Source: a virus (Duplodnaviria > Caudoviricetes). Taken from it: a stretch of DNA of 51,308 bases. Made by a program: the position numbers and the translations under genes. Below are positions 1-51,308 of this stretch, piece by piece. The notes beneath the pieces were generated by a model that was not told the origin of the DNA, did no database searches, and saw nothing but the letters and a program-made list of their open reading frames with translations. How positions within the stretch are numbered: position 1 is the stretch's first letter; each line of letters starts with the position of its first letter. The stretch is from the IMG/VR virus record IMGVR_UViG_3300006854_000010, positions 1-51,308 of that record, one strand, 5' to 3'.

Positions 1-80
1 TGCATCTTGGCGCGGTGCTGCACGCCGCTCGCCCACTGCAGCCAGGCCAGCCCGTCATGGTCCTTGAGACCCTCGACGTA
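1..80 (+). repeat. Terminal direct repeat (circular assembly overlap), copy 1
   Basis: Bases 1-80 are identical to 51229-51308. Confidence 0.97.
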
Positions 81-332
81 CATCTCCGAATAGGGCGTGG
101 CGTAGGGCCGCAGCATTTGCCCCATCTGGTCGCAGAAGTCCCGAGCCGCAAGCACCGGGAACGACGTGGCCAACCGGTCCCCGAAGTTGTCGTCGAGTGG
201 CTTTTCACCCAGGAAGTCGGCCGACGCTGGGGCAAAGTGCTCCATCACGGCTTGCCACATGCCCAGCAGCCCAGACCGCTCCGAGAAGAGCGTGTCGGCG
301 AAGCTCACCAGGTCTTTGATGCCTTGGCGCAT
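1..332 (-). CDS. Portal (head-tail connector) protein, N-terminal part; continues at 51228 on the circle
   Basis: Manual translation from ATG at 332 gives MRQGIKDLVSFADTLFSERSGLLGMWQAVMEHFAP...YVEGLKDHDGLAWLQWASGVQHRAK, in frame with the 49956 ORF; joined length 534 aa. Confidence 0.85.
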   Translation of the reverse strand, partial: MRQGIKDLVSFADTLFSERSGLLGMWQAVMEHFAPASADFLGEKPLDDNFGDRLATSFPVLAARDFCDQMGQMLRPYATPYSEMYVEGLKDHDGLAWLQWASGVQHRAKM

Positions 333-333
333 A

Positions 334-585
334 TCAGCCCAGGGTGTCGGATGTGCTCAGCACCGTTGACTGGCGCCCGCTGCGCGTTGATAGCTGCATT
401 TGGGCACGGCGGCGCGCAGCCCGGGCGGCCTCATCGTTCGGGCTCGGCATCACCACCGGCTCAGCAGCCGGCGCCGCGGCCGCAGCTTTGTCCAGCGTGG
501 GCCCCTTGATGATCAGGCCGAGCGGGTCACCTAGCAAGGACTGAACCGGCCCACCCTTCGGCAATAGTTTCTTGGCCACGCCCAT
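334..585 (-). CDS. Small hypothetical virion-associated protein
   Basis: ATG overlaps the terL stop; the C-terminal RSGRQSTVLS...LG is typical of small genes just before podovirus portals. Confidence 0.6.
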   Translation of the reverse strand: MGVAKKLLPKGGPVQSLLGDPLGLIIKGPTLDKAAAAAPAAEPVVMPSPNDEAARAARRRAQMQLSTRSGRQSTVLSTSDTLG

Positions 586-2174
586 CACGATCTCCTTATC
601 CGCGCGCTCAGCGGCTGGTGCTTCATAGACGAAGACTGATGCTTCGGCCTTCGCCATTCATTGTAGCTATCGATCATTTTAGCGCCGGAGTGCCAGGCCA
701 TCACCACGGCGTCGCCCCTGTCAGGCGAGCGGCCAAGCCTCTTCACAACATCCTCTTTTGACTCTAGCTCGATACCTCTGCCGGTGACCTTGTAGTGAGG
801 CGCCGTCAGGTCGGCCAAGAGCCTGTTGTCGTTCGGAAGTGATATCGGCGACCCGCCGCGTTGATCTGGGTCTAGCGCTTCTCGCAGGCGCCAGTATGCT
901 TCTGTGCGCACATTGGTGAACTCAAGTTGATTATCCTTAGTGCGCGCCATACTCTTCTTCACACCTAGGTACGCAAGCGAATCAACTTGGTTTCGGCATA
1001 GGTGACCATGGGCATCACCGCCCCAGCCACCGCCCACATCAATAACCACCTTTGCATTGTCATGGCGGTACTTCATAACCAGCGCGGCCACATCCGTGCC
1101 CCCCGGAGTTTCCTTACCTGTGACGCTGACAATTGGCGCAAACCATCCATCGTGCCGCCGCGCCAACACCGTATTGTCAGCCCCGCCCTGCGCCACGTCC
1201 GCCCCAATCGCACACAGAGGCACTCCTACCGGCGGGGCCGGGCGCCAGCGCTCCATAGCCGCACGGATCCAGGCTGTGGGTATGGCCTGCCATTCGTCGT
1301 CAGTACGGTCAATCAGGAAGCTGCCGCTGATGAGCTTGTTGCGCGCGCTATCTGGCAGACCAGACAGCGCCTTTGCGTACTGCTCGGGATCGTAATACGG
1401 GTTGTCAGTGAACCTTGATGCTATGAAAGTTCGCGATTGCGGCATCACCTTTACACCGTGCAGCATGATGAATTCGTCTGACGCGCACTCGCGGTAGCCT
1501 GCGCCACCATCAACTGGCAGGAAGTACCGAAGCTCCCCATCCTGCGCCGGGTCTTTGTGGTGGGGATCGAGCCACGGAGCGAAATACTCGATTAGCCAAT
1601 CCCCGGTACTGTCGAGCGGCGGGTTACTTCCCAGCACCATCCGGCACCGCTGGCCTGGCTTCTGGGTGCGCATCCAGCCCATGAGCATCCGCACCTGGTC
1701 CTCAGGCACCTGTGCCGCCTCGTCCACGCAGATCAGGTCGTGAGGGTTGCCCTGCTTGCCGCCCAGGTCATCGCCCAAGCCCATGAAGTCGATCACGCCG
1801 CCTTCCGGCTTGTTGTACACCGGGCGGTTTCCGCCCGTGTAACACCTCTGCTTGCCGACGATGTTGTCGAGCGTATGCAGCACGCCGGCCAGGTCAACGA
1901 ACTCGCGCCGAACGATCAGCGACCTGTGGTGCTCATTCAGCGCCAAACCGCACTCAAGCGCCGTCTTCCCGCCACCCGGGCTGCCGCCGAACAACAGCAC
2001 GTCGGCCAGGCTGAAGTAAGCCCGCTTCTGCGGGCCAATGGTTGCTGTGAACAGCTTGTTGCCTGTCGCGCTACGCGACAGCTTGTCAAACTCCCGAAGC
2101 TCTGCCTCTGGGAGGCCTGCCAGGATAATCGGCAGATCTTTTGCGACCGACGCGAGTATCTCTGACAGGTCCAA
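585..2174 (-). CDS. terL: Terminase large subunit
   Basis: Walker A GGSPGGGKT, Walker B LICVDEAA, coupling motif SNP, RNase H-like nuclease motifs IGADVA and SPDRGDA. Confidence 0.93.
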   Translation of the reverse strand: MDLSEILASVAKDLPIILAGLPEAELREFDKLSRSATGNKLFTATIGPQKRAYFSLADVLLFGGSPGGGKTALECGLALNEHHRSLIVRREFVDLAGVLHTLDNIVGKQRCYTGGNRPVYNKPEGGVIDFMGLGDDLGGKQGNPHDLICVDEAAQVPEDQVRMLMGWMRTQKPGQRCRMVLGSNPPLDSTGDWLIEYFAPWLDPHHKDPAQDGELRYFLPVDGGAGYRECASDEFIMLHGVKVMPQSRTFIASRFTDNPYYDPEQYAKALSGLPDSARNKLISGSFLIDRTDDEWQAIPTAWIRAAMERWRPAPPVGVPLCAIGADVAQGGADNTVLARRHDGWFAPIVSVTGKETPGGTDVAALVMKYRHDNAKVVIDVGGGWGGDAHGHLCRNQVDSLAYLGVKKSMARTKDNQLEFTNVRTEAYWRLREALDPDQRGGSPISLPNDNRLLADLTAPHYKVTGRGIELESKEDVVKRLGRSPDRGDAVVMAWHSGAKMIDSYNEWRRPKHQSSSMKHQPLSARIRRS

Positions 2175-2191
2175 TATCGATCCCGCCTGAG

Positions 2192-2743
2192 TTACTTGGT
2201 GAAGGCAACCTGCAGCAGATCGGCGATCACCTCGACGTTGAGCACACTCGTGCCCGTCGTGATTTCACCCACGAGCAAGTGCATCACCACCGCCGCCGCG
2301 GCCACCGGGGTGATATCGCCAGCGGTGGAACCAGTTGTCGCCGGCGCCATGGCGTACCGCGTCTGCACCGTCGCCTGATCCAGGAAGCCGGTCGTTTCGA
2401 TGACGCTCGACACCTGGACACCCGAGCCGTTGGTGTACTTGAGCACCAGGTCCTCACCGGCCGCGATGCCAGCGTATGCGGTGCCGGCTGGCTTGTGCAC
2501 CGCCACCCGCTGTACAACCCACGCGAACCCGGCCGGGGCCGCCGCGATCACCGTGATGGGCGTCGCGTTCAGCGCCAGCACCTGGGCACTGGTGATCTGC
2601 TTGAAGAAGCGCCCGCTGATCATCCGGTTCATCTGGAATCCGGACATGTTCTTCTGGCGCAGGATCAGGTTGCCGTCGTCGTTGATCCCGAACAGATCGG
2701 GTTTGACGGTCTTGGTGAGGCTGAACATCTTTACGTCTGACAT
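2192..2743 (-). CDS. Hypothetical beta-rich protein, possible virion decoration protein
   Basis: 183 aa, Ala/Thr/Gly/Val-rich, GC3-biased codons, GGAG RBS. Confidence 0.55.
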   Translation of the reverse strand: MSDVKMFSLTKTVKPDLFGINDDGNLILRQKNMSGFQMNRMISGRFFKQITSAQVLALNATPITVIAAAPAGFAWVVQRVAVHKPAGTAYAGIAAGEDLVLKYTNGSGVQVSSVIETTGFLDQATVQTRYAMAPATTGSTAGDITPVAAAAVVMHLLVGEITTGTSVLNVEVIADLLQVAFTK

Positions 2744-2859
2744 GATTCACTCCCCCGGCTCGCCGGGACGCTGACCGAATTTCCATCGGCGGGATCTGCG
2801 CGATAGTACGCGCCTATCAGTGTACAGCGTTCGATCGGCACGACACTACGCGCGCGCCG

Positions 2860-3060
2860 TCAAAACCCGTCTTGGTTAAACTGTGGAACTATTTTTGTGC
2901 CAATGCCCGGCGGGCCTGAGACTTTTGCTTCTGCCTGTGAAGCATCAGGCTCAACCACCCACGGCAAAGCCTCACGCTTTTCGGCCTTCGATGCGGCAGA
3001 GTGCTCGGCAGGCGTCAGCCATCTGACGCGCAACCCGGGCGCAACCGTCATCCGCACCAT
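2860..3060 (-). CDS. Hypothetical protein
   Basis: ATG immediately after the upstream stop; 66 aa. Confidence 0.35.
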   Translation of the reverse strand: MVRMTVAPGLRVRWLTPAEHSAASKAEKREALPWVVEPDASQAEAKVSGPPGIGTKIVPQFNQDGF

Positions 3061-3062
3061 AG

Positions 3063-3497
3063 TCAGTCCCCCACAGAGATGACACTGACGGCCTGCGATG
3101 CGGCCGGCGTGAGCGCACTGGCCAGCACATCCAGGCCCAGCACGGTCAAGGTCGCGCGCCGTTCGGCGATCACAGTGAATGCCGTCGTGCTCAGGGCCGT
3201 GAGACGCAGCACCACGGCCGGGTCTGCAGTCGGCGCGCGCTCCAGGCTCATCGCCGGAGGCGCCGAGTAGGCCGCTGAGAATGTGCCGCTGAACAGCCCG
3301 GATCCGTTGGTGCTGCCAGTGAACACTTCCGGCCGCTTGCCAGGCGCAAGGAACCTCCATGCAGTGCCGTCTGAGATCATCGGCCCGGCGCCACCCGGGC
3401 GGTCCGTGACCCAGATCAACTTGCCCTTGTAGCTCGCGGCGCTCGGCGATGTGGCTACGGTGTACTCGCCAGGCAGAGACAGCGGCTGCGGGATCAT
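3063..3497 (-). CDS. Hypothetical structural-like protein (fibre/decoration-like)
   Basis: Overlapping start/stop with neighbour; SDGTAWR and FSAAYSAPP resemble tail-fibre modules. Confidence 0.55.
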   Translation of the reverse strand: MIPQPLSLPGEYTVATSPSAASYKGKLIWVTDRPGGAGPMISDGTAWRFLAPGKRPEVFTGSTNGSGLFSGTFSAAYSAPPAMSLERAPTADPAVVLRLTALSTTAFTVIAERRATLTVLGLDVLASALTPAASQAVSVISVGD

Positions 3498-3883
3498 GTC
3501 AGCGCCACGCCGATCAGGTACACATCGGCCGTTGCCGCGGCGCCTTGCCCAGTCGTCAGCGCCAGAATCGGCGTCTCGGTGCGCTTGTTGGTGTTGGCAA
3601 GCGTCAGGGCCAGCACACCGGCCGCAGTCGTGAGCGCCGAATATACCTGCGCGGCCGCCACGATGGCCGTCCCGCCCTTGCTCGCCGCCGAGTACGCGCC
3701 CCCGGCCGCAGTTGTCAGCGACAGACTCGCGTTCGTCACGATGATGCGGTCGATCGTGTAGTCGCTGAAGTTGAACAGCTTGACCAACGATTGATCCGTG
3801 GTCACGTTCATGTTCGCGCCGATCAGGCGGAACAAAACCCGTGAATCGCCGCTGAGGCTGCCGCGCCAGAATCCGACAGCCAT
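3494..3883 (-). CDS. Hypothetical structural-like protein
   Basis: 129 aa, Ala/Thr-rich beta-type composition, tightly coupled operon. Confidence 0.6.
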   Translation of the reverse strand: MAVGFWRGSLSGDSRVLFRLIGANMNVTTDQSLVKLFNFSDYTIDRIIVTNASLSLTTAAGGAYSAASKGGTAIVAAAQVYSALTTAAGVLALTLANTNKRTETPILALTTGQGAAATADVYLIGVALT

Positions 3884-3884
3884 G

Positions 3885-4259
3885 TCACTGCGCCTCGAAT
3901 GTGCCGGTGATCGTGCTGGCAGTGCCAGCGGCGCGGATCTTGATCGACTCCAGGCCCTTCACGTCGATCTTGAGCCAACGCACCGTGGTGCCGTCGCCAG
4001 CGGCCGTGGTCAGGTCGCCACTCGCGCCGACGATCGCGCCATTGGCCGGAGGCGCCGTGTAGTCAGCCGCAGCGCTGGCGAGCGTGAAGAACGTGCCGGC
4101 GGCGCCGACCCTGGCCTGCACCACGAACTGCGACAACGCTGCCACGCCCACCACGAACGCCACCCACAGCACCTCTTGCTGGCGCACGTAGATCGTCACC
4201 ACGTCAGCAAGCCCGGTTACCGTCGCCGATACCGGGCCACTCCGAGGGTCAAAAGCCAT
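3885..4259 (-). CDS. Hypothetical structural-like protein
   Basis: MAFDPRSG start behind an AAGGAG RBS; beta-sandwich-like composition. Confidence 0.6.
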   Translation of the reverse strand: MAFDPRSGPVSATVTGLADVVTIYVRQQEVLWVAFVVGVAALSQFVVQARVGAAGTFFTLASAAADYTAPPANGAIVGASGDLTTAAGDGTTVRWLKIDVKGLESIKIRAAGTASTITGTFEAQ

Positions 4260-4263
4260 CTCA

Positions 4264-4944
4264 TCACTCCTTTTTCGCGGCGAGGTGCGCCTGCAGCCTC
4301 GCAAGTATAGAGGCGGCCACCTCCGGACGATCCAGGAGCGAGCCCAGGCGTCGCGCTACGTCGTCCGGCCTGGGCGCTTCGGTTACCTCGACAGCCACCT
4401 TGGGCGGCTCCACCACGATGCCGTATGCCTCGCGCTCCAGGATAGCAAGCGCCTTGAATGACTCCGTCCACGCCTTCATGGTCTTGGTCATCTCAGGCAG
4501 GGCGATGACTGCGCGATAGATGTCGTTTTGCTTGTCCTGCCCGTTTTCGTTCGGGGCGCGCATGATCTCGCCCAGGTGCTCAAGCTCCGGGATGTTGGCG
4601 ATCTGCGCCTCAAGCAGATCCAGCAGAGCCATATTCACCGCACGAGCCCTGCGGATGTCACTGCGCTGGCTGATCTGGACCGTCGCGGACGCGATGGCCA
4701 CAGCCTCTACGATGGCAACCTCGTTAACCTTGGAAACCGAACTGTTAACCAATGCCTTGTTAACCAGATCGTCTGCCTTGGCCTGGATCTTCGCCTTGAG
4801 GTCGCGAACCCACCCCATGGCCTTTGCCTTCTTGCTGATCATGACGTGGCTGACGCCATGGGCTTCGGCTATCTCACGAAGCGACAGCATGCCGGCACGA
4901 TAGTCGGCTTCTACGGCCTCCCAGTCGATCTGCTTGCGGCTCAT
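4264..4944 (-). CDS. terS: Terminase small subunit-like HTH protein
   Basis: N-terminal DWEAVEADYRAGMLSLREIAEAHGVSH...KKAKAMGWVR HTH and LEREAYGI motif; upstream of terL. Confidence 0.75.
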   Translation of the reverse strand: MSRKQIDWEAVEADYRAGMLSLREIAEAHGVSHVMISKKAKAMGWVRDLKAKIQAKADDLVNKALVNSSVSKVNEVAIVEAVAIASATVQISQRSDIRRARAVNMALLDLLEAQIANIPELEHLGEIMRAPNENGQDKQNDIYRAVIALPEMTKTMKAWTESFKALAILEREAYGIVVEPPKVAVEVTEAPRPDDVARRLGSLLDRPEVAASILARLQAHLAAKKE

Positions 4945-5228
4945 ACGAAGGCCGCCTCCACGGCTTCGGTGCGCGCGATCTCTGCCAACCCAGCCGGCGT
5001 GATCACGAAGTCGCCGCGGCACCCGCAGGCGCAGCCGTCCACCCACTTGCGGCGGATTAGGCTACCCATCTCTGCCGGCACGAGCTTGTCAGGGCAGCCT
5101 AGCGGGAAAGCCTGGACGACGGTAGGCATCGCCAAGGCAACATCCGACGCGCCGTAGGTGTGCCACTGGCCGGGCCGCTCCGCAAGCAGCCTCAGAATCG
5201 GCATGCGGTCTATGTCCTTGCACTGCAT
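4941..5228 (-). CDS. Hypothetical protein (winged-helix-like, GCACGCRGDF motif)
   Basis: MQCKDI start; LIRRKWVDGCACGCRGDFVITPAG; stop overlaps terS start. Confidence 0.6.
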   Translation of the reverse strand: MQCKDIDRMPILRLLAERPGQWHTYGASDVALAMPTVVQAFPLGCPDKLVPAEMGSLIRRKWVDGCACGCRGDFVITPAGLAEIARTEAVEAAFV

Positions 5229-5552
5229 GGTCAGCCCTCTATCCCGTAGAGCATGCGCCGGGCGGACTCCGCGGCGTTGCCTTCTATCCGCCAGTCGTGA
5301 CATAGCTTTAAGCGGTCCGCCATGGGCACAGAGCAATCGCGACATGCACGCCTCCAGCGCCAGTACGCCAACCTATTGCGGCGCAGTAGCATGGCCACGA
5401 TCTGGCGAGCGAGCTGGTTTTGCTTTGCGGCCATGGCTACGAAACCAGCAATCGAGCCAGCCACAGCGACACCAAGCCGCCAGCCAATACGGACGCAACC
5501 GCCGCCAAGCCGACGATTTGACCCATCCAGTCACCTGCGGCAGAAGTCATGG

Positions 5553-5876
5553 TCAGATCAATTCCCCATGCAGCATCGGACGCAAAAGCTCAGGCGGGAT
5601 GCGGCATGCCTCATAAATCATGGTTCGCATGTCGGTCTGGAAGGCGGCGAAGTCGAAAACTGGCTGGCGTCTCTGCACAAAGAGAACCTCGCCGCTTTGC
5701 AGCACTGGCCACGGAAAAAGCACCGACCAGTCAGCCTCTGAAGCCGCCACGCCGCACCCGGCATGCAACATGCGCGGCTCATCGACCGGCGCCTCGTTGC
5801 CCAGCTGCAGCTTCGTGCGCTCCGTGACCAGAGCGAGGCGGCGTTGCGCGATCATGCGCTGCGCCGCGGTTTTCAT
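5553..5876 (-). CDS. Hypothetical protein
   Basis: ORF coupled to upstream gene; GGAGG RBS. Confidence 0.5.
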   Translation of the reverse strand: MKTAAQRMIAQRRLALVTERTKLQLGNEAPVDEPRMLHAGCGVAASEADWSVLFPWPVLQSGEVLFVQRRQPVFDFAAFQTDMRTMIYEACRIPPELLRPMLHGELI

Positions 5877-6169
5877 GCGTCATCCTCCATGCCAAGCGCT
5901 CGGCGAATCCTCCCGATCATCTCATCTATGCGGGCGATGGTTCGCGTCCGCTCCTTGTGATGCTCCAGAGCGCCGAGGGCCTCACGCAACAGCGCTATCG
6001 CCTGGTCGCGCGTGGCCTGCCAGTTTGATGCGCCATGGCCCCAAGATATCCATGCGCCTTGAGTGCGCTCACTTGCATAGCGCTCATCATTGAGCCTGGA
6101 GCGTGTCACATCGTAGTCTCGGACGCGGGCCCACGCCTCAAACTCGCGCCGCACGTCATCATGGGTCAC
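5873..6169 (-). CDS. Hypothetical protein
   Basis: GTG overlaps the H-NS stop; REFEAWA...Y...TQGAW phage-type motif. Confidence 0.55.
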   Translation of the reverse strand: MTHDDVRREFEAWARVRDYDVTRSRLNDERYASERTQGAWISWGHGASNWQATRDQAIALLREALGALEHHKERTRTIARIDEMIGRIRRALGMEDDA

Positions 6170-6543
6170 GCCGTCACCCTGAAGTCCTCGAGCTTGCATC
6201 CGGCCGCGATGGCGGCGCTCAGCCACTTGGGCTGCAAGCCCCGCCCAGACCATGCGGCCGGCTTGCCTTCCTCATCCACGCCGCAGTACTTGGCTGGGAT
6301 CTTCTTGCCGCTCAGCGGGTTCGGCTTGGTGCTGGCGCTTGCCGGCCTGGCGGCGCGGGCGCTCTTGCTGCGCGGGGTGCCTAGGTCCGAGAGGCGCACA
6401 TCGTTGCGCGCCATCAGTTCCTTGATCAGGGCGATTGCGCCCTGCTTTTCCTCGGCGCGCGCTGCGTCGAGTTTGGCGGCCAGCTCGGCGGCCTGTGCGT
6501 CGAGCGTGGCCTTTTGAGACAGCAGTTCTTGGTAGCTTGCCAT
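6166..6543 (-). CDS. hns: H-NS family nucleoid-associated protein
   Basis: MASYQELLSQKATLD oligomerisation N-terminus, LSDLG linker, C-terminal PAKY...WSGRGLQPKWL DNA-binding signature. Confidence 0.88.
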   Translation of the reverse strand: MASYQELLSQKATLDAQAAELAAKLDAARAEEKQGAIALIKELMARNDVRLSDLGTPRSKSARAARPASASTKPNPLSGKKIPAKYCGVDEEGKPAAWSGRGLQPKWLSAAIAAGCKLEDFRVTA

Positions 6544-7081
6544 GTGTTTGTGTGTGAGATTGGTTGCGCAGCGGGATTGCTGCGTGCAGATACTACACGA
6601 CAATGCGCCGAATGGCATCACCGACTAGCTCAGCCTGCTTGTCGGTAAAGCAAACTTTGGCTCCTGCCTGGGCGCAGCGCCCGCGCACAAGCACCGCCGG
6701 CCTCGATGCCCAGCGCTCATAATCACTTCGCTCGCGCTCATCAAGCATCTGCCACGGCCACGACTCATCAAGTGCCGGGTCGGCCTCGCAAAGCTCCTGA
6801 CCCGGGCTCTTCTGCGCCACAGCTTTGCTGTCCACCATCACGCGATTGCCTCCAGCGCGGCCCCGACTTTATGCGGCGCATCCTGAGCGCCCACAACAAC
6901 GGCAAACCGCTGCACGCCACCCGCACGCATGCGCTCAGCGATTGCGCGCTCAATCTGAGCGATCAGTACGCGGAAAGCGTCGTCCGGCTGGCCGCCGCAC
7001 ATCACATCGATTCTGACTTTCTGCACTTCGCACATGATTGCGCTCCTTTCTTCGTGGGCGCGATAGTATCACAGTGCGGTA

Positions 7082-7291
7082 TCAGAATTCGTGTATGCCG
7101 TAGCAGCCCATGTGCGGCTCAAAGCGGTACTTCTTGGAGCCGTCAGCATTCACAAGGCGCCATCCGCCGCCGTCCTTGCCGACGATCCGCAGCGCCATGA
7201 ACCCAACCTTGACCGTTTCTCCGACTGCCCACACTTGCTGTGCAGGCTTGCGTGTTTTGTAGGGCCTGCCGTAATTGTTGGTGCCGATCAT
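7082..7291 (-). CDS. Small hypothetical protein
   Basis: GGAG RBS; downstream of a promoter-like element; QVWAVGETVKVGFMAL...FEPHMG. Confidence 0.55.
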   Translation of the reverse strand: MIGTNNYGRPYKTRKPAQQVWAVGETVKVGFMALRIVGKDGGGWRLVNADGSKKYRFEPHMGCYGIHEF

Positions 7292-7579
7292 TTTGCTGCT
7301 CCGGTTGCGTTGTCGATGCCCGATTATGCTTCGCGCAAGCCGCTGATGCATTGATATTCGCTATCGATGCGCACTAAGCGAGCGGTGTGCAGACACGTAG
7401 GGCACGATTCTCCGTGCATCGGTCTGCACACCTCTTTCCTCGCGGCTATCAGCAGATTTATCAGCGGTTGCCATCCGCCGAGAAAGTTGCCGTGCTCACG
7501 CGTCGCGCCCGCGGCGTTACAGCGCCTGGGTGATGGTCGAGCGGCGCCCATCTGCCATGGGCATGTGATCAGTTGCCAA

Positions 7580-7999
7580 CTACCATTCCGCGGCGAGGTG
7601 CATTGCGCCGCCCTTGGGCCCAGGAATCCACACGAGCCGCGTCTGCCCCACCAGCACCGATGCTGTGGCCAGCGGCAGCAGCGGCGCCCTGCGGTAGCCC
7701 GTGATCGCGCCGGCCTGCAGGTCGAGCGGGATGCCCAGCGGCTGAACGCGCCAGGTCTGAGACAGGTGCGCCGACGCGCCGCCCTCGCTGTTGCGCAGGA
7801 TGCCGGCCGTGAGCCCCGAGTCGCTCCGGGCATAAAGGCCCGGCGTCCAGGATCGGAATCCACCGGACGCGTGCGCCGTGACCAGATTCACGCCCATGGT
7901 TTGCGCCTGGGCGGCCGGGCTCCAGAACGCCGCAGCCACCGCGGCGGCGCAGATGGCGGCAGCGATTGCCAGATCACGCAGGGTTCGGGTCACGATCAC
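7580..7999 (-). CDS. Secreted outer-membrane beta-barrel-like protein (PagP-like small barrel)
   Basis: Signal peptide ending AQA, alternating beta-strands, TPGL...RNS...GAITGY motifs, C-terminal Trp; AGGAGG RBS. Confidence 0.55.
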   Translation of the reverse strand: MIVTRTLRDLAIAAAICAAAVAAAFWSPAAQAQTMGVNLVTAHASGGFRSWTPGLYARSDSGLTAGILRNSEGGASAHLSQTWRVQPLGIPLDLQAGAITGYRRAPLLPLATASVLVGQTRLVWIPGPKGGAMHLAAEW

Positions 8000-8113
8000 C
8001 TCCTTCCTGGCTTCCAGCCAAGCAAACTCTTGCTCATGCCAGCGCCCCCAACCAAAACGCCCAGGCCGTCAGCATAGCCGATGCGGCGCAGGCAATCAGT
8101 GCGATGGAGCGGG

Positions 8114-8422
8114 TCATGATGCCAACTCCGCGGCAGCACGCACGACGGCTCGCCGAACTGCCGCATTGCGGTCTGGGCCCGAGAACTGCTGCACCAGCAC
8201 CCTTGACCCAACCTTGGCAAAAACGTCTGTGCCACACAGAAACACTTCCATGCCGAGTTTGACGGCCAGCCGCAGCGCGTCGCCGTCGTCTTTGGGCGGA
8301 TTCCATGTCTTCGTGTCGATACCATCCGGTGTCAGCACCATCATGCCGCGATCTTCGCAATCCCACTGCGCATCCATGCCAGCCGACTCTGCAGCGCGCT
8401 CAAGTAGCTCTCTGTCGGTCAT
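8114..8422 (-). CDS. Conserved phage hypothetical protein
   Basis: DRELLERAAESAG...WNP...DGDALRLAVKL...RRAVVRAAAE pattern. Confidence 0.7.
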   Translation of the reverse strand: MTDRELLERAAESAGMDAQWDCEDRGMMVLTPDGIDTKTWNPPKDDGDALRLAVKLGMEVFLCGTDVFAKVGSRVLVQQFSGPDRNAAVRRAVVRAAAELAS

Positions 8423-8667
8423 GCGTCCTCCTGCGGATACTGAGGGTTGCCGATCACCTCAGCGACGAGAATCAGGAGTGCGCGCCGCTCTGCGTCTTTC
8501 AGACCCCCAAGCAGCCCAATGTTGGTTGGGCATGGATTGTCCAGGCAGCCCACCACAGCATGCCACTCGTCGGAATCGAACTGCACCCACGAACTGAGCT
8601 GATCCGGCATTGCTGGCGTCTTTTCCATCTCCGCTGCTGCGCGTAGAATGGCTGCGGTGGTGCTCAT
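8419..8667 (-). CDS. Hypothetical protein
   Basis: Overlapping start/stop on both sides; AGGAG RBS. Confidence 0.5.
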   Translation of the reverse strand: MSTTAAILRAAAEMEKTPAMPDQLSSWVQFDSDEWHAVVGCLDNPCPTNIGLLGGLKDAERRALLILVAEVIGNPQYPQEDA

Positions 8668-9482
8668 TTGGATGCTCCTGTGGCTCGCGCGACAGCCTCC
8701 TCAGCCGCCTGGAGCGTGGCCTGCGCGCCTTCCAGCGCCTTGCGTGCAGACTCCAGGCCACGCGCCCGGGCTGCCGCATCTTCCGCCTCAACCTTGGCGC
8801 GGGCCTCAGCGCTCACGGTGCCGCCGTACTTCATCACGCAGCGGGCCAGCGAAACCACCTCGTTTTTGCGGTCATAGCTTTTCTCTGCCGCCGCGAGGTA
8901 TTCCTCCGCACGGGCAACAGCGTGCTGCATCGACGTGGCAAGCAAGCACCGCTTCTGGCTCCCTGAGCCGTCGCTGTAGCCGGCGATTGCCACCCAATAT
9001 TTCTGCGCCTTCGGATCGACACGCAGATTCAGCAGGCGCAGGCTTGTATCTCCGCGGTCGTTGCCACTTACCAGTGCGGCATCCACGGTATCGATGCTCA
9101 GCCCATAGTAATTCAGCGTCACGATGTGCGTCACCTCGCCTTTCAGCCACAGATCAAGGTCGCGCAGATCCGGCTGAGCCGCGATGCGCTTGCGCAGATC
9201 CTCTTGCGCACGCTCGGCGGCCGTCTTTGCTGCCCGGCAGTCATCGAGTTGCGCCCGCCACTCACGCAGCCGCGCCTCCAGCTTTGCGCAGTCTTCGTGC
9301 AGCCGCGCGGTAGGGGGCACCGCGAACACCTCGCGCCACGTCTCCGGGTCGCCCAGCCTTTCCTCCCCGTGCTCATCGTCGTAGATCGGCTCAACGATGT
9401 GCCCGCCAGCCGCAGCAACAACGTAGCTACCGGCCTGGCCGTGGATGTTGTAGACCTCTTGGCCTCGGGTGTGCGCGCTCAT
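8664..9482 (-). CDS. Hypothetical coiled-coil protein
   Basis: Start MSAHTRGQ behind GGAG; YSDGSGS motif; 272 aa. Confidence 0.65.
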   Translation of the reverse strand: MSAHTRGQEVYNIHGQAGSYVVAAAGGHIVEPIYDDEHGEERLGDPETWREVFAVPPTARLHEDCAKLEARLREWRAQLDDCRAAKTAAERAQEDLRKRIAAQPDLRDLDLWLKGEVTHIVTLNYYGLSIDTVDAALVSGNDRGDTSLRLLNLRVDPKAQKYWVAIAGYSDGSGSQKRCLLATSMQHAVARAEEYLAAAEKSYDRKNEVVSLARCVMKYGGTVSAEARAKVEAEDAAARARGLESARKALEGAQATLQAAEEAVARATGASK

Positions 9483-10237
9483 GTGTAGCTCCACTCTGCC
9501 CGGCTCCATCCCGCGGCCTCCAGGTGCCCAACGCCGCAGCGGCGCAACCGGTAGAACTTGCGAGCGTTGGTGATGCTTGTGTGCTGTACGTGGATGATGA
9601 ACATGGTGGTTCCTTGGTTGGTAGTTGGGCAGGCGCGGGGCCTGCCGAGGGTGGGTCAGCAAACGCGGGCGATTGCGCGTGCTTGCGGCCGGCGTTGAAC
9701 GGTTGCGCACTTGGCGTAGTGGCGCAAGGCACGTGCGGCGCGGTCGGCCAAACGCCTAGCCATCTCGTCACTGAGCGGGCGGCAGTGCCGCTCTTCCTTG
9801 GCGGCCATCACGATTCGAGCCCATTCGTCTGCAGTCCAGAACCACCCGCTGTTTTCAGTTTGCGCCATGTCGATCTCCAGTGGTTTTGCAGCGCGCCCAG
9901 TGCTTGCTGCAAGTAGTGATTATGGCCGCCATAATGCTCTGCGTGATTGGCTTTTACTATCGTGCCACGCAACGCTTGCACAAAATCTACTGCACAAGTC
10001 GGGCTCTCTGTCCGATACTACAGCTCATGGATCGCAGTGCGGTCCGCCACCAGGAGCGACGAACATGAGCGAGCTGCTTGATTGCTTGTACGAAGGACGC
10101 CAAGTCTGCGTCATCGTGTCTGCCCTGACGCAAGACGAATTTGCACAAGTAGTGGGCGCTGTTCGCGTCAAATCAGCCGCCTGACCACCCCGCGCCCTCT
10201 GGGCGCTACCGCAATACAGCAACCACCGGAGCCCATC

Positions 10238-10537
10238 ATGCTGACCATCGCCCACGATTCCGACCTCCGCCGCCAACTGATGATCGAAAAGCGCGCCCGC
10301 GCAATCGAGCAAGCCGGCCCGCAGGCTCATACCCGGGTGCTGGCTCCGATCCGCCTGGAGCTGCACACCGAGGGCCGCTGCTGGTACGAGGCGCGCGGCA
10401 ACACCCTCACGGCCACCAGCCAGGGCGAGAAGGTCAGCGAATTCGAGGCGCTGTTCGCCGCCAAGGCCCGCCACCCGTCCGAAGCCGTCGAGATCCGCCG
10501 CGGGGCAATGGGCGGCAGCAACATCACCCTGTTCTGA
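10238..10537 (+). CDS. Hypothetical protein
   Basis: GGAG RBS, strong GC3 bias. Confidence 0.55.
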
Positions 10538-10578
10538 CCACACACCGCGCCAGTGGCGCATCAACAAGGATACTCCAA

Positions 10579-11169
10579 ATGATCGAGATCAAGCACCGCC
10601 ACACTGGCGCCGTACTCTACACGCACGACAACGCCAGCGGCATGACCATGCGCGATGCCGCGGAAGCCGCAGTCAAATCCAGGGCCAACCTGTACGGGGC
10701 CGACCTGTACGGGGCCAACCTGTACGGGGCCAACCTGTCCAGGGCCGACCTGTACGGGGCCGACCTGTACGGGGCCAACCTGTACGGGGCCAACCTGTCC
10801 GGGGCCAACCTGTACGGGGCCAACCTGTCTGGGGCCAACCTGTCCAGGGCTAACCTGTCCGGGGCCAACCTGTCCAGGGCCAACCTGTACGGGGCTAACC
10901 TGTACGGGGCCAACCTGTACGGAGACAAGATCGCCATATCTCCGCTGTCGCTCTCCGGTTTGCACTGGGATGTGACCGTCACCGAATTCAGGCTGCGGAT
11001 CGGTTACCAAGTTCATGCGCACGCCGCATGGCCCGGATTCAGCGCCAAGGAAATCGCGGCCATGGATAGCAAGGCCTCCGAATTTTGGACCGCCAACCGC
11101 GACATGCTGCTGATGATGTGTGCTGCGCAAGCAGCGCGAGCCGCAGCCGCCACCACGCCAACCATCTGA
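10579..11169 (+). CDS. Pentapeptide repeat protein
   Basis: About 16 tandem A(N/D)L(Y/S)(G/R) repeats; [14 protein letters not shown]-terminus; LRIG-Q-H C-terminal domain. Confidence 0.9.
10684..10923 (+). repeat. 15-bp tandem repeat array (GCCAACCTGTACGGG variants)
   Basis: About 16 near-identical 15-mers encoding the pentapeptides. Confidence 0.9.
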
Positions 11170-11210
11170 AACCACCGCCCGGAGGATCCTGGCAGACACT
11201 GGAGTAAACC

Positions 11211-11477
11211 ATGAATCTCATCGCACGAATCTTCGCGGCCCTCGGCATCGACCGCACGCAGCCCAAGGTCACGACCGAGTCCCGCCTGATGCCGTCGAGC
11301 ACCAAGCGCGGCCCCGGGCGCAAGCACAAGCAGGGCGACGGCACCCGCACATCCGAGCAACGCCAGGCCGGCGCATACGGCCGCGGGCTGCGCAACCACA
11401 TCAACCGCGCCAACGGCCTGCGCCTGTCTGCCAGCCGTGCGCGCGACATGCGTGCGGCTGTCCGCGGCATGGGCTGA
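11211..11477 (+). CDS. Small basic hypothetical protein
   Basis: GGAG RBS; Arg/Lys-rich, 88 aa. Confidence 0.55.
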   Translation: MNLIARIFAALGIDRTQPKVTTESRLMPSSTKRGPGRKHKQGDGTRTSEQRQAGAYGRGLRNHINRANGLRLSASRARDMRAAVRGMG

Positions 11478-11549
11478 TCTCGCTGTCACATAGGGGCATC
11501 CGGCCGGGAACCGGTATCAGTCCCCGCCTATCAACTACTTGGAGCCGCC

Positions 11550-11876
11550 ATGTACTCGATTCACCCGACCAACGAATCCATCGTTCTGACGCCTGACAAC
11601 GGCTGCATTGAATGCAAGCACGAGGCCGCCGCAAAGCGCGTGGCAGCCGAACTCAATGAGCGCATCCAGGAGATTGCACGCCTGCGCTCCGCACTCGTTT
11701 CTGCGGCCAATGATCTGGAATGCGCGTTGCCCACTCTGCGCAAGGCCGGCTGGCAGATTCACAATGAAGATGAGACCATCAGGCGCGCACGTCGTCTGAC
11801 GATGCCGCATACCAGCACGCCGCTCGCCGACTCCTTCGAGGAGTCCGCCGTGGCCGCGTACAACAGCGCGCCCTGA
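11550..11876 (+). CDS. Hypothetical protein
   Basis: GGAG RBS; ends convergent with the RusA-like gene. Confidence 0.5.
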   Translation: MYSIHPTNESIVLTPDNGCIECKHEAAAKRVAAELNERIQEIARLRSALVSAANDLECALPTLRKAGWQIHNEDETIRRARRLTMPHTSTPLADSFEESAVAAYNSAP

Positions 11877-12203
11877 TCACCCGGTCACCTCGATCCGCAC
11901 AGCCCAGGGGCCGCGCTCCTGGGCATAGATGTACCTCACCACGTCGCTGCGCTTGTCGTCCACGCCGAGCCACTGCGCCACCTGATCGCGCACGCCCTTG
12001 AGGCTGCCCGAGCAATTGTCGTCATCCAAACCATTCGATGGCGCAATGCGCGTCAAGCGAATCACGCATGGCACGGCCGGCTTCGTCCAGCCACGCAGAG
12101 CCCAGGCCACGACTTCTCGCTCCCCGCGGACTCTTCGCGCTCTAGCCCTCCAGTGCTCGCGGTCATTCTGACCGCGCCCGGTTCGCAGTGGCACCTCAAT
12201 CAC
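11877..12203 (-). CDS. RusA-like Holliday junction resolvase/endonuclease
   Basis: N.REHW..RAR, LDDDNCSGSLKGVRD...LGVDD acidic motif. Confidence 0.7.
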   Translation of the reverse strand: MIEVPLRTGRGQNDREHWRARARRVRGEREVVAWALRGWTKPAVPCVIRLTRIAPSNGLDDDNCSGSLKGVRDQVAQWLGVDDKRSDVVRYIYAQERGPWAVRIEVTG

Positions 12204-12999
12204 AGTATCGCCCCGGCCCCAGCCGAGAGAAGTCGCCGACATGCCCGGGATCCGGCGCATATCGAGATGGCGGCATCTCGAGGCGCTGCACCGTGACGCT
12301 CGCCGGCCAGACAACCTCTGGAGGCCCAGCTTGTACCTTGGCAGCACGCTGGCCGCCGCCGCGCATGGCCTGCGGTATCTCTCGCACGCTGGCGGCTACC
12401 GGCATCTTCGTCCACTTCGTGGATGCGCCCTGAGCCGCCACCACCTCACCGCCGCGCTTCTTGCCTGCCGCCATTGATGCTCGCTTTGCCGCAATATGCG
12501 CGTCCACGAGCTTGGCGCCGACCTCCTTGGCCGCTTGCGATGGATACCAGCGCAGGAAGTGCGCCGGCCCGTGGCGCCATGCCTCGCCAGAGCGCTCCAT
12601 CGCGCCCAGCAGCCTAGATGCATTGCCCGTCGTCACGCTCACGGCCTTGCTCACCTCGGTCACCGACATGCCGATTGCTGGTGCCGCAGAAAGCGCCGCA
12701 GCCACCTCCGGCACTCGGGCCGATCTTCCCATGTACGTCCGCACCGCTTGGCGTTGGGCGAATGTTGGATGATCCAGGGCGTATGCGGCGCAGTCTTCCG
12801 CGGAGCCGAAGTGCAGCACCAGCCTGCCGCGGCTCAGCCAGTGCGCTTCGCCTGACTTGCGCAGCTTGAAGAGCATATCGCGTACGCTCGACTCCGTGAG
12901 ACCTGTGATGGCCACCATTCTGCGCTGATCGATGCCGTCTTTGTGCTCTGCGAGCGCGGCCAGGATGGCAATGCGCGTGGTTGGTGGGCGGCCGATCAT
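12196..12999 (-). CDS. Tandem winged-HTH DNA-binding protein
   Basis: Two HTH-like segments (QRRMVAITGLTESSVRDMLFKL; VTEVSKAVSVTTGNASRLLGAM). Confidence 0.6.
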   Translation of the reverse strand: MIGRPPTTRIAILAALAEHKDGIDQRRMVAITGLTESSVRDMLFKLRKSGEAHWLSRGRLVLHFGSAEDCAAYALDHPTFAQRQAVRTYMGRSARVPEVAAALSAAPAIGMSVTEVSKAVSVTTGNASRLLGAMERSGEAWRHGPAHFLRWYPSQAAKEVGAKLVDAHIAAKRASMAAGKKRGGEVVAAQGASTKWTKMPVAASVREIPQAMRGGGQRAAKVQAGPPEVVWPASVTVQRLEMPPSRYAPDPGHVGDFSRLGPGRYCD

Positions 13000-13283
13000 T
13001 CGTTCAGCCCCATCAGGCGCCTGGCGGATGCCTCGATCGCGGCAAGCTGATTGTCGATCGTCACGTTCATCGGCATGCCTCGTGTCAGGGTGCGCACAAG
13101 CGCCATATGCTCGACCAGATCCTGCGCGTCCGAAACGGCCGGCGCGATCATGTCGGCCACCCTGATCCGTGATGCGTTGTACTGCGCTTTCTCGGACGCG
13201 CATTCTGCACACACCAACGGGCCGCCGCACTTTGCGAGCGAGCCATCTGGATTCGGCACAACCCATCCATGTCCGCCGGTCAT
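12996..13283 (-). CDS. Hypothetical zinc-finger-like protein
   Basis: GHGWV.P.PDG..AKCGGP..C..C motif. Confidence 0.6.
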   Translation of the reverse strand: MTGGHGWVVPNPDGSLAKCGGPLVCAECASEKAQYNASRIRVADMIAPAVSDAQDLVEHMALVRTLTRGMPMNVTIDNQLAAIEASARRLMGLNE

Positions 13284-14389
13284 GATGCGATCCCCAGAAT
13301 GCGCTCGAATCGCTCAGCCAGCACACGGTTTGCATCAGCCTTCTGCGCGCTGTCAGGCGTTCCTTTCGCCTCATGCAGCGCCTGGTAACGGCGCAGTGTT
13401 TCTGAGGCCAGAGTAAGTTCAGCTTCCAGGGACGCAATTCGAACCTTCTGTCGGGCCAGCTCAAACGCCTGCCTGCCGAGCCTGGCCACATCGTCCGGGT
13501 TGCTGCCGTCCAGTCGCGTCAGCGCGGTCACCTGCTCATCAGACATGGCCATGATCTTGTCGCAGTTGCTGTTTATGGCGGCCTGCAGCGCCGTGTCCAA
13601 TTTCTCGATGCGCTCCTTTGCTGCGTCGGCCACGTCTTCGGCGTGCCGGGCCTGGGCCGTCAGCGCCGCAATACGGGTATGCGCCATTTCTGCCACGCTC
13701 TTTGTGGACTCTTCCGCGTGCAGCAGCTTCGCCGTCAGCGCCGCCACCTCTGCAGCCCATTCTGTGCGCATCGCCTGGCGGCGGTCGTAGTGTTCGCGGA
13801 CATCGGCCTCCAGCGCCGAGATGCGCGCGCCCTTGGCCTCAAGGTCTTTTTGCAGCAGATCGCCACCATCCTCGGCAGCCGATAGCATGGCCTTCAGTTC
13901 CGCAATCTCCGCGTCCTTCGCTGCTTGTGCGTTGGATTGGCCAGCACACCAGTCCGCTAGCGCCTCAAAACAGCGGCGGAATTCTCTCCAGGTATCGCAA
14001 TACGGCAAAGAGCCGACCTCGCACTCGAATTTGTAGTCGCGCTCCAGGCACTCAGCGTAGGCGCGTCCGTTCTCGATTGCTCCCAGCGGCACGCCGGCCA
14101 GCATTGCCGCATCGCCAGCGGGCTGCGCGGCACGCACCTGCGGAGCGGCTGCTGGCGCCGGGCACTCGCTCGGGCAGCCGTGCAGACGCGCCTTGCACTC
14201 TTCCATGCACCCAAGGCGACATAGAGCGGCAGGCTGCGGCTCGACAGCCTGCCGCATTGCGCGGTACACGGAGTCGGCCGTGGCCATCAGGCTTTCGCGC
14301 GTGCCGCCAAGTCCGCAGTCACTCAGCGCCTGGGATCCAGCCTCCATCTGCGCGATGGAAGGGCCGTCTTCAGTTTGGTTCGTGGTCAT
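13280..14389 (-). CDS. Mosaic coiled-coil hypothetical protein (Ead/Ea22-like region)
   Basis: AAGGA RBS; heptad-rich, composite segments. Confidence 0.55.
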   Translation of the reverse strand: MTTNQTEDGPSIAQMEAGSQALSDCGLGGTRESLMATADSVYRAMRQAVEPQPAALCRLGCMEECKARLHGCPSECPAPAAAPQVRAAQPAGDAAMLAGVPLGAIENGRAYAECLERDYKFECEVGSLPYCDTWREFRRCFEALADWCAGQSNAQAAKDAEIAELKAMLSAAEDGGDLLQKDLEAKGARISALEADVREHYDRRQAMRTEWAAEVAALTAKLLHAEESTKSVAEMAHTRIAALTAQARHAEDVADAAKERIEKLDTALQAAINSNCDKIMAMSDEQVTALTRLDGSNPDDVARLGRQAFELARQKVRIASLEAELTLASETLRRYQALHEAKGTPDSAQKADANRVLAERFERILGIAS

Positions 14390-14880
14390 TCGAATTCCTT
14401 CTGCGCACCTGGCGCGTATTTGCCGTGGCCCAATGCCTTGCGCCAGTCGTCGCATTCTTCAGCCGTCATCTTGCGCCCAGACGGCAATATGCCACCACGG
14501 TGCAGTTCACAATCCCTGCGCAGCCATGCCCACCTGCGCCCAGGAGATATTGCCATCATCTCGGCGCTCGGCTCATTCATTTTTGCTATCGCTTCGGCCA
14601 TGCGCTTTATGTCTGGCTTCGGCGCAGGCAGCATCATTACTGGCGCATCCGGGCATCGACGGCACAGGTCGCGGAACTGCATGCTGTTCGGCGGGAAGTC
14701 GCTCGGCAGGTTTGCCAATGCGTACTTGACGCGCCTGACAGTCATACCATCCAGGTCATCAGCCCATACTGACTTAACCTTGTCCATATCCATGCCGTCA
14801 AACTTCGCCAGCCACTGCGTTGTGTACGCAGCGGCCAGGCGAACGAACAGCATGTCAATATATTCTCTTGATGCCGGCAT
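14386..14880 (-). CDS. Replication protein P-like/helicase-loader-like protein
   Basis: IDMLFVRLAAAY...W...FPPNSMQFRDLCR; directly downstream of an initiator-like gene. Confidence 0.55.
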   Translation of the reverse strand: MPASREYIDMLFVRLAAAYTTQWLAKFDGMDMDKVKSVWADDLDGMTVRRVKYALANLPSDFPPNSMQFRDLCRRCPDAPVMMLPAPKPDIKRMAEAIAKMNEPSAEMMAISPGRRWAWLRRDCELHRGGILPSGRKMTAEECDDWRKALGHGKYAPGAQKEFE

Positions 14881-15427
14881 CGTCGAACTCTACCGCGCCG
14901 CGTGATTGGGTCGCAGCGGCGCCGGGGGCAACGCGCTGCACGCGCTCGCGGGCCTCACGCTCACGCTTGGTTTCTGGCGTCAGTCTGGCGGGGTGAGGAA
15001 TAAGCCCGCGCTCGACAGCCCAGTCCAGCTTGAACCCGGCCCACCCCTGTTCTGCGCAGATCGTCACAAGCCTGGCCACCGTGATGCCGGCATCCTCGGC
15101 ATTGGCCTGGACGCGGCGCCATGCGGATCGCGTCAGCGGCAAACGCTTCTCCCGGCGCGCACGCAGCCAGCACTCAGCATCCAGCGCATCAACCCCGGCG
15201 CGGATCAGCTCGGCCGCGTTGACCGTCACGGCATTGTCGCCCACGGCCGGCTCCTTCTTGGCTCGCTTCGGATTTGCCTCTGCGCGACCAGCCGCCAGCC
15301 CTGCGCGGAAAACGGCATCCAGGCACACAAGCGCGCCTTCCGTGAGCATCCCCGTGCAGATGAGTTGGGCAGTGCTGGCTGCGTTGAATGCCGCGCTTGC
15401 GGCCTCGCGGATCTGCTCTGGAGTCAT
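14855..15427 (-). CDS. Protein with a phage replication-initiator C-terminal-like domain
   Basis: WLRARREKRLPLTRSAW...EDAGITV...CAEQGWAGFKLDW resembles the C-terminal domain of lambdoid O-type initiators. Confidence 0.55.
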   Translation of the reverse strand: MTPEQIREAASAAFNAASTAQLICTGMLTEGALVCLDAVFRAGLAAGRAEANPKRAKKEPAVGDNAVTVNAAELIRAGVDALDAECWLRARREKRLPLTRSAWRRVQANAEDAGITVARLVTICAEQGWAGFKLDWAVERGLIPHPARLTPETKREREARERVQRVAPGAAATQSRGAVEFDDAGIKRIY

Positions 15428-15660
15428 TCGATGACCTGCCACGCCTTGGAGCCCAGGTTGACCTTGATCTTTCCGACCTTGCGCAGCGCCTGGAGCCGCT
15501 TGTCCACTACGCGGTACGCAGGGCATAGCATCGGGCTGGTGGTCTCCTCGAACTGCTTGCAGTCGGGCTCCAGGGCGATTGTCAGCGCCATGGCCGAGAC
15601 CTTGCCTGCGCGAATCAGGTCCGGCATCTTGGCATCAAATTCTGTATAGTCGTGCTTCAT
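15424..15660 (-). CDS. Small winged-helix-like hypothetical protein
   Basis: RVVDKRLQALRKVGKI motif; AAGGA RBS. Confidence 0.6.
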   Translation of the reverse strand: MKHDYTEFDAKMPDLIRAGKVSAMALTIALEPDCKQFEETTSPMLCPAYRVVDKRLQALRKVGKIKVNLGSKAWQVIE

Positions 15661-16018
15661 GGGTTCCTTCGTTTGATCCCCCGCCAACATGGTCTGTGGC
15701 GGGGGTTGTCACCGGCGCTGCCCGGGTCTATCCGCTTCTGCGTTGGCTCCCCACTTTGCGCACCTCAAACCGTTTCAGGCTGCGCGGATGGGCGATGCGG
15801 TATGCCCAGGTTCGAACGGATCGCCACGAGCACTTTCGCCCATAGGCAGCACGGCATCTGTAGGCGCCGATTCGTAGGATCCGGCTCACTACCGGCATCC
15901 AGTGGCGCAGCGCTTCGGCTGCAGTCCGCCCAAGGCACACGGCAGCGCGCGGCAGCAGACCGGCCAGCCAGCACAGCAGTGCGGCGAGGCTGGTTATGGG
16001 GCGGGTGATTCGCATGGG

Positions 16019-16489
16019 TCAGAACTCTCCAGGCGCAACCTGGAAGCACGTGACGCCAGCATCGCGCCACATCTTCACAACGCGGTCACGATCATCGAAG
16101 ACAGCCACAAGCCTGCGCCTATCATCCACGAGCATGCCATCGAGCCATTGCTTTTTCAGCACGTCATCAGCCGTGAAATCGCCGGCCTGCCGCATGGTCA
16201 GTTCATGCCCATTCATCAAATCCCATCGCATGAAGCTCGTGTGCTTGACAAGCCAGTCAACCGTTTTGCCAGCAACCTCATCACTCCGGCCGCTGAAAAT
16301 CCACACGTCAGCCAACCGGCGCAAAGACTCCATCACGCGAATCACCGGTTCGTTCGGCTCATCCCTGTCACACGCATCGTAGAAGCGGCGCCACTTCGTG
16401 TCGTCGCGCGAGGGGTCTTCGATGATGTGGCGCCGATGGCCGATCAGCGCCAGCGTGCCGTCGAGATCGAAAATGTACAGTGGCTTCAC
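16019..16489 (-). CDS. HAD-family phosphatase (PseT/polynucleotide kinase phosphatase-like)
   Basis: FDLDGTLA, SGR, FDDRDRVVKMWRDAGVTCFQVAPGEF. Confidence 0.88.
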   Translation of the reverse strand: MKPLYIFDLDGTLALIGHRRHIIEDPSRDDTKWRRFYDACDRDEPNEPVIRVMESLRRLADVWIFSGRSDEVAGKTVDWLVKHTSFMRWDLMNGHELTMRQAGDFTADDVLKKQWLDGMLVDDRRRLVAVFDDRDRVVKMWRDAGVTCFQVAPGEF

Positions 16490-16606
16490 GCTTGATCCTT
16501 GCTTGTGCGTCCGATTCGCCCGGCCGCTTGGCGTGATTGGCACTATGCCTCAGACTTCATCGCGGAGGCATTGATATTTGCTATCGGATACTCGGCGAAT
16601 TAGTCA

Positions 16607-17395
16607 TCACACAAAACACATGCCGCTATCGCACGCGCCACGATCACGGCCAAAAAGTACCTCGTTGCGGTCATCGAAGTCAACAAACTCGATCGGCACG
16701 GCTTGATCCGTGAGCCATGCATGCGGGTCGCGCTGGCGTAGTTCGCGATCGAACTTGATCACCTTCGGCTTGTCGCGCGGATCGGCCATGACTTCGCGCC
16801 ATTCCTCCATGCGCTGGTTTGGGCACATCCAGCAGGCCGAACGCCCAGGCAGCGCGCCCAGCACCTGCAGTGCGTAGTGCGAGCATGCGCCACGGTCCAT
16901 GCCAAGCCTGATGAGCGGGAAGTCAACCTGCCACTTCCCCTGCGCCTTGGTGCTGTGTTGCGTCTTGTAGGCGCGGCCCATCTCGTCGGTTGAGAAGCCG
17001 ATCCAGTTCGTCGCAGCCTTCACGCCTAGCGATGTTGCCCAGCGCCGGCCCACATCGCGCTTCCACTCACCGGAGCAGTAGCCATGCAGTTTTCCTACCT
17101 CGCTGCCCTGCGTGGTAAATGCAGGTATCAACAGCGTCTCTCCCTTTGCGCCGCCGAAAAGGTCTTTCGTCGCCCAGTCCTCTTTCAATACGCGGTGCAT
17201 GATCACGCCCACGCTGGCCAGCGCCGGCACGATATAGCGGTCATGGTAGTCCCATGTCGCACTCTTCTCGCGCCCGGTGTCTGCAATGAAAGCCAAGTCA
17301 GGCTTCGGTAGCTTGCCAGTGACGATCAGCGCTGCAATCGCAGCAGATTGCGTGCCGCCGCCGTTGTTCCAAATCTGCGTCCGTTCTTCTGTCAC
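16607..17395 (-). CDS. PAPS-reductase-like (PP-loop) phage protein
   Basis: GGGTQS, FIADTGRE, C...WK, IGFSTDE, SACWMCP and terminal CDSGMCF motifs. Confidence 0.75.
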   Translation of the reverse strand: MTEERTQIWNNGGGTQSAAIAALIVTGKLPKPDLAFIADTGREKSATWDYHDRYIVPALASVGVIMHRVLKEDWATKDLFGGAKGETLLIPAFTTQGSEVGKLHGYCSGEWKRDVGRRWATSLGVKAATNWIGFSTDEMGRAYKTQHSTKAQGKWQVDFPLIRLGMDRGACSHYALQVLGALPGRSACWMCPNQRMEEWREVMADPRDKPKVIKFDRELRQRDPHAWLTDQAVPIEFVDFDDRNEVLFGRDRGACDSGMCFV

Positions 17396-17399
17396 GCGC

Positions 17400-18020
17400 A
17401 CCTCTCTAAGTAAGTCTCTGGAATTGAATTCGGCTTTGGACTGAAGAAAACTACACCCAATGCATAGAGAGTAAAGACAGTTCTGAGCGAAGCGAAGGAC
17501 CGGGAAGACCCCCCTAACCCCCCGAGCGTGTTTGCTTGGGAGTGGGAGAACCACCCGTTTCCGGTTACAGGACCTGACCTTGCAGCCATCATGAGAATGC
17601 GCTTTGTGGTGCGCTCGTTGGCGCGTGTCGGCCTATCGTGCCCAGCGACTGCACGGATAGCGCAGCGCCATGGACCCCCTCAAGGGGGCGGCATCCATGC
17701 CTTTCCCGACATCTTCCCCACGCGTGTGCGCTCTTCCGATGAGCGCACCACAAAACACACTCTCAAGCTCCTATCCGCTATCCTGATAAGCCCCTGCGGT
17801 GCCGCGCATAGGTTGCATGGTTCGCTTTCGCGAGCGGCCGTCAGGCGCCAGACGTGACAAAGCCCCGAGAATGCTTGAGAGGGGCGTGACCCTGGCGTGG
17901 GCGATCTAGACACATGGACGAACCGGGAAGGCTCTGTGCTTCGACAACACACGCCCCTCTCAAAAACTCTAGGGGCTTCACCCAGTTCGTCCGTATGCCA
18001 AGGTCGCCAAACCTGACACG
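17400..18020 (-). ncRNA. Candidate long structured non-coding RNA/leader
   Basis: No convincing ORF; several long inverted repeats; upstream promoter; G6TTAG6 tract. Confidence 0.5.
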
Positions 18021-18023
18021 ATC

Positions 18024-18053
18024 ATCCTATCACACTTCCTGGCGCTCGCTCAA
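18024..18053 (-). promoter_or_regulatory. Sigma70-like promoter (TTGAGC-18-TAGGAT, extended -10 TG)
   Basis: Minus strand reads ttgagc gagcgccaggaagtgTGa TAGGAT. Confidence 0.45.
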
Positions 18054-18054
18054 G

Positions 18055-18669
18055 TCAACCCCCTGCGTGATGCGTCAGATCAACATCGCATGCCACCTCG
18101 TTGCCCCAAACAGCCCAGCCGGCCCGCGGGCTGCGGGCGAACATCTCCAGGCGGGGCCCTGGGCTTACAGCCTCGACCATCGTGAAGAACTCTGGCGGCT
18201 TTGCGGAGTGCCGCGGGGCGCCATTGAAGTACGGCCGCTTCCAGTCGAACCAGGAGCGCCCAACACGCGACAGCGCCGTGGCACTGCCACGCCTGCAGAA
18301 CAGGCAGAACTCGCTCGACAGCCCGAACGAATCACCGCCCAGGCCGCCGCCCATCGTGGCCTTGGCCCACGTCAGCAGCGTGGACGGCTGGAATCCCCAT
18401 GCCCTCGCCACGGCGTACGATTGCTCGACATACTTGTTTATCGTCCACAGGTATAGGTGCGCATCCTTGTGCGCTATTGCTTCAACACCAAGCGACGCAA
18501 TGTCATTGACCGACATTGACGGATATGCAAGTTTTCGCGCAGCGTTGTCCGTCACGCCGAACACCTGTTTCCCATCTTGAACATCGTAGCACCCAATTGA
18601 TCGGCCGGCGCCGACTCGCCACGGCGGATCAGCCACGATGCACGAAAACCTGTGCTGTTCAATCGTCAC
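18055..18669 (-). CDS. MT-A70 family adenine methyltransferase
   Basis: IVADPPW, YPSMS, LYLWT, HSAKP, LEMFAR...GWAVWGNE. Confidence 0.9.
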   Translation of the reverse strand: MTIEQHRFSCIVADPPWRVGAGRSIGCYDVQDGKQVFGVTDNAARKLAYPSMSVNDIASLGVEAIAHKDAHLYLWTINKYVEQSYAVARAWGFQPSTLLTWAKATMGGGLGGDSFGLSSEFCLFCRRGSATALSRVGRSWFDWKRPYFNGAPRHSAKPPEFFTMVEAVSPGPRLEMFARSPRAGWAVWGNEVACDVDLTHHAGG

Positions 18670-18752
18670 AGCAGATCCTCCACGAGTTGATGCATGCCTC
18701 GCACGGGTTCATGTGCGTGCAGACGGCATCGGCCTCCGCATCGTTTGCCATG

Positions 18753-19130
18753 TCACCCTCCTTTCGTTGGCGCGTTCTTCTCGCGGCAGATCGCCTCAAC
18801 CGCCTTCGCGAAGTGCAGCCAGCCCCACGTCCTCATGAAGCCGTCGAGCATATCGGGGAGCGACTGGAAAGCGTGCGTGCGATCCTCATCTGCCAGCGGC
18901 ACCCAGGCCTGCTTCGCCTCTGTCCGGCCGGACTCCAGGGCACCGATGCGCGCGCGCAGTGCTGCGACCGCGGCGAGGTGTGCCGCCTCTGTCACAAGGC
19001 CATACTCACCGACTGGCAGGCTCGCGGCGGCCCGCGTCCAGTAGTTCAGCTCGTTGCTTCTGGCGTACGATGTCATGGTGGCCACCACTGGTGCCGCATC
19101 TACGGCGGTGACTGATTTTTCGTCTGTCAT
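18753..19130 (-). CDS. Hypothetical protein
   Basis: AAGGA RBS; FAKAVEA..REKN phage C-terminal motif. Confidence 0.6.
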   Translation of the reverse strand: MTDEKSVTAVDAAPVVATMTSYARSNELNYWTRAAASLPVGEYGLVTEAAHLAAVAALRARIGALESGRTEAKQAWVPLADEDRTHAFQSLPDMLDGFMRTWGWLHFAKAVEAICREKNAPTKGG

Positions 19131-19172
19131 GTCGTTCCTTCGGTTGGCGCGTCAACTATTTCGGAATGTTTG

Positions 19173-19388
19173 TCATAACAACTCTATCTGGTTGAATTTG
19201 AACAACCAGTATCTTGCATGGTACTGTTCAAGCACATCAACATCAGACCCTATTGCGCCAAACTGGCGCTCTAGTTTGAGAGTTGATTGCAGCACCGCAA
19301 ACAAATGTGGCTGCTGAAAAGACATAGCAATGTCTTCCTTCGCTTCATTTCTGAGCTTATCAATTACTCCCTGCGGGATGTTGGTCAT
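19173..19388 (-). CDS. Small AT-rich hypothetical protein
   Basis: MTNIPQG start behind a duplicated RBS. Confidence 0.5.
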   Translation of the reverse strand: MTNIPQGVIDKLRNEAKEDIAMSFQQPHLFAVLQSTLKLERQFGAIGSDVDVLEQYHARYWLFKFNQIELL

Positions 19389-19525
19389 ATCGTTCCTTCG
19401 GTTTGTGAATTGACTTCTGACCAGTGCGTGATCAGGCACCTCGATCATGGGCGGCTGGGATGAGATTGGCCAGCGCATGCCTATATAGCTGTGCTGGGCG
19501 AGTCGGAGCGCTAAGAGCGGGCGGG

Positions 19526-19882
19526 TCATGTCAGAAGTCCCAGGGGGGGGGTAGTGGTCGGGGCCGATCCTTTGCGGAGCGGGATCACATCTATGTCGAG
19601 CCATCCATCGCGCGTTGCGATGGCGGCGGCCATGTTTGCGGATGATTCGATTGAAAGCGGCCGGCACACGCGCACTTTCTTTGTCGTGCGGCGCCAATGG
19701 TCGGGATCCCACATGTCTGGCGACTTCGAGCCGGCACCGACTGCGATTGCGCGGGCGGTGGCATCGTGCGAGTTCCAGACTTGCCACGCGCGTTCGTTCG
19801 CCTGTTTGGCGCGCTCCAGTGCGCCGGGCGGATGGCCGACTACCTGGTAGCCTTTGTCGAATGACTTTGCTGACTTACTCAT
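19526..19882 (-). CDS. Hypothetical protein, first gene of the leftward operon
   Basis: AAAGGA RBS; downstream of the divergent promoter region. Confidence 0.55.
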   Translation of the reverse strand: MSKSAKSFDKGYQVVGHPPGALERAKQANERAWQVWNSHDATARAIAVGAGSKSPDMWDPDHWRRTTKKVRVCRPLSIESSANMAAAIATRDGWLDIDVIPLRKGSAPTTTPPLGLLT

Positions 19883-19899
19883 CTCGGCATCCTTTCTGC

Positions 19900-20020
19900 T
19901 TGCAATAGCAGATTATTGCACCATTGACCGCGCCGCAGAATGGCTTTTGCTATCTGCTGGCGCGCAGTCGATTGAGTAAATCAATCGCGTGGCGGCAGGT
20001 GGCGGCGGTACAGTAGCGCA
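19900..20020. promoter_or_regulatory. Divergent promoter region with two GATWG-N7-CAWTC boxes
   Basis: Strand switch; boxes at 19937-19955 and 19969-19987; -10-like AATAAT (minus strand) and TACAGT (plus strand). Confidence 0.6.
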
Positions 20021-20038
20021 TCAACAACGGAGCGACAG

Positions 20039-20332
20039 ATGAACCACTACGCACGATGCATCGACATCCTCGGCAAGGACCTGTCGCATGCCGAACTGGT
20101 GGCGATGATGCGCGAGATTGCGAAGGCAAGTCCGTCGCTGGTGGCGCGGGCCTACACAGCAACGCAGCCCAAGAATCCGCCGAAAGAGATCGACGAGAAG
20201 ATCCTGGCCCTGTGTGCTGGCGATCAATACATACAGGCCATCAAGATGTACCGCGAGCACTCTGGAGCCGGCCTCAAGCATGCCAAGGACTACGTTGACG
20301 CTGTGCGCGAGAACGCGAGGAACAAGACGTGA
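20039..20332 (+). CDS. Ribosomal protein bL12 (L7/L12) C-terminal-domain-like protein
   Basis: IQAIKMYREHSGAGLKHAKDYVD matches the L12 CTD pattern I..IK..R...G.GLKEAK..VD. Confidence 0.75.
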   Translation: MNHYARCIDILGKDLSHAELVAMMREIAKASPSLVARAYTATQPKNPPKEIDEKILALCAGDQYIQAIKMYREHSGAGLKHAKDYVDAVRENARNKT

Positions 20333-20534
20333 GCAACATAGCGCATGGCGGACCCGGAGAGATTCCGCGCTGCAAAGTCACCTGCCAAGCCGACGCCTTC
20401 GAGAATCACATTCGTGACATTGGCGTTGTGTTCGCATGCGAGTGGTTCGGCCATGCGGCGGACAGCGCGTTCACGGCAGAGACAATAAAGGCGCTGCGTG
20501 AGCGAAGCGCAAGTGTGGACAACAAGGCGGCAGA

Positions 20535-21398
20535 ATGAGCAACGAACTAACACAGATCACCAGCCATGGCGCTGGCGCAATCCAACCCGTGCAGCAGCAG
20601 GCCACTCCTGGGTACTTGCTGCAACTTGCTGTACAGCAGGGGGCCGACCTTGAGAAGTTGGAGCGCTTGATGGCGCTGCAGGAGCGATGGGAGGCGGCGG
20701 AGGCGAAGCGCTCTTTCGTCGCCGCCATGGCGGCATTCAAGGCCGAGCCAATGACGATCTTCAAGAAGAAGCAGGTTGGCTACACCACCAAGGACGGTGA
20801 CTTCGTGGGCTACACGCATGCTCGTCTGTCGGACGTTACTGACGTGGTTGTTCCAGCCATGGGGAGGCACGGGCTGTCGCATCGCTGGGACATCCGCCAG
20901 GATGGTGGACGAATCCACGTGTCATGCGTGGTCACACACCGGCTGGGCCACTCTGAGGCCGTAGTGATGGATAGCCCACCCGACACCAGCGGCAAAAAGA
21001 ACCCGCTGCAGCAGATCGCCAGCGCCACATCATACCTACAGCGCTACACATTGCTGGCTGTCACCGGCATGGCAACGAACGACATGGACAACGATGCCAG
21101 CGAAGCGGGCGGCGGCGCGGACACGAAAGACAAGGCATCCGATGTCGATGAATGGATAAAGACCGCCCAGGCCACCACCACGGATGCGGATGCTGCGAAG
21201 GTGTGGCAGGACGGCGGCAAGGCACTGACTGCCGCCAAAGATCGCGCAGGGTATGGCGCGTTCAAGGCAGCGGTGGTTGCGCACAGGACCGCACTCAAGG
21301 CGGCGCTCGATGAGCGCACCGCAGAAGCTGAAGCGACTCCGGTGGATGATGATTTCGTGCGTGACATGGATGCCGCAGAGGGGAAGACCGATGAGTGA
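20535..21398 (+). CDS. erf: ERF family ssDNA-annealing protein
   Basis: DLEKLERLM, HARLSDV, GL.H.W, H..GHSE, KNPLQQIASATSYLQRYTL. Confidence 0.9.
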   Translation: MSNELTQITSHGAGAIQPVQQQATPGYLLQLAVQQGADLEKLERLMALQERWEAAEAKRSFVAAMAAFKAEPMTIFKKKQVGYTTKDGDFVGYTHARLSDVTDVVVPAMGRHGLSHRWDIRQDGGRIHVSCVVTHRLGHSEAVVMDSPPDTSGKKNPLQQIASATSYLQRYTLLAVTGMATNDMDNDASEAGGGADTKDKASDVDEWIKTAQATTTDADAAKVWQDGGKALTAAKDRAGYGAFKAAVVAHRTALKAALDERTAEAEATPVDDDFVRDMDAAEGKTDE

Positions 21399-22512
21399 CA
21401 TCCTGTTCCGCTGTTCATCCATCGGCAAGCTGATGGGCGAGCCGAAGAAGAAGGGCGAGGCGCTCACGGACACCGCCAAGACATTCATCCGGCAGATGGC
21501 GGCCGAAGACATTTTCGGCGTGGATTTCTCTGTTTCCAGCCGCGAGATGCAGAAGGGCATCCAGTGCGAGGATCAAAGCATCGCGCTTTATAACTCGGTG
21601 TTCGGCAAGTCACTCACGAAGAACAGCGAGCGTCGCACCGATGATTGCCTGACCGGTGAATCGGATCTTCCAGATGTTGACGAGGTGGCCGACATCAAAA
21701 CGGCATGGTCTATCGCCACGTTTCCGCTGTCTGAAGAGGATGTGAGCGACACACAGCGAAAGCTGTACGAATGGCAAGTCCGGGCCTACATGCGACTGTG
21801 GAACAAGCCGCGTGGCCGCGTGGTGTACTGTCTCGTGGATACGCCCGAGGAACTGTGCAAATGGGAGGATCCGAGCTTGCACATGGTTGGCCACATCCCG
21901 GACCACATGCGCGTGACGACGTGGGCTTATGCGCGTGATCCAGCGCTTGAGGCCATGATGATTGACAAGATCAAACTGGCGCGCGAATACTATTCGCACG
22001 TCGTGCGACAGTTCCACGAAACACACATTCTCTTCACGGGGCACGGAATGGAATCACAAGCGAAACAAAACGACGAGGCCGATCAAGAGGCGGTGCGCGC
22101 AGAGGCGACACGGCTCGCTGCCATCGCGCAAGAGCAGGAAGAGCGTGGAGTTCGGGCGCGCGCAGGTGTTATCGCAGACGCGCTTGAGGCGATGCTTCCG
22201 CCCGTGGTTGACGCAGAGTTCGCAGGGGTGGCGCTGGCCCAACCGTCCGAAGCGATGCTGCGGGTTGTTGCGCTGATTGAAGAGGACATGCATATCATGC
22301 TGCAGGCCGGCGCTCCTGCCGAGGAGGCCACGCTCAAGCTGGGCACATTCTGCGACACCATAGGTGATGGATTCCATGTGTCTGAAGAGTTCCTCAAATC
22401 CATCGGAATCACCAAGCGCAACACGACTGGGCGTGCCGTGCTCTTCTATCAATCAGACTTCCAGCGCATCATCACGGCCATCATCGGCCACCTGCAGGAC
22501 TTCCAGCCATGA
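21391..22512 (+). CDS. YqaJ/lambda-exonuclease-like protein with C-terminal extension
   Basis: FRCSSIGKLM, MQKG..CE, TGE.D, DIKT, YEWQVRAYM; adjacent to erf. Confidence 0.8.
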   Translation: MSDILFRCSSIGKLMGEPKKKGEALTDTAKTFIRQMAAEDIFGVDFSVSSREMQKGIQCEDQSIALYNSVFGKSLTKNSERRTDDCLTGESDLPDVDEVADIKTAWSIATFPLSEEDVSDTQRKLYEWQVRAYMRLWNKPRGRVVYCLVDTPEELCKWEDPSLHMVGHIPDHMRVTTWAYARDPALEAMMIDKIKLAREYYSHVVRQFHETHILFTGHGMESQAKQNDEADQEAVRAEATRLAAIAQEQEERGVRARAGVIADALEAMLPPVVDAEFAGVALAQPSEAMLRVVALIEEDMHIMLQAGAPAEEATLKLGTFCDTIGDGFHVSEEFLKSIGITKRNTTGRAVLFYQSDFQRIITAIIGHLQDFQP

Positions 22513-22769
22513 ACCACGAGATCAATCACTGCGTATCCGAACGCAAGCCAGTCGGATACATGATCGACCACGCAGCCAGCCGCGCCGCTGGTGAGCCTGT
22601 GTACCTTGGGCATCTGGTATGGGCCGAAGGGCGCCCGGCCGATCCTGTGACCGGGCGTGTTGCGCTGCATGCAGGCTACGCGATCCCGGGTTGGGAACGC
22701 AGAGTGTTCGTGCGCGAGGAAGCAATGCGAATTGCCGAGGACATCGCCAAGTCGCTGGCGGGGTACTGA
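22509..22769 (+). CDS. Hypothetical protein
   Basis: Start overlaps the exonuclease stop. Confidence 0.5.
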   Translation: MNHEINHCVSERKPVGYMIDHAASRAAGEPVYLGHLVWAEGRPADPVTGRVALHAGYAIPGWERRVFVREEAMRIAEDIAKSLAGY

Positions 22770-22770
22770 C

Positions 22771-23397
22771 ATGTCTGCGGCGGACACACAGAGCAAGCTC
22801 TCGGCAAAAGAGCGCAAGCGTGAGAAAGATCGCCGCTACCGAGTCGAGCACAGTGAGCGACTAAAGGCAGAGCATCGCGAGAGGTATAAGCGTGAACAGC
22901 TACTTCCGCAAATTACACAAACAAGACTAAAAGAGCTTGTTGTGTATAACCATGAAACAGGGTTATTTTTATACGCGCAAGGGCGCGGCTCTCGCGATGC
23001 GAGCAATGTTGCGGGACACACAGCGCCAGACGGAAGAGCTCACATAGTACTAGACTGACGATTGTATAGAGCGCACCGTGTTGCTTGGTCGTATGTTAAT
23101 GGATGCTGGCCATCTAATGAAATAGACCACATCGACGGCAATCCGTCTAATAACGCATTCTCCAATCTGCGCGACGTTACGCCGACAATTAACAAACAAA
23201 ACATACGCCGCGCACGAGCAAACAAAAAATATAGCAAGCTTCTCGGTGCACACTGGTGCAAACAACGCAATATATGGAGATCTTCCATTAAGGTAAATGG
23301 TGTTCGCATACATCTTGGCGTGTATGACACTGATGTGGATGCGTCGGCCGCATATATTGAGGCAAAGAGGCGACTACACGATGGGTGCATCATATGA
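22771..23397 (+). pseudogene. HNH/AP2 homing endonuclease interrupted by an in-frame TGA (23056-23058)
   Basis: ITQTRLKELVVYNHETGLF...IVLD*RLYRAHRVAW...IDHIDGNPSNN...NLR, AP2-like HLGVYDT...AYIEAK; same frame across the stop. Confidence 0.75.
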
Positions 23398-23891
23398 TTA
23401 AGAGTAAGCCGCTTCGCAGTTCTTCATTCAAGCGCAAGACCATCGAGCGTGTGCGCTCCGTGCCGACGCCAGGCACGGGCCGCGGAGTGCATGCGATGGC
23501 CGGCGATGATGTGGTCAGCGTGCCGAAGGAGCGGCCCGTGCGGAGCGCAGACTACAGGCGCTTGGTGGCAATGCTGCCATGCTACCGGCGCGGCATTCAT
23601 GGGCACTCTCAGGCCGCCCATGCAGATCAAGGAAAGGGCATGGCCATCAAGAGCAGTGACCTGACGTGCTACCCGCTCTGCGGCCCGCATCTGGACCTGC
23701 GCACCGACCCACCTGGCCAGATGGTGCCTGGCTGCCACGCCGACATTGGAACGCTCGGGAAGATGACGCAGGCAGAGCGGCGCGACTTCGGGTCCCGGGC
23801 CATGCCTGACACGCAGCACACACTCAGGTGCAAGTCTAACCACGAGCGAGCACTGCGGACACTACTCACAAAACTTGGGCTGCTGCCATGA
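23394..23891 (+). CDS. DUF968/Ref-like putative nuclease
   Basis: RSADYRRLVAMLPC...SQAAH...KGMAIKSSD...PLC...CH. Confidence 0.65.
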   Translation: MIKSKPLRSSSFKRKTIERVRSVPTPGTGRGVHAMAGDDVVSVPKERPVRSADYRRLVAMLPCYRRGIHGHSQAAHADQGKGMAIKSSDLTCYPLCGPHLDLRTDPPGQMVPGCHADIGTLGKMTQAERRDFGSRAMPDTQHTLRCKSNHERALRTLLTKLGLLP

Positions 23892-24220
23892 GCAAACCAA
23901 TCGACCCGCAGGCCGCCATGCAGCAGATTTGGGAGCTGGCGCCACGCTACGCAAAGGCCAAGTCGGAGCGCATCTACCTGGAGGAATACCGCAAGTCCAA
24001 GAAGGCGCTGTTGATGCAGACTAGCCAGGAGAAAAGCGCCGTAATGCAGGAGCGCGATGCCTACGCGGACCCTGACTACATCGCGCTCCTGGCCGGCCTG
24101 CGCGCAGCCGTAGAGGCCGAGGAAACTCTGCGGTGGAGAATGGTTGCCAGCGAGGCTGCTATTGAGATCTGGCGTTCACAGGAGGCCAGCAACCGGACTA
24201 TTGACAGGGCAACGCGATAG
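23888..24220 (+). CDS. Conserved phage helical protein
   Basis: YAKAK..RIYLEEYRKSKKA...QERDAYADPDY...IEIWRS.EAS.R. Confidence 0.7.
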   Translation: MSKPIDPQAAMQQIWELAPRYAKAKSERIYLEEYRKSKKALLMQTSQEKSAVMQERDAYADPDYIALLAGLRAAVEAEETLRWRMVASEAAIEIWRSQEASNRTIDRATR

Positions 24221-24352
24221 CTGCAATCAACTGGTGCGACACATCAAAACGCGCCATACTGCTATTCACCGGGCGACCAAGCGACTTTCTGTTTGCGATC
24301 CGCCGCGCCACCACTGAAGGTGGCCGCCCACCCAACCAACCGGAGTACATGC

Positions 24353-25192
24353 ATGCTGAACAAACCGTCTCCACGCCTCCAAATCCTGCGCGAGCAACTC
24401 GCCCTGGAGAAGTTCGAGCTTCAGAACGCCCGCGAGCTGTACGCGCACAGCGCAGCAAACCCGCGCACGACGCACCACACCGACCACGAGTACGGCTACA
24501 ACGAAGACCTGGCCGAGTGGCTCAAGAGCTTGGTCAAGAAGTCCGAGCCGCTGGGTGATCTGCAGAAGGCGATCCCGCCCGCCCAACCGAGCGCATCTGC
24601 ATGGCGCCGCGGGACGGACATCCCGGTGAGCGAGCGAGTGGGGCTGTGGCACAACAGGTGCGCTGATGGCGCGGTGTTCCCCGCCCGGCGCGCCGGTTCT
24701 CTGACATTCGAGAATCTTATGTACCGGCACGCCGCACCAGGCACAAAGGAAGGTGACAAGTACGACGAATCTCGCTACGCCACCGCTGACCTGAGCGCCA
24801 GGCTCGCGGATGCTAGCAGTGCTGCGAGTGGGGCTGCGCTGGTGGGGGCGAAGCTGGACAGCGGCCTACGTTACCTGGTGTGCGTGAGTGACAAGAACTC
24901 CAGCGCAGGGATGATCTATGCGTATGCAACGTCAGAAGCCGCCATGCACGGCTATCAGTCGGTGCTGCAAATGCCAGATGTAGACTGGCGCCTGTGCGAC
25001 AAAGACGGATTCATTCCGCACACGCCTACGGCCGACAGCAAGTGCCCGGTGCCATCTGGCATTGTCGGTATCGACGTGCGCTTGGCGAACGGAATTGTCA
25101 AGCTCGGCGATACACCAGACGGCTGGAGGTGGAGCAAGTCGAACGACTTTGACATCGCCGGCTGGCGCCCAGCTGCAGGAGCTGCGGCATGA
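24353..25192 (+). CDS. Mosaic hypothetical protein
   Basis: GGAG RBS; C-terminal CPV...V.L.NG...WRW...DIAGWR phage domain. Confidence 0.6.
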   Translation: MLNKPSPRLQILREQLALEKFELQNARELYAHSAANPRTTHHTDHEYGYNEDLAEWLKSLVKKSEPLGDLQKAIPPAQPSASAWRRGTDIPVSERVGLWHNRCADGAVFPARRAGSLTFENLMYRHAAPGTKEGDKYDESRYATADLSARLADASSAASGAALVGAKLDSGLRYLVCVSDKNSSAGMIYAYATSEAAMHGYQSVLQMPDVDWRLCDKDGFIPHTPTADSKCPVPSGIVGIDVRLANGIVKLGDTPDGWRWSKSNDFDIAGWRPAAGAAA

Positions 25193-25374
25193 TCGAGACG
25201 ACGCACACGCCGCACCCAATCTGCCCACACTGCGGCCACGTGCACAAGGATGCGTGGGAGTGGCAGCCGAACGAACTGGAGTTCGACAGCGACCACGAAT
25301 GCGACGCCTGCGACAAGACGTTCATGGTAATCCGTCACGCCAGCATCACCTACACCACTGCGGAGCAGAAATGA
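25189..25374 (+). CDS. Small zinc-ribbon protein
   Basis: CPHCG...DAWE...ECDACDKTF. Confidence 0.65.
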   Translation: MIETTHTPHPICPHCGHVHKDAWEWQPNELEFDSDHECDACDKTFMVIRHASITYTTAEQK

Positions 25375-25616
25375 TCGACACCATCCTCATCGTGATCGTG
25401 CTGACCACCGTGTCAGCGCCTGACGGCAGCACGCACCAGGAGCCCCGCAGCGCCTGGAATCGAGGATTCACCGAGGCCGAGTGCAAGGCTGCAGCATCGA
25501 CCATCTCCAGCACCAAGCCTGGCGACGCGATCCTATCTGCGACGTGCGTGCAGGCAGTGGCGCCGCAGCCAGCACAGGAGCAGCACCCGGATCCGAGGAA
25601 CAGAGGAGCAATCTGA
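25371..25616 (+). CDS. Small secreted/membrane-anchored protein with two Cys
   Basis: Hydrophobic N-terminus ILIVIVL; FTEAECKAAA...ATCV. Confidence 0.55.
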   Translation: MIDTILIVIVLTTVSAPDGSTHQEPRSAWNRGFTEAECKAAASTISSTKPGDAILSATCVQAVAPQPAQEQHPDPRNRGAI

Positions 25617-25617
25617 G

Positions 25618-25860
25618 ATGACCGCCAAGCGCACCGAACCATCCGTCCGCAGCCGTTTCGCCGGGCTGCACACGCTGCCGAGTGGCCGAGTGGTCTACTG
25701 CACGCACTCGGCCGTACTAATCGGCCTGCGCTACCAGCGGCCGAAGCGCGACCCGGGCGCGCATGCGGAGCGCATCCAGGACCTGCTGCTGTGGGGCCGC
25801 CCGCTTGCTCACGATCAGGTGTGGGTGGCAGCGCTTTGCGAAGCCGGGAGACGGCCATGA
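25618..25860 (+). CDS. Hypothetical protein
   Basis: GAGGAG RBS; IGLRYQRP...ERIQDLLL. Confidence 0.5.
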   Translation: MTAKRTEPSVRSRFAGLHTLPSGRVVYCTHSAVLIGLRYQRPKRDPGAHAERIQDLLLWGRPLAHDQVWVAALCEAGRRP

Positions 25861-26237
25861 CAATTGCCGAGATACGCGCCGTTGTTGCGCGGCGCACCTA
25901 CAAACCTGGATGGCAACTCACAGTCAACGCGAACTCTGACGGGTCTAGGCCGTACCTGCAACTGCACGTCACGGCTGCCATTTGCTCTGTATCTCTGGAG
26001 CCGTGCGAATGGAAGTCCGCCAAGCACTACCTGTCTGAGTTCATGTGTAAACAGGAGCTTGTCGGCGTATGCTTCAAGGCCATTCAGCAGGCAGAAGAGC
26101 ACGAGTTGCGCGAGTTCTTCAGGCACCGCGGCGTGCGCATATTCAATCCCCACATCGACCCAGATGCGCTGGTGAGCGTGGCCCACATCGAAGACACCAG
26201 AACCGAGCCGGTGCTGATGAAAGAGGGCCGGCCATGA
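25857..26237 (+). CDS. Conserved hypothetical protein
   Basis: YKPGW...K.YLS.FM...AEEHELREFF...RIFNPH. Confidence 0.65.
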   Translation: MTIAEIRAVVARRTYKPGWQLTVNANSDGSRPYLQLHVTAAICSVSLEPCEWKSAKHYLSEFMCKQELVGVCFKAIQQAEEHELREFFRHRGVRIFNPHIDPDALVSVAHIEDTRTEPVLMKEGRP

Positions 26238-26671
26238 TCGATAGATTCATCAGGCGCGTCACGGCTCGCCCGCCTGATCGCGTGATCGGTGGGCACGATG
26301 ACCCATACATGCTGCGCTGGTACATCCTCCCGCGCAACAGGCTGTTCAACGTCTACCTGCACCGCTTTCTGCGCAGCGATGATGATAGGGCGATGCATGA
26401 TCATCCGTTCTATAATACGTCGGTCCTACTTCGAGGCTCCTACATGGAGCACACCACAAATGGCTCGTTTGAGCGCAGCGTTTGTGATGTCGTCTTCCGC
26501 CGTGGTGTGACGCTGCACCGCATCGAGCTGCATAAAGGCCCAGCGTGGAGCCTGTTTGTAACGTCATTCAGGTACAGGGAGTGGGGGTTTGCTTGCCAAA
26601 AAGGATGGAGGCACTGGAAACAGTTTGTAGATGAGCGCGACAATGGCGCAATTGGAAGGGGGTGTGATTGA
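26234..26671 (+). CDS. Cupin-like conserved phage protein
   Basis: YMLRWY, YLHRFLRSDDDRAMHDHP, LRGSY.E, HRIEL, REWGF. Confidence 0.7.
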   Translation: MIDRFIRRVTARPPDRVIGGHDDPYMLRWYILPRNRLFNVYLHRFLRSDDDRAMHDHPFYNTSVLLRGSYMEHTTNGSFERSVCDVVFRRGVTLHRIELHKGPAWSLFVTSFRYREWGFACQKGWRHWKQFVDERDNGAIGRGCD

Positions 26672-27207
26672 TGACGAAGACGGCAGGAATGCTTGACTAT
26701 TCTGATCGAACGGTGCCAGAGACGAAATGCGCTAAATGCGGATGCGCAATTCAACCTAGCCCGCTTGGTTATAACCGCAAGTATTGCCCACAAAAGTGCA
26801 AACGGTCCGCTCGCGATATTAGAGAGAGACAGAGCATTAAAGGTCGGCATGCAGATAGAGGCAAACAACGCATAAGAACCTACGTACGCAATCGATTGCA
26901 AACTGATGAAGCGTTTCGTGACAAGCATCAAGCCTCTACGGCCGTCTACCGCAAGCAGGTTCGAGATTGGCCGGCTGAATTCAAGGTAAAGTCAGGCTGC
27001 GTGGACTGCGGTTATCGCGGCCACTTTTCTGCACTTCGGCTTGACCATGAGGGAGAGAAGACCATTGCGGTAGCAGACGCTAGAACAAGTATCAGGCGCC
27101 TTCAGGAAGAGATAAGCGCAGGCCAACGCAAAGTGCGGTGCGCAAACTGCCACTCGATCAAAACATGGGAGCGGAAGATCGCTAAGAGCAAGGGGTGCGA
27201 CCAATGA
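26671..27207 (+). CDS. HNH-like endonuclease with N-terminal zinc finger
   Basis: CAKCG...KYC...CK; GCVDCGY...DH; VRCANCHSIKT; AT-richer codons. Confidence 0.65.
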   Translation: MTKTAGMLDYSDRTVPETKCAKCGCAIQPSPLGYNRKYCPQKCKRSARDIRERQSIKGRHADRGKQRIRTYVRNRLQTDEAFRDKHQASTAVYRKQVRDWPAEFKVKSGCVDCGYRGHFSALRLDHEGEKTIAVADARTSIRRLQEEISAGQRKVRCANCHSIKTWERKIAKSKGCDQ

Positions 27208-27504
27208 AGCGCGGATCTATAGAGGCAGCAGTCGTTGGCTTCTTGCTCGCGTGCGTTTTTTATACTGTGCGCGATGTGGTCACGAAGCCATGGAGAAAGC
27301 AATGAACGAGAACGACGAAGACGCGCCGGAAGTGATCGAAGTGCAGAACGCGCCGGAAAGCATCTGGCTCAACGTCGGCGATCTGGATGGGTCTATCGAC
27401 CTTGGGCGAGACACCGAGGGCGTCACGTGGTGCGACACAAGCCAGGGGCCGCATGACGTGGAGTACGTGCGGGCGGACCTTGTGTCCACGCTGAAGGAAA
27501 CACC

Positions 27505-27885
27505 ATGAGGCCATCAACTATCAGCGAAGAGTTCAGGCGCCACGATGTGCGCGTGCACGCGTGGCTACTGCTGGAGTGGCTGCAGGACCCGCAGCGACCG
27601 CCGGCCAACGTGTCGTTCACTGGGGAGCCGCTGCGCATAATTGCAACTGCCATCGAGCAGATCGCACGGCAAGGTTGCGTCAACGACGAGGCAGCGGAAG
27701 CGGACAGGAGGGATGCCGCCTACTACAGGACATTGCGCAACTCGCTGGCGAACCCACCGGTGACCACTACATCGATGCCGGCGCTAGTGGCGCCGTTCAC
27801 TGAGGGCCGCGTTACCTACGCACCAGAAGGGCTGGACCAAGCAATGAAGAATGTGCTGGCGCAACTTGGCGGGAGCCAGGCATGA
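27505..27885 (+). CDS. Hypothetical protein
   Basis: AAGGA RBS; overlapping start/stop. Confidence 0.5.
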   Translation: MRPSTISEEFRRHDVRVHAWLLLEWLQDPQRPPANVSFTGEPLRIIATAIEQIARQGCVNDEAAEADRRDAAYYRTLRNSLANPPVTTTSMPALVAPFTEGRVTYAPEGLDQAMKNVLAQLGGSQA

Positions 27886-28080
27886 AACGCGCAAGTGACT
27901 GGTTGGTTACATACGGCTGGGCGTATGCCGTGTCACTTGGCCTACGGTATGCCGTGTATGCTGGAGTGGCCGGAGTGCTGGCACTGGTGGTATGGAGAAA
28001 TCCATGAGTTGGCCAGAAGCCTTCTTTGGCGCCGCATGCGTTGCGGCTATCGCTGTCGTGCTGTGGAAAATGTTCGACCG

Positions 28081-28410
28081 ATGAACGCTGACGACTACTA
28101 CGGCATGACCGCCGCCGACATCGTGGCCGCCGACACGGTGCTCGAGCTGACGAGCCAGCGCCAGGCCCTGTGCGCAGTGGCCGCACGCGCGCTGCTGCAC
28201 GATGTGCCTGGAGATCCTGATCGGCTGGACGAATGCGTCAGCGCGGGCGCTGATCAGCCTGTTGACAGGTACGGCAACCCACTTAGCGGTGATCGCATCA
28301 TCAACTGCTGTTTCCCGGACTGCGGGTGTGATGGTGCAAGGCTTTGCCAAGCAGAGCGCGGCCCAAACTTCTGCTCTCGGTCTTGCAATATTGAGCGGAG
28401 CAGTCGATGA
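28081..28410 (+). CDS. Cys-rich hypothetical protein
   Basis: VDRYGN...NCCFPDCGCDGARLC. Confidence 0.5.
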   Translation: MNADDYYGMTAADIVAADTVLELTSQRQALCAVAARALLHDVPGDPDRLDECVSAGADQPVDRYGNPLSGDRIINCCFPDCGCDGARLCQAERGPNFCSRSCNIERSSR

Positions 28411-28703
28411 GCAGTGAACTATGCATTCCGCACTGGCCGTCAACGTGGCCCGTGGACGCAGACGGCTTCGAGTCCAACCTGTGCGAGGTGTGCGGCACGC
28501 CGACGCACTACGGGTCGCGGCACGTGCAGTGCGCGCCGGGGTGGGTTGAGCCGTCGCCGCAGACCGCCGATCAGCGCGCCTGGGCCGCCTATGGCAGGGC
28601 GTGGCCCGAGGCGATGTGCGGATACGAGTTCTACCACGCAGATGAGCTTGCTGCGGCTCGCGAGCGCGGCATTGCAATCGCTCGTAGGCTGAGGATTGAA
28701 TGA
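28407..28703 (+). CDS. Hypothetical protein
   Basis: Coupled ORF; C..CG...H..C. Confidence 0.5.
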   Translation: MSSELCIPHWPSTWPVDADGFESNLCEVCGTPTHYGSRHVQCAPGWVEPSPQTADQRAWAAYGRAWPEAMCGYEFYHADELAAARERGIAIARRLRIE

Positions 28704-29053
28704 TGAACATTCACCCGGCACCAATTGCTGCAGAGTACGCCATGGAGTACGCGCGAGGCCACCAGCAAGCCGCCATGTGGATCTGGTGGGCCATGCTGTG
28801 CGGCCAGGCGCCTGACATGCTGCAGTACAGCTACCGCACCGGAGTCAGCGCCGTGTGGGTGCAAGATACCGATATGCCGGGCAGGGAGCATGGGCATCTC
28901 GCTGCCGCGCCAGAGGCGAACGACTGGTCATGGCTCACGCGAGAGAACGCACAGCGGCAGATCCAGCGCGATGCGGACCGGTCGCGAGAGGCCGCTGAGT
29001 TCGAGGCGCGCAGGCAGAATGAGGTATTGCAATGGGACGGGGATAGGCCATAA
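28700..29053 (+). CDS. Hypothetical protein
   Basis: GAGG RBS; coupled ORF. Confidence 0.5.
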   Translation: MMNIHPAPIAAEYAMEYARGHQQAAMWIWWAMLCGQAPDMLQYSYRTGVSAVWVQDTDMPGREHGHLAAAPEANDWSWLTRENAQRQIQRDADRSREAAEFEARRQNEVLQWDGDRP

Positions 29054-29061
29054 TCACATCG

Positions 29062-29145
29062 TCCCCTGTAGCTCAGACGGGAGAGCACCAGCACGGAGAG
29101 ATACCGTGTTGTATGTCGGTGGTTCAACTCCATCCAGGGGGCTCA
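29062..29145 (+). tRNA. tRNA-like element with extended, non-canonical anticodon arm
   Basis: Acceptor TCCCCTG/CAGGGGG, D arm GCTC..GAGC, T arm GGTGG-TTCAACT-CCATC; 8-bp stem with AGAGATA loop. Confidence 0.55.
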
Positions 29146-29216
29146 AAATATAGGACGGCCCGAACTCAGGAGTCCTCGCGCGGCGGTTGCCTGGGCCAAA
29201 TTACACCGCGCACCTC

Positions 29217-29287
29217 GCCCCGGATTGGATTGCGGCGGACTTGTCTATCCGTGCAGCAGCGGTGTTCGATTCACCGCAGGGGCGCCA
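29217..29287 (+). tRNA. Degenerate tRNA-like element
   Basis: GCCCC/GGGGC-GCCA end, T arm CGGTG-TTCGATT-CACCG, 8-nt anticodon-like loop CTTGTCTA, poor D arm. Confidence 0.4.
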
Positions 29288-29294
29288 TAACGCA

Positions 29295-29370
29295 GCCCCG
29301 GTAGCTCAGCAGGTAGAGCAGCTACCTCGTAAGTAGTCGGTCGGTGGTTCTAGACCATCCCGGGGCACCA
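29295..29370 (+). tRNA. tRNA-Thr(CGT)
   Basis: 76-nt cloverleaf: GCCCCGG/CCGGGGC, D arm GCTC/GAGC, anticodon loop CT-CGT-AA, encoded ACCA end. Confidence 0.88.
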
Positions 29371-29631
29371 TCACTTCGGCCACGATGCGATGACCTTGAC
29401 TCCTTGTGCATCGCACAGCCCCAGCGCAGCCTCTGCGCGCAACAGCCGCTCTTCGGCCTGACGCACTGTCATCGCATCCGGTGGCGCCTCAAGGCTGCAC
29501 GGCGCCCACGTCGGCGCCGGCATCGACACCGGAGGCGTCGCGGAGCTTGCGCAGCCGGTCACCGAGCCCAGGCAGCACCACATCGCGAACGTCAACACCT
29601 TGCGGGCACTGGAGCGGCTCAGCGGGGACAT
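29371..29631 (-). CDS. o-spanin (Rz1-like lipoprotein)
   Basis: Lipobox VTGC, Pro-rich linker, overlaps the 3' half of the i-spanin in another frame. Confidence 0.65.
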   Translation of the reverse strand: MSPLSRSSARKVLTFAMWCCLGSVTGCASSATPPVSMPAPTWAPCSLEAPPDAMTVRQAEERLLRAEAALGLCDAQGVKVIASWPK

Positions 29632-29857
29632 GGATCACCTCACGTAGGACTTTGGACGATCGGCTAGCCAGCGCTGCATATTGAGCCTCAGCAACAGATC
29701 GGCTGACGTAGTTGCGCTGCAGGTACTCGGCCTGTGCGCGGGCCTGTAGCGCTTTGCTGGCGTCCCAATCTGCCTGCACAGACTTGCGTCCCAGGATCGC
29801 GCCGCCCAGAAACAGCGCCATGCCGATGACGCCTGCGCTGATCTGGGTGGGAGTCAC
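29489..29857 (-). CDS. i-spanin (Rz-like)
   Basis: N-terminal TM, G...VQADWD, helical periplasmic domain. Confidence 0.65.
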   Translation of the reverse strand: MTPTQISAGVIGMALFLGGAILGRKSVQADWDASKALQARAQAEYLQRNYVSRSVAEAQYAALASRSSKVLREVIHVPAEPLQCPQGVDVRDVVLPGLGDRLRKLRDASGVDAGADVGAVQP

Positions 29858-30096
29858 TATTCGAAGGCCGCGATGCGCTCTTCAAGCACAGCCGCATAGC
29901 CGTCCATGAATCTCGCTTGATTGCGAAGACGCGAACGCTCAGCCTCGCTCAGGCCCTCGAACATCTTGGTTTGGAAGAACGAGAGCAGCTTTGCGAGCTT
30001 CTCTGCAAGCTCTTCATTCTCGGCGACGACACGCTGCTGATGCGGCTTCAGTTCCATGCGAACTCCTGAGTTTGTGGGGCGCTGAGTATCGCTCAT
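29857..30096 (-). CDS. Conserved small phage protein
   Basis: PHQQRVV.E..EL..KL.KL..F...Q...M..Y..VL.ERIAAF; the true start may be the internal ATG (MELKP). Confidence 0.7.
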   Translation of the reverse strand: MSDTQRPTNSGVRMELKPHQQRVVAENEELAEKLAKLLSFFQTKMFEGLSEAERSRLRNQARFMDGYAAVLEERIAAFE

Positions 30097-30248
30097 CAGA
30101 AGGCGTCAAGCCTGCGCAGTAGGATAATTGACGGCTCAAGATCGCGCATCGCTGTGCGAAGGCACCTGCTTGCCACATACAGCCCAGGCATGCTTGTGGC
30201 CGTGAAGGTGTGCCACCCATCAACGCACTTGTACCTGATGCCAATCAC
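30096..30248 (-). CDS. 50-aa HicB-N-terminal-like protein (not in ORF track)
   Basis: Manual translation: MIGIRYKCVDGWHTFTATSMPGLYVASRCLRTAMRDLEPSIILLRRLDAF. Confidence 0.4.
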   Translation of the reverse strand: MIGIRYKCVDGWHTFTATSMPGLYVASRCLRTAMRDLEPSIILLRRLDAF

Positions 30249-30251
30249 TAT

Positions 30252-30440
30252 TCAGAATCCATGCCCATCATCAGGCGGCGCAGTCTGCGCGACGAGATCA
30301 TGGGCTTGCTGGCGAGTCATCAAAGGGCCAAGCTGGGCATGCATCTTCCGCGCGTAGTCCAGTGCCACAGTCTCATCGGTGAAGAACGCATAGGCCCCCT
30401 GGGCGTCGATCACGGTGCGCACGAGTTCGATGTGTTCCAC
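30252..30440 (-). CDS. Small hypothetical protein
   Basis: GGAG RBS, GTG start, 62 aa. Confidence 0.45.
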   Translation of the reverse strand: MEHIELVRTVIDAQGAYAFFTDETVALDYARKMHAQLGPLMTRQQAHDLVAQTAPPDDGHGF

Positions 30441-30452
30441 GTCGCCTGCTCC

Positions 30453-30716
30453 CTATGCTGTTTGGTCTGCGCCACCATTCTGCGGCCGGTGGCGGATCTT
30501 GCGCAAGTCGCGCCACAGCATTGCCTCACCGATGCATGACGCCACGACAGCGGCCGGCAGCATCCACCCGGGCAGCGCCATGCCGAATGTGATGCAGATC
30601 CCTGACAGCGCGAAGAGCGCCAGGCCGACCGTTAGCACAACCCCGGTTTCGATGTGCGGATCCAGGGCCGGCCACACGGCCAACAGGATGATGACCACAC
30701 CTACGAACTCGCTCAT
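30453..30716 (-). CDS. Small multi-pass membrane protein in the lysis cassette
   Basis: Three hydrophobic segments, basic C-terminus; overlaps the holin stop. Confidence 0.6.
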   Translation of the reverse strand: MSEFVGVVIILLAVWPALDPHIETGVVLTVGLALFALSGICITFGMALPGWMLPAAVVASCIGEAMLWRDLRKIRHRPQNGGADQTA

Positions 30717-31051
30717 TTTCCAATCCCCTTCAGCGCGTTGAGCGCATTCACCAAGCGCCCAAGCAAGTCGGGCGCATCCGCTGACTTCGCCCACCGTAGC
30801 GCGCTGTCGAAAATCACGATGCCGAAGGCGCCAACGAACCCGACCACGGCTGCAGAAGCGGTCGCGTCGCCGGCGGCCCCAAGGTAGCGAGCCAGCAGCG
30901 GGCCGAAGAGCGTGGCAGCGCCCCACGACGAAGCCAGGTAGCCGAGGCGGACCAGCAGGCCGGCCGGTCCCAGCGCACGCTGCCCGAGCAGTGCACCGAG
31001 GAATCCTGGGACCCAGGGGTTGCCGATCAAATCATCTGGCTTCAGATCCAT
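30713..31051 (-). CDS. Putative holin
   Basis: 112 aa, about three TM segments (PGFLGALLG; AVVGFVGAFG), charged C-terminus, upstream of spanins. Confidence 0.65.
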   Translation of the reverse strand: MDLKPDDLIGNPWVPGFLGALLGQRALGPAGLLVRLGYLASSWGAATLFGPLLARYLGAAGDATASAAVVGFVGAFGIVIFDSALRWAKSADAPDLLGRLVNALNALKGIGK

Positions 31052-31448
31052 TTCGGCCCCATAGTAGACCCATCACAAACACCGCGAGCGATGATAGCCC
31101 GATGGCGGCCATTGGCACACCCAGGTGGCGCCCGCAGAGCCCCTGCCATTGCCCCGGCTCGCCCGTGGCGCCCGAGAACCCGGCCACCCCACATGCCTGC
31201 GTCAGCACGGCCTCTGCGCCGTACCAAGCGGCCGCCGCAAGCGTCACTGCCCGCGCCGTCCGATGCCGCATCAGTGCCACAGCGAAGATCGCCACGCACG
31301 CCCACAGGGCCGCCGCCTGGACAGCATCGGCGATGTAGTGCGCCCATTGGCGCTGCCCAGCATCGGCGAACAGGTGCTCGCCGTAGACGGCAAAGCCGCC
31401 AAGCACGACGGCGGCAGCCGACCACCAGGGCGTAGGCGGGTAGCGCAT
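31032..31448 (-). CDS. Four-pass membrane protein with a two-Cys loop
   Basis: MRYPPTPWW start overlaps the peptide stop; 138 aa; ACG...GLCG loop. Confidence 0.65.
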   Translation of the reverse strand: MRYPPTPWWSAAAVVLGGFAVYGEHLFADAGQRQWAHYIADAVQAAALWACVAIFAVALMRHRTARAVTLAAAAWYGAEAVLTQACGVAGFSGATGEPGQWQGLCGRHLGVPMAAIGLSSLAVFVMGLLWGRNGSEAR

Positions 31449-31585
31449 CACTTCGGCAGCGTGGGCGGACCGCTGCCGCCGCCACCTTGCGGCTTGACCT
31501 GGCCACTTCCGCCGCCGCCCAGCACGCGCACGACCCAGCGATAGGCTGCGGCTATGGCAGCGTGGATGCGTTTGATGGTATTCAT
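31448..31585 (-). CDS. 45-aa peptide with two GGGGSG repeats (not in ORF track)
   Basis: MNTIKRIHAAIAAAYRWVVRVLGGGGSGQVKPQGGGGSGPPTLPK; start overlaps the tailspike stop and stop overlaps the next start; AAGGA RBS. Confidence 0.7.
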   Translation of the reverse strand: MNTIKRIHAAIAAAYRWVVRVLGGGGSGQVKPQGGGGSGPPTLPK

Positions 31586-33588
31586 AGCTGGAATCCTTGC
31601 ACCTCAATTACGCCGGCGGATGACAATATTCCGCCGGTTCCAACAATTTTAAGCTGATTCGATGTGGTATCGACGACGAACTCGGGCACTGCGGGCGTAT
31701 AGTTCACCCACGTATTTAGGGCCTGTGTTTGCGCGTTTGCAATTGTGACGTATCTAGTATCAAGCGCCTGGTCACCGAATCTTAGTGTTGTAAACCCCGT
31801 GGCATTGGCCGTCATATACACACGCACAAGCGTAGGCACAAAACTGCCAGGCAAGAAATCGACGATGCCACCGCTTACAGATGATGCCCCCCACGTATAC
31901 CGCTTAGAGATGAACTTTTTACGCAGATCTGTGCCGAAGAATTTTGTGCTTACTTGAGACGGGCCGAGTGCGTTTCCTGATGTCCCAGAATTTGACTCAC
32001 CTATTACGAACATCTTCGACCCGAACCCCGGCTCTCCTGACGGGACCGTCAGCTTAATTGCTACAGAGTCCAAGCAAGTATTAGCATCAAATATCACGGG
32101 GTACGAGAAATTCCCATCTGAAGAGGATAGAGTAAGTTTTTCGCACCATAGACTTGCGTCATTGCCAAAGAACTCGCACCCAGTAATGTCTAAAACTGCC
32201 GATGTGCTGGCATTGGCGCCCAGTGGCGCATACCTGTAGATTGCTGCACCAGTGCCAGTATTGGTGTTTTGTTCGAAGTGAACGCCTTTGCAAATGAGGC
32301 TCTGCGAGAACTTGGTTTTAATGCCGATCTTGCCGTCTCCGATGGAGCCGCCTACGAATTTGAAATCGCCGCCATCAGCATCCTCATTTAGTGAATAGGC
32401 CACGTCACAGAATTCGCCAGTGCAGCTTTCAAATGTTGTTTGCCCGCCCGCCGTACTTGCGGCGCCCTTTGCGATCTTCACCCCCGTGGTGCTGAACCCC
32501 CAGAAACTTTTGCGGAATGTGTTTAGATAGGCGGTTCCTGTGAAATCAACAGAACTCTGAAAAAATGCGAATACCACATTATCCGTTGAGCATTCACGGA
32601 TGTGGAAGTCCCCGGCGTTTACTGTAGTGTCAACCCCGACAGCGGCTAGCGGTAGGGCTCCGGAGCGTCCATAAATTGCAATGTCTTTGAAGTGCACATC
32701 AGTTATTCCATACTGACCGAAAGCGTAGTTGGCCGTTGCTGCTACTAACGTGAAAGCATTCTTTGCTGTGTTGGTTTGCACAACTGCCCCACCGGCCCCA
32801 CCAGTGTATGCATTCATGAAGCTGCCGGGTCCGTCACTACGCACGGTCATGGGCTTTGTTATTCGCACGTCATCTGTTAGTTTGTATTTGAAACCGCCCG
32901 GCACGTACATAGTGCCGCCATTTGGCGTGGCTACAGAGCAGTTGCGAAACGCTGTCGTGTCATCTGTGCCGGTCGTGCCATTCCAGTCCCCAACTGCACC
33001 GTATCTGAAGACGTTGTAAGGCGCGTAAGCATAATTTGTTGGCGTTATGCCGCCGGCTACTTCAGATGCCGTCCTGCCGAACGTGTATTGCAGGAATTTA
33101 CCAAGGCCCCCTAGATACGTGAGCGAGCCGACAAATGTTGCAATCATGCCCAACCCATTGCTCGCGCTGGTGGGGTCGGCGAGTCGGGCAAGGATGCTGG
33201 CGGCAGTGCTGGCAACGAAGCCGATTGACGATGTGCCGATGGTGATCGGGTTCGCTGTGGACACCTCGAACCACAGGTCGCCATTGAACTGGTAAACGTG
33301 GACTACCGTTCCCCTGACGATGTCGCGCGCACCGTCAAAATCTCTGGCGCGAGTCCATGTGCCTGCGCCCGGATTCCATATCCCGTTGTCGATTGGATTG
33401 GTCTGATCTTTCACCAGGATGCGCAGCGGGTTGCCGTCGTCCTGCGTGAGCGTTGAACCCCAGGTGCCGCCAGCCTGCACCGCCAGACCGGACAGCGTGA
33501 TATTCGCCGTCGTGGTGTAGTCGCACGCGGTCTTCATTGCCAGGCTGCTGGATACGCCTGCGATACGGTCGATCTGTGTGGTGCTCAT
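31582..33588 (-). CDS. Tailspike/tail fibre with beta-helix (depolymerase-like) domain
   Basis: N-terminal virion anchor (TTANITLSG, RILVKDQT...NGIW, WTRARDFD); NVFRYGAVGD...TDDTTAF pectate-lyase-3-like start. Confidence 0.85.
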   Translation of the reverse strand: MSTTQIDRIAGVSSSLAMKTACDYTTTANITLSGLAVQAGGTWGSTLTQDDGNPLRILVKDQTNPIDNGIWNPGAGTWTRARDFDGARDIVRGTVVHVYQFNGDLWFEVSTANPITIGTSSIGFVASTAASILARLADPTSASNGLGMIATFVGSLTYLGGLGKFLQYTFGRTASEVAGGITPTNYAYAPYNVFRYGAVGDWNGTTGTDDTTAFRNCSVATPNGGTMYVPGGFKYKLTDDVRITKPMTVRSDGPGSFMNAYTGGAGGAVVQTNTAKNAFTLVAATANYAFGQYGITDVHFKDIAIYGRSGALPLAAVGVDTTVNAGDFHIRECSTDNVVFAFFQSSVDFTGTAYLNTFRKSFWGFSTTGVKIAKGAASTAGGQTTFESCTGEFCDVAYSLNEDADGGDFKFVGGSIGDGKIGIKTKFSQSLICKGVHFEQNTNTGTGAAIYRYAPLGANASTSAVLDITGCEFFGNDASLWCEKLTLSSSDGNFSYPVIFDANTCLDSVAIKLTVPSGEPGFGSKMFVIGESNSGTSGNALGPSQVSTKFFGTDLRKKFISKRYTWGASSVSGGIVDFLPGSFVPTLVRVYMTANATGFTTLRFGDQALDTRYVTIANAQTQALNTWVNYTPAVPEFVVDTTSNQLKIVGTGGILSSAGVIEVQGFQL

Positions 33589-33594
33589 ATGGTG

Positions 33595-36500
33595 CTATTG
33601 CTTAGATTGTGGCGATGGTACGCCAGTGATGGAGCCGCGCACGGCATCTGCTGGTCCGGTGGGCGTAACGCGATCCTGCGCCACGTCTGCAAGGTATCCA
33701 AGCGGCCGGGCCAGGGCCGGCGCCGGCAGGCCAACAGTGACAGCGATCAAGGCGGCCACATCCTTGACTGCCTTGCGCGCAGAGCCTTCGCCTGCCACGG
33801 CGTCATAGACTGACCGCGGAGAGTGGGCAGCCCGCTCGATCATGCTGATTGCTGGCGCAGTGCCAACGCGATCATCGTAGGGCTTGTTGTTCCACGAGTT
33901 GATTGCGACGTTGGCGACTGGGCCGACGATTGGAACCATCGCCCAGGCCGACCTGCCAAGCCCGAGCCCAAGGCTTGCAAGCCAGTCGTCGATATAGCCA
34001 TCCCCATCATCATCTGCCGGGCCGCCGCGCGCAGCCTGAACGATCACTTCGCTGATGAGCGCAGGAACAAAGAACCCCATGGTGAAGACGTAGAGCCCTC
34101 GGCCCATGCCGGCGCGCAGGCCCAGCTCGCGTTGCGTCTTTGCGAACTCGGTCCCGAGCAGGTTCGCTTGCATATTAAAGTATCCCTGGAACTGCGTGAG
34201 CACCCGAGTTATAGCCGTGCCGGCCTCGAAGTTGCTGATATCCTCCGGCAAGTTGCTGCCCTGGGTTTCTCGCACTACTGAATCAGCCTGTCGGCGCGCG
34301 TCAAGCTCGCCAACTCCGGCCTCCATGGCCTCGTTGTACGCGCCCGTCCAAATGATCGGCCCCATCACGTTGTCCACGGCAGACTGCATGAAGTACGCAT
34401 GCCGAGCCGCCCAAGCCTGCGCCTTCTGAAACACGTTCGGATTCAGCAGGATCTCATCAATCGCAGAGTTCATCGCGTGCACCTCACTATCCATGCGCGA
34501 TGACATGTATGAAGAGGCTTCTGCCACGCTCTTGGCGGTCTTGCTGGGATTCTTGAGGTATTGCACCAGCCCGGCGCGCAGATGCTTCGGCTTCACGCGC
34601 AGGGCCGCCAGGCCAAAGCCAGTGATCTGCTGCGCCGCATTCACCACGTTGGCGAACATCGCAGCCATGCCGGCGCGCGATCGAGCGATGCTGATGTAGC
34701 GCATCAGGCCGTTGTACGCCGGCACCGGAGTTTCGATCTGCTGGCGCGCCGCCCGGTTCAGCCACGGTATCAGCATGCCATCGTAGGCGCTCGGGTCCAT
34801 GCGCGAAAGCGGCTCGCGCACTGACGAATCGCCCAGCAGCCGGCGCACCTCGCGCACTGGGCGCTCCATGTGGGTGAACATCAGCACCTTGTCCAGGTGG
34901 CCGCTCAGGCTGCGCAAGTCCAGCAGCAGCGCCTTGTTGTACTCGACCCGCCCCTTGGTGAATCCCTTGGATGTGGACGGGTACGCCTGCGCCATCGTCT
35001 GGTTTTCTTCCTCAATGATGGCGCGGGTCTTGGCATCGCTCACAGCGCGTGGGTCAGCCATGGCCGGCACGTAGCCGCCGCGATAGGTCCCGAACGGTGT
35101 CACAACCTCGTTCGCCGTGATCTCATCGAAGCTGCGCCCGAATACCTCCCGGTGCGTTTTCTGGGCTTCAGCCTTCATCTCTTCCAGCAGATCCCACACG
35201 CCCTGCGCAAAGTCGTACTCGGCCTTGCCGATCACGCCCGTGTCGTGCATGCGCTTCAGGAACGCGTCCCACTTCGTCGTGTCGAGCGTTCCGTCTGCGT
35301 TTTGCGTGGCCCACCTGCGCCCCAGAAGCAGCTTGCGCTTGTTGCTGTCGTTGCCGGTGTGCAGGATGGCGTGGATGATCTCCTGCTTGCCGCTGCCGCC
35401 AGTATCTCGACCGAATGTGTAGCCAAGCTCCTTCGCTTCGATGCGCGAGCTTCCAAGGTCCAGCTTGTCCAGCAGAGCCAGGTAGCGCTTGCGATAGGCG
35501 GCCTGGGCGGCCCGGTACTTGTCGGCCGCATCCTTGATCGGGTTGAACACGTACTTGCGGAACGCGCCTTGGTGGCCAAGATCGCGCGCGTTCACCCACG
35601 ATTCAACCCGGCGCAGGCCGGCGCGCGCAGATCGCAGCGTGGCCACAACCGTTTCGGCCGGCGTGACCGCGTAGCCTTCGCCAGGAATACGGCCTGGCAC
35701 ACCCTCTGCCGCCAGTGATGCAGCCACCTCTTCGGCCGCCTCCTGCTGGTCGATCAGGTTGCCATCGATCTCCATCTGCCGCACGCGCCTGGATTGCGCC
35801 CACCACACGTCAAGCTCGTCAGTCAGCGCGCGGAACTCGTCCACCGTGGTGAGCTTGTAGTCCTTCGCGTCGGCAGTCAGTTGCGCCACAGCATCGAACA
35901 TCCGCGCATGACTGTCCGGGTCGTGACCCTTGAGCGCCTCCAGGTACTTCATGGCCGGCTCGCCCTTGGTGCCGATGCCGTAGTCCGCCAGTATGGCGCG
36001 CATGGCCTGCACCATGTCTGCGTCGCGCGTCTTCGCCACCTCCTTGATGGACTTGTTGGCGGCGCGTCGGTATACGTCCACCTTGCGTTTGATGAGTGCC
36101 TGGGCGTCACGTGCCGCGGCGGCGGCGTAGACGTTCACCAGCTCGTTGCGCTTCTCCGTCGCAGCCTTGGCGATGTCGCCGGCCTTGAATGCCTTGTTCG
36201 CAGCAATGGCCGCCTTGCGCGCCGCCGCCTCGAACTTCTCCGGCCGCAGCTCGCCGACCTTCTGCCAGCCGACAACTTGGGCCGCGAACGCCTTGGCCGC
36301 CTTGGTGACCGTCTTCGTGCGCGTGCCAGCCGCTTTCTCCAGGGCGCCAAGCTCCGTTGCCAGCACGCGGGCGCGGGCATCGTTCGACACCGCTTCTAGG
36401 GCCGCCTGCGCAAGTTCTTCGGGGTTGGCGATGTCGCCGTAGCGCTCCATCATCATGGCGTCGGTCTGCGCCTCCACGGCCTGGGCCGGAGTCATCGCCA

Positions 36501-39500
36501 TCCGCAGTGCGTCAACCAATGCCTCCCCGGAGTCGTACCCGAATAGCTCGGCCACGATGTCGGGATGCATGCCGCCGCTTTCCTGCGTCATGCGCAATGC
36601 TTCGAGCTTGCGCCACGCGGCACCTGGCGAGTCACCGAACATCTCCTTCATGGCCGACGTGCGCAGCTTGCCGACGCTGGCTGTCGTATCAAGCAGCTCA
36701 ACGTCCGTGACGCCTGGCACCACAGCCTCGCCGGACTTGCCGGTCAGGAACGCCCAGGCGCGATACACAGGCCGCGCCATGACGATGCTGCGCGCCTCAG
36801 CCTTGACCTCGCGGCGCTTGTCGGCCGCCTCGCGCTGCAGCTCCTTGAGCTTGGCTGACTTGGCGTTTTCAAGCCACTTCAGATCGTTCAGCCGGCGCTT
36901 GTCCAGCGTGGTTTCCGCATCGGCATCAGCGTCCGCATCGGCATTCTGGTAGGCGCGGTAGTCCAGCCCCAACTTCTTCGCGTCGGCCTCGTTGAACATC
37001 AGCCCCATGGATTGCGCCGCCTTCGCCTGGGCGATCTCGTCATCGGTGGCAATCATGCGGTCCATCACAGCGCGCACTTCGTCCGACAGCTTCACGTCCA
37101 ACGCAGTCATGGAGCGGTACAGCCGGCGCAGCCAGCCGCGGAAGCGCTGGAACGCGCCAGCCAGCGCAGAAGATGGCGCCTTGCCCTCAAAGGCGTAGGC
37201 CTCGAACCCGCGGGCGAACTTCTCGTGATGCTCGCGCTGCTGCTCCAGCGGCATGGAGTTCCACACCTCGGTTGCCGTCAGGCCCTCTTCGGCCTTGATG
37301 CCGAACCAGTCAAGAACCGTTTCCATGTCGGTCTTGATGTCGGCCGGCGCATCGTCGCGCGCAGCAATTGCGCCCATCTGGTCCAAGAACAGATGGCCAC
37401 TTTCGTGAATCAGCGTACTGAAATTCGCGTCAGCAAGCAGAGCAATCGTGTTGGCGTCTGGCGTGTAGGTGCCGCGCAGGGCTGGCGCCTGTGGGCCGGC
37501 CGGGCCCGCTTGGCCTTGCTTTTGGTTGAGTGACTTGGCGTGCGCCTCGGCCTGAGCCCTGGCGCGAGCCACCGCTGACGCCTTCACGTCGTCACCCTGG
37601 CTCAGCACCGTCCACTCCTTGGCGCCGACTCCGCGCTGAAGGATCACCTGACCAGCGCGCGCCTTCGTGTCAACCGCGTCGACACCGATCAACGGGCGGA
37701 CGGCCCCACTCTTGTCCACCATCAGGCAGACTTGGCCGGCGGCCCTCTCTTGCGCCAGCCGGCTCTGCGCCTCCATGCCGGCCGCGCTCTCGCCGCTGGC
37801 GTTGTTCGTCGTTGACTGTGCAAGTGAGCCGAGACTTGTGGATGGCTCTCGAACCATGCCGGCCATGGTCGTGAAGTCCTTGCTACGGCCCTTGTTCGGC
37901 TTGAATCCAAGCGACTTGTAAAACTTCTCTAGCTTCGCCTTGCTGGTGCCCGGCTCCATGGGCTCAGCCGTCAATACAACCTGCTGGCCGTTGGCGTCTG
38001 CAGCAGCAACCACAGCCCCCAGCGCCTTGCGTGCGCCGCCCTGTCTGCGGGCCTCTTTCGGCGTGCGGATCATGGATACATCGATGCGTCCGCCGTCTCG
38101 TGACACGGAATACTCGATGGTTGATGATCCAAGCGTGAATGTATTCGCTGTGCCTGGCGAAACGCTCAAGGCCGACTGCTCAAGCGCGCCACCCGTTGGC
38201 GTGGTGCCGGCGATGTTCACCGGGTATTGCTGGAACGCCTGCTCTGGCGTGACGCCAAGGCGCGAGCCCAGCGCCGCATAGCGCGCAGCCAGCAGAGCGG
38301 CATTCTGCTTGTTCACGTCTGGCGTGAATCTGCCGGTGGCGTTCAACTGCTCAATGAACTGCTGCGCCAGCGCGTTGCGGCTGCGGTCTTGCGCGTCCTG
38401 CTGGTCAGCCTTGGCGAGCGCTTCAGACAAGGCTTTCTCGGCATCTGGCCCAGCATCCTTCATGACCACATCCGCCTGGGCCTTGCTCATCCCATTCGGA
38501 TCCGTCTTCAGGTGCGGGATGATTCCTTGCGCGAACGATTGCCCGGCCACGTTGGCGCCGAACTCTGCCGCGGGGATCTGGATGTCAACCCCAGACGCCA
38601 GCGACTCGGCGGCTTGCTGAGCCGCGGCAGGAGACACCTCAACCAGTTGACGTAGCGCAGCCTCATCCAGGTCCCTCGCATCGACGTAAACATCCTTTAC
38701 AGGCCCATCTCGGGCGACTTCCTGCCAGAACGATTGCCAGTCATCGGCGCTGCGTTCGCGCACCTTGGATGCCTGTGCCAGCTTGTCGATTTCATCAAGC
38801 GCCTGCGCGCCCGCCGCGGCCTTGTCTGCGGCCAGCTTCTGCGGATCTGCTTCCAGCTTGCCGGCCACCTTCGCCAGCGCGTGGGCGGCACCCGTCTGGG
38901 CACCGGTGCCAACGATGGTCGCAATCAGCGTCTCGATGGCCGCCGCGGGCCGCTCGGCCGCGTAGGCGCTGAACGGCTTCTCTGGGTGCAGCGTGGCCCA
39001 CTCGTTGAAATCCTGCGCCAGCGTGGCAACCTGCTCTCCCGGGATCTCCGTGACCATCTGGTGCATGATGGTCTTCATGAACGATGATCCGGCCTTCAGA
39101 TCGCCAAGCAGCTTGGCAACCGGCAGCTTCTCGGTTGCAACCTCAATCGCTCCGTCGATGGCGCCGAAGGCCAGCGCACGCGTGCCGCTCAGCCCAGCAT
39201 CCAGAGCCTTAGCGGTTGACTGACCGGCCGTTGTCACGCCCGCACTCAGCAGGGCGAACGCCGGGTTTCCGGTGGCGATAGACGCGGCAATGCCGGGCGC
39301 CTGTTGCCCGATGGACTGGATGCCTGAGCGCACGCCGCGGCGGATCACGCCGGCGTCCTCTGGCAGCGGCCCGGCCACGTCTTCGGTGACTTGCTCGGCG
39401 CCCTTGCGGAACGCCTTGATGGCGTCGGTTGCGGTAGCTGGCTGCGGTCCGGCTGGGCGGATGTCTGGCTCAACCTGGAATCCAGCCATGCCGAGCGGGC

Positions 39501-40305
39501 CTGCATTGGCTCCAACGGCGGCAGCCGTGAGGAACCTGCCCATGTCGCGCGCATCCTGGCGCACCCTGGCCGAAATGTCTTCCTTGGCCTGCGAGATGCC
39601 CTCGGCCATCCCGGCCACGCCACCCACGGCGGACGGCACACCAGATGCCAGCGTGCGCACCGCCGAAGCGCCCTCGTACCAAACCCGCTCCAGCGCAGAC
39701 ATGTTGTCCACGTCGTCGTGCGCCACCTTGGCCCGCGCTCCATCCGCGGCGATCCATGAGCGCAGGGCCGGCGCGCGCTCCATGGCTGCGTTGGCGTCAT
39801 CCAGCTTGGCGCGCTGCTTGTAGTCATCGCCGAACGCGTCCACCAGGTCGGCCGGGATGTTGTACCGCTTCGCTAGGCGCTGCTTTTCGGCCTCTTGATC
39901 CGGGTTCGCGCCGACGCCAAGCAGCATGTTTGGCTTGGCGTTTGGGTTCTTGGCCGCATCGTACAAACCGTCCAGGTCCTGATCTATCTTCGCTCCGTAC
40001 TTCTCGGCTTGCTGCTGGTGAAGCCTTTCAGCGTATGCGTTTGATGCCGCCACACTTGAAAATTTACCAAGGTGTCGGCCAGTCTTTTGGTATGCGCTGA
40101 TTGCCTCATCGTCGCCCATGATCCTTCCGTCATCGCTAACGGTTGGTATAAGAACTTCTTGGCCATCGATATTCACACCCATTGACCTGACGGTGCTAAT
40201 TGTCCCGTCTGCATTCTTTACAACAGGCCGCTTGCCAAGGTCGATATTTCCAGGCACCACAGGTGCGCCAGCGGCATTGCTATAAAGCTCGTCAAGCGTC
40301 GGCAT
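33595..40305 (-). CDS. Giant internal virion/ejection protein (large polyvalent protein; GNAT-like and HExxH domains)
   Basis: 2236 aa in the T7 gp16-like position; LIHESGH motif; ARRQGGAR...LEKFYKSLGF GNAT-like insert. Confidence 0.8.
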   Translation of the reverse strand: MPTLDELYSNAAGAPVVPGNIDLGKRPVVKNADGTISTVRSMGVNIDGQEVLIPTVSDDGRIMGDDEAISAYQKTGRHLGKFSSVAASNAYAERLHQQQAEKYGAKIDQDLDGLYDAAKNPNAKPNMLLGVGANPDQEAEKQRLAKRYNIPADLVDAFGDDYKQRAKLDDANAAMERAPALRSWIAADGARAKVAHDDVDNMSALERVWYEGASAVRTLASGVPSAVGGVAGMAEGISQAKEDISARVRQDARDMGRFLTAAAVGANAGPLGMAGFQVEPDIRPAGPQPATATDAIKAFRKGAEQVTEDVAGPLPEDAGVIRRGVRSGIQSIGQQAPGIAASIATGNPAFALLSAGVTTAGQSTAKALDAGLSGTRALAFGAIDGAIEVATEKLPVAKLLGDLKAGSSFMKTIMHQMVTEIPGEQVATLAQDFNEWATLHPEKPFSAYAAERPAAAIETLIATIVGTGAQTGAAHALAKVAGKLEADPQKLAADKAAAGAQALDEIDKLAQASKVRERSADDWQSFWQEVARDGPVKDVYVDARDLDEAALRQLVEVSPAAAQQAAESLASGVDIQIPAAEFGANVAGQSFAQGIIPHLKTDPNGMSKAQADVVMKDAGPDAEKALSEALAKADQQDAQDRSRNALAQQFIEQLNATGRFTPDVNKQNAALLAARYAALGSRLGVTPEQAFQQYPVNIAGTTPTGGALEQSALSVSPGTANTFTLGSSTIEYSVSRDGGRIDVSMIRTPKEARRQGGARKALGAVVAAADANGQQVVLTAEPMEPGTSKAKLEKFYKSLGFKPNKGRSKDFTTMAGMVREPSTSLGSLAQSTTNNASGESAAGMEAQSRLAQERAAGQVCLMVDKSGAVRPLIGVDAVDTKARAGQVILQRGVGAKEWTVLSQGDDVKASAVARARAQAEAHAKSLNQKQGQAGPAGPQAPALRGTYTPDANTIALLADANFSTLIHESGHLFLDQMGAIAARDDAPADIKTDMETVLDWFGIKAEEGLTATEVWNSMPLEQQREHHEKFARGFEAYAFEGKAPSSALAGAFQRFRGWLRRLYRSMTALDVKLSDEVRAVMDRMIATDDEIAQAKAAQSMGLMFNEADAKKLGLDYRAYQNADADADADAETTLDKRRLNDLKWLENAKSAKLKELQREAADKRREVKAEARSIVMARPVYRAWAFLTGKSGEAVVPGVTDVELLDTTASVGKLRTSAMKEMFGDSPGAAWRKLEALRMTQESGGMHPDIVAELFGYDSGEALVDALRMAMTPAQAVEAQTDAMMMERYGDIANPEELAQAALEAVSNDARARVLATELGALEKAAGTRTKTVTKAAKAFAAQVVGWQKVGELRPEKFEAAARKAAIAANKAFKAGDIAKAATEKRNELVNVYAAAAARDAQALIKRKVDVYRRAANKSIKEVAKTRDADMVQAMRAILADYGIGTKGEPAMKYLEALKGHDPDSHARMFDAVAQLTADAKDYKLTTVDEFRALTDELDVWWAQSRRVRQMEIDGNLIDQQEAAEEVAASLAAEGVPGRIPGEGYAVTPAETVVATLRSARAGLRRVESWVNARDLGHQGAFRKYVFNPIKDAADKYRAAQAAYRKRYLALLDKLDLGSSRIEAKELGYTFGRDTGGSGKQEIIHAILHTGNDSNKRKLLLGRRWATQNADGTLDTTKWDAFLKRMHDTGVIGKAEYDFAQGVWDLLEEMKAEAQKTHREVFGRSFDEITANEVVTPFGTYRGGYVPAMADPRAVSDAKTRAIIEEENQTMAQAYPSTSKGFTKGRVEYNKALLLDLRSLSGHLDKVLMFTHMERPVREVRRLLGDSSVREPLSRMDPSAYDGMLIPWLNRAARQQIETPVPAYNGLMRYISIARSRAGMAAMFANVVNAAQQITGFGLAALRVKPKHLRAGLVQYLKNPSKTAKSVAEASSYMSSRMDSEVHAMNSAIDEILLNPNVFQKAQAWAARHAYFMQSAVDNVMGPIIWTGAYNEAMEAGVGELDARRQADSVVRETQGSNLPEDISNFEAGTAITRVLTQFQGYFNMQANLLGTEFAKTQRELGLRAGMGRGLYVFTMGFFVPALISEVIVQAARGGPADDDGDGYIDDWLASLGLGLGRSAWAMVPIVGPVANVAINSWNNKPYDDRVGTAPAISMIERAAHSPRSVYDAVAGEGSARKAVKDVAALIAVTVGLPAPALARPLGYLADVAQDRVTPTGPADAVRGSITGVPSPQSKQ

Positions 40306-42047
40306 TACTTGTACCTCCCGGATTCAATTCCGGCCTGATACATCTTCTCAACAAGCGCCTGCTGCTCATCGCTCAAAGATCCGCGCGGCCCCCTGCCGCC
40401 CTCCTTGTCTCGAACGGTCTTCATGAGTTCGTCACGAGCCGCCGCAGGTATCTGTCCAAACGGCTTGGCGATGAACGTTTTGCCTGCAAGCGCAGGATCA
40501 GTGGCGATCTCGTGCCCCTTGCGCTTCGTCTGGAACATGCCGAAGATGCCGGAGCCCTGTTCGATCCCTTGGCGCAACATGCCGGCCGCGATCTCGCGGG
40601 CCTCAGGATCCGTGAGCGGGCGCTTGACGTCCGCCATCTTCGCCTCCAGCGCATCGGTCAGCGCGGTTTGGAACTTGGCGTACTCCTTCGCCTGGGCGCT
40701 GTCTGGTTTGGCGTTGATCTTCAGGCCGGCACCGCGGATCTGCGCATCCATGGCCTTGACTGTGGATGCAACCACACGATTGGTCTCCATGGCCTTGGCA
40801 TCCTGCCGCTGCATGCCCTGTGCCACGTTCAGCAGTGCGTTGACTTGGCCATCGGCCAGCTTCGGGGCGGACCGCTCGATTCCCTTGCCGTCAACGAACG
40901 CCTGGAACTTCGCCGGCTCTTCCCATGCCATGCGGCGCAGCCCGATGTACAGATTGTCGTCGGCCTCGAATGTACCCTTGGCGCGTGCCCGAGCCTGATC
41001 AGCCTTGGACTGCAGCCAGTCGCGCATCTGGCGCTCTTCCTCGGGCGCCTGGGTGCGCAACGCGGCCATAGTCTGCGCCGGGATGGCAGACATGCTGCCT
41101 TTTTCCATGAGCACGGACCATGCGCTGTTCGACACTTGGCGAGCCTGCTGCAGTTTGGCCGTCTCCACCTCGGCGTACCGTGTCTTGAGCTGCGACACCG
41201 CCGCCTCTTCATCCTGGCCGGCGAACTTCTTGCGCGTCTCGGCGATGGCTTCTGCCTGCGGCATGCCGGATGCCGTGAGGGTGTCCGCATTCGCCTGCGC
41301 TTTCAGAAGCGTGGCGCGCGCCTTGACCTCCTGGCCGATCCTGGCGCCCACATCTGCTGACATGCTGGCCCGGTTCCGATCGTAGTAGGCCTGCGCGCCG
41401 GCATCGTCATTCGCATTGAGAAGTGACGACACCACGCCGATGTGGGCCTTGTCGATGTTGTCGCGCAGGGCTGCGTTGATTTCTTCTGTGCTACGGCCCT
41501 TGGATCGAAGGTAACCGATTGTGCGCTGCCCAAGCAATGCCAATTCAGCCGGTGCCTTATCCGGGAAGAGCGCGGCCCGGTCAACGAACGATTTCACGTC
41601 GGCCTGGTAGGCGCCCTCTTCGTAGCTGTCGCGCTCCTTCGTGGCGTGCTTGGCAGCCCAGTCGAGCACCTGCCCGCGTCGCCCGTTCGCCACCTCTTGA
41701 AACGCCCTGCGCTGGTTGGCCGAAAGGCCCTCCATGACCCCGCCGGCCGCCTCGTCGAACGACGATTGCAACTGCTTGGGCACGCCCTCGGCATCCTTGC
41801 CGCGCTTGTTGATCGCGCCTTGCTCCGGGTCGAACAGGGCCATGCGCTCCCAGTCATCCAGCGCACGCCGTGCCGTGGAGATGGCGGCTATGTCCTGGTT
41901 GTGCTGGTACTCGTCGGCGACCTTGCCAAGCTGGCCGGCAACACCCTGCAGAGCCTCGCCAGTGGCCGAGCCACCATAGGCCGGCACAAACTGGCCTCGG
42001 TCTTGCGGAGCCTGTCTGCGGGCGTAGTCGTTCGGTAGCGTGGCCAT
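40305..42047 (-). CDS. Internal virion protein (gp15-like position)
   Basis: 580 aa, helical Ala/Gln-rich; synteny. Confidence 0.65.
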   Translation of the reverse strand: MATLPNDYARRQAPQDRGQFVPAYGGSATGEALQGVAGQLGKVADEYQHNQDIAAISTARRALDDWERMALFDPEQGAINKRGKDAEGVPKQLQSSFDEAAGGVMEGLSANQRRAFQEVANGRRGQVLDWAAKHATKERDSYEEGAYQADVKSFVDRAALFPDKAPAELALLGQRTIGYLRSKGRSTEEINAALRDNIDKAHIGVVSSLLNANDDAGAQAYYDRNRASMSADVGARIGQEVKARATLLKAQANADTLTASGMPQAEAIAETRKKFAGQDEEAAVSQLKTRYAEVETAKLQQARQVSNSAWSVLMEKGSMSAIPAQTMAALRTQAPEEERQMRDWLQSKADQARARAKGTFEADDNLYIGLRRMAWEEPAKFQAFVDGKGIERSAPKLADGQVNALLNVAQGMQRQDAKAMETNRVVASTVKAMDAQIRGAGLKINAKPDSAQAKEYAKFQTALTDALEAKMADVKRPLTDPEAREIAAGMLRQGIEQGSGIFGMFQTKRKGHEIATDPALAGKTFIAKPFGQIPAAARDELMKTVRDKEGGRGPRGSLSDEQQALVEKMYQAGIESGRYK

Positions 42048-42574
42048 CAGCGACGCGCCATCACATCGGCGCCAGTGGCACTGTATTTCGTGCCGCCAGC
42101 ATCATTGTTGTACGAGTAAGCATTGAACCCGCCGCCGCCGAAATTCTGATACATCTTCGAGCCCATGCTGATCAGGCTTCCAAGTTGCTGGAACTGGTTC
42201 TCGCCGCTCATGTCGGACGCGGCCCGGCGGCGCTGTGTCGCTGCCGCTTCGCGGCTCCTGGCCCCGGTCTCGCCGCTGTAGATGGCTGACATGGCGCGGT
42301 ATTCGGCGTCCGACGTGATGTCGCCGGCCAGATTGGCAATCGTCGGATCGCTCGACGGCGCGCGAGCCAGCAGTCTGGAGAGAGCGAGCCTGCCCTGCCT
42401 GCGCTCTTCCAACGCATCACGCTGCGCCATTGCGCGGTCAACCTGCGCCTGCCTCTGCAGTTGAACCGCATCAGCCTCGGCCGCAGCCTCTCCGGCCGCA
42501 GCCTGCCTGCGCTGCCCGATCATGTTCAGAACGGTGGGCGCGACTGCCATAACGATGGGAAGTGCTGCGGCCAT
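42047..42574 (-). CDS. Internal virion protein (gp14-like position)
   Basis: Hydrophobic N-terminus, Ala/Gln-rich helix; synteny. Confidence 0.6.
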   Translation of the reverse strand: MAAALPIVMAVAPTVLNMIGQRRQAAAGEAAAEADAVQLQRQAQVDRAMAQRDALEERRQGRLALSRLLARAPSSDPTIANLAGDITSDAEYRAMSAIYSGETGARSREAAATQRRRAASDMSGENQFQQLGSLISMGSKMYQNFGGGGFNAYSYNNDAGGTKYSATGADVMARR

Positions 42575-42906
42575 CAGTTGCTCCAGACCCCGTCGCCACG
42601 GTCAGCCAGGCCACACCATTCAAGCAGCCGCGCCGAAGTGGGCTCGGCACAATCCTGCAGCGCGATCACCGGCCCAGCGATCATGCCGCGCACGAGGCAA
42701 GCCAGGCGAGCCAGCGTGATGACATGCGCGCGGCCGGCCGGCGTCACCGATGAGAAGAGCTGCAGGTGATCGCCGGCCAAGCCGATCCCGCCAATCGCCA
42801 CGAGCTGACCGCTCACCTCAGCGACAGCCGCACGCATGCTGAACGGAGGCGGCCCACCATACCAGCGCTGCACATCCTCCGCAGTGGCGTAGCGCACGGC
42901 CGTCAT
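42574..42906 (-). CDS. GNAT-like virion assembly protein (gp13-like position)
   Basis: VRYATAEDV, LVAIGG, SARLLEWCGL; synteny after tail tube B. Confidence 0.55.
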   Translation of the reverse strand: MTAVRYATAEDVQRWYGGPPPFSMRAAVAEVSGQLVAIGGIGLAGDHLQLFSSVTPAGRAHVITLARLACLVRGMIAGPVIALQDCAEPTSARLLEWCGLADRGDGVWSN

Positions 42907-45638
42907 TTGCTGTTCGACTCCATGTCGATCACCATGGCCAACACGTGCGCATGTCCGGGCGAGTCGGCGCGCAGGCAAACTCGCGCGTCAGTTGTCCAGT
43001 CGCCACGCGGGAACGTCACCATGTCGCCCTCCAGTTCGTCGATAGCATTTGCCGCAGTGCCGTAGAACTCAATTTCCGGCAGTGGGTCAAGGGTATCAAA
43101 GTCTGGGCCATAGCGAAGGCTTGTGCGGTCAGTGTCAGCCAGCACAAGACCCAACGCCTCCACCTTCTTGCGCGCCCCAAGCGCCGACCTGCCGCCACCA
43201 GAAAGGTAGGCGAGCTTCGTGGAGCGCGAGTCCGCCGAGTAGGCCAAGCCAATGCACGCAGTTGACACCGCGGCAGGAAGTGCGATCTGTCCGCCGCTCA
43301 CAGTGAATGTGACCTGTGATGCCCCATGCCCAGTGCTCAGGCGAGAGCCGTCGGCCCATACCACCACGGCCTCTCCATTCAGGTGACCAAGCCCGGTAAT
43401 GGTTGTCGTCGGCGCCCCAGAGTAGTACACGAACGCATCGCACGTTTTGTTTGTCGTTCCGCCTCGGCATTCCGTCTGCTTTGCGAGTTTCTCCACGTAT
43501 GTGGCGTCCACGCCGTTTATATTGCGCGTGACTGTGAAATACACCTCATCATCAAGCGTGCCATCGGGTGCCGGCATGATAAGCACATCGATGATGGCTC
43601 CGTCCGTCTCAATCAGATTCAGCGCATTCACCTGCTCAGGAGCGTTCGCCGTGAGTACAAGACATTTACCATCTGATCGCACGGCATACAGCATTGTCTC
43701 AGGCTGGCGAGCCACTGACAGCGCCACAATGCCAGGATATCCAAGCTCAGGCGCAAAATTCAGTACATCGGTAGGCGTGTAGTTGAACCCGCTCGTATCT
43801 GGCTGCAGCAGGAATATCTTTGTCCCGGACCGGTTGACGAAAAACACCGCATCATCTGTAGGCGCGCACTGCACATTCCCACTGCCCTGCGTAGATGTAT
43901 TGCGAGGATCGAAGTTTGTGGGCGTCAGCGGATCATCCAGGTTCGACGAGATAGCCGACACCTCCGCACCTTGCGCGCCCAGCACCAGCCGTCGCAGCGA
44001 TGCAATCCAGTTGACCGAATCCACCGGGCCGCTGGTGATAGTGCGATTGATCGGTCCGGCATCGCCTTCGAACGTTTCATCGAACGAAGAGAATGCGTCG
44101 GACACTGAGCCCCAGGCCTTGCCGGACCCAGCCCACCACAGACGCAGACCATGAAACTTCACGGCACTCGGGAAACCCCGCCTCGTTGACCACTCGCCCT
44201 CTTGCCAGATGTCTGTGGCCGTGGTGGCGCCCAGGTCTGACAGCACCTCTGCGCTCGCGCTCGTAGAGCTAGCCACCGCAGTGATTCGCGCAATGCCTCG
44301 CACACTCCCTGACGAGATTGACAGGCGCACATCAGCCGTGCCGCTGGTGTAGTTGCCGGTCTTCACGCCGATGCGGTAGTACACGATGGAGTTGTCCAGC
44401 CCATCCGCGAGTGTCGTTGCAACCGGAGCCGTCCAAGGCCCCGGCGTGGCCACATCGGCCCATGGCCCGGCCGACGTATCAACCGAGCGCTGCAGCGTCA
44501 CCGTGGCAACGAACGTGTTGGTGATCGTGATGGAGAAAGAGCGGGCCGTTCCAACACCAATCACCTGGATGGCGTTCGTGAAGACATTCTGCGCCGTGAT
44601 GCTGGCGGTGACCGTTTGCCCAGACGAAGACAGTGAGAACAGCGCCCCCACGCCGTGATCTGGCGGCTCGTGGTTGATGCTGAACACCGGCCGCGATGCG
44701 GTAAGCGTGACGTTGCCGGTCAGGCCGCTGGCCGTGATTGTCGTGGGCGTCAGGTTCTCGACCATGAACGGCCCGTCATCTGCCACGTACGCCACCAGCG
44801 ACCAGGATCTGCCGTTCGTGCGGCGCTCGATCTTGCGCTGATGGCGCCCCGCGCCGCCGCTTGTCTTGCTGGTCAAAAAGATAACGTCAGCAGACTGGTC
44901 ATAGCGAATACTGCGCAACTCCGCTTGCGTGCCCCACGGCGTCGCAATAGCAAGCGTGCCGGTACTGATGCTGCATGAATCAACCCGGATCAGTCGAAGG
45001 TATCGACTGAAGAACCTTACATACACCGTACCGCCAGTTGGCGTAAACGACAGGTAGTGATAGCCAGGGCCAAGCTCTGACTCGGAAAACAGATCCGCTG
45101 CGCCTGACGTTGAGCCAACCTGGAAGCTCACGGGCCCGCGCACTACATCGATGCGGATGCAGTGCTCTACATTCTGGTCGGCGCCCGCTACAGTTACGGC
45201 CTGCTCGCGAATCGCAAAGGCCGTGCCATTGCCAACAAGGTCAAGGAACCCGGCCCCTATCGTTGATGTGCCGCCAGCCTCATCCAGATCGGTCCAGTTG
45301 GTGCCGGCAGAGAACGATGAATTCAGAATCGTGGTAGAAACTGACGGGTATGCCACCAAAACATCGTTAATGCGAACTCGCATCGTGATGTTAGACAGCT
45401 CGATGACCGCCTTATCGTCAGTGGATTTGACGAAGGCTATTTGTCTTCCAATAGTGCCAGATCCGACCCCGCCGATATACTGCATGCCGGGCCGCATGAA
45501 CATGTACCCGACACTGCGAATCATCCAGTTCGTCAGCGTGGTTGCGCATACCGACAGCTTGCGTAGATCCAGCCGTGCAAGAAGGTACTTGCTGACCAGC
45601 CCACCGTTGAAGCGCAGGATTTCCAGCGCGCCACGCAT
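42903..45638 (-). CDS. Tail tubular protein B/nozzle
   Basis: FNGGLVS...RLDL, RPG.QY, QSADV, GFPSAV.F...RLWWAG, GLGHLNGEAV, IGLAY; 911 aa. Confidence 0.85.
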   Translation of the reverse strand: MRGALEILRFNGGLVSKYLLARLDLRKLSVCATTLTNWMIRSVGYMFMRPGMQYIGGVGSGTIGRQIAFVKSTDDKAVIELSNITMRVRINDVLVAYPSVSTTILNSSFSAGTNWTDLDEAGGTSTIGAGFLDLVGNGTAFAIREQAVTVAGADQNVEHCIRIDVVRGPVSFQVGSTSGAADLFSESELGPGYHYLSFTPTGGTVYVRFFSRYLRLIRVDSCSISTGTLAIATPWGTQAELRSIRYDQSADVIFLTSKTSGGAGRHQRKIERRTNGRSWSLVAYVADDGPFMVENLTPTTITASGLTGNVTLTASRPVFSINHEPPDHGVGALFSLSSSGQTVTASITAQNVFTNAIQVIGVGTARSFSITITNTFVATVTLQRSVDTSAGPWADVATPGPWTAPVATTLADGLDNSIVYYRIGVKTGNYTSGTADVRLSISSGSVRGIARITAVASSTSASAEVLSDLGATTATDIWQEGEWSTRRGFPSAVKFHGLRLWWAGSGKAWGSVSDAFSSFDETFEGDAGPINRTITSGPVDSVNWIASLRRLVLGAQGAEVSAISSNLDDPLTPTNFDPRNTSTQGSGNVQCAPTDDAVFFVNRSGTKIFLLQPDTSGFNYTPTDVLNFAPELGYPGIVALSVARQPETMLYAVRSDGKCLVLTANAPEQVNALNLIETDGAIIDVLIMPAPDGTLDDEVYFTVTRNINGVDATYVEKLAKQTECRGGTTNKTCDAFVYYSGAPTTTITGLGHLNGEAVVVWADGSRLSTGHGASQVTFTVSGGQIALPAAVSTACIGLAYSADSRSTKLAYLSGGGRSALGARKKVEALGLVLADTDRTSLRYGPDFDTLDPLPEIEFYGTAANAIDELEGDMVTFPRGDWTTDARVCLRADSPGHAHVLAMVIDMESNSK

Positions 45639-46291
45639 TAGAAGCTCGGGAACCCGCGTGGGCCGAATCTGTTGTAATCACTCGCTCCAGCGCGGGCGCG
45701 CACCCACGATCCGGCCGGCATGGTGCGCGTCGGCTCGTTCACAACATCCTTGCCGCGGGCGTCCGACAGTACCTGCGCCGCCAGGCCCATCATGGAACGG
45801 CCATCATCCGTGAGCGGCCCGGCCATGCGAGATGCCAGCTTGGCCGAAGCGTAGTCTTGGAACGACCTGGGCCAGATGGCCAGATTGCCGCCGAAGCTCA
45901 CGTCGTCGCTGATGTAGCGCACGTACAGCGTGTCCAGGTCACTGAACAGAAACCCGGCCTCGTCGTAGTAGCAATCATGCGGGCATTGCATGTGCGCGTC
46001 CACGAATACGCCGATGGTCCTGATCCAGTCGTCCGCTTTCTGGTAAGCGTACTGCAACCCCTGACCGTTGAACTGCGGATCGATGCCGGGCTCGTACAGG
46101 ATCTGGCATGCGCGGAGGGCGAACCGCCAGCACCCATCCTCCAGGCACCCGCGCACGAAGTCGTTGTCCCAGATGTCATTGGCCAGCCGGGCCGGCTCGC
46201 GGGTGTTACCGGCAAGCTCGCTGGCACTGAGCTTGCCATTGCGCAGCAGCCTCAAGCTGTCGTTTATTACGCCCAACTTGGTCGCCGCCAC
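45638..46291 (-). CDS. Tail tubular protein A/adaptor
   Basis: KLGVINDSL, W.FA, YAYQ..DWIR, F....S.KLA...A.PLT. Confidence 0.8.
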   Translation of the reverse strand: MAATKLGVINDSLRLLRNGKLSASELAGNTREPARLANDIWDNDFVRGCLEDGCWRFALRACQILYEPGIDPQFNGQGLQYAYQKADDWIRTIGVFVDAHMQCPHDCYYDEAGFLFSDLDTLYVRYISDDVSFGGNLAIWPRSFQDYASAKLASRMAGPLTDDGRSMMGLAAQVLSDARGKDVVNEPTRTMPAGSWVRARAGASDYNRFGPRGFPSF

Positions 46292-46293
46292 GA

Positions 46294-46716
46294 TCAGCCC
46301 TCGGTATTCTCAGCCAGCCACTTCTGTGCGTCCTGCTCGCTGGTGAAATTGCCGCGCACGACCTTGTCATCCGCCTTGCGGATCACGCGCACCCAGCGGC
46401 TCACGCGGTCAATCTTGAAGTCGGCGGCCTTGTCCTTCTTGATCGCCTGGTCCGACAGGTTGGCCATGTGCACCAGCTTCAGGGTGGCGGTGTACTCGTC
46501 GCACGCGATCACGACATAGTCACCGATCCAGGTCATGCCCTCCGGCATCACGCGGATGAATGCGCCAGGCGTCAGGCGGCGCGCATAGTGCATCCAGTAG
46601 GACGGCACCAGCACATCCTCGGGAGCCGTGCCGTACTCGGGCAGGGCCACGAATTGGGCTTGCAGGTGGTGTGCGGCGCCGAACTGCCCAGCGCTGTGAC
46701 TCAGGTGTTTGCTCAC
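46294..46716 (-). CDS. Hypothetical protein
   Basis: GTG start with AAAGGA RBS; start placed downstream of the terminator hairpin. Confidence 0.6.
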   Translation of the reverse strand: MSKHLSHSAGQFGAAHHLQAQFVALPEYGTAPEDVLVPSYWMHYARRLTPGAFIRVMPEGMTWIGDYVVIACDEYTATLKLVHMANLSDQAIKKDKAADFKIDRVSRWVRVIRKADDKVVRGNFTSEQDAQKWLAENTEG

Positions 46717-46729
46717 GCTCGTCCTTTGC

Positions 46730-46762
46730 AAAAAGCCCGCACCCGACATAGCCGGGGCGGGC
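46730..46762 (-). terminator. Intrinsic terminator after the capsid genes
   Basis: Minus strand GCCCGCCCCGG-CTATG-TCGGGTGCGGGC-TTTTT. Confidence 0.6.
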
Positions 46763-46785
46763 AAGCCCGTGAGGGCGAGAGGTAC

Positions 46786-47052
46786 TTACGCCAGAGTGGC
46801 GGCCGAGATGGTCACCGCGCCGGTTGACTGGGTAGCCGTGATGACTTGGTGGATCGTCGTCTCGATCGTGGCGGTCGTCTTGTTGACGATCACCACATCA
46901 CCAACACGCATGCCGTAGGTGTAGCCGTCACTGAAATAGCTGGCGCCCTCCACGGTTGCATGCGCGTCTGTGCTGCTGTAGACGAAGACACGAGGGCCGC
47001 CGCCAGAGCCGCCAGGCAGGCACTGGGCTGGGTTCGAAACTGAATAAGCCAT
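46786..47052 (-). CDS. Small capsid-associated/decoration protein
   Basis: YSSTD..ATV....YFSD....GMRVGDVV; downstream of the capsid gene. Confidence 0.6.
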   Translation of the reverse strand: MAYSVSNPAQCLPGGSGGGPRVFVYSSTDAHATVEGASYFSDGYTYGMRVGDVVIVNKTTATIETTIHQVITATQSTGAVTISAATLA

Positions 47053-47061
47053 GATTTGTTC

Positions 47062-47685
47062 CTAGATATGAAAACGGTTTGACTTCGACTGGTTCACAGC
47101 CGCTGGAATGACTTGCAGGTTGTGGTGCACGTGCAGCCCACTCACCTTCCTGCCGCGCAACGGGACCTCGTGGTCCACATGCACGTCGTGGCCGAAATCG
47201 CGGTAGATCGCAGCCAGCGCATACATGGCCTCGATAGCATCGTGATCGGCCCAGGGCGGCGTTTGCTTCAGCAGGGCGGCGCGGCGCTTCGCAGCGTACG
47301 CATTGGCAATGCCTGGGTTGTTGGTGAGGAAGCGCTGCTTCGTGGCCGCGTCCTTCTCCGGGTTAGCGGCATGCCAGGCTCGTGACCTGGCCGAAGCATG
47401 CTCGGCGTTTGCCTCATACCACTGCAGACTGGCTGCATTGGCTTGATCGCGGTTCGCCGCGTACCAGCGTCGTTGGTTTTCAATGCCAACGGTACGCCGG
47501 TACTCACGCTGCTGATCGGCGTTGCGCTGCTTCCATGAAGTGGCATGAGAAAGCTTACATTGAACGCATCCATGATCGAGCACAAGCCTTTCAGCAATAT
47601 GCCCGTTCTTGCATGGCTTGCCGGTGAAATACCGTTTCATCCCTGCCGCGATTGCCGCTGCGCGTTCTTTGCCAGTCTTCTTCAT
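47062..47685 (-). CDS. HNH homing endonuclease
   Basis: RYFTGKPCKNGH...CVQC; TPPWAD; HVDHEVPLRG..VSGLHVHHNLQVIPA..N.SKSN. Confidence 0.88.
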   Translation of the reverse strand: MKKTGKERAAAIAAGMKRYFTGKPCKNGHIAERLVLDHGCVQCKLSHATSWKQRNADQQREYRRTVGIENQRRWYAANRDQANAASLQWYEANAEHASARSRAWHAANPEKDAATKQRFLTNNPGIANAYAAKRRAALLKQTPPWADHDAIEAMYALAAIYRDFGHDVHVDHEVPLRGRKVSGLHVHHNLQVIPAAVNQSKSNRFHI

Positions 47686-47697
47686 GTCAGTTAGCGC

Positions 47698-48543
47698 TTA
47701 CAGCGCAAAGCCCGTATCATCGTGTAACAGGCGAATAATTCCGCTGTTCTGCAGCAGTTTCGCGCCACCCATGAGCGACGACAGCGACCATGAGCGCCGT
47801 TGTTCGGCGTTGTAGCCGGCGGTGTGCTCGGTGGACGAGTCGTTGATGCCGTAGCCGATGGCCTTCTGCGAGAAGACCAGGCACGTTGCCGACGAGGTCG
47901 TGATGCCTGGCAGGCCGGTGTGCACGATCCAGCGCGCGCCGTTCCAATCGAACATCTTGGTGAAGCCGTCGTCGGCGATGGTGCCGTCGCTGAAGCGCGA
48001 GATATCCACATAGTCTTTGCTGGACACCTGCTCTTGCTGCACCAGGTAGGCCCAGGCCGCCGGGGTGATCACGCCAGTGATCATGCCGCCGCCAGCATCG
48101 CCGTTCATCAGGTTGACCATCGCCTTGAGGGCATAGTCCACCGTCATCGTACCGGCCGCAGAAGACACCAGCGTACCTGCCACGGCAGCAGTGATGATCT
48201 GCGAATCGATCTTGCGGTTGATCCGGGCGACAACATCCTCCGACATGGCCCGGCGCTGGTCGCCCTGGCATGCTTTGATGTTGAAGTCGTTCTTGGCCAG
48301 GCCCGCGTGCCACTGCTCCATCGTGAGCGTGACTTGCGACTGGTTGGTTTGTTCGTAGACGATGTCGCCAGTGGTGCCGCGGGTGCTGGCATCAGAGGTG
48401 CGGTCGCCGAACAGGTCGAACACGAACTGATAGCCCTTGGCCATCCCCTTCGTGAACACGCGGTCTTTCAGGAAGGACTTGGACCGCATGAAAACCATCG
48501 TGGTTTCCTGCGAGTACAGTACCTCGAATGCATCTACTGCCAT
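47698..48543 (-). CDS. Major capsid protein
   Basis: Follows the scaffold; AFEVLYSQE, INRKIDSQII, GAKLLQNSGI patterns; GGAG RBS; 281 aa. Confidence 0.8.
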   Translation of the reverse strand: MAVDAFEVLYSQETTMVFMRSKSFLKDRVFTKGMAKGYQFVFDLFGDRTSDASTRGTTGDIVYEQTNQSQVTLTMEQWHAGLAKNDFNIKACQGDQRRAMSEDVVARINRKIDSQIITAAVAGTLVSSAAGTMTVDYALKAMVNLMNGDAGGGMITGVITPAAWAYLVQQEQVSSKDYVDISRFSDGTIADDGFTKMFDWNGARWIVHTGLPGITTSSATCLVFSQKAIGYGINDSSTEHTAGYNAEQRRSWSLSSLMGGAKLLQNSGIIRLLHDDTGFAL

Positions 48544-48708
48544 GGTGGCATTCTCCAAAGGTTGAGGTTTTGGCCTCGCTCCGGGGTGTCCACCAGCAGG
48601 GTTGCCAGGGTGCCCTTGTCGGGTCTGGCTAGCCGAGGTTGGGGCCTCGCTACGGCATCAATGTTTCCATTGATTGGCGCAGTCTATCAGAACTGCGCCA
48701 ATGATCAA

Positions 48709-49671
48709 TTACTTGCCAGCTTGGCGCGCCTTCGCTACCGCAAGCTGCTGGTAACGCTCTTGCGCCTTGGTGTCCTTGTAATACCCGTTCGGGTCGTCGA
48801 GCATGCGCTTCTCGATTGCCGCCATCTCTGCCGTGAGCGATGCGCCGCCGTCTGTGCCATATGTCAGGGTCTGCCCGACATAGCCAGTTTCGCGCGCATG
48901 TTGGGCCAGCCACCGCACGATTGGCGCCTTGGCCAGTAGTTTGATGCCGTCAGCGCCCGCCGCCGACATGAAGGCATTGGCCACGTCATCGCCGGCCGCC
49001 GCGAGCATAGCCTTGATGCCGCCCACGTTACCCTCGAAGTCCCGCGGTCCCCACTCTTCGGTGAGTTCGATCTTGGCCGCCCTGGCGGTTTCTTGGTTGG
49101 CTGTCACGATGGCGGCAACCTCTTCTTCGCGCATCGCCATGTACGACTTGACCGCGGCATTGACCAGCGCGGGAGGGGCATGCTCCTTGTGCATCGACTG
49201 CAGGAAGCCGGCAACAAGGTTGCGGTCCTCTTCACCCATCACGACGCCATCGCCGAGGTCGAGCTTGTAGTCCTCAGGCTTCTGCGGGATGCCATTCTCG
49301 TCGCGCCACTCCTTCACCTGGGCCTCGGTGGCATCCTTCGCCAGCGGCGTCTTTAGCGATCCGCTGCTAATCTTGACGTTGGCCGCGCGCAGAGCCTTGA
49401 TGACCTCCTTGGGGCTGTTGTACCGAGCCGCCAGCTTGGTCATTGCCTCGTATTCTTTGCGGGCCTCGTCGGCCGCATCGGCAGGCAGCTCGCCGAGCAC
49501 TTCCAGGCGCCAATCCTTCGGCTCAGGTGGAGGCACTGGCGCGGCCGGGGCTGGGGCCGGGCTTGGTGCCGGGCCAGGAGCTGGCGCAGGGGCAGGGGTT
49601 GGGGCAGGGGCTGGGGCTGGGCTGGGCGCGGCCGGCGCGGGGGTCATGTCGACGACGGTTTCTTCAGGCAT
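48709..49671 (-). CDS. Capsid scaffolding protein
   Basis: N-terminal Pro-Ala repeat, GIPQKPEDY, L.EEWG..F; lies between portal and capsid. Confidence 0.8.
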   Translation of the reverse strand: MPEETVVDMTPAPAAPSPAPAPAPTPAPAPAPGPAPSPAPAPAAPVPPPEPKDWRLEVLGELPADAADEARKEYEAMTKLAARYNSPKEVIKALRAANVKISSGSLKTPLAKDATEAQVKEWRDENGIPQKPEDYKLDLGDGVVMGEEDRNLVAGFLQSMHKEHAPPALVNAAVKSYMAMREEEVAAIVTANQETARAAKIELTEEWGPRDFEGNVGGIKAMLAAAGDDVANAFMSAAGADGIKLLAKAPIVRWLAQHARETGYVGQTLTYGTDGGASLTAEMAAIEKRMLDDPNGYYKDTKAQERYQQLAVAKARQAGK

Positions 49672-49674
49672 GTG

Positions 49675-49959
49675 TTACCTCTCTGTGATCGCGGACTGCG
49701 CCGCTGTGAAAAACTGGATCCCGATCCAGCGCTTGCCGCCGGCAAAGGCGTGCAGTTGCGGATCCGTGCGGAACTCAAGCTCCTTGAAGGCGGTAGCCTT
49801 GATGAGCCACTCCACCACTCGGCGCTGATCCTCTGCAGTGGCCTTGCACGCGACCAGGTTGCGCATGGCCTGCAGATCGGCACCATCAACCTCGACGGCC
49901 TCAAGCGGGTCAGTCTGCTTCGCCCGGCCGACGAATGTCGCCCCAAGTGCGCCACTCAT
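49675..49959 (-). CDS. Small head-module protein (Bbp19-like)
   Basis: QRRVVEWL...AFAGGKRWIG motif between portal and scaffold. Confidence 0.65.
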   Translation of the reverse strand: MSGALGATFVGRAKQTDPLEAVEVDGADLQAMRNLVACKATAEDQRRVVEWLIKATAFKELEFRTDPQLHAFAGGKRWIGIQFFTAAQSAITER

Positions 49960-51308
49960 GCTTTGACCAAGTTGGCAACGGTCTGCGATGCCATCTGCGC
50001 ATCCTGCAGCGCCGCTTGTTGCTGCGCCTGGTCGTCCTGTGCCTTCTCGGCGGCCTCGATGGCCTCTGGTTTGCGCAGCCAAGCCATCGGGAAGCGCTTG
50101 CCGATCAGGGCATCGCGGAGCGCCGGCTTGATGTCGATCACCAGCGGGGCATTCGGATCCATCGCGGAGGCGCGCTGCGCCAGCTCGATACCCTGAGCCA
50201 GCATCTCAGACTTGGCGCTATCCTGAGCCTCACGAATCGGGTTGCGGAAGCGGAACTGCACATCGGCGCCCCGGAGCGAGTCCGGCATCTGCTCAGGCGG
50301 GCCAAACGCGCCCTCCTGTAGCAGCACCTCAAAAGTACGCTCTTCCACGCCACCAGAGTATTCATCCTCCACCGGAGAGAATAGGTCGCTCACGTTGCGG
50401 ATGTACTCCTGCACACGTTGGGCGAACTCGTAGGCCGTTGTCTGCGTACCATCTCGCACCGGTAGGCGCAACTTGTCCAGGTAGAACGCCATCCGAATCA
50501 GGTTTTCGCAGTTGGCCTGCATCTGCAAACCTATCGGCAGCCCCGACTTGTCGATCTGGATGGCCTCCAGGGCGCTGTGCTTGCCGTCATATGCCGCCGT
50601 GCGCCATGTCACGCCGCCAGCGTAGAGGTTCAGGTCGCCGCGTACCACGTCTTCAATGGCCAGCGTCGGCGGGTTGGCCGCCTTCTCTGCGGCTGTCAGC
50701 ATGGTCAACACCATGGCCTGCAGCAAGCGCGACTCAGGAAGTGCGCATTCAACCGCGGGACTCAAGGCGTACTGGCATCCCTTCACCCGGCGCCAGCGCG
50801 GCAAAACATATTCCATGGAGCGAGCCCCGACGCACTCCAGCTCGCTGCAGTCGCTCTTTACAACGTGGATCGACACATACTTCGTCCGAAACTTTGTCTC
50901 GGCGTACATGTCGGTTGGCACAACCATGTGAATGCATTCGATGCGCTCCATGCGCCCGCGCTTCTCGCGCCACTTCGATTGCAGGCTGAGGCTCAGTTTC
51001 TCCAGGCCGAACTTCTCAACCAACTGCTGCAAGCGCGGGCTCCAGCGGCGGAACACCATGTTCGGCCGACCGTTGATCCCGTCCGTCCACACCACATCCC
51101 GCATGTGCCAGCCCTGGTACAGCAGCCCCGAGCGGTCCGGCATCGCGTTCACGGAGATGGCAGCGTTGCCGATCAGGCTGATATCGCGGTCCGCCTCTTT
51201 CATCACGGCGCCGAACTGCGCTGGCCGGTGCATCTTGGCGCGGTGCTGCACGCCGCTCGCCCACTGCAGCCAGGCCAGCCCGTCATGGTCCTTGAGACCC
51301 TCGACGTA
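49956..51308 (-). CDS. Portal (T7-like head-tail connector) protein, C-terminal part
   Basis: PRWRRVKGCQYALSPA, KAANPP and TAYEFAQRVQE resemble podovirus portal motifs; lies between terL and scaffold. Confidence 0.85.
   Translation of the reverse strand, partial: YVEGLKDHDGLAWLQWASGVQHRAKMHRPAQFGAVMKEADRDISLIGNAAISVNAMPDRSGLLYQGWHMRDVVWTDGINGRPNMVFRRWSPRLQQLVEKFGLEKLSLSLQSKWREKRGRMERIECIHMVVPTDMYAETKFRTKYVSIHVVKSDCSELECVGARSMEYVLPRWRRVKGCQYALSPAVECALPESRLLQAMVLTMLTAAEKAANPPTLAIEDVVRGDLNLYAGGVTWRTAAYDGKHSALEAIQIDKSGLPIGLQMQANCENLIRMAFYLDKLRLPVRDGTQTTAYEFAQRVQEYIRNVSDLFSPVEDEYSGGVEERTFEVLLQEGAFGPPEQMPDSLRGADVQFRFRNPIREAQDSAKSEMLAQGIELAQRASAMDPNAPLVIDIKPALRDALIGKRFPMAWLRKPEAIEAAEKAQDDQAQQQAALQDAQMASQTVANLVKA
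51229..51308 (+). repeat. Terminal direct repeat (circular assembly overlap), copy 2
   Basis: Identical to 1-80; the portal ORF reads through the join in frame. Confidence 0.97.

What the first reader, a model, noticed from the sequence alone, without database searches (positions are those of the whole stretch)
17400..18053. ~620-nt structured non-coding region with a G6-TTA-G6 tract: candidate RNA-primed (R-loop) replication origin
Seen: an unusually long stretch without a convincing ORF in a densely packed genome. It has a minus-strand extended -10 promoter at 18024-18053, several long inverted repeats, and CCCCCC-TAA-CCCCCC at 17509-17523, which reads G6TTAG6 on the presumed transcript about 500 nt from its start. 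Established: ColE1 RNA II (~555 nt, folded, G-rich tract) and mitochondrial CSB II (split G-tract) form persistent RNA-DNA hybrids that prime replication without an origin-binding initiator. Inference: this phage shows no polymerase, primase, helicase or iteron array, so it may start replication from a similar primer RNA.
Basis: partly seen in the sequence, partly recalled or inferred. Interest (0 to 1): 0.8.

Follow-up and report, generated by a model that had tools for sequence, protein, structure and literature searches.

The report
Structured leader RNA in phage operon
The 659-base gap between two phage genes is a real, conserved, heavily folded non-coding RNA element that most likely acts as a transcription stop/go switch ahead of the DNA-modification and replication genes, not as a proven replication origin.

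Summary
Window 17396-18054 is a 659-nt gap with no coding signal between an MT-A70 methylase and a PAPS-reductase-like gene, both on the minus strand. It folds far better than shuffles. C6-TAA-C6 lies at 17509-17523 and is the only G5N3G5 in 51 kb. No Rfam family matches.

Two uncultivated phages carry versions at the same operon position (L004 and G550). Contigs of four metagenome runs carry pieces.

The element is modular:
- A promoter-like start.
- A 5' module with two interleaved helices (A:A', B:B') followed by GGGGC plus U3-5, present in 3 of 3 elements. A:A' shows four compensatory pairs.
- A three-way junction, also with compensatory pairs.
- A swappable 158-nt domain.
- A split G tract (G5-6, 2-3 U/A, G6) in 3 of 3.
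- About 90 nt of 3' sequence, about 96% identical between window and G550.

G-U pairs and energies favour an RNA read from the minus strand.

My best reading (about 0.45) is a cis-acting leader with a two-state terminator/antiterminator. The R-loop origin idea is neither supported nor excluded (about 0.1). Its premise is weakened by adjacent weak matches to O-like and P-like replication genes, and the presumed primer would meet the terminator-like hairpin about 160 nt from its start. The G tract's role is unexplained.

The parts
18055..18669 (-). Upstream gene: MT-A70 DNA methyltransferase. Its stop TGA (18055-18057) abuts the element.
   Evidence: Pfam PF05063 E 3.5e-18; phrog_359 E 3.3e-42.
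18024..18053 (-). Promoter-like sequence: TTGAGC (18048-18053), 18-nt spacer, TGATAGGAT (18024-18032). The transcription start is inferred near 18017.
   Evidence: Read from the sequence. Recurs in G550 as TTGAAC-18-TGCTAGGAT. The TGn-TAGGAT survives the differences listed for runs X3 and X4. It falls below the scan tool's threshold and L004 has no good -10 here.
17995..18019 (-). 5' hairpin S1 (GUGUCAGGUU..GACCUUGGCAU). Its 3' strand overlaps the outer part of arm A.
   Evidence: Consensus fold of window and G550 with 10 pairs, three of them G-U. The stretch is identical in G550.
17900..18008 (-). Helix A:A' (arms 17981-18008 and 17900-17927), the candidate antiterminator. It encloses arm B.
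   Evidence: Inverted repeat of 28 nt, 79% complementary; duplex -40.3 kcal/mol. Against G550 there are four pairs changed on both sides plus a coordinated 3-bp insertion in both arms. An analogous 13-bp perfect A:A' sits in the same order in L004.
17857..17978 (-). Helix B:B' (arms 17950-17978 and 17860-17888) followed by GGGGC-UUUGU (U tract 17857-17861): a terminator-like long hairpin, interleaved with A:A'.
   Evidence: Inverted repeat of 29 nt, 86% complementary; duplex -47.7 kcal/mol. The same AAGCCCC...GGGGCUU base plus U3-5 is present in G550 and L004. The 5' module folds at z -4.4, with 0 of 200 shuffles as good.
17792..17845 (-). Three-way junction, including the hairpin UCGC-GAAA-GCGA (17822-17833), a four-base GAAA loop.
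   Evidence: Consensus fold with G550: three pairs changed on both sides, at columns 193/236, 199/212 and 201/210. Bases 17746-17838 are 99-100% identical in contigs of runs X3, X4 and X23.
17600..17757 (-). Variable multi-stem domain (M3), closed by a 17-bp stem (UUUGUGGUGCGC...GCGCACCACAAA).
   Evidence: Aligns to L004 1296-1454: 82% identity by BLAST over 157 nt, 91% mean column identity over 159 columns with one 1-nt indel, and compensatory pairs. G550 has a short hairpin instead. A run-X4 contig has 167 other letters instead.
17509..17523 (-). Split G tract: G6-UUA-G6 on the minus-strand transcript.
   Evidence: Unique in the window. G5-TAA-G6 is unique in L056/L004. G550 has G6-TT-G6. 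Its local pairing partner differs between elements and is no more stable than shuffles.
17420..17508 (-). AU-rich 3' block, very conserved, including the 11-bp palindrome GAATTCAATTC (17421-17431).
   Evidence: About 96% identical to G550, with 4 substitutions in about 99 nt, while flanking proteins are 38-60% identical. AT content is 54-59%. In L004 an HNH gene splits this block.
16607..17406 (-). Downstream gene: PAPS-reductase-like. RBS GAGAGG at 17401-17406, GTG start at 17395.
   Evidence: phrog_424 E 2e-21; 96% identical protein in L004.

Best explanation
The gap is a modular, cis-acting structured leader RNA read from the minus strand, in the same direction as the flanking genes. It sits in the early operon between the first early genes and the DNA-modification and replication genes.

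Its 5' module is a two-state switch. A long hairpin (B:B'), followed by GGGGC and a short U run, would stop RNA polymerase about 160 nt into the element. A competing helix (A:A') encloses one arm of that hairpin. It can form first during transcription and would let the polymerase read on. A 5' hairpin (S1) competes in turn with A.

Shown: the interleaved helices, their near-equal energies, their presence in three elements, and compensatory changes in A:A' and in the junction behind it.

Inferred: that the hairpin terminates transcription, that the helices act as alternatives, and that some phage or host factor sets the choice.

Unexplained: the downstream parts, namely the three-way junction, the swappable domain, the split G tract and the AU-rich block with its palindrome. 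They may be further control sites, for example a second terminator at the G tract as in L004, or an operator.
For: - Non-coding.
- Fold better than shuffles: whole region z -4.5. The 5' module gives z -4.4, -4.1 and -5.1 in window, G550 and L004, with 0 of 200 shuffles as good in each.
- Interleaved repeats in the order A, B, A', B' in 3 of 3 elements. This includes L004, whose sequence there does not align with the window's.
- GGGGC followed by UUUGU, UUUUCC or UUUUUCUUU in 3 of 3.
- Forced conformers: window -67.9 (A) against -78.1 (B); G550 -78.8 against -75.4; L004 -64.3 against -77.1 kcal/mol.
- A:A' between window and G550: four pairs changed on both sides plus a matched 3-bp insertion.
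- Seven pairs changed on both sides in the consensus fold of the 5' half, and six in the M3 fold.
- Strand: consensus energy -89.5 against -75.9 for the 5' half, and -69.0 against -61.0 for M3. In total 22+7 G-U cells would be mismatches on the other strand.
- Same orientation and same place in three syntenic phages, from the upstream stop codon to about 25-33 nt before the next start codon, 1.3-2.5 kb ahead of the O-like and P-like genes.
- No strong terminator separates the element from the next gene in window or G550.
Against: - Only three full elements could be fetched. Covariation therefore rests on pairs of sequences, and no statistical test such as R-scape was possible.
- No transcript data: no listed run is on record as RNA.
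- The U tracts in window and G550 are short (3-4 U). The scan tool, which allows loops of 3-8 only, did not call B:B' a terminator.
- A:A' and B:B' share no bases in window or G550. Their exclusivity is a topological argument, and a partial pseudoknot cannot be ruled out.
- No sensor, leader peptide or boxA/boxB-like site was identified.
- This reading leaves about 450 nt unexplained, including the conserved G tract and the most conserved 3' block.
- If the promoter-like start is real, the element could instead give a stand-alone RNA.
Confidence: 0.45

Rival explanations
1. It is a stand-alone large structured non-coding RNA of about 500-600 nt, made from its own promoter and acting in trans or as an RNA-only assembly. 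This would resemble the large ornate phage-associated RNAs. The downstream gene would then be expressed separately.
For: - Promoter-like TTGAGC-18-TGnTAGGAT shared with G550, followed by a 5' hairpin right at the inferred start.
- Structure with compensatory changes continues well past the terminator-like hairpin, in the junction and in M3.
- Conserved blocks alternate with swappable peripheral domains.
- Pieces occur in contigs of the four runs laid: drinking water, freshwater, marine and wastewater by their records.
Against: - No Rfam family matches, including GOLLD and ROOL, even at E<=10.
- No clear 3' terminator before the next gene in window or G550.
- L004 lacks a good -10.
- The internal terminator-like hairpin lies about 160 nt from the start.
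- The conserved block runs up to the ribosome-binding region of whatever gene follows.
Confidence: 0.22
2. A transcript from the promoter at 18024-18053 folds and, at the split G tract about 500 nt downstream, forms a persistent RNA-DNA hybrid, or a hybrid G-quadruplex as at mitochondrial CSB II. That hybrid primes DNA synthesis in the AU-rich block that follows.
For: - The split G tract is kept as sequence, not as a conserved hairpin, in 3 of 3 elements. By the differences listed, it is also kept in the contigs of runs X3, X4 and X9 that cover it.
- It is unique in the window and in L056.
- It is followed by the most conserved and most AT-rich part of the element, which could be an unwinding or start zone.
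- No iteron array was found in 12000-20600.
- The element lies just upstream of the replication genes.
- The CSB II hybrid G-quadruplex is documented (PMC3488243; only the listing and start of the abstract were seen).
Against: - O-like and P-like genes are present, and a twice-repeated 12-bp palindrome inside the O-like gene is a rival origin candidate.
- A conserved terminator-like hairpin would stop many transcripts 160 nt from the start.
- G content is only about 19% in the 78 nt after the tract.
- The distance from the start to the G tract is not kept: about 494 nt in the window and about 357 nt in G550.
- No antisense promoter was found.
- No similarity to any plasmid in PLSDB and no Rfam match.
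- An HNH gene sits between the G tract and the rest of the 3' block in L004.
Confidence: 0.1
3. It is a DNA-level element, with the RNA folds as by-products of inverted repeats. It could be an origin or binding platform for the O-like initiator, or a recombination and homing hot spot at which accessory genes are swapped.
For: - The M3 domain is shared by the two phages whose O-like proteins are 84% identical (window and L004). It is replaced in G550, whose O-like protein is 49% identical.
- Modules have different histories. One block is 100% identical in run X4, whose neighbouring block is about 87% identical. Against G550 the pattern is reversed.
- Different genes follow the element in different phages, and an HNH endonuclease is inserted in L004.
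- An 11-bp palindrome lies in the 3' block.
Against: - G-U pairs and one-sided A-U/G-U changes are neutral only in RNA of the minus strand: 29 G-U cells, and a lower consensus energy on that strand.
- There are no iterons or repeated binding motifs in the element.
- No second copy exists in the phage.
Confidence: 0.13

Closest known systems
Terminator/antiterminator attenuators and the phage lambda nutR-tR1 region (knowledge recalled, not from a call)
   Same: Position between the first early genes and the replication genes in a lambda-like gene order. A GC-rich hairpin plus U run with a competing upstream helix, and a further 5' hairpin competing with that helix.
   Different: No boxA/boxB-like site was noticed by eye, and no motif search for one was run. 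No N-like protein was identified. The terminator here would be intrinsic, whereas lambda tR1 is Rho-dependent. The antiterminator encloses the terminator arm instead of sharing bases with it (window, G550). The element is 480-660 nt long with extra domains. There is no sequence similarity to any cultured phage in the collection searched.
ColE1 RNA II primer and mitochondrial CSB II (ColE1 recalled; for CSB II, PMC3488243, listing and start of abstract seen)
   Same: A promoter-like start, several hundred nt of folded RNA with alternative folds, and a G run in the transcript (G6-N3-G6 against G6AG8 at CSB II).
   Different: No antisense RNA I-like promoter. No similarity to plasmids. An internal terminator-like hairpin. 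A G-poor stretch after the tract. The phage has O-like and P-like genes. Priming was not tested.
Large ornate phage-associated RNAs GOLLD and ROOL (Rfam families; biology recalled, and the listing of 10.1101/2024.12.08.627333 seen)
   Same: Size of about 500-650 nt, phage origin, conserved core with variable peripheral domains, found in environmental metagenomes.
   Different: No match to their Rfam models, even at E<=10. Not next to the phage's tRNA genes, which lie at 29061-29370. It abuts the ribosome-binding site of the next gene.
RNA-based immunity leaders of phages P4 (CI RNA) and P1 (c4 RNA) (recalled, not from a call)
   Same: A promoter followed by a structured leader with internal complementary segments, ahead of genes that include replication functions.
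   Different: ARAGORN found no tRNA-like fold in the element. No complementarity between upstream segments and the downstream start region beyond chance. No sequence similarity.

Membership tests
ColE1-type RNA II primer origin | Constitutive promoter several hundred nt upstream of the DNA start site | tested here: inconclusive
   TTGAGC-18-TGATAGGAT at 18024-18053 scores 8 of 12. It is shared with G550, below the scan threshold, and not kept in L004.
ColE1-type RNA II primer origin | Antisense RNA I promoter opposite the 5' stem-loops | tested here: not met
   0 promoter-like sites on either strand in 16500-19500. No Rfam match of any family at E<=10; I recall that Rfam holds an RNAI family. 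The consensus scan is a weak test.
ColE1-type RNA II primer origin | G run in the RNA that anchors a persistent hybrid | tested here: met
   G6-UUA-G6 at 17509-17523. Conserved as G5-6, 2-3 U/A, G6 in 3 of 3 elements.
ColE1-type RNA II primer origin | RNase H processing and Pol I extension; replication without an initiator | not testable with these tools
   Needs bench work. O-like and P-like genes are present, which argues against initiator independence.
ColE1-type RNA II primer origin | Sequence relatedness to known ColE1-type origins | tested here: not met
   No blastn match in 72,556 plasmid records at E<=0.01.
Mitochondrial CSB II-type G-quadruplex primer site | Split G run on the non-template strand that terminates transcription and stabilises an R-loop | tested here: inconclusive
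   The split G run is present and conserved. Termination and the hybrid G-quadruplex cannot be tested here. The sequence after the tract is G-poor.
Intrinsic-terminator attenuator (terminator/antiterminator switch) | GC-rich hairpin directly followed by a U run | tested here: met
   AAGCCCC...GGGGCUU plus UUUGU, UUUUCC or UUUUUCUUU in window, G550 and L004. The U runs are short in two of the three, and the scan tool does not call long-loop hairpins.
Intrinsic-terminator attenuator (terminator/antiterminator switch) | A competing helix that excludes the terminator, with comparable energy | tested here: met
   Interleaved A:A' and B:B' in 3 of 3. Forced-conformer energies lie within 3.4-12.8 kcal/mol of each other. 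In L004, A' overlaps the inner terminator arm by 3 nt.
Intrinsic-terminator attenuator (terminator/antiterminator switch) | Evolutionary support for both helices | tested here: inconclusive
   A:A' has four compensatory pairs plus a matched insertion. B:B' has one compensatory pair and two one-sided G-U changes, and its arms are otherwise identical in the two alignable sequences. Only two sequences align.
Intrinsic-terminator attenuator (terminator/antiterminator switch) | A sensed signal (ribosome, protein, ligand or tRNA) | not tested
   No leader peptide or known binding motif was identified. The upstream 125-aa protein gave no informative look-alike.
GOLLD / ROOL large ornate RNAs | Match to the family covariance model | tested here: not met
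   No Rfam match at the gathering score or at E<=10 in the window region. Only sub-threshold hairpin hits in L145 and L004.
Lambda-type origin (iterons bound by the O protein) | Array of direct repeats in or near the initiator gene | tested here: not met
   No repeat family of 3 or more copies within 120 nt in 12000-20600, and none in the element. Two copies of the palindrome GATGCCGGCATC lie 213 nt apart inside the O-like gene.

The most novel reading that the evidence does not exclude
The element is an RNA-primed origin. A regulated transcript (the terminator/antiterminator switch would set the priming frequency) reaches the conserved split G tract. There it forms a persistent hybrid or hybrid G-quadruplex, and it primes leading-strand synthesis in the highly conserved AU-rich block. 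The O-like and P-like proteins would then only load the host helicase. This would be a CSB II/ColE1-like origin in a tailed temperate-type phage.
Probability: 0.1. Interest if true: 0.8.

Novelty: new variant of a known kind. Interest (0 to 1): 0.45.

Why it matters
If the leading reading is right, this is an undescribed and unusually large, modular control region. It would gate expression of the DNA-modification and replication genes in a lineage of uncultivated phages, and pieces of it occur in contigs of drinking-water, freshwater, marine and wastewater runs.

It offers three concrete things to test:
- a clean candidate for a two-state RNA switch with an unknown sensor;
- a conserved split G tract whose role is open;
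- a block of non-coding sequence far better conserved than the neighbouring proteins (about 96% against 38-60%), at which different accessory genes, and in one case a homing endonuclease, are exchanged.

If the R-loop reading were right, it would bring a plasmid- and mitochondrion-style priming mechanism into lambda-like phages.

Tried and rejected
- **Known RNA family.** Rfam gave only the two tRNAs at the gathering score and nothing in 17250-18200 at E<=10. Only sub-threshold miRNA-like hairpin hits appeared in L145 and L004. ARAGORN found no tRNA- or tmRNA-like fold in the element or its relatives.\n- **Hidden protein.** See the observation check.\n- **Similarity to cultured phages or plasmids.** None.\n- **More homologues.**\n - Two patterns from the M3 core found only L004's contig in IMG/VR.\n - The closing-stem pattern gave 61 stretches; nhmmer kept only L004/L056.\n - One metagenome scan gave 6 stretches, all matching the pattern alone.\n - A 22-mer from the 100%-identical block gave 0 IMG/VR hits.\n - A 23-mer and a 20-mer found only G550.\n - Thirteen prophage-like loci with the PAPS-reductase-like gene lack the element.\n - Covariance model R1 (M3) found nothing in 2 genomes, nor in 151 genomes of the order of G001.\n - BLAST of the whole gap found only chance-size hits in 400 genomes scored of 401 drawn from the class of G002 (one genome not scored), and nothing in 401 of its order. 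These are samples: 'not found in those searched'.\n- **Second copy in the phage.** None.\n- **Expression.** No RNA holder was listed among 24 runs. One run labelled RNA-Seq is probably DNA.\n- **Anti-RBS pairing.** Pairing between arm B' and the start region of the next gene is no better than shuffled targets (-25.7 against a null of -24.2, sd 2.7) and is not conserved.\n- **G tract as a conserved hairpin arm.** Local folds are not better than shuffles (z +1.4, -0.8, -0.7) and the partners differ. In L004 alone the scan calls it a terminator.\n- **Rho-type site after the G tract.** The C/G ratio is only about 1.4, which is weak.\n- **M3 as a miniature transposon.** It has 17-bp terminal inverted repeats, but no target duplication was seen and no extra copies turned up in the genomes searched.\n- **GC skew for the origin.** The cumulative minimum is near 19.25 kb, which is where gene orientation switches, so it says nothing about an origin.\n- **Upstream 125-aa protein as an antiterminator.** No Pfam, PHROG or NCBIfam hit, and no Atlas hit of 0.9 or more.\n- **O-like protein.** Only 5 homologues, none with a Pfam domain. 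NCBIfam gave nothing.
Full report
**What the window is**

The window is a complete 51,308-nt virus record with direct terminal repeats and about 62% G+C. Its layout is lambda-like.
- A plus-strand operon carries an ERF recombinase (20535-21398) and an exonuclease (21253-22512).
- A minus-strand operon runs from about 19.9 kb downwards. It passes through an MT-A70 methylase, the gap in question, a PAPS-reductase-like gene, a PNKP-type phosphatase, an O-like gene and a P-like gene.
- It continues to the small and large terminase subunits.

The nearest cultured phage has a PAPS-reductase-like protein only 47.5% identical. The nearest prophage-like loci are in a Steroidobacteraceae assembly (85%) and a Propionivibrio assembly (72%).

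**The observation**

The gap is 17396-18054, 659 nt. The codon-phase GC pattern of the flanking genes vanishes inside it. The two ORFs tested have no relatives among 5.8 billion proteins.

The three long inverted repeats are real. Both strands fold better than shuffles, the minus strand more strongly: -289.8 kcal/mol, z -4.5, against -255.3, z -4.1.

C6TAAC6 sits at 17509-17523 and is the only G5N3G5 in the window. The expected count is 0.09, and 7 of 100 shuffles had at least one.

The promoter-like motif at 18024-18053 exists but is weak: 8 of 12, and the scan tool did not call it.

**Relatives**

Only two stored records carry versions.
- **L004** (a 7.7-kb IMG/VR contig; its PAPS-reductase-like protein is 96% identical) has a 557-nt non-coding stretch at 1101-1657 that folds at z -5.8.
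- **G550** (a 42-kb IMG/VR record, syntenic with the window from its 10 kb to 26 kb) has a version about 480 nt long.

Laying four metagenome runs on the region showed contigs with pieces at 80-100% identity.
- Bases 17746-17838 are 99-100% identical in three runs.
- Bases 17395-17611 are about 88-95% identical in three runs.
- One 1,541-nt contig joins both blocks but has 167 other letters in place of 17612-17745.

In total, 22 further runs from about 17 studies hold 7-15% of the sampled words. Only four of these were laid.

The element was not found in any of the following:
- 50,697 phage records;
- 72,556 plasmid records;
- 13 loci with the neighbouring gene;
- the sampled bacterial genomes.

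**Anatomy on the minus strand**

1. *Boundary and start.* The element begins at the stop codon of whatever gene lies upstream. The promoter-like motif follows. The next 45 nt or so are identical in window and G550 and form a 5' hairpin.

2. *Two interleaved helices.* A (17981-18008) pairs with A' (17900-27). B (17950-78) pairs with B' (17860-88). The base of B:B' is AAGCCCC/GGGGCUU, followed by a short U run.
   - The same order A, B, A', B' and the same GGGGC-U3-5 occur in G550 and in L004. L004's sequence here cannot be aligned with the window's.
   - Between window and G550, A:A' keeps pairing through four double changes and a matched 3-bp insertion.
   - The two conformers are close in energy, and the winner differs between elements.
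   - With one or two bases between A and B, a 29-bp B:B' cannot coexist with A:A'. I therefore read them as alternatives; this step is inference.
   - The 5' hairpin overlaps the outer part of A, giving a three-way competition. L004 has the analogous arrangement, and there A' overlaps the inner terminator arm.

3. *Three-way junction* (17792-17845), with three double changes against G550.

4. *A 158-nt multi-stem domain* (17600-17757). It is shared with L004, with a 1-nt indel and compensatory pairs. G550 has a short hairpin in its place.

5. *The split G tract.* It reads G6-UUA-G6 in the window, G6-UU-G6 in G550 and G5-UAA-G6 in L004. By the listed differences, two runs carry a variant spacer. 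Its pairing partner is not conserved and the local fold is unremarkable. What is kept is the G runs themselves.

6. *An AU-rich block* (17420-17508). It is about 96% identical to G550, although the neighbouring proteins are 38-60% identical. It ends in the palindrome GAATTCAATTC, 26-33 nt before the next start codon. In L004 an HNH endonuclease gene is inserted inside this block.

The gene that follows the element differs from phage to phage:
- a PAPS-reductase-like gene in the window;
- a DPPY methylase in G550;
- the HNH gene and then the PAPS-reductase-like gene in L004;
- other reading frames in the run contigs.

**RNA or DNA, and which strand**

Consensus folds are more stable on the minus strand: -89.5 against -75.9, and -69.0 against -61.0. 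The 29 G-U cells in those folds would be A-C mismatches on the other strand. Four one-sided changes keep pairing only through G-U. This favours an RNA read in the direction of the genes. It rests on pairs of sequences only.

**Mechanism**

The best-supported part is the 5' module. It looks like a terminator with a competing antiterminator, at the point of a lambda-like early operon where delayed-early genes begin.
- Shown: the helices, their conservation of form, their covariation and their energies.
- Inferred: termination, mutual exclusion, and control by a factor.

The remaining 450 nt or so, including the G tract and the most conserved block, are not explained by this.

The conserved G tract, followed by an AT-rich conserved block, remains a fair resemblance to CSB II and ColE1. 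Several things count against the idea:
- The phage has adjacent O-like and P-like matches. They rest on PHROGs alone.
- The O-like gene contains a twice-repeated perfect palindrome, shared with L004 but not with G550.
- A terminator-like hairpin lies 160 nt from the presumed start.
- The start-to-tract distance varies, about 494 against about 357 nt.
- The stretch after the tract is G-poor.

GC skew cannot decide, because its turning point coincides with the switch in gene orientation.

**Limits**

- Only three elements could be read in full, and the run contigs were visible only as difference tables.
- No transcript data exist.
- The metagenome and genome scans were capped at one each.
- Statements about ColE1, lambda, P4/P1, GOLLD/ROOL biology and R-loop sequence rules are recalled knowledge. 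For CSB II, I saw the listing and the start of the abstract of PMC3488243.
- Two literature searches listed nothing describing this element. That is not proof that it is unpublished.

Noticed in passing
window 14870-14881 and 15083-15094; L004 5266-5277 and 5482-5493: The perfect 12-bp palindrome GATGCCGGCATC occurs exactly twice in the window, 213 nt apart inside the O-like gene. It occurs twice at the same spacing in L004's O-like gene, and not in G550, L005 or L123. These may be initiator-binding sites (a lambda-style origin inside the initiator gene), or they may reflect a protein repeat.
   Followed up: partly
L004 1658-2515: A 285-aa HNH endonuclease gene (Pfam HNH E 1.2e-7; phrog_144 E 3e-18) is inserted inside the conserved 3' block of the element, between the G tract and the palindrome. 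It looks like a free-standing homing endonuclease using the conserved non-coding sequence as its landing site.
   Followed up: partly
window 10682-10922: A 15-nt unit (GGGCCAACCTGTACG) repeated 16 times at 90% match, inside overlapping ORFs 10579-11169 (+) and 10561-11199 (-). A five-residue protein repeat is possible.
   Followed up: no
window 19543-19551: A run of nine G on the plus strand (C9 on the coding minus strand), near the 3' end of ORF 19526-19882. Such a homopolymer could slip during replication.
   Followed up: no
window 19127-19147 and 19385-19405: Two small minus-strand genes start with nearly the same ribosome-site and start block (CGAAGGAACGA-C/T-ATGAC). Both places also match G550. 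The second gene (about 72 aa, 19173-19388) lies in a stretch of only about 50% G+C.
   Followed up: no
window 29061-29144 and 29295-29370: Two phage tRNA genes, tRNA-Ser(AGA) and tRNA-Thr(CGU), at the turn between the plus-strand and minus-strand gene blocks.
   Followed up: no
window 49543-49627: A G-rich repeat with periods of 6, 12 and 18 nt (GGGGCA and GGCCGGGGCTGG units), inside ORF 48709-49671 on the minus strand.
   Followed up: no
window 18043-18075; L004 about 1090-1130: About 38 nt spanning the last codons of the MT-A70 gene, its stop codon and the -35-like hexamer are identical in L004. There the upstream ORF (813-1100, 95 aa) is not a recognisable methylase. The module boundary therefore lies inside the end of the upstream gene.
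   Followed up: partly

Follow-up and report, generated by a model that had tools for sequence, protein, structure and literature searches.

Two adjacent genes at the start of a phage lysis cassette, one encoding a 45-residue protein with a glycine motif and the other a 138-residue four-helix membrane protein, very probably form an obligate pair. The sequence searches and structure models described below indicate that neither protein matches a known family or fold. On the basis of their gene context, we tentatively propose that the pair is a new accessory unit that tunes lysis timing in an antiholin-like role. The stretch of DNA analysed is 51,308 nucleotides long and is referred to below as the window. 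Two DNA sequencing runs with the label rhizosphere metagenome contain it and may be where it came from; no RNA run was listed as containing it.

The lysis cassette of the window

The two genes of the pair and their neighbours have the following arrangement:

31582–33588, minus strand: tailspike or tail fibre gene, 668 aa, the upstream neighbour of the pair (N-terminal 126 residues match PHROG 14824, E 3.3e-27)
31448–31585, minus strand: small protein gene, 45 aa, ATG start (ORF listing and translation)
31032–31448, minus strand: four-helix inner-membrane protein, 138 aa (homologs, alignments and AlphaFold2 model)
30713–31051, minus strand: holin-like membrane protein, 112 aa (weak PHROG holin match, E 0.0096)
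30453–30716, minus strand: membrane protein whose three hydrophobic helices are followed by a basic C-terminal tail, 87 aa (weak PHROG holin match, E 0.032)
30252–30440, minus strand: conserved 62-aa protein (look-alike ORFs identified by eye in loci L002, L005 and L025)
29857–30096, minus strand: crAss001_48-related protein, 79 aa (Pfam PF21825, E 1.2e-18)
29489–29857, minus strand: candidate Rz-like inner-membrane spanin, 122 aa (weak PHROG Rz-like matches, E 0.033; N-terminal transmembrane helix)
29371–29631, minus strand: Rz1/LysC-like outer-membrane lipoprotein spanin, 86 aa (PF23793 LysC, E 5.3e-07, above the cut-off)

The N-terminal 126 residues of the 668-aa protein also match the tail fibre family PHROG 11518 (E 3.9e-10). 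The genes for the 45-, 138-, 112- and 87-aa proteins are translationally coupled. The ATG of the small gene overlaps the TGA of the tail gene in the sequence ATGA, and the single A of TGATG belongs both to the TGA of the small gene and to the start codon of the 138-aa ORF; both overlaps agree with the preliminary description of this DNA. Further downstream, the 138- and 112-aa genes overlap by 20 nt, and the start of the 87-aa gene overlaps the stop of the 112-aa gene, again as ATGA.

The holin label of the 112- and 87-aa proteins is based on weak PHROG matches combined with topology and position. The 112-aa protein has no match in Pfam but has nine homologs, and its own HMM matches eight of the 14 loci. 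The 87-aa protein is conserved in seven loci and is the best holin candidate of the cassette. The 86-aa lipoprotein matches the Rz-like spanin family PHROG 456 (E 1.1e-08) and contains a VTGC lipobox in its translation; its gene is embedded in that of the Rz-like protein, an arrangement characteristic of spanins. Searches of Pfam, PHROGs and NCBIfam returned no family for the 62-aa protein, the place of which is occupied by, or adjoins, an endolysin candidate in sister loci. Endolysins were identified in the sister cassettes by Pfam (L013, L014 and L020) or PHROG (L016) matches, and holin-like and Rz/Rz1-like ORFs are visible there as well. No endolysin is recognisable in the window genome, and the cassette may therefore work differently from the textbook scheme.

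The small glycine-motif protein

The small gene had been described as an ORF missing from the ORF track. It is present on the minus strand at 31448–31585, with a translation identical to that quoted previously, and shortness is the sole cause of its absence from the track; however, the protein had already been predicted, as P0062, in a public collection. A Shine-Dalgarno box, AAGGA, is located 9 nt 5' of the ATG. The same box precedes the small ORF in four of the first five loci, and locus L007 has AAGGAG.

The coding capacity of the ORF is evident from the substitution pattern. Between the window and its nearest relative, L002, the small gene has a pN/pS of 0.15 (14.8 synonymous and 6.2 non-synonymous differences), with the 21 differences distributed as four, three and 14 over codon positions 1, 2 and 3, and the two genes differ in length by 11 codons, in frame. 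Comparison of L003 with L025 gave a pN/pS of 0.29 and 11, five and 21 differences at the three codon positions. The purifying selection on the frame and its conservation in related phages set the ORF apart from a chance ORF, and the sequence evidence makes it almost certainly a genuine protein-coding gene. An antisense ORF at 31125–31544 of the plus strand, picked by a crude GC3 filter, was rejected, as the substitutions fit the minus-strand frame.

At the RNA level, the folding of the small-gene region is not unusual (z -0.44), and two tRNAs, neither of them at the small gene, were the only matches of an Rfam scan. The DNA sequences of the two GGGGSG copies are not identical, and Tandem Repeats Finder reported nothing for the repeat. 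The glycine codons of the motif are GGC, GGT, GGA or GGG while the peptide motif is constant, and they do not resemble a Shine-Dalgarno sequence. Explanations at the RNA level were rejected on these grounds. Inspection by eye found no canonical slippery heptamer that would allow a frameshift fusion.

The 45-aa protein is composed of a basic amphipathic N-terminal helix followed by two copies of GGGGSG. A profile search identified 39 small proteins that constitute its family, with lengths of 33–60 aa and a C-terminal GGGG run in 38 of them. Each member has, at its N-terminus, a helix that is amphipathic or weakly hydrophobic; a basic stretch follows, and the C-terminal motif is strictly conserved. 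Their ending has the pattern [KR]V[ML]GGGG[S/P/G]G plus two to six residues, and the GGGG run always stands 4–8 codons ahead of the stop. The commonest form of the motif is VMGGGG[S/P]G; the two residues ahead of the glycines are VM in 31 and VL in five of the 39 proteins. The two glycine-rich copies previously noted in the window protein are both present, but a double GGGG run occurs in this one family member only. The motif was duplicated independently in three lineages, those of the window, L016 and L012.

The window protein reaches a maximum hydropathy of 0.99 over 19 residues and thus has no hydrophobic signal sequence. Forms of 33 aa that have no hydrophobic anchor occur in two separate lineages, one with P0064 and P0065 and the other in L020. 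In the anchored family members, a cluster of lysines and arginines lies C-terminal to the hydrophobic helix, which by the positive-inside rule places the glycine motif in the cytoplasm. The motif and the conserved loops of the 138-aa protein are therefore predicted to lie on opposite sides of the membrane.

The membrane protein and its association with the small gene

The AlphaFold2 model of the 138-aa protein (pLDDT 79.9) contains long helices at residues 8–26, 30–59, 63–91 and 113–132. The four membrane passes of the preliminary description agree with this model, whereas its two-cysteine loop needs correction: the protein has three cysteines, at positions 51, 86 and 105, of which C86 and C105 flank the loop and are the conserved pair. 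A search identified 17 homologs, and a profile search gave 11 matches, all of 117–143 aa and none of them fused forms. The gene has a pN/pS of 0.14 between the window and L002. Residues Y38, E79, C86 and C105 and a PxQWQGLCGR loop are conserved, and P112 is also nearly invariant. Both cysteines are kept in 25 of 26 sequences; both are missing in P0018 and in L007. Across the 26 sequences, loop 2 carries on average 2.73 lysines and arginines and 0.08 aspartates and glutamates per sequence; the other two loops, 1 and 3, have a neutral or acidic character. The protein is predicted to have both its N- and C-terminus in the cytoplasm and its conserved features in the periplasm. Such strongly conserved polar motifs are an unusual trait for holins and antiholins.

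Neither the small protein nor the 138-aa protein had a match in Pfam, PHROGs, NCBIfam or PADLOC, and known holin families in the first three of these databases did not include the 138-aa protein. Fifteen relatives of the membrane protein had no match in PHROGs and single sub-threshold matches in Pfam, for example to the LydA holin in one of them (E 0.0067). Profiles of PDB sequences gave no match to the membrane protein and only matches with E of at least 0.15 to the small protein. A first AlphaFold2 model of the membrane protein (pLDDT 64.6) retrieved nothing from the PDB by Foldseek at E ≤ 0.001, and the model with a pLDDT of 79.9 retrieved nothing from BFVD at the same threshold. The best VIA-align matches of the latter model were BAR-type and other helical bundles (Z 9.0), and a helix hairpin of the histidine kinase GacS was matched with a Z of 7.3 over 68 residues, both values being under the level that VIA-align gives for helical bundles. 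The ESM Atlas contained only clusters without names (best scores 0.90 and 0.77). Among GenBank phages, there was no DNA match for positions 29000–34000; protein searches found nothing for the small and 112-aa proteins, for a capsid-region ORF or for three distant family members, and gave only noise at E=10 for the 138-aa protein. Reference prokaryote genomes contained no relative of the membrane protein. A limited literature search found no description of the motif or the pair, which is weak evidence of their not being in print.

The small gene is located directly upstream of the membrane-protein gene, overlapping its start, in nearly every case. In seven of the nine loci found through the membrane protein, a small ORF abuts or overlaps the start of its gene; of the two others, L015 has the motif fused to the C-terminal end of a larger membrane protein, of 146 aa, and in L013 no small gene accompanies the membrane protein. 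A search for related loci with one sub-alignment gave no match. Two scans for the DNA motif yielded 22 loci, in six of which the motif ends a small ORF. Two of these six are on contigs that were already known, and four are new (L007, L020, L023 and L025). A gene for the membrane protein follows the small ORF in all six, including the four new ones. The motifs of the remaining 16 loci were discarded as chance matches inside unrelated ORFs. The length of the partner membrane protein ranges from 117 to 146 aa across the loci.

Holin-like or other lysis-cassette genes abut the pair in all 14 loci, and the pair occupies either the head of a cassette or a place within it. In L007 and L016, the pair is away from the tail fibre gene yet among lysis genes. 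At least three unrelated types of membrane proteins are encoded downstream of the pair. The preliminary description had proposed a look at the regions upstream of the membrane-protein homologs; GGGG peptides precede them and lysis genes adjoin, so an outcome that it had named as fatal, homologs that lack such a peptide or any link to lysis genes, was not encountered.

Possible functions of the pair

Ribosomes that end the tailspike gene would restart on the small gene, and those that end the small gene would restart on the membrane-protein gene, for which no clear Shine-Dalgarno box is apparent. Both proteins would therefore be produced jointly in the late phase of infection. The 138-aa protein would insert with its two termini in the cytoplasm, and a disulfide between C86 and C105 would probably staple the two conserved periplasmic loops, while the small protein would remain at the cytoplasmic face, displaying the glycine motif. 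The pair would then most likely be an accessory complex, an antiholin-like element or lysis clock, that times the permeabilisation of the membrane by the downstream holin. Because the membrane proteins encoded downstream belong to no fewer than three unrelated sets, the pair may act on a shared property of the membrane or on a host factor rather than on one holin. Such variety is not expected of a specific holin-binding antiholin, and it counts against that form of the proposal. The presence of the membrane protein without the small gene in L013 counts against lysis timing by a pair, and our searches found no homology tying either protein to lysis timing.

A late membrane function other than timing, with the late operon merely shared, is an unlikely but appreciable alternative. 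The pair could, for example, exclude superinfecting phages by blocking the ejection channel or by protecting against lysis from without. It remains constant while the families of downstream membrane proteins change, and the membrane protein has its most conserved residues on the periplasmic side, at which components of an incoming phage arrive; together, these features suggest a target that is distinct from any one holin. Known exclusion proteins, however, are usually made early or from prophages, and PADLOC found no match. The contact of the pair with lysis genes in every locus, its position between Rz/Rz1 and a holin-like gene in L016, and the translational coupling of the four window genes also argue against a function separate from lysis. 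The near-invariant polar residues in or near the membrane (Y38, E79, C86, C105 and P112) and the strictly conserved glycine run would be compatible with cleavage or modification of the motif by the membrane protein, acting as an intramembrane enzyme or as a partner for processing or immunity, as in the maturation of ribosomally made peptides. We consider this very improbable, as no enzyme family or fold was matched, the cysteine pair is dispensable, and the predicted topology puts the conserved loops on one side of the membrane and the motif on the other. That the small ORF is only a translated leader with a functionless peptide, or that a G-rich RNA tethers restarting ribosomes, is the least credible of the explanations considered. 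It would account for the stop–start overlap with the following gene at every locus, the poor ribosome-binding site of that gene and the invariable distance of the GGGG run from the stop. It does not account for the purifying selection over the whole peptide, including its N-terminal half, or for the conservation of VM before and of S/P-G after the glycine run. In addition, glycine third positions vary freely, with GGC/GGT runs that are not Shine-Dalgarno-like, the region has neither an unusual RNA structure nor an Rfam match, and L013 has the membrane protein without any leader.

The preliminary description regarded the small protein as a possible processed signal-peptide precursor that the membrane protein could sense, within a module of peptide, membrane protein and lysis genes. 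The real gene, the tied pair and the link to lysis genes stand; the membrane receptor sensing a processed peptide is not supported. The lack of a hydrophobic signal, the anchorless 33-aa forms and the predicted cytoplasmic location of the motif argue against the precursor, as does the restriction of the repeated core to one of 39 proteins. In a broader version, the precursor would be exported or released by lysis, sensed by the periplasmic loops of the partner in neighbouring infected cells, and adjust lysis timing or superinfection. The motif is invariant, close to the C-terminus, modular in the manner of a short linear motif and three times independently duplicated, the partner has conserved periplasmic loops, and cell lysis would free the peptide without any need for export. 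Nevertheless, a signal sequence is lacking in the window protein as well as in the family members of 33 aa, and the charge pattern of the anchored forms indicates a cytoplasmic motif. The phage genome gave no matches to the C39 peptidase family PF03412 at E ≤ 0.1, and thus no cognate peptidase for a double-glycine leader; the complete genome has no tyrosine integrase, and no sensor-domain fold was matched above background. An unprocessed peptide of 33–53 aa would not cross the outer membrane. We therefore give peptide signalling a very small chance, and it is similarly doubtful that the glycine-motif protein or a fragment of it, released by the burst, acts as an extracellular cue that is read by the disulfide-stapled loops in neighbouring cells and shifts their lysis time.

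Comparison with arbitrium leads in the same direction. The peptide AimP carries a secretion signal, and its receptor AimR is a soluble cytoplasmic TPR protein that controls lysogeny in Gram-positive hosts. AimP of Bacillus phages resembles the small protein in being encoded by a phage ORF of about 40–50 aa with its conserved part at the C-terminus. The present phage differs in having no integrase, a membrane partner and a location of the gene in a late lysis operon; an N-terminal secretion signal of the AimP type is absent by hydropathy, as the window protein stays at 0.99 and no hydrophobic helix occurs in the 33-aa forms.

The lysis-timing proposal has closer parallels. LysA of phage P2 is a separately encoded four-helix antiholin that is non-essential and affects lysis timing, and the P2-like Burkholderia phages KS14 and KL3 have putative antiholins of three to four helices directly upstream of their holins (PMC3091744). 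The modelled 138-aa protein would share with LysA-type proteins the four helices and the position by the holin in the cassette. On that account of LysA, the resemblance extends to a separate membrane protein of about 115–140 aa encoded just after the tail genes. There is, however, no sequence relationship (hhalign of the 26-sequence profile, probability 0.17%, E 0.35; no match by tblastn against GenBank phages), LysA has no coupled small partner with a glycine motif, and the conserved periplasmic motifs and the cysteine pair belong to the present family.

The holin T of phage T4 is controlled by two small regulators, the periplasmic RI, which has a weakly hydrophobic N-terminal anchor, and the cytoplasmic RIII. 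Two small proteins on the periplasmic and cytoplasmic sides are a feature common to both systems, but PHROGs revealed no similarity, and the periplasm-facing partner is an integral four-helix protein here and a soluble domain in T4. In cells, small membrane proteins such as AcrZ and MgrB are subunits or regulators of the larger membrane proteins AcrB and PhoQ. As in the present pair, a one-helix protein of 30–50 aa is produced along with a larger membrane protein, to which it presumably binds; AcrZ and MgrB, however, are cellular proteins unconnected with phage lysis genes and lack a glycine motif.

Lysis cassettes are well understood, yet this one opens with a two-gene unit outside known families and solved folds. 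Uncultured podophages of one clade have conserved this unit, which carries a miniature motif, VMGGGG[S/P]G, that is unusually strict. The small gene also illustrates that ORF-length cut-offs at their default settings overlook genes of 33–53 aa set among overlapping stop and start codons. If the cue released by lysis were real, it would be a lysis-stage counterpart, in Gram-negative hosts, of arbitrium or of T4 lysis inhibition, with a peptide replacing the superinfecting virion as the signal. If the pair sets the time of lysis, it would represent a new type of holin regulator that is compatible with several unrelated sets of holins, and it would be useful for understanding and engineering lysis clocks.

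Layout and coding potential of the gene pair

The small-protein and membrane-protein genes are two genuine genes that form a conserved pair with overlapping starts and stops, located in the lysis cassette. The complete 51,308-bp virus genome has direct terminal repeats and, judged from its T7-type head-tail connector and capsid, belongs to a podophage. The small ORF lies where the preliminary description placed it, with an identical sequence, and its overlaps with the neighbouring ORFs are as described there.

Genes of the window cassette
31585 to 31448 (-), small ORF, 45 aa, from ORF translation
(-), tailspike ORF, 668 aa, its TGA overlapped by the ATG of the small ORF (ATGA)
31032-31448 (-), membrane-protein ORF, 138 aa, its ATG sharing one base with the TGA of the small ORF (TGATG)
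30713-31051 (-), holin-like ORF, 112 aa, 20-nt overlap with the 138-aa ORF
30453-30716 (-), three-helix membrane ORF, 87 aa, ATGA overlap with the 112-aa ORF
30252-30440 (-), 62-aa ORF, downstream of the 87-aa ORF
Downstream of the 87-aa ORF, crAss001_48-related ORF (Pfam PF21825, E 1.2e-18)
Downstream in the cassette, Rz-like ORF
Embedded in the Rz-like ORF, Rz1/LysC lipoprotein ORF (PF23793, E 5.3e-07)

On sequence evidence, the 45-aa ORF is a genuine gene. It had been called hidden, but this was solely because of its length: gene callers had already predicted it, since the window's own copy is among the 39 family members in the protein collection searched. An AAGGA box precedes the start of the small ORF in four of the first five loci examined, and AAGGAG in a sixth. 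The closest relative is L002, a related locus from another contig, the membrane protein of which is 88% identical to that of the window. Between the two small ORFs there are 21 substitutions, 14 of them at third codon positions (pS 0.54, pN 0.08), and an indel of 11 codons that keeps the frame. L003 and L025, also a close pair, have a pN/pS ratio of 0.29. It is barely credible that the small ORF is only a leader ORF or RNA element, as the peptide GGGGSG is kept constant while the glycine codons are mixed (GGC, GGT, GGA, GGG), and the pN/pS ratio against L002 is 0.15. The membrane-protein frame is under purifying selection (ratio 0.14 against L002), with 10, 10 and 47 substitutions at the three codon positions. 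A 139-aa ORF antisense to it (31125-31544 (+)), a high-GC3 frame that passed a crude GC3-based gene filter, was rejected as a GC-content artefact because the substitution pattern shows that the minus-strand frame is selected.

Two tRNA genes are located on the strand opposite the lysis genes: tRNA-Ser (anticodon AGA, 29061-29144 (+)) and tRNA-Thr (anticodon CGT, 29295-29370 (+)), which ends one base before the Rz1 stop. The ORF at 26069-26671 (+) matches phrog_4786, annotated as cysteine dioxygenase (E 9.8e-52), and is a possible auxiliary metabolic gene. Beside the gene for the small terminase subunit (4264-5046, phrog_1206) are four ORFs of 129-183 aa (2192-4304 (-)) without Pfam or PHROG match.

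Linkage and anatomy of the two protein families

The predicted upstream GGGG-type peptide was recovered in both directions of retrieval. With the membrane protein as query, nine loci were obtained, in seven of which a small ORF with a terminal glycine motif abuts or overlaps the membrane-protein start. The motif takes the form GGGGSGP.., PQGGGGPGEE.., two copies of PQGGGPGEE, or two copies of DGGPG. In L015 (3030-3470), the motif ends a 146-aa multi-helix membrane protein, which looks like a C-terminal fusion of the small protein to an upstream membrane protein; in L013, the membrane-protein gene has no glycine-motif small ORF beside it. By eye, L023 has the counterpart of the L015 fused membrane protein as a separate gene (101 aa, oriented 10417-10722) that directly precedes the small gene. 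When DNA was scanned twice for the back-translated motif, 5 and 17 loci were recovered. Six of them have the motif at the end of a small ORF, two on known contigs and four new (L007, L020, L023, and L025), and a membrane-protein family member follows directly in all six (hmmsearch E 4.2e-32, 5.7e-27, 8.1e-23, and 7.2e-13 for the new loci). The other 16 were chance matches within unrelated ORFs, without a membrane-protein neighbour.

A profile search of 5.8 billion proteins identified 39 small proteins of 33-100 aa, mostly 45-53 aa. The GGGG run, present in 38, is preceded by VM in 31 and by VL in 5, and is followed by S (16), P (18), or G (2) and then G, with 2-6 residues remaining to the C-terminus. 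The typical small protein consists of a weakly hydrophobic Thr/Ala/Gly-rich N-terminal helix, an Arg/Lys cluster, and a short amphipathic helix with the motif at its end. The maximum 15-residue hydropathy is at least 1.4 in 34 of the 39, and positive charges follow the N-terminal helix; by the positive-inside rule, the tail is therefore expected in the cytoplasm. In the window form and its nearest relatives (33 aa), the middle part has been lost, and just the basic amphipathic helix is left, a homolog of the L007 N-terminal helix. The anchor-less 33-aa form of L020 arose independently. Lacking both anchor and signal sequence, such proteins have to act in the cytoplasm. The repeated core noted initially occurs in only 1 of the 39 close family members, that of the window; independent doubling of the motif in L016 and L012, both distant, shows it to be a modular unit.

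The membrane protein has 17 homologs in a word search and only 11 profile matches among 1.84 billion representatives; all 11 are 117-143 aa long, so fused forms are not known. The protein was modelled from a 26-sequence alignment as four long helices (pLDDT 79.9). Loop 2 contains 2.73 Lys+Arg per sequence versus 0.08 Asp+Glu, and loops 1 and 3 range from neutral to acidic; therefore, the predicted topology is N-in, C-in. The near-invariant residues Y38, E79, C86, P98, G103, L104, C105, and P112 are mostly oriented towards the predicted periplasmic side. The reported two-cysteine loop holds for two conserved cysteines, but the protein has three in total. C86 and C105 occur together in 25 of the 26 sequences, and both are missing in the family protein P0018 and in L007; their joint loss fits a disulfide pair.

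Lysis-cassette context

The gene context was read in 14 loci, and the pair is among lysis genes in every one, as the proposed lysis linkage required. It is followed by the 112-aa holin-like type in eight loci and the 87-aa type in seven; L014, L023, and L025 have another pair of membrane proteins, and a third kind occurs in L016. A tail fibre gene usually precedes the pair. L007 and L016 lack this neighbour but keep the association with lysis genes, so it is lysis, not the tail, to which the pair is linked. Rz/Rz1-like pairs are present in most loci; these labels in sister loci, and that of a peptidase-like protein in L003, were assigned by eye. Endolysins are encoded farther downstream in L013 and L020 (Phage_lysozyme), L014 (GH19), and L016 (PHROG endolysin). 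In L004 (4890-5396), L025 (4224-4733 (-)), and L007 (1604-2353 (-)), the endolysin slot, flanked by the holin-like genes and Rz/Rz1, is occupied by a protein of about 168 aa matching phrog_3108 (annotated unknown function, E down to 8e-40) without Pfam match. A by-eye label of lytic-transglycosylase-like was not confirmed; the protein may be an unrecognised endolysin family.

Holin-like genes and an Rz/Rz1 pair are present in the window genome, yet no endolysin could be recognised. No matches to five Pfam endolysin families were obtained in six-frame searches, tblastn of seven sister-cassette endolysin candidates against the window gave a best E of 0.37, and Pfam and PHROG scans of 30 other window ORFs found no muralytic domain. 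An LPD22 'large polyvalent protein' domain (E 2.1e-20) was identified in the 2236-aa virion-region protein (33595-40305 (-)), where an HExxH motif was also noted by eye; a muralytic domain was not detected in it. A conserved 62-98-aa protein, its likeness judged by eye only, is located in or beside the endolysin-candidate slot of the window (30252-30440 (-)), L002, L005, and L025, and matched no family in searches.

Putative role of the pair

Neither protein matches a family in Pfam, PHROGs, NCBIfam, or PADLOC, a solved structure or viral model, or a detectable homolog in GenBank cultured phages. The small protein was originally read as a processed signal-peptide precursor sensed by its partner. 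However, no secretion signal was found, anchor-less forms exist, the motif is predicted on the membrane face opposite the partner's conserved loops, neither a C39 peptidase nor a tyrosine integrase was found in the phage genome, and the membrane protein shows no kinase-sensor likeness above helical-bundle background. A peptide signal is thus very unlikely, and just as improbable is a small peptide set free by lysis and then sensed in neighbouring cells. We give equally little credence to a processing enzyme encoded with its substrate. A different membrane function late in infection, for instance superinfection exclusion, is unlikely but deserves more weight.

A lysis-timing function of the pair is the most likely reading, at slightly less than even chance. 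Termination-reinitiation would lead to both proteins being made together, late in infection, and they may form a complex in the inner membrane. The glycine motif would be exposed on the cytoplasmic face of the complex, the periplasmic side would carry the conserved loops stapled by the disulfide, and the complex would modulate the time of holin firing. The closest analogue of the membrane protein in position and topology is P2 LysA, a separately encoded four-helix antiholin affecting lysis timing; in P2-like Burkholderia phages, the holins are likewise reported to be directly preceded by putative antiholins (PMC3091744). LysA shows no sequence relationship (hhalign probability 0.17% against the 26-sequence membrane-protein profile); the pair may thus resemble LysA-type regulators in its mode of action without being a member of the LysA family. 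The pair persists beside unrelated sets of holins, so its effect may run through some general membrane property or a host protein and not through binding to one particular holin.
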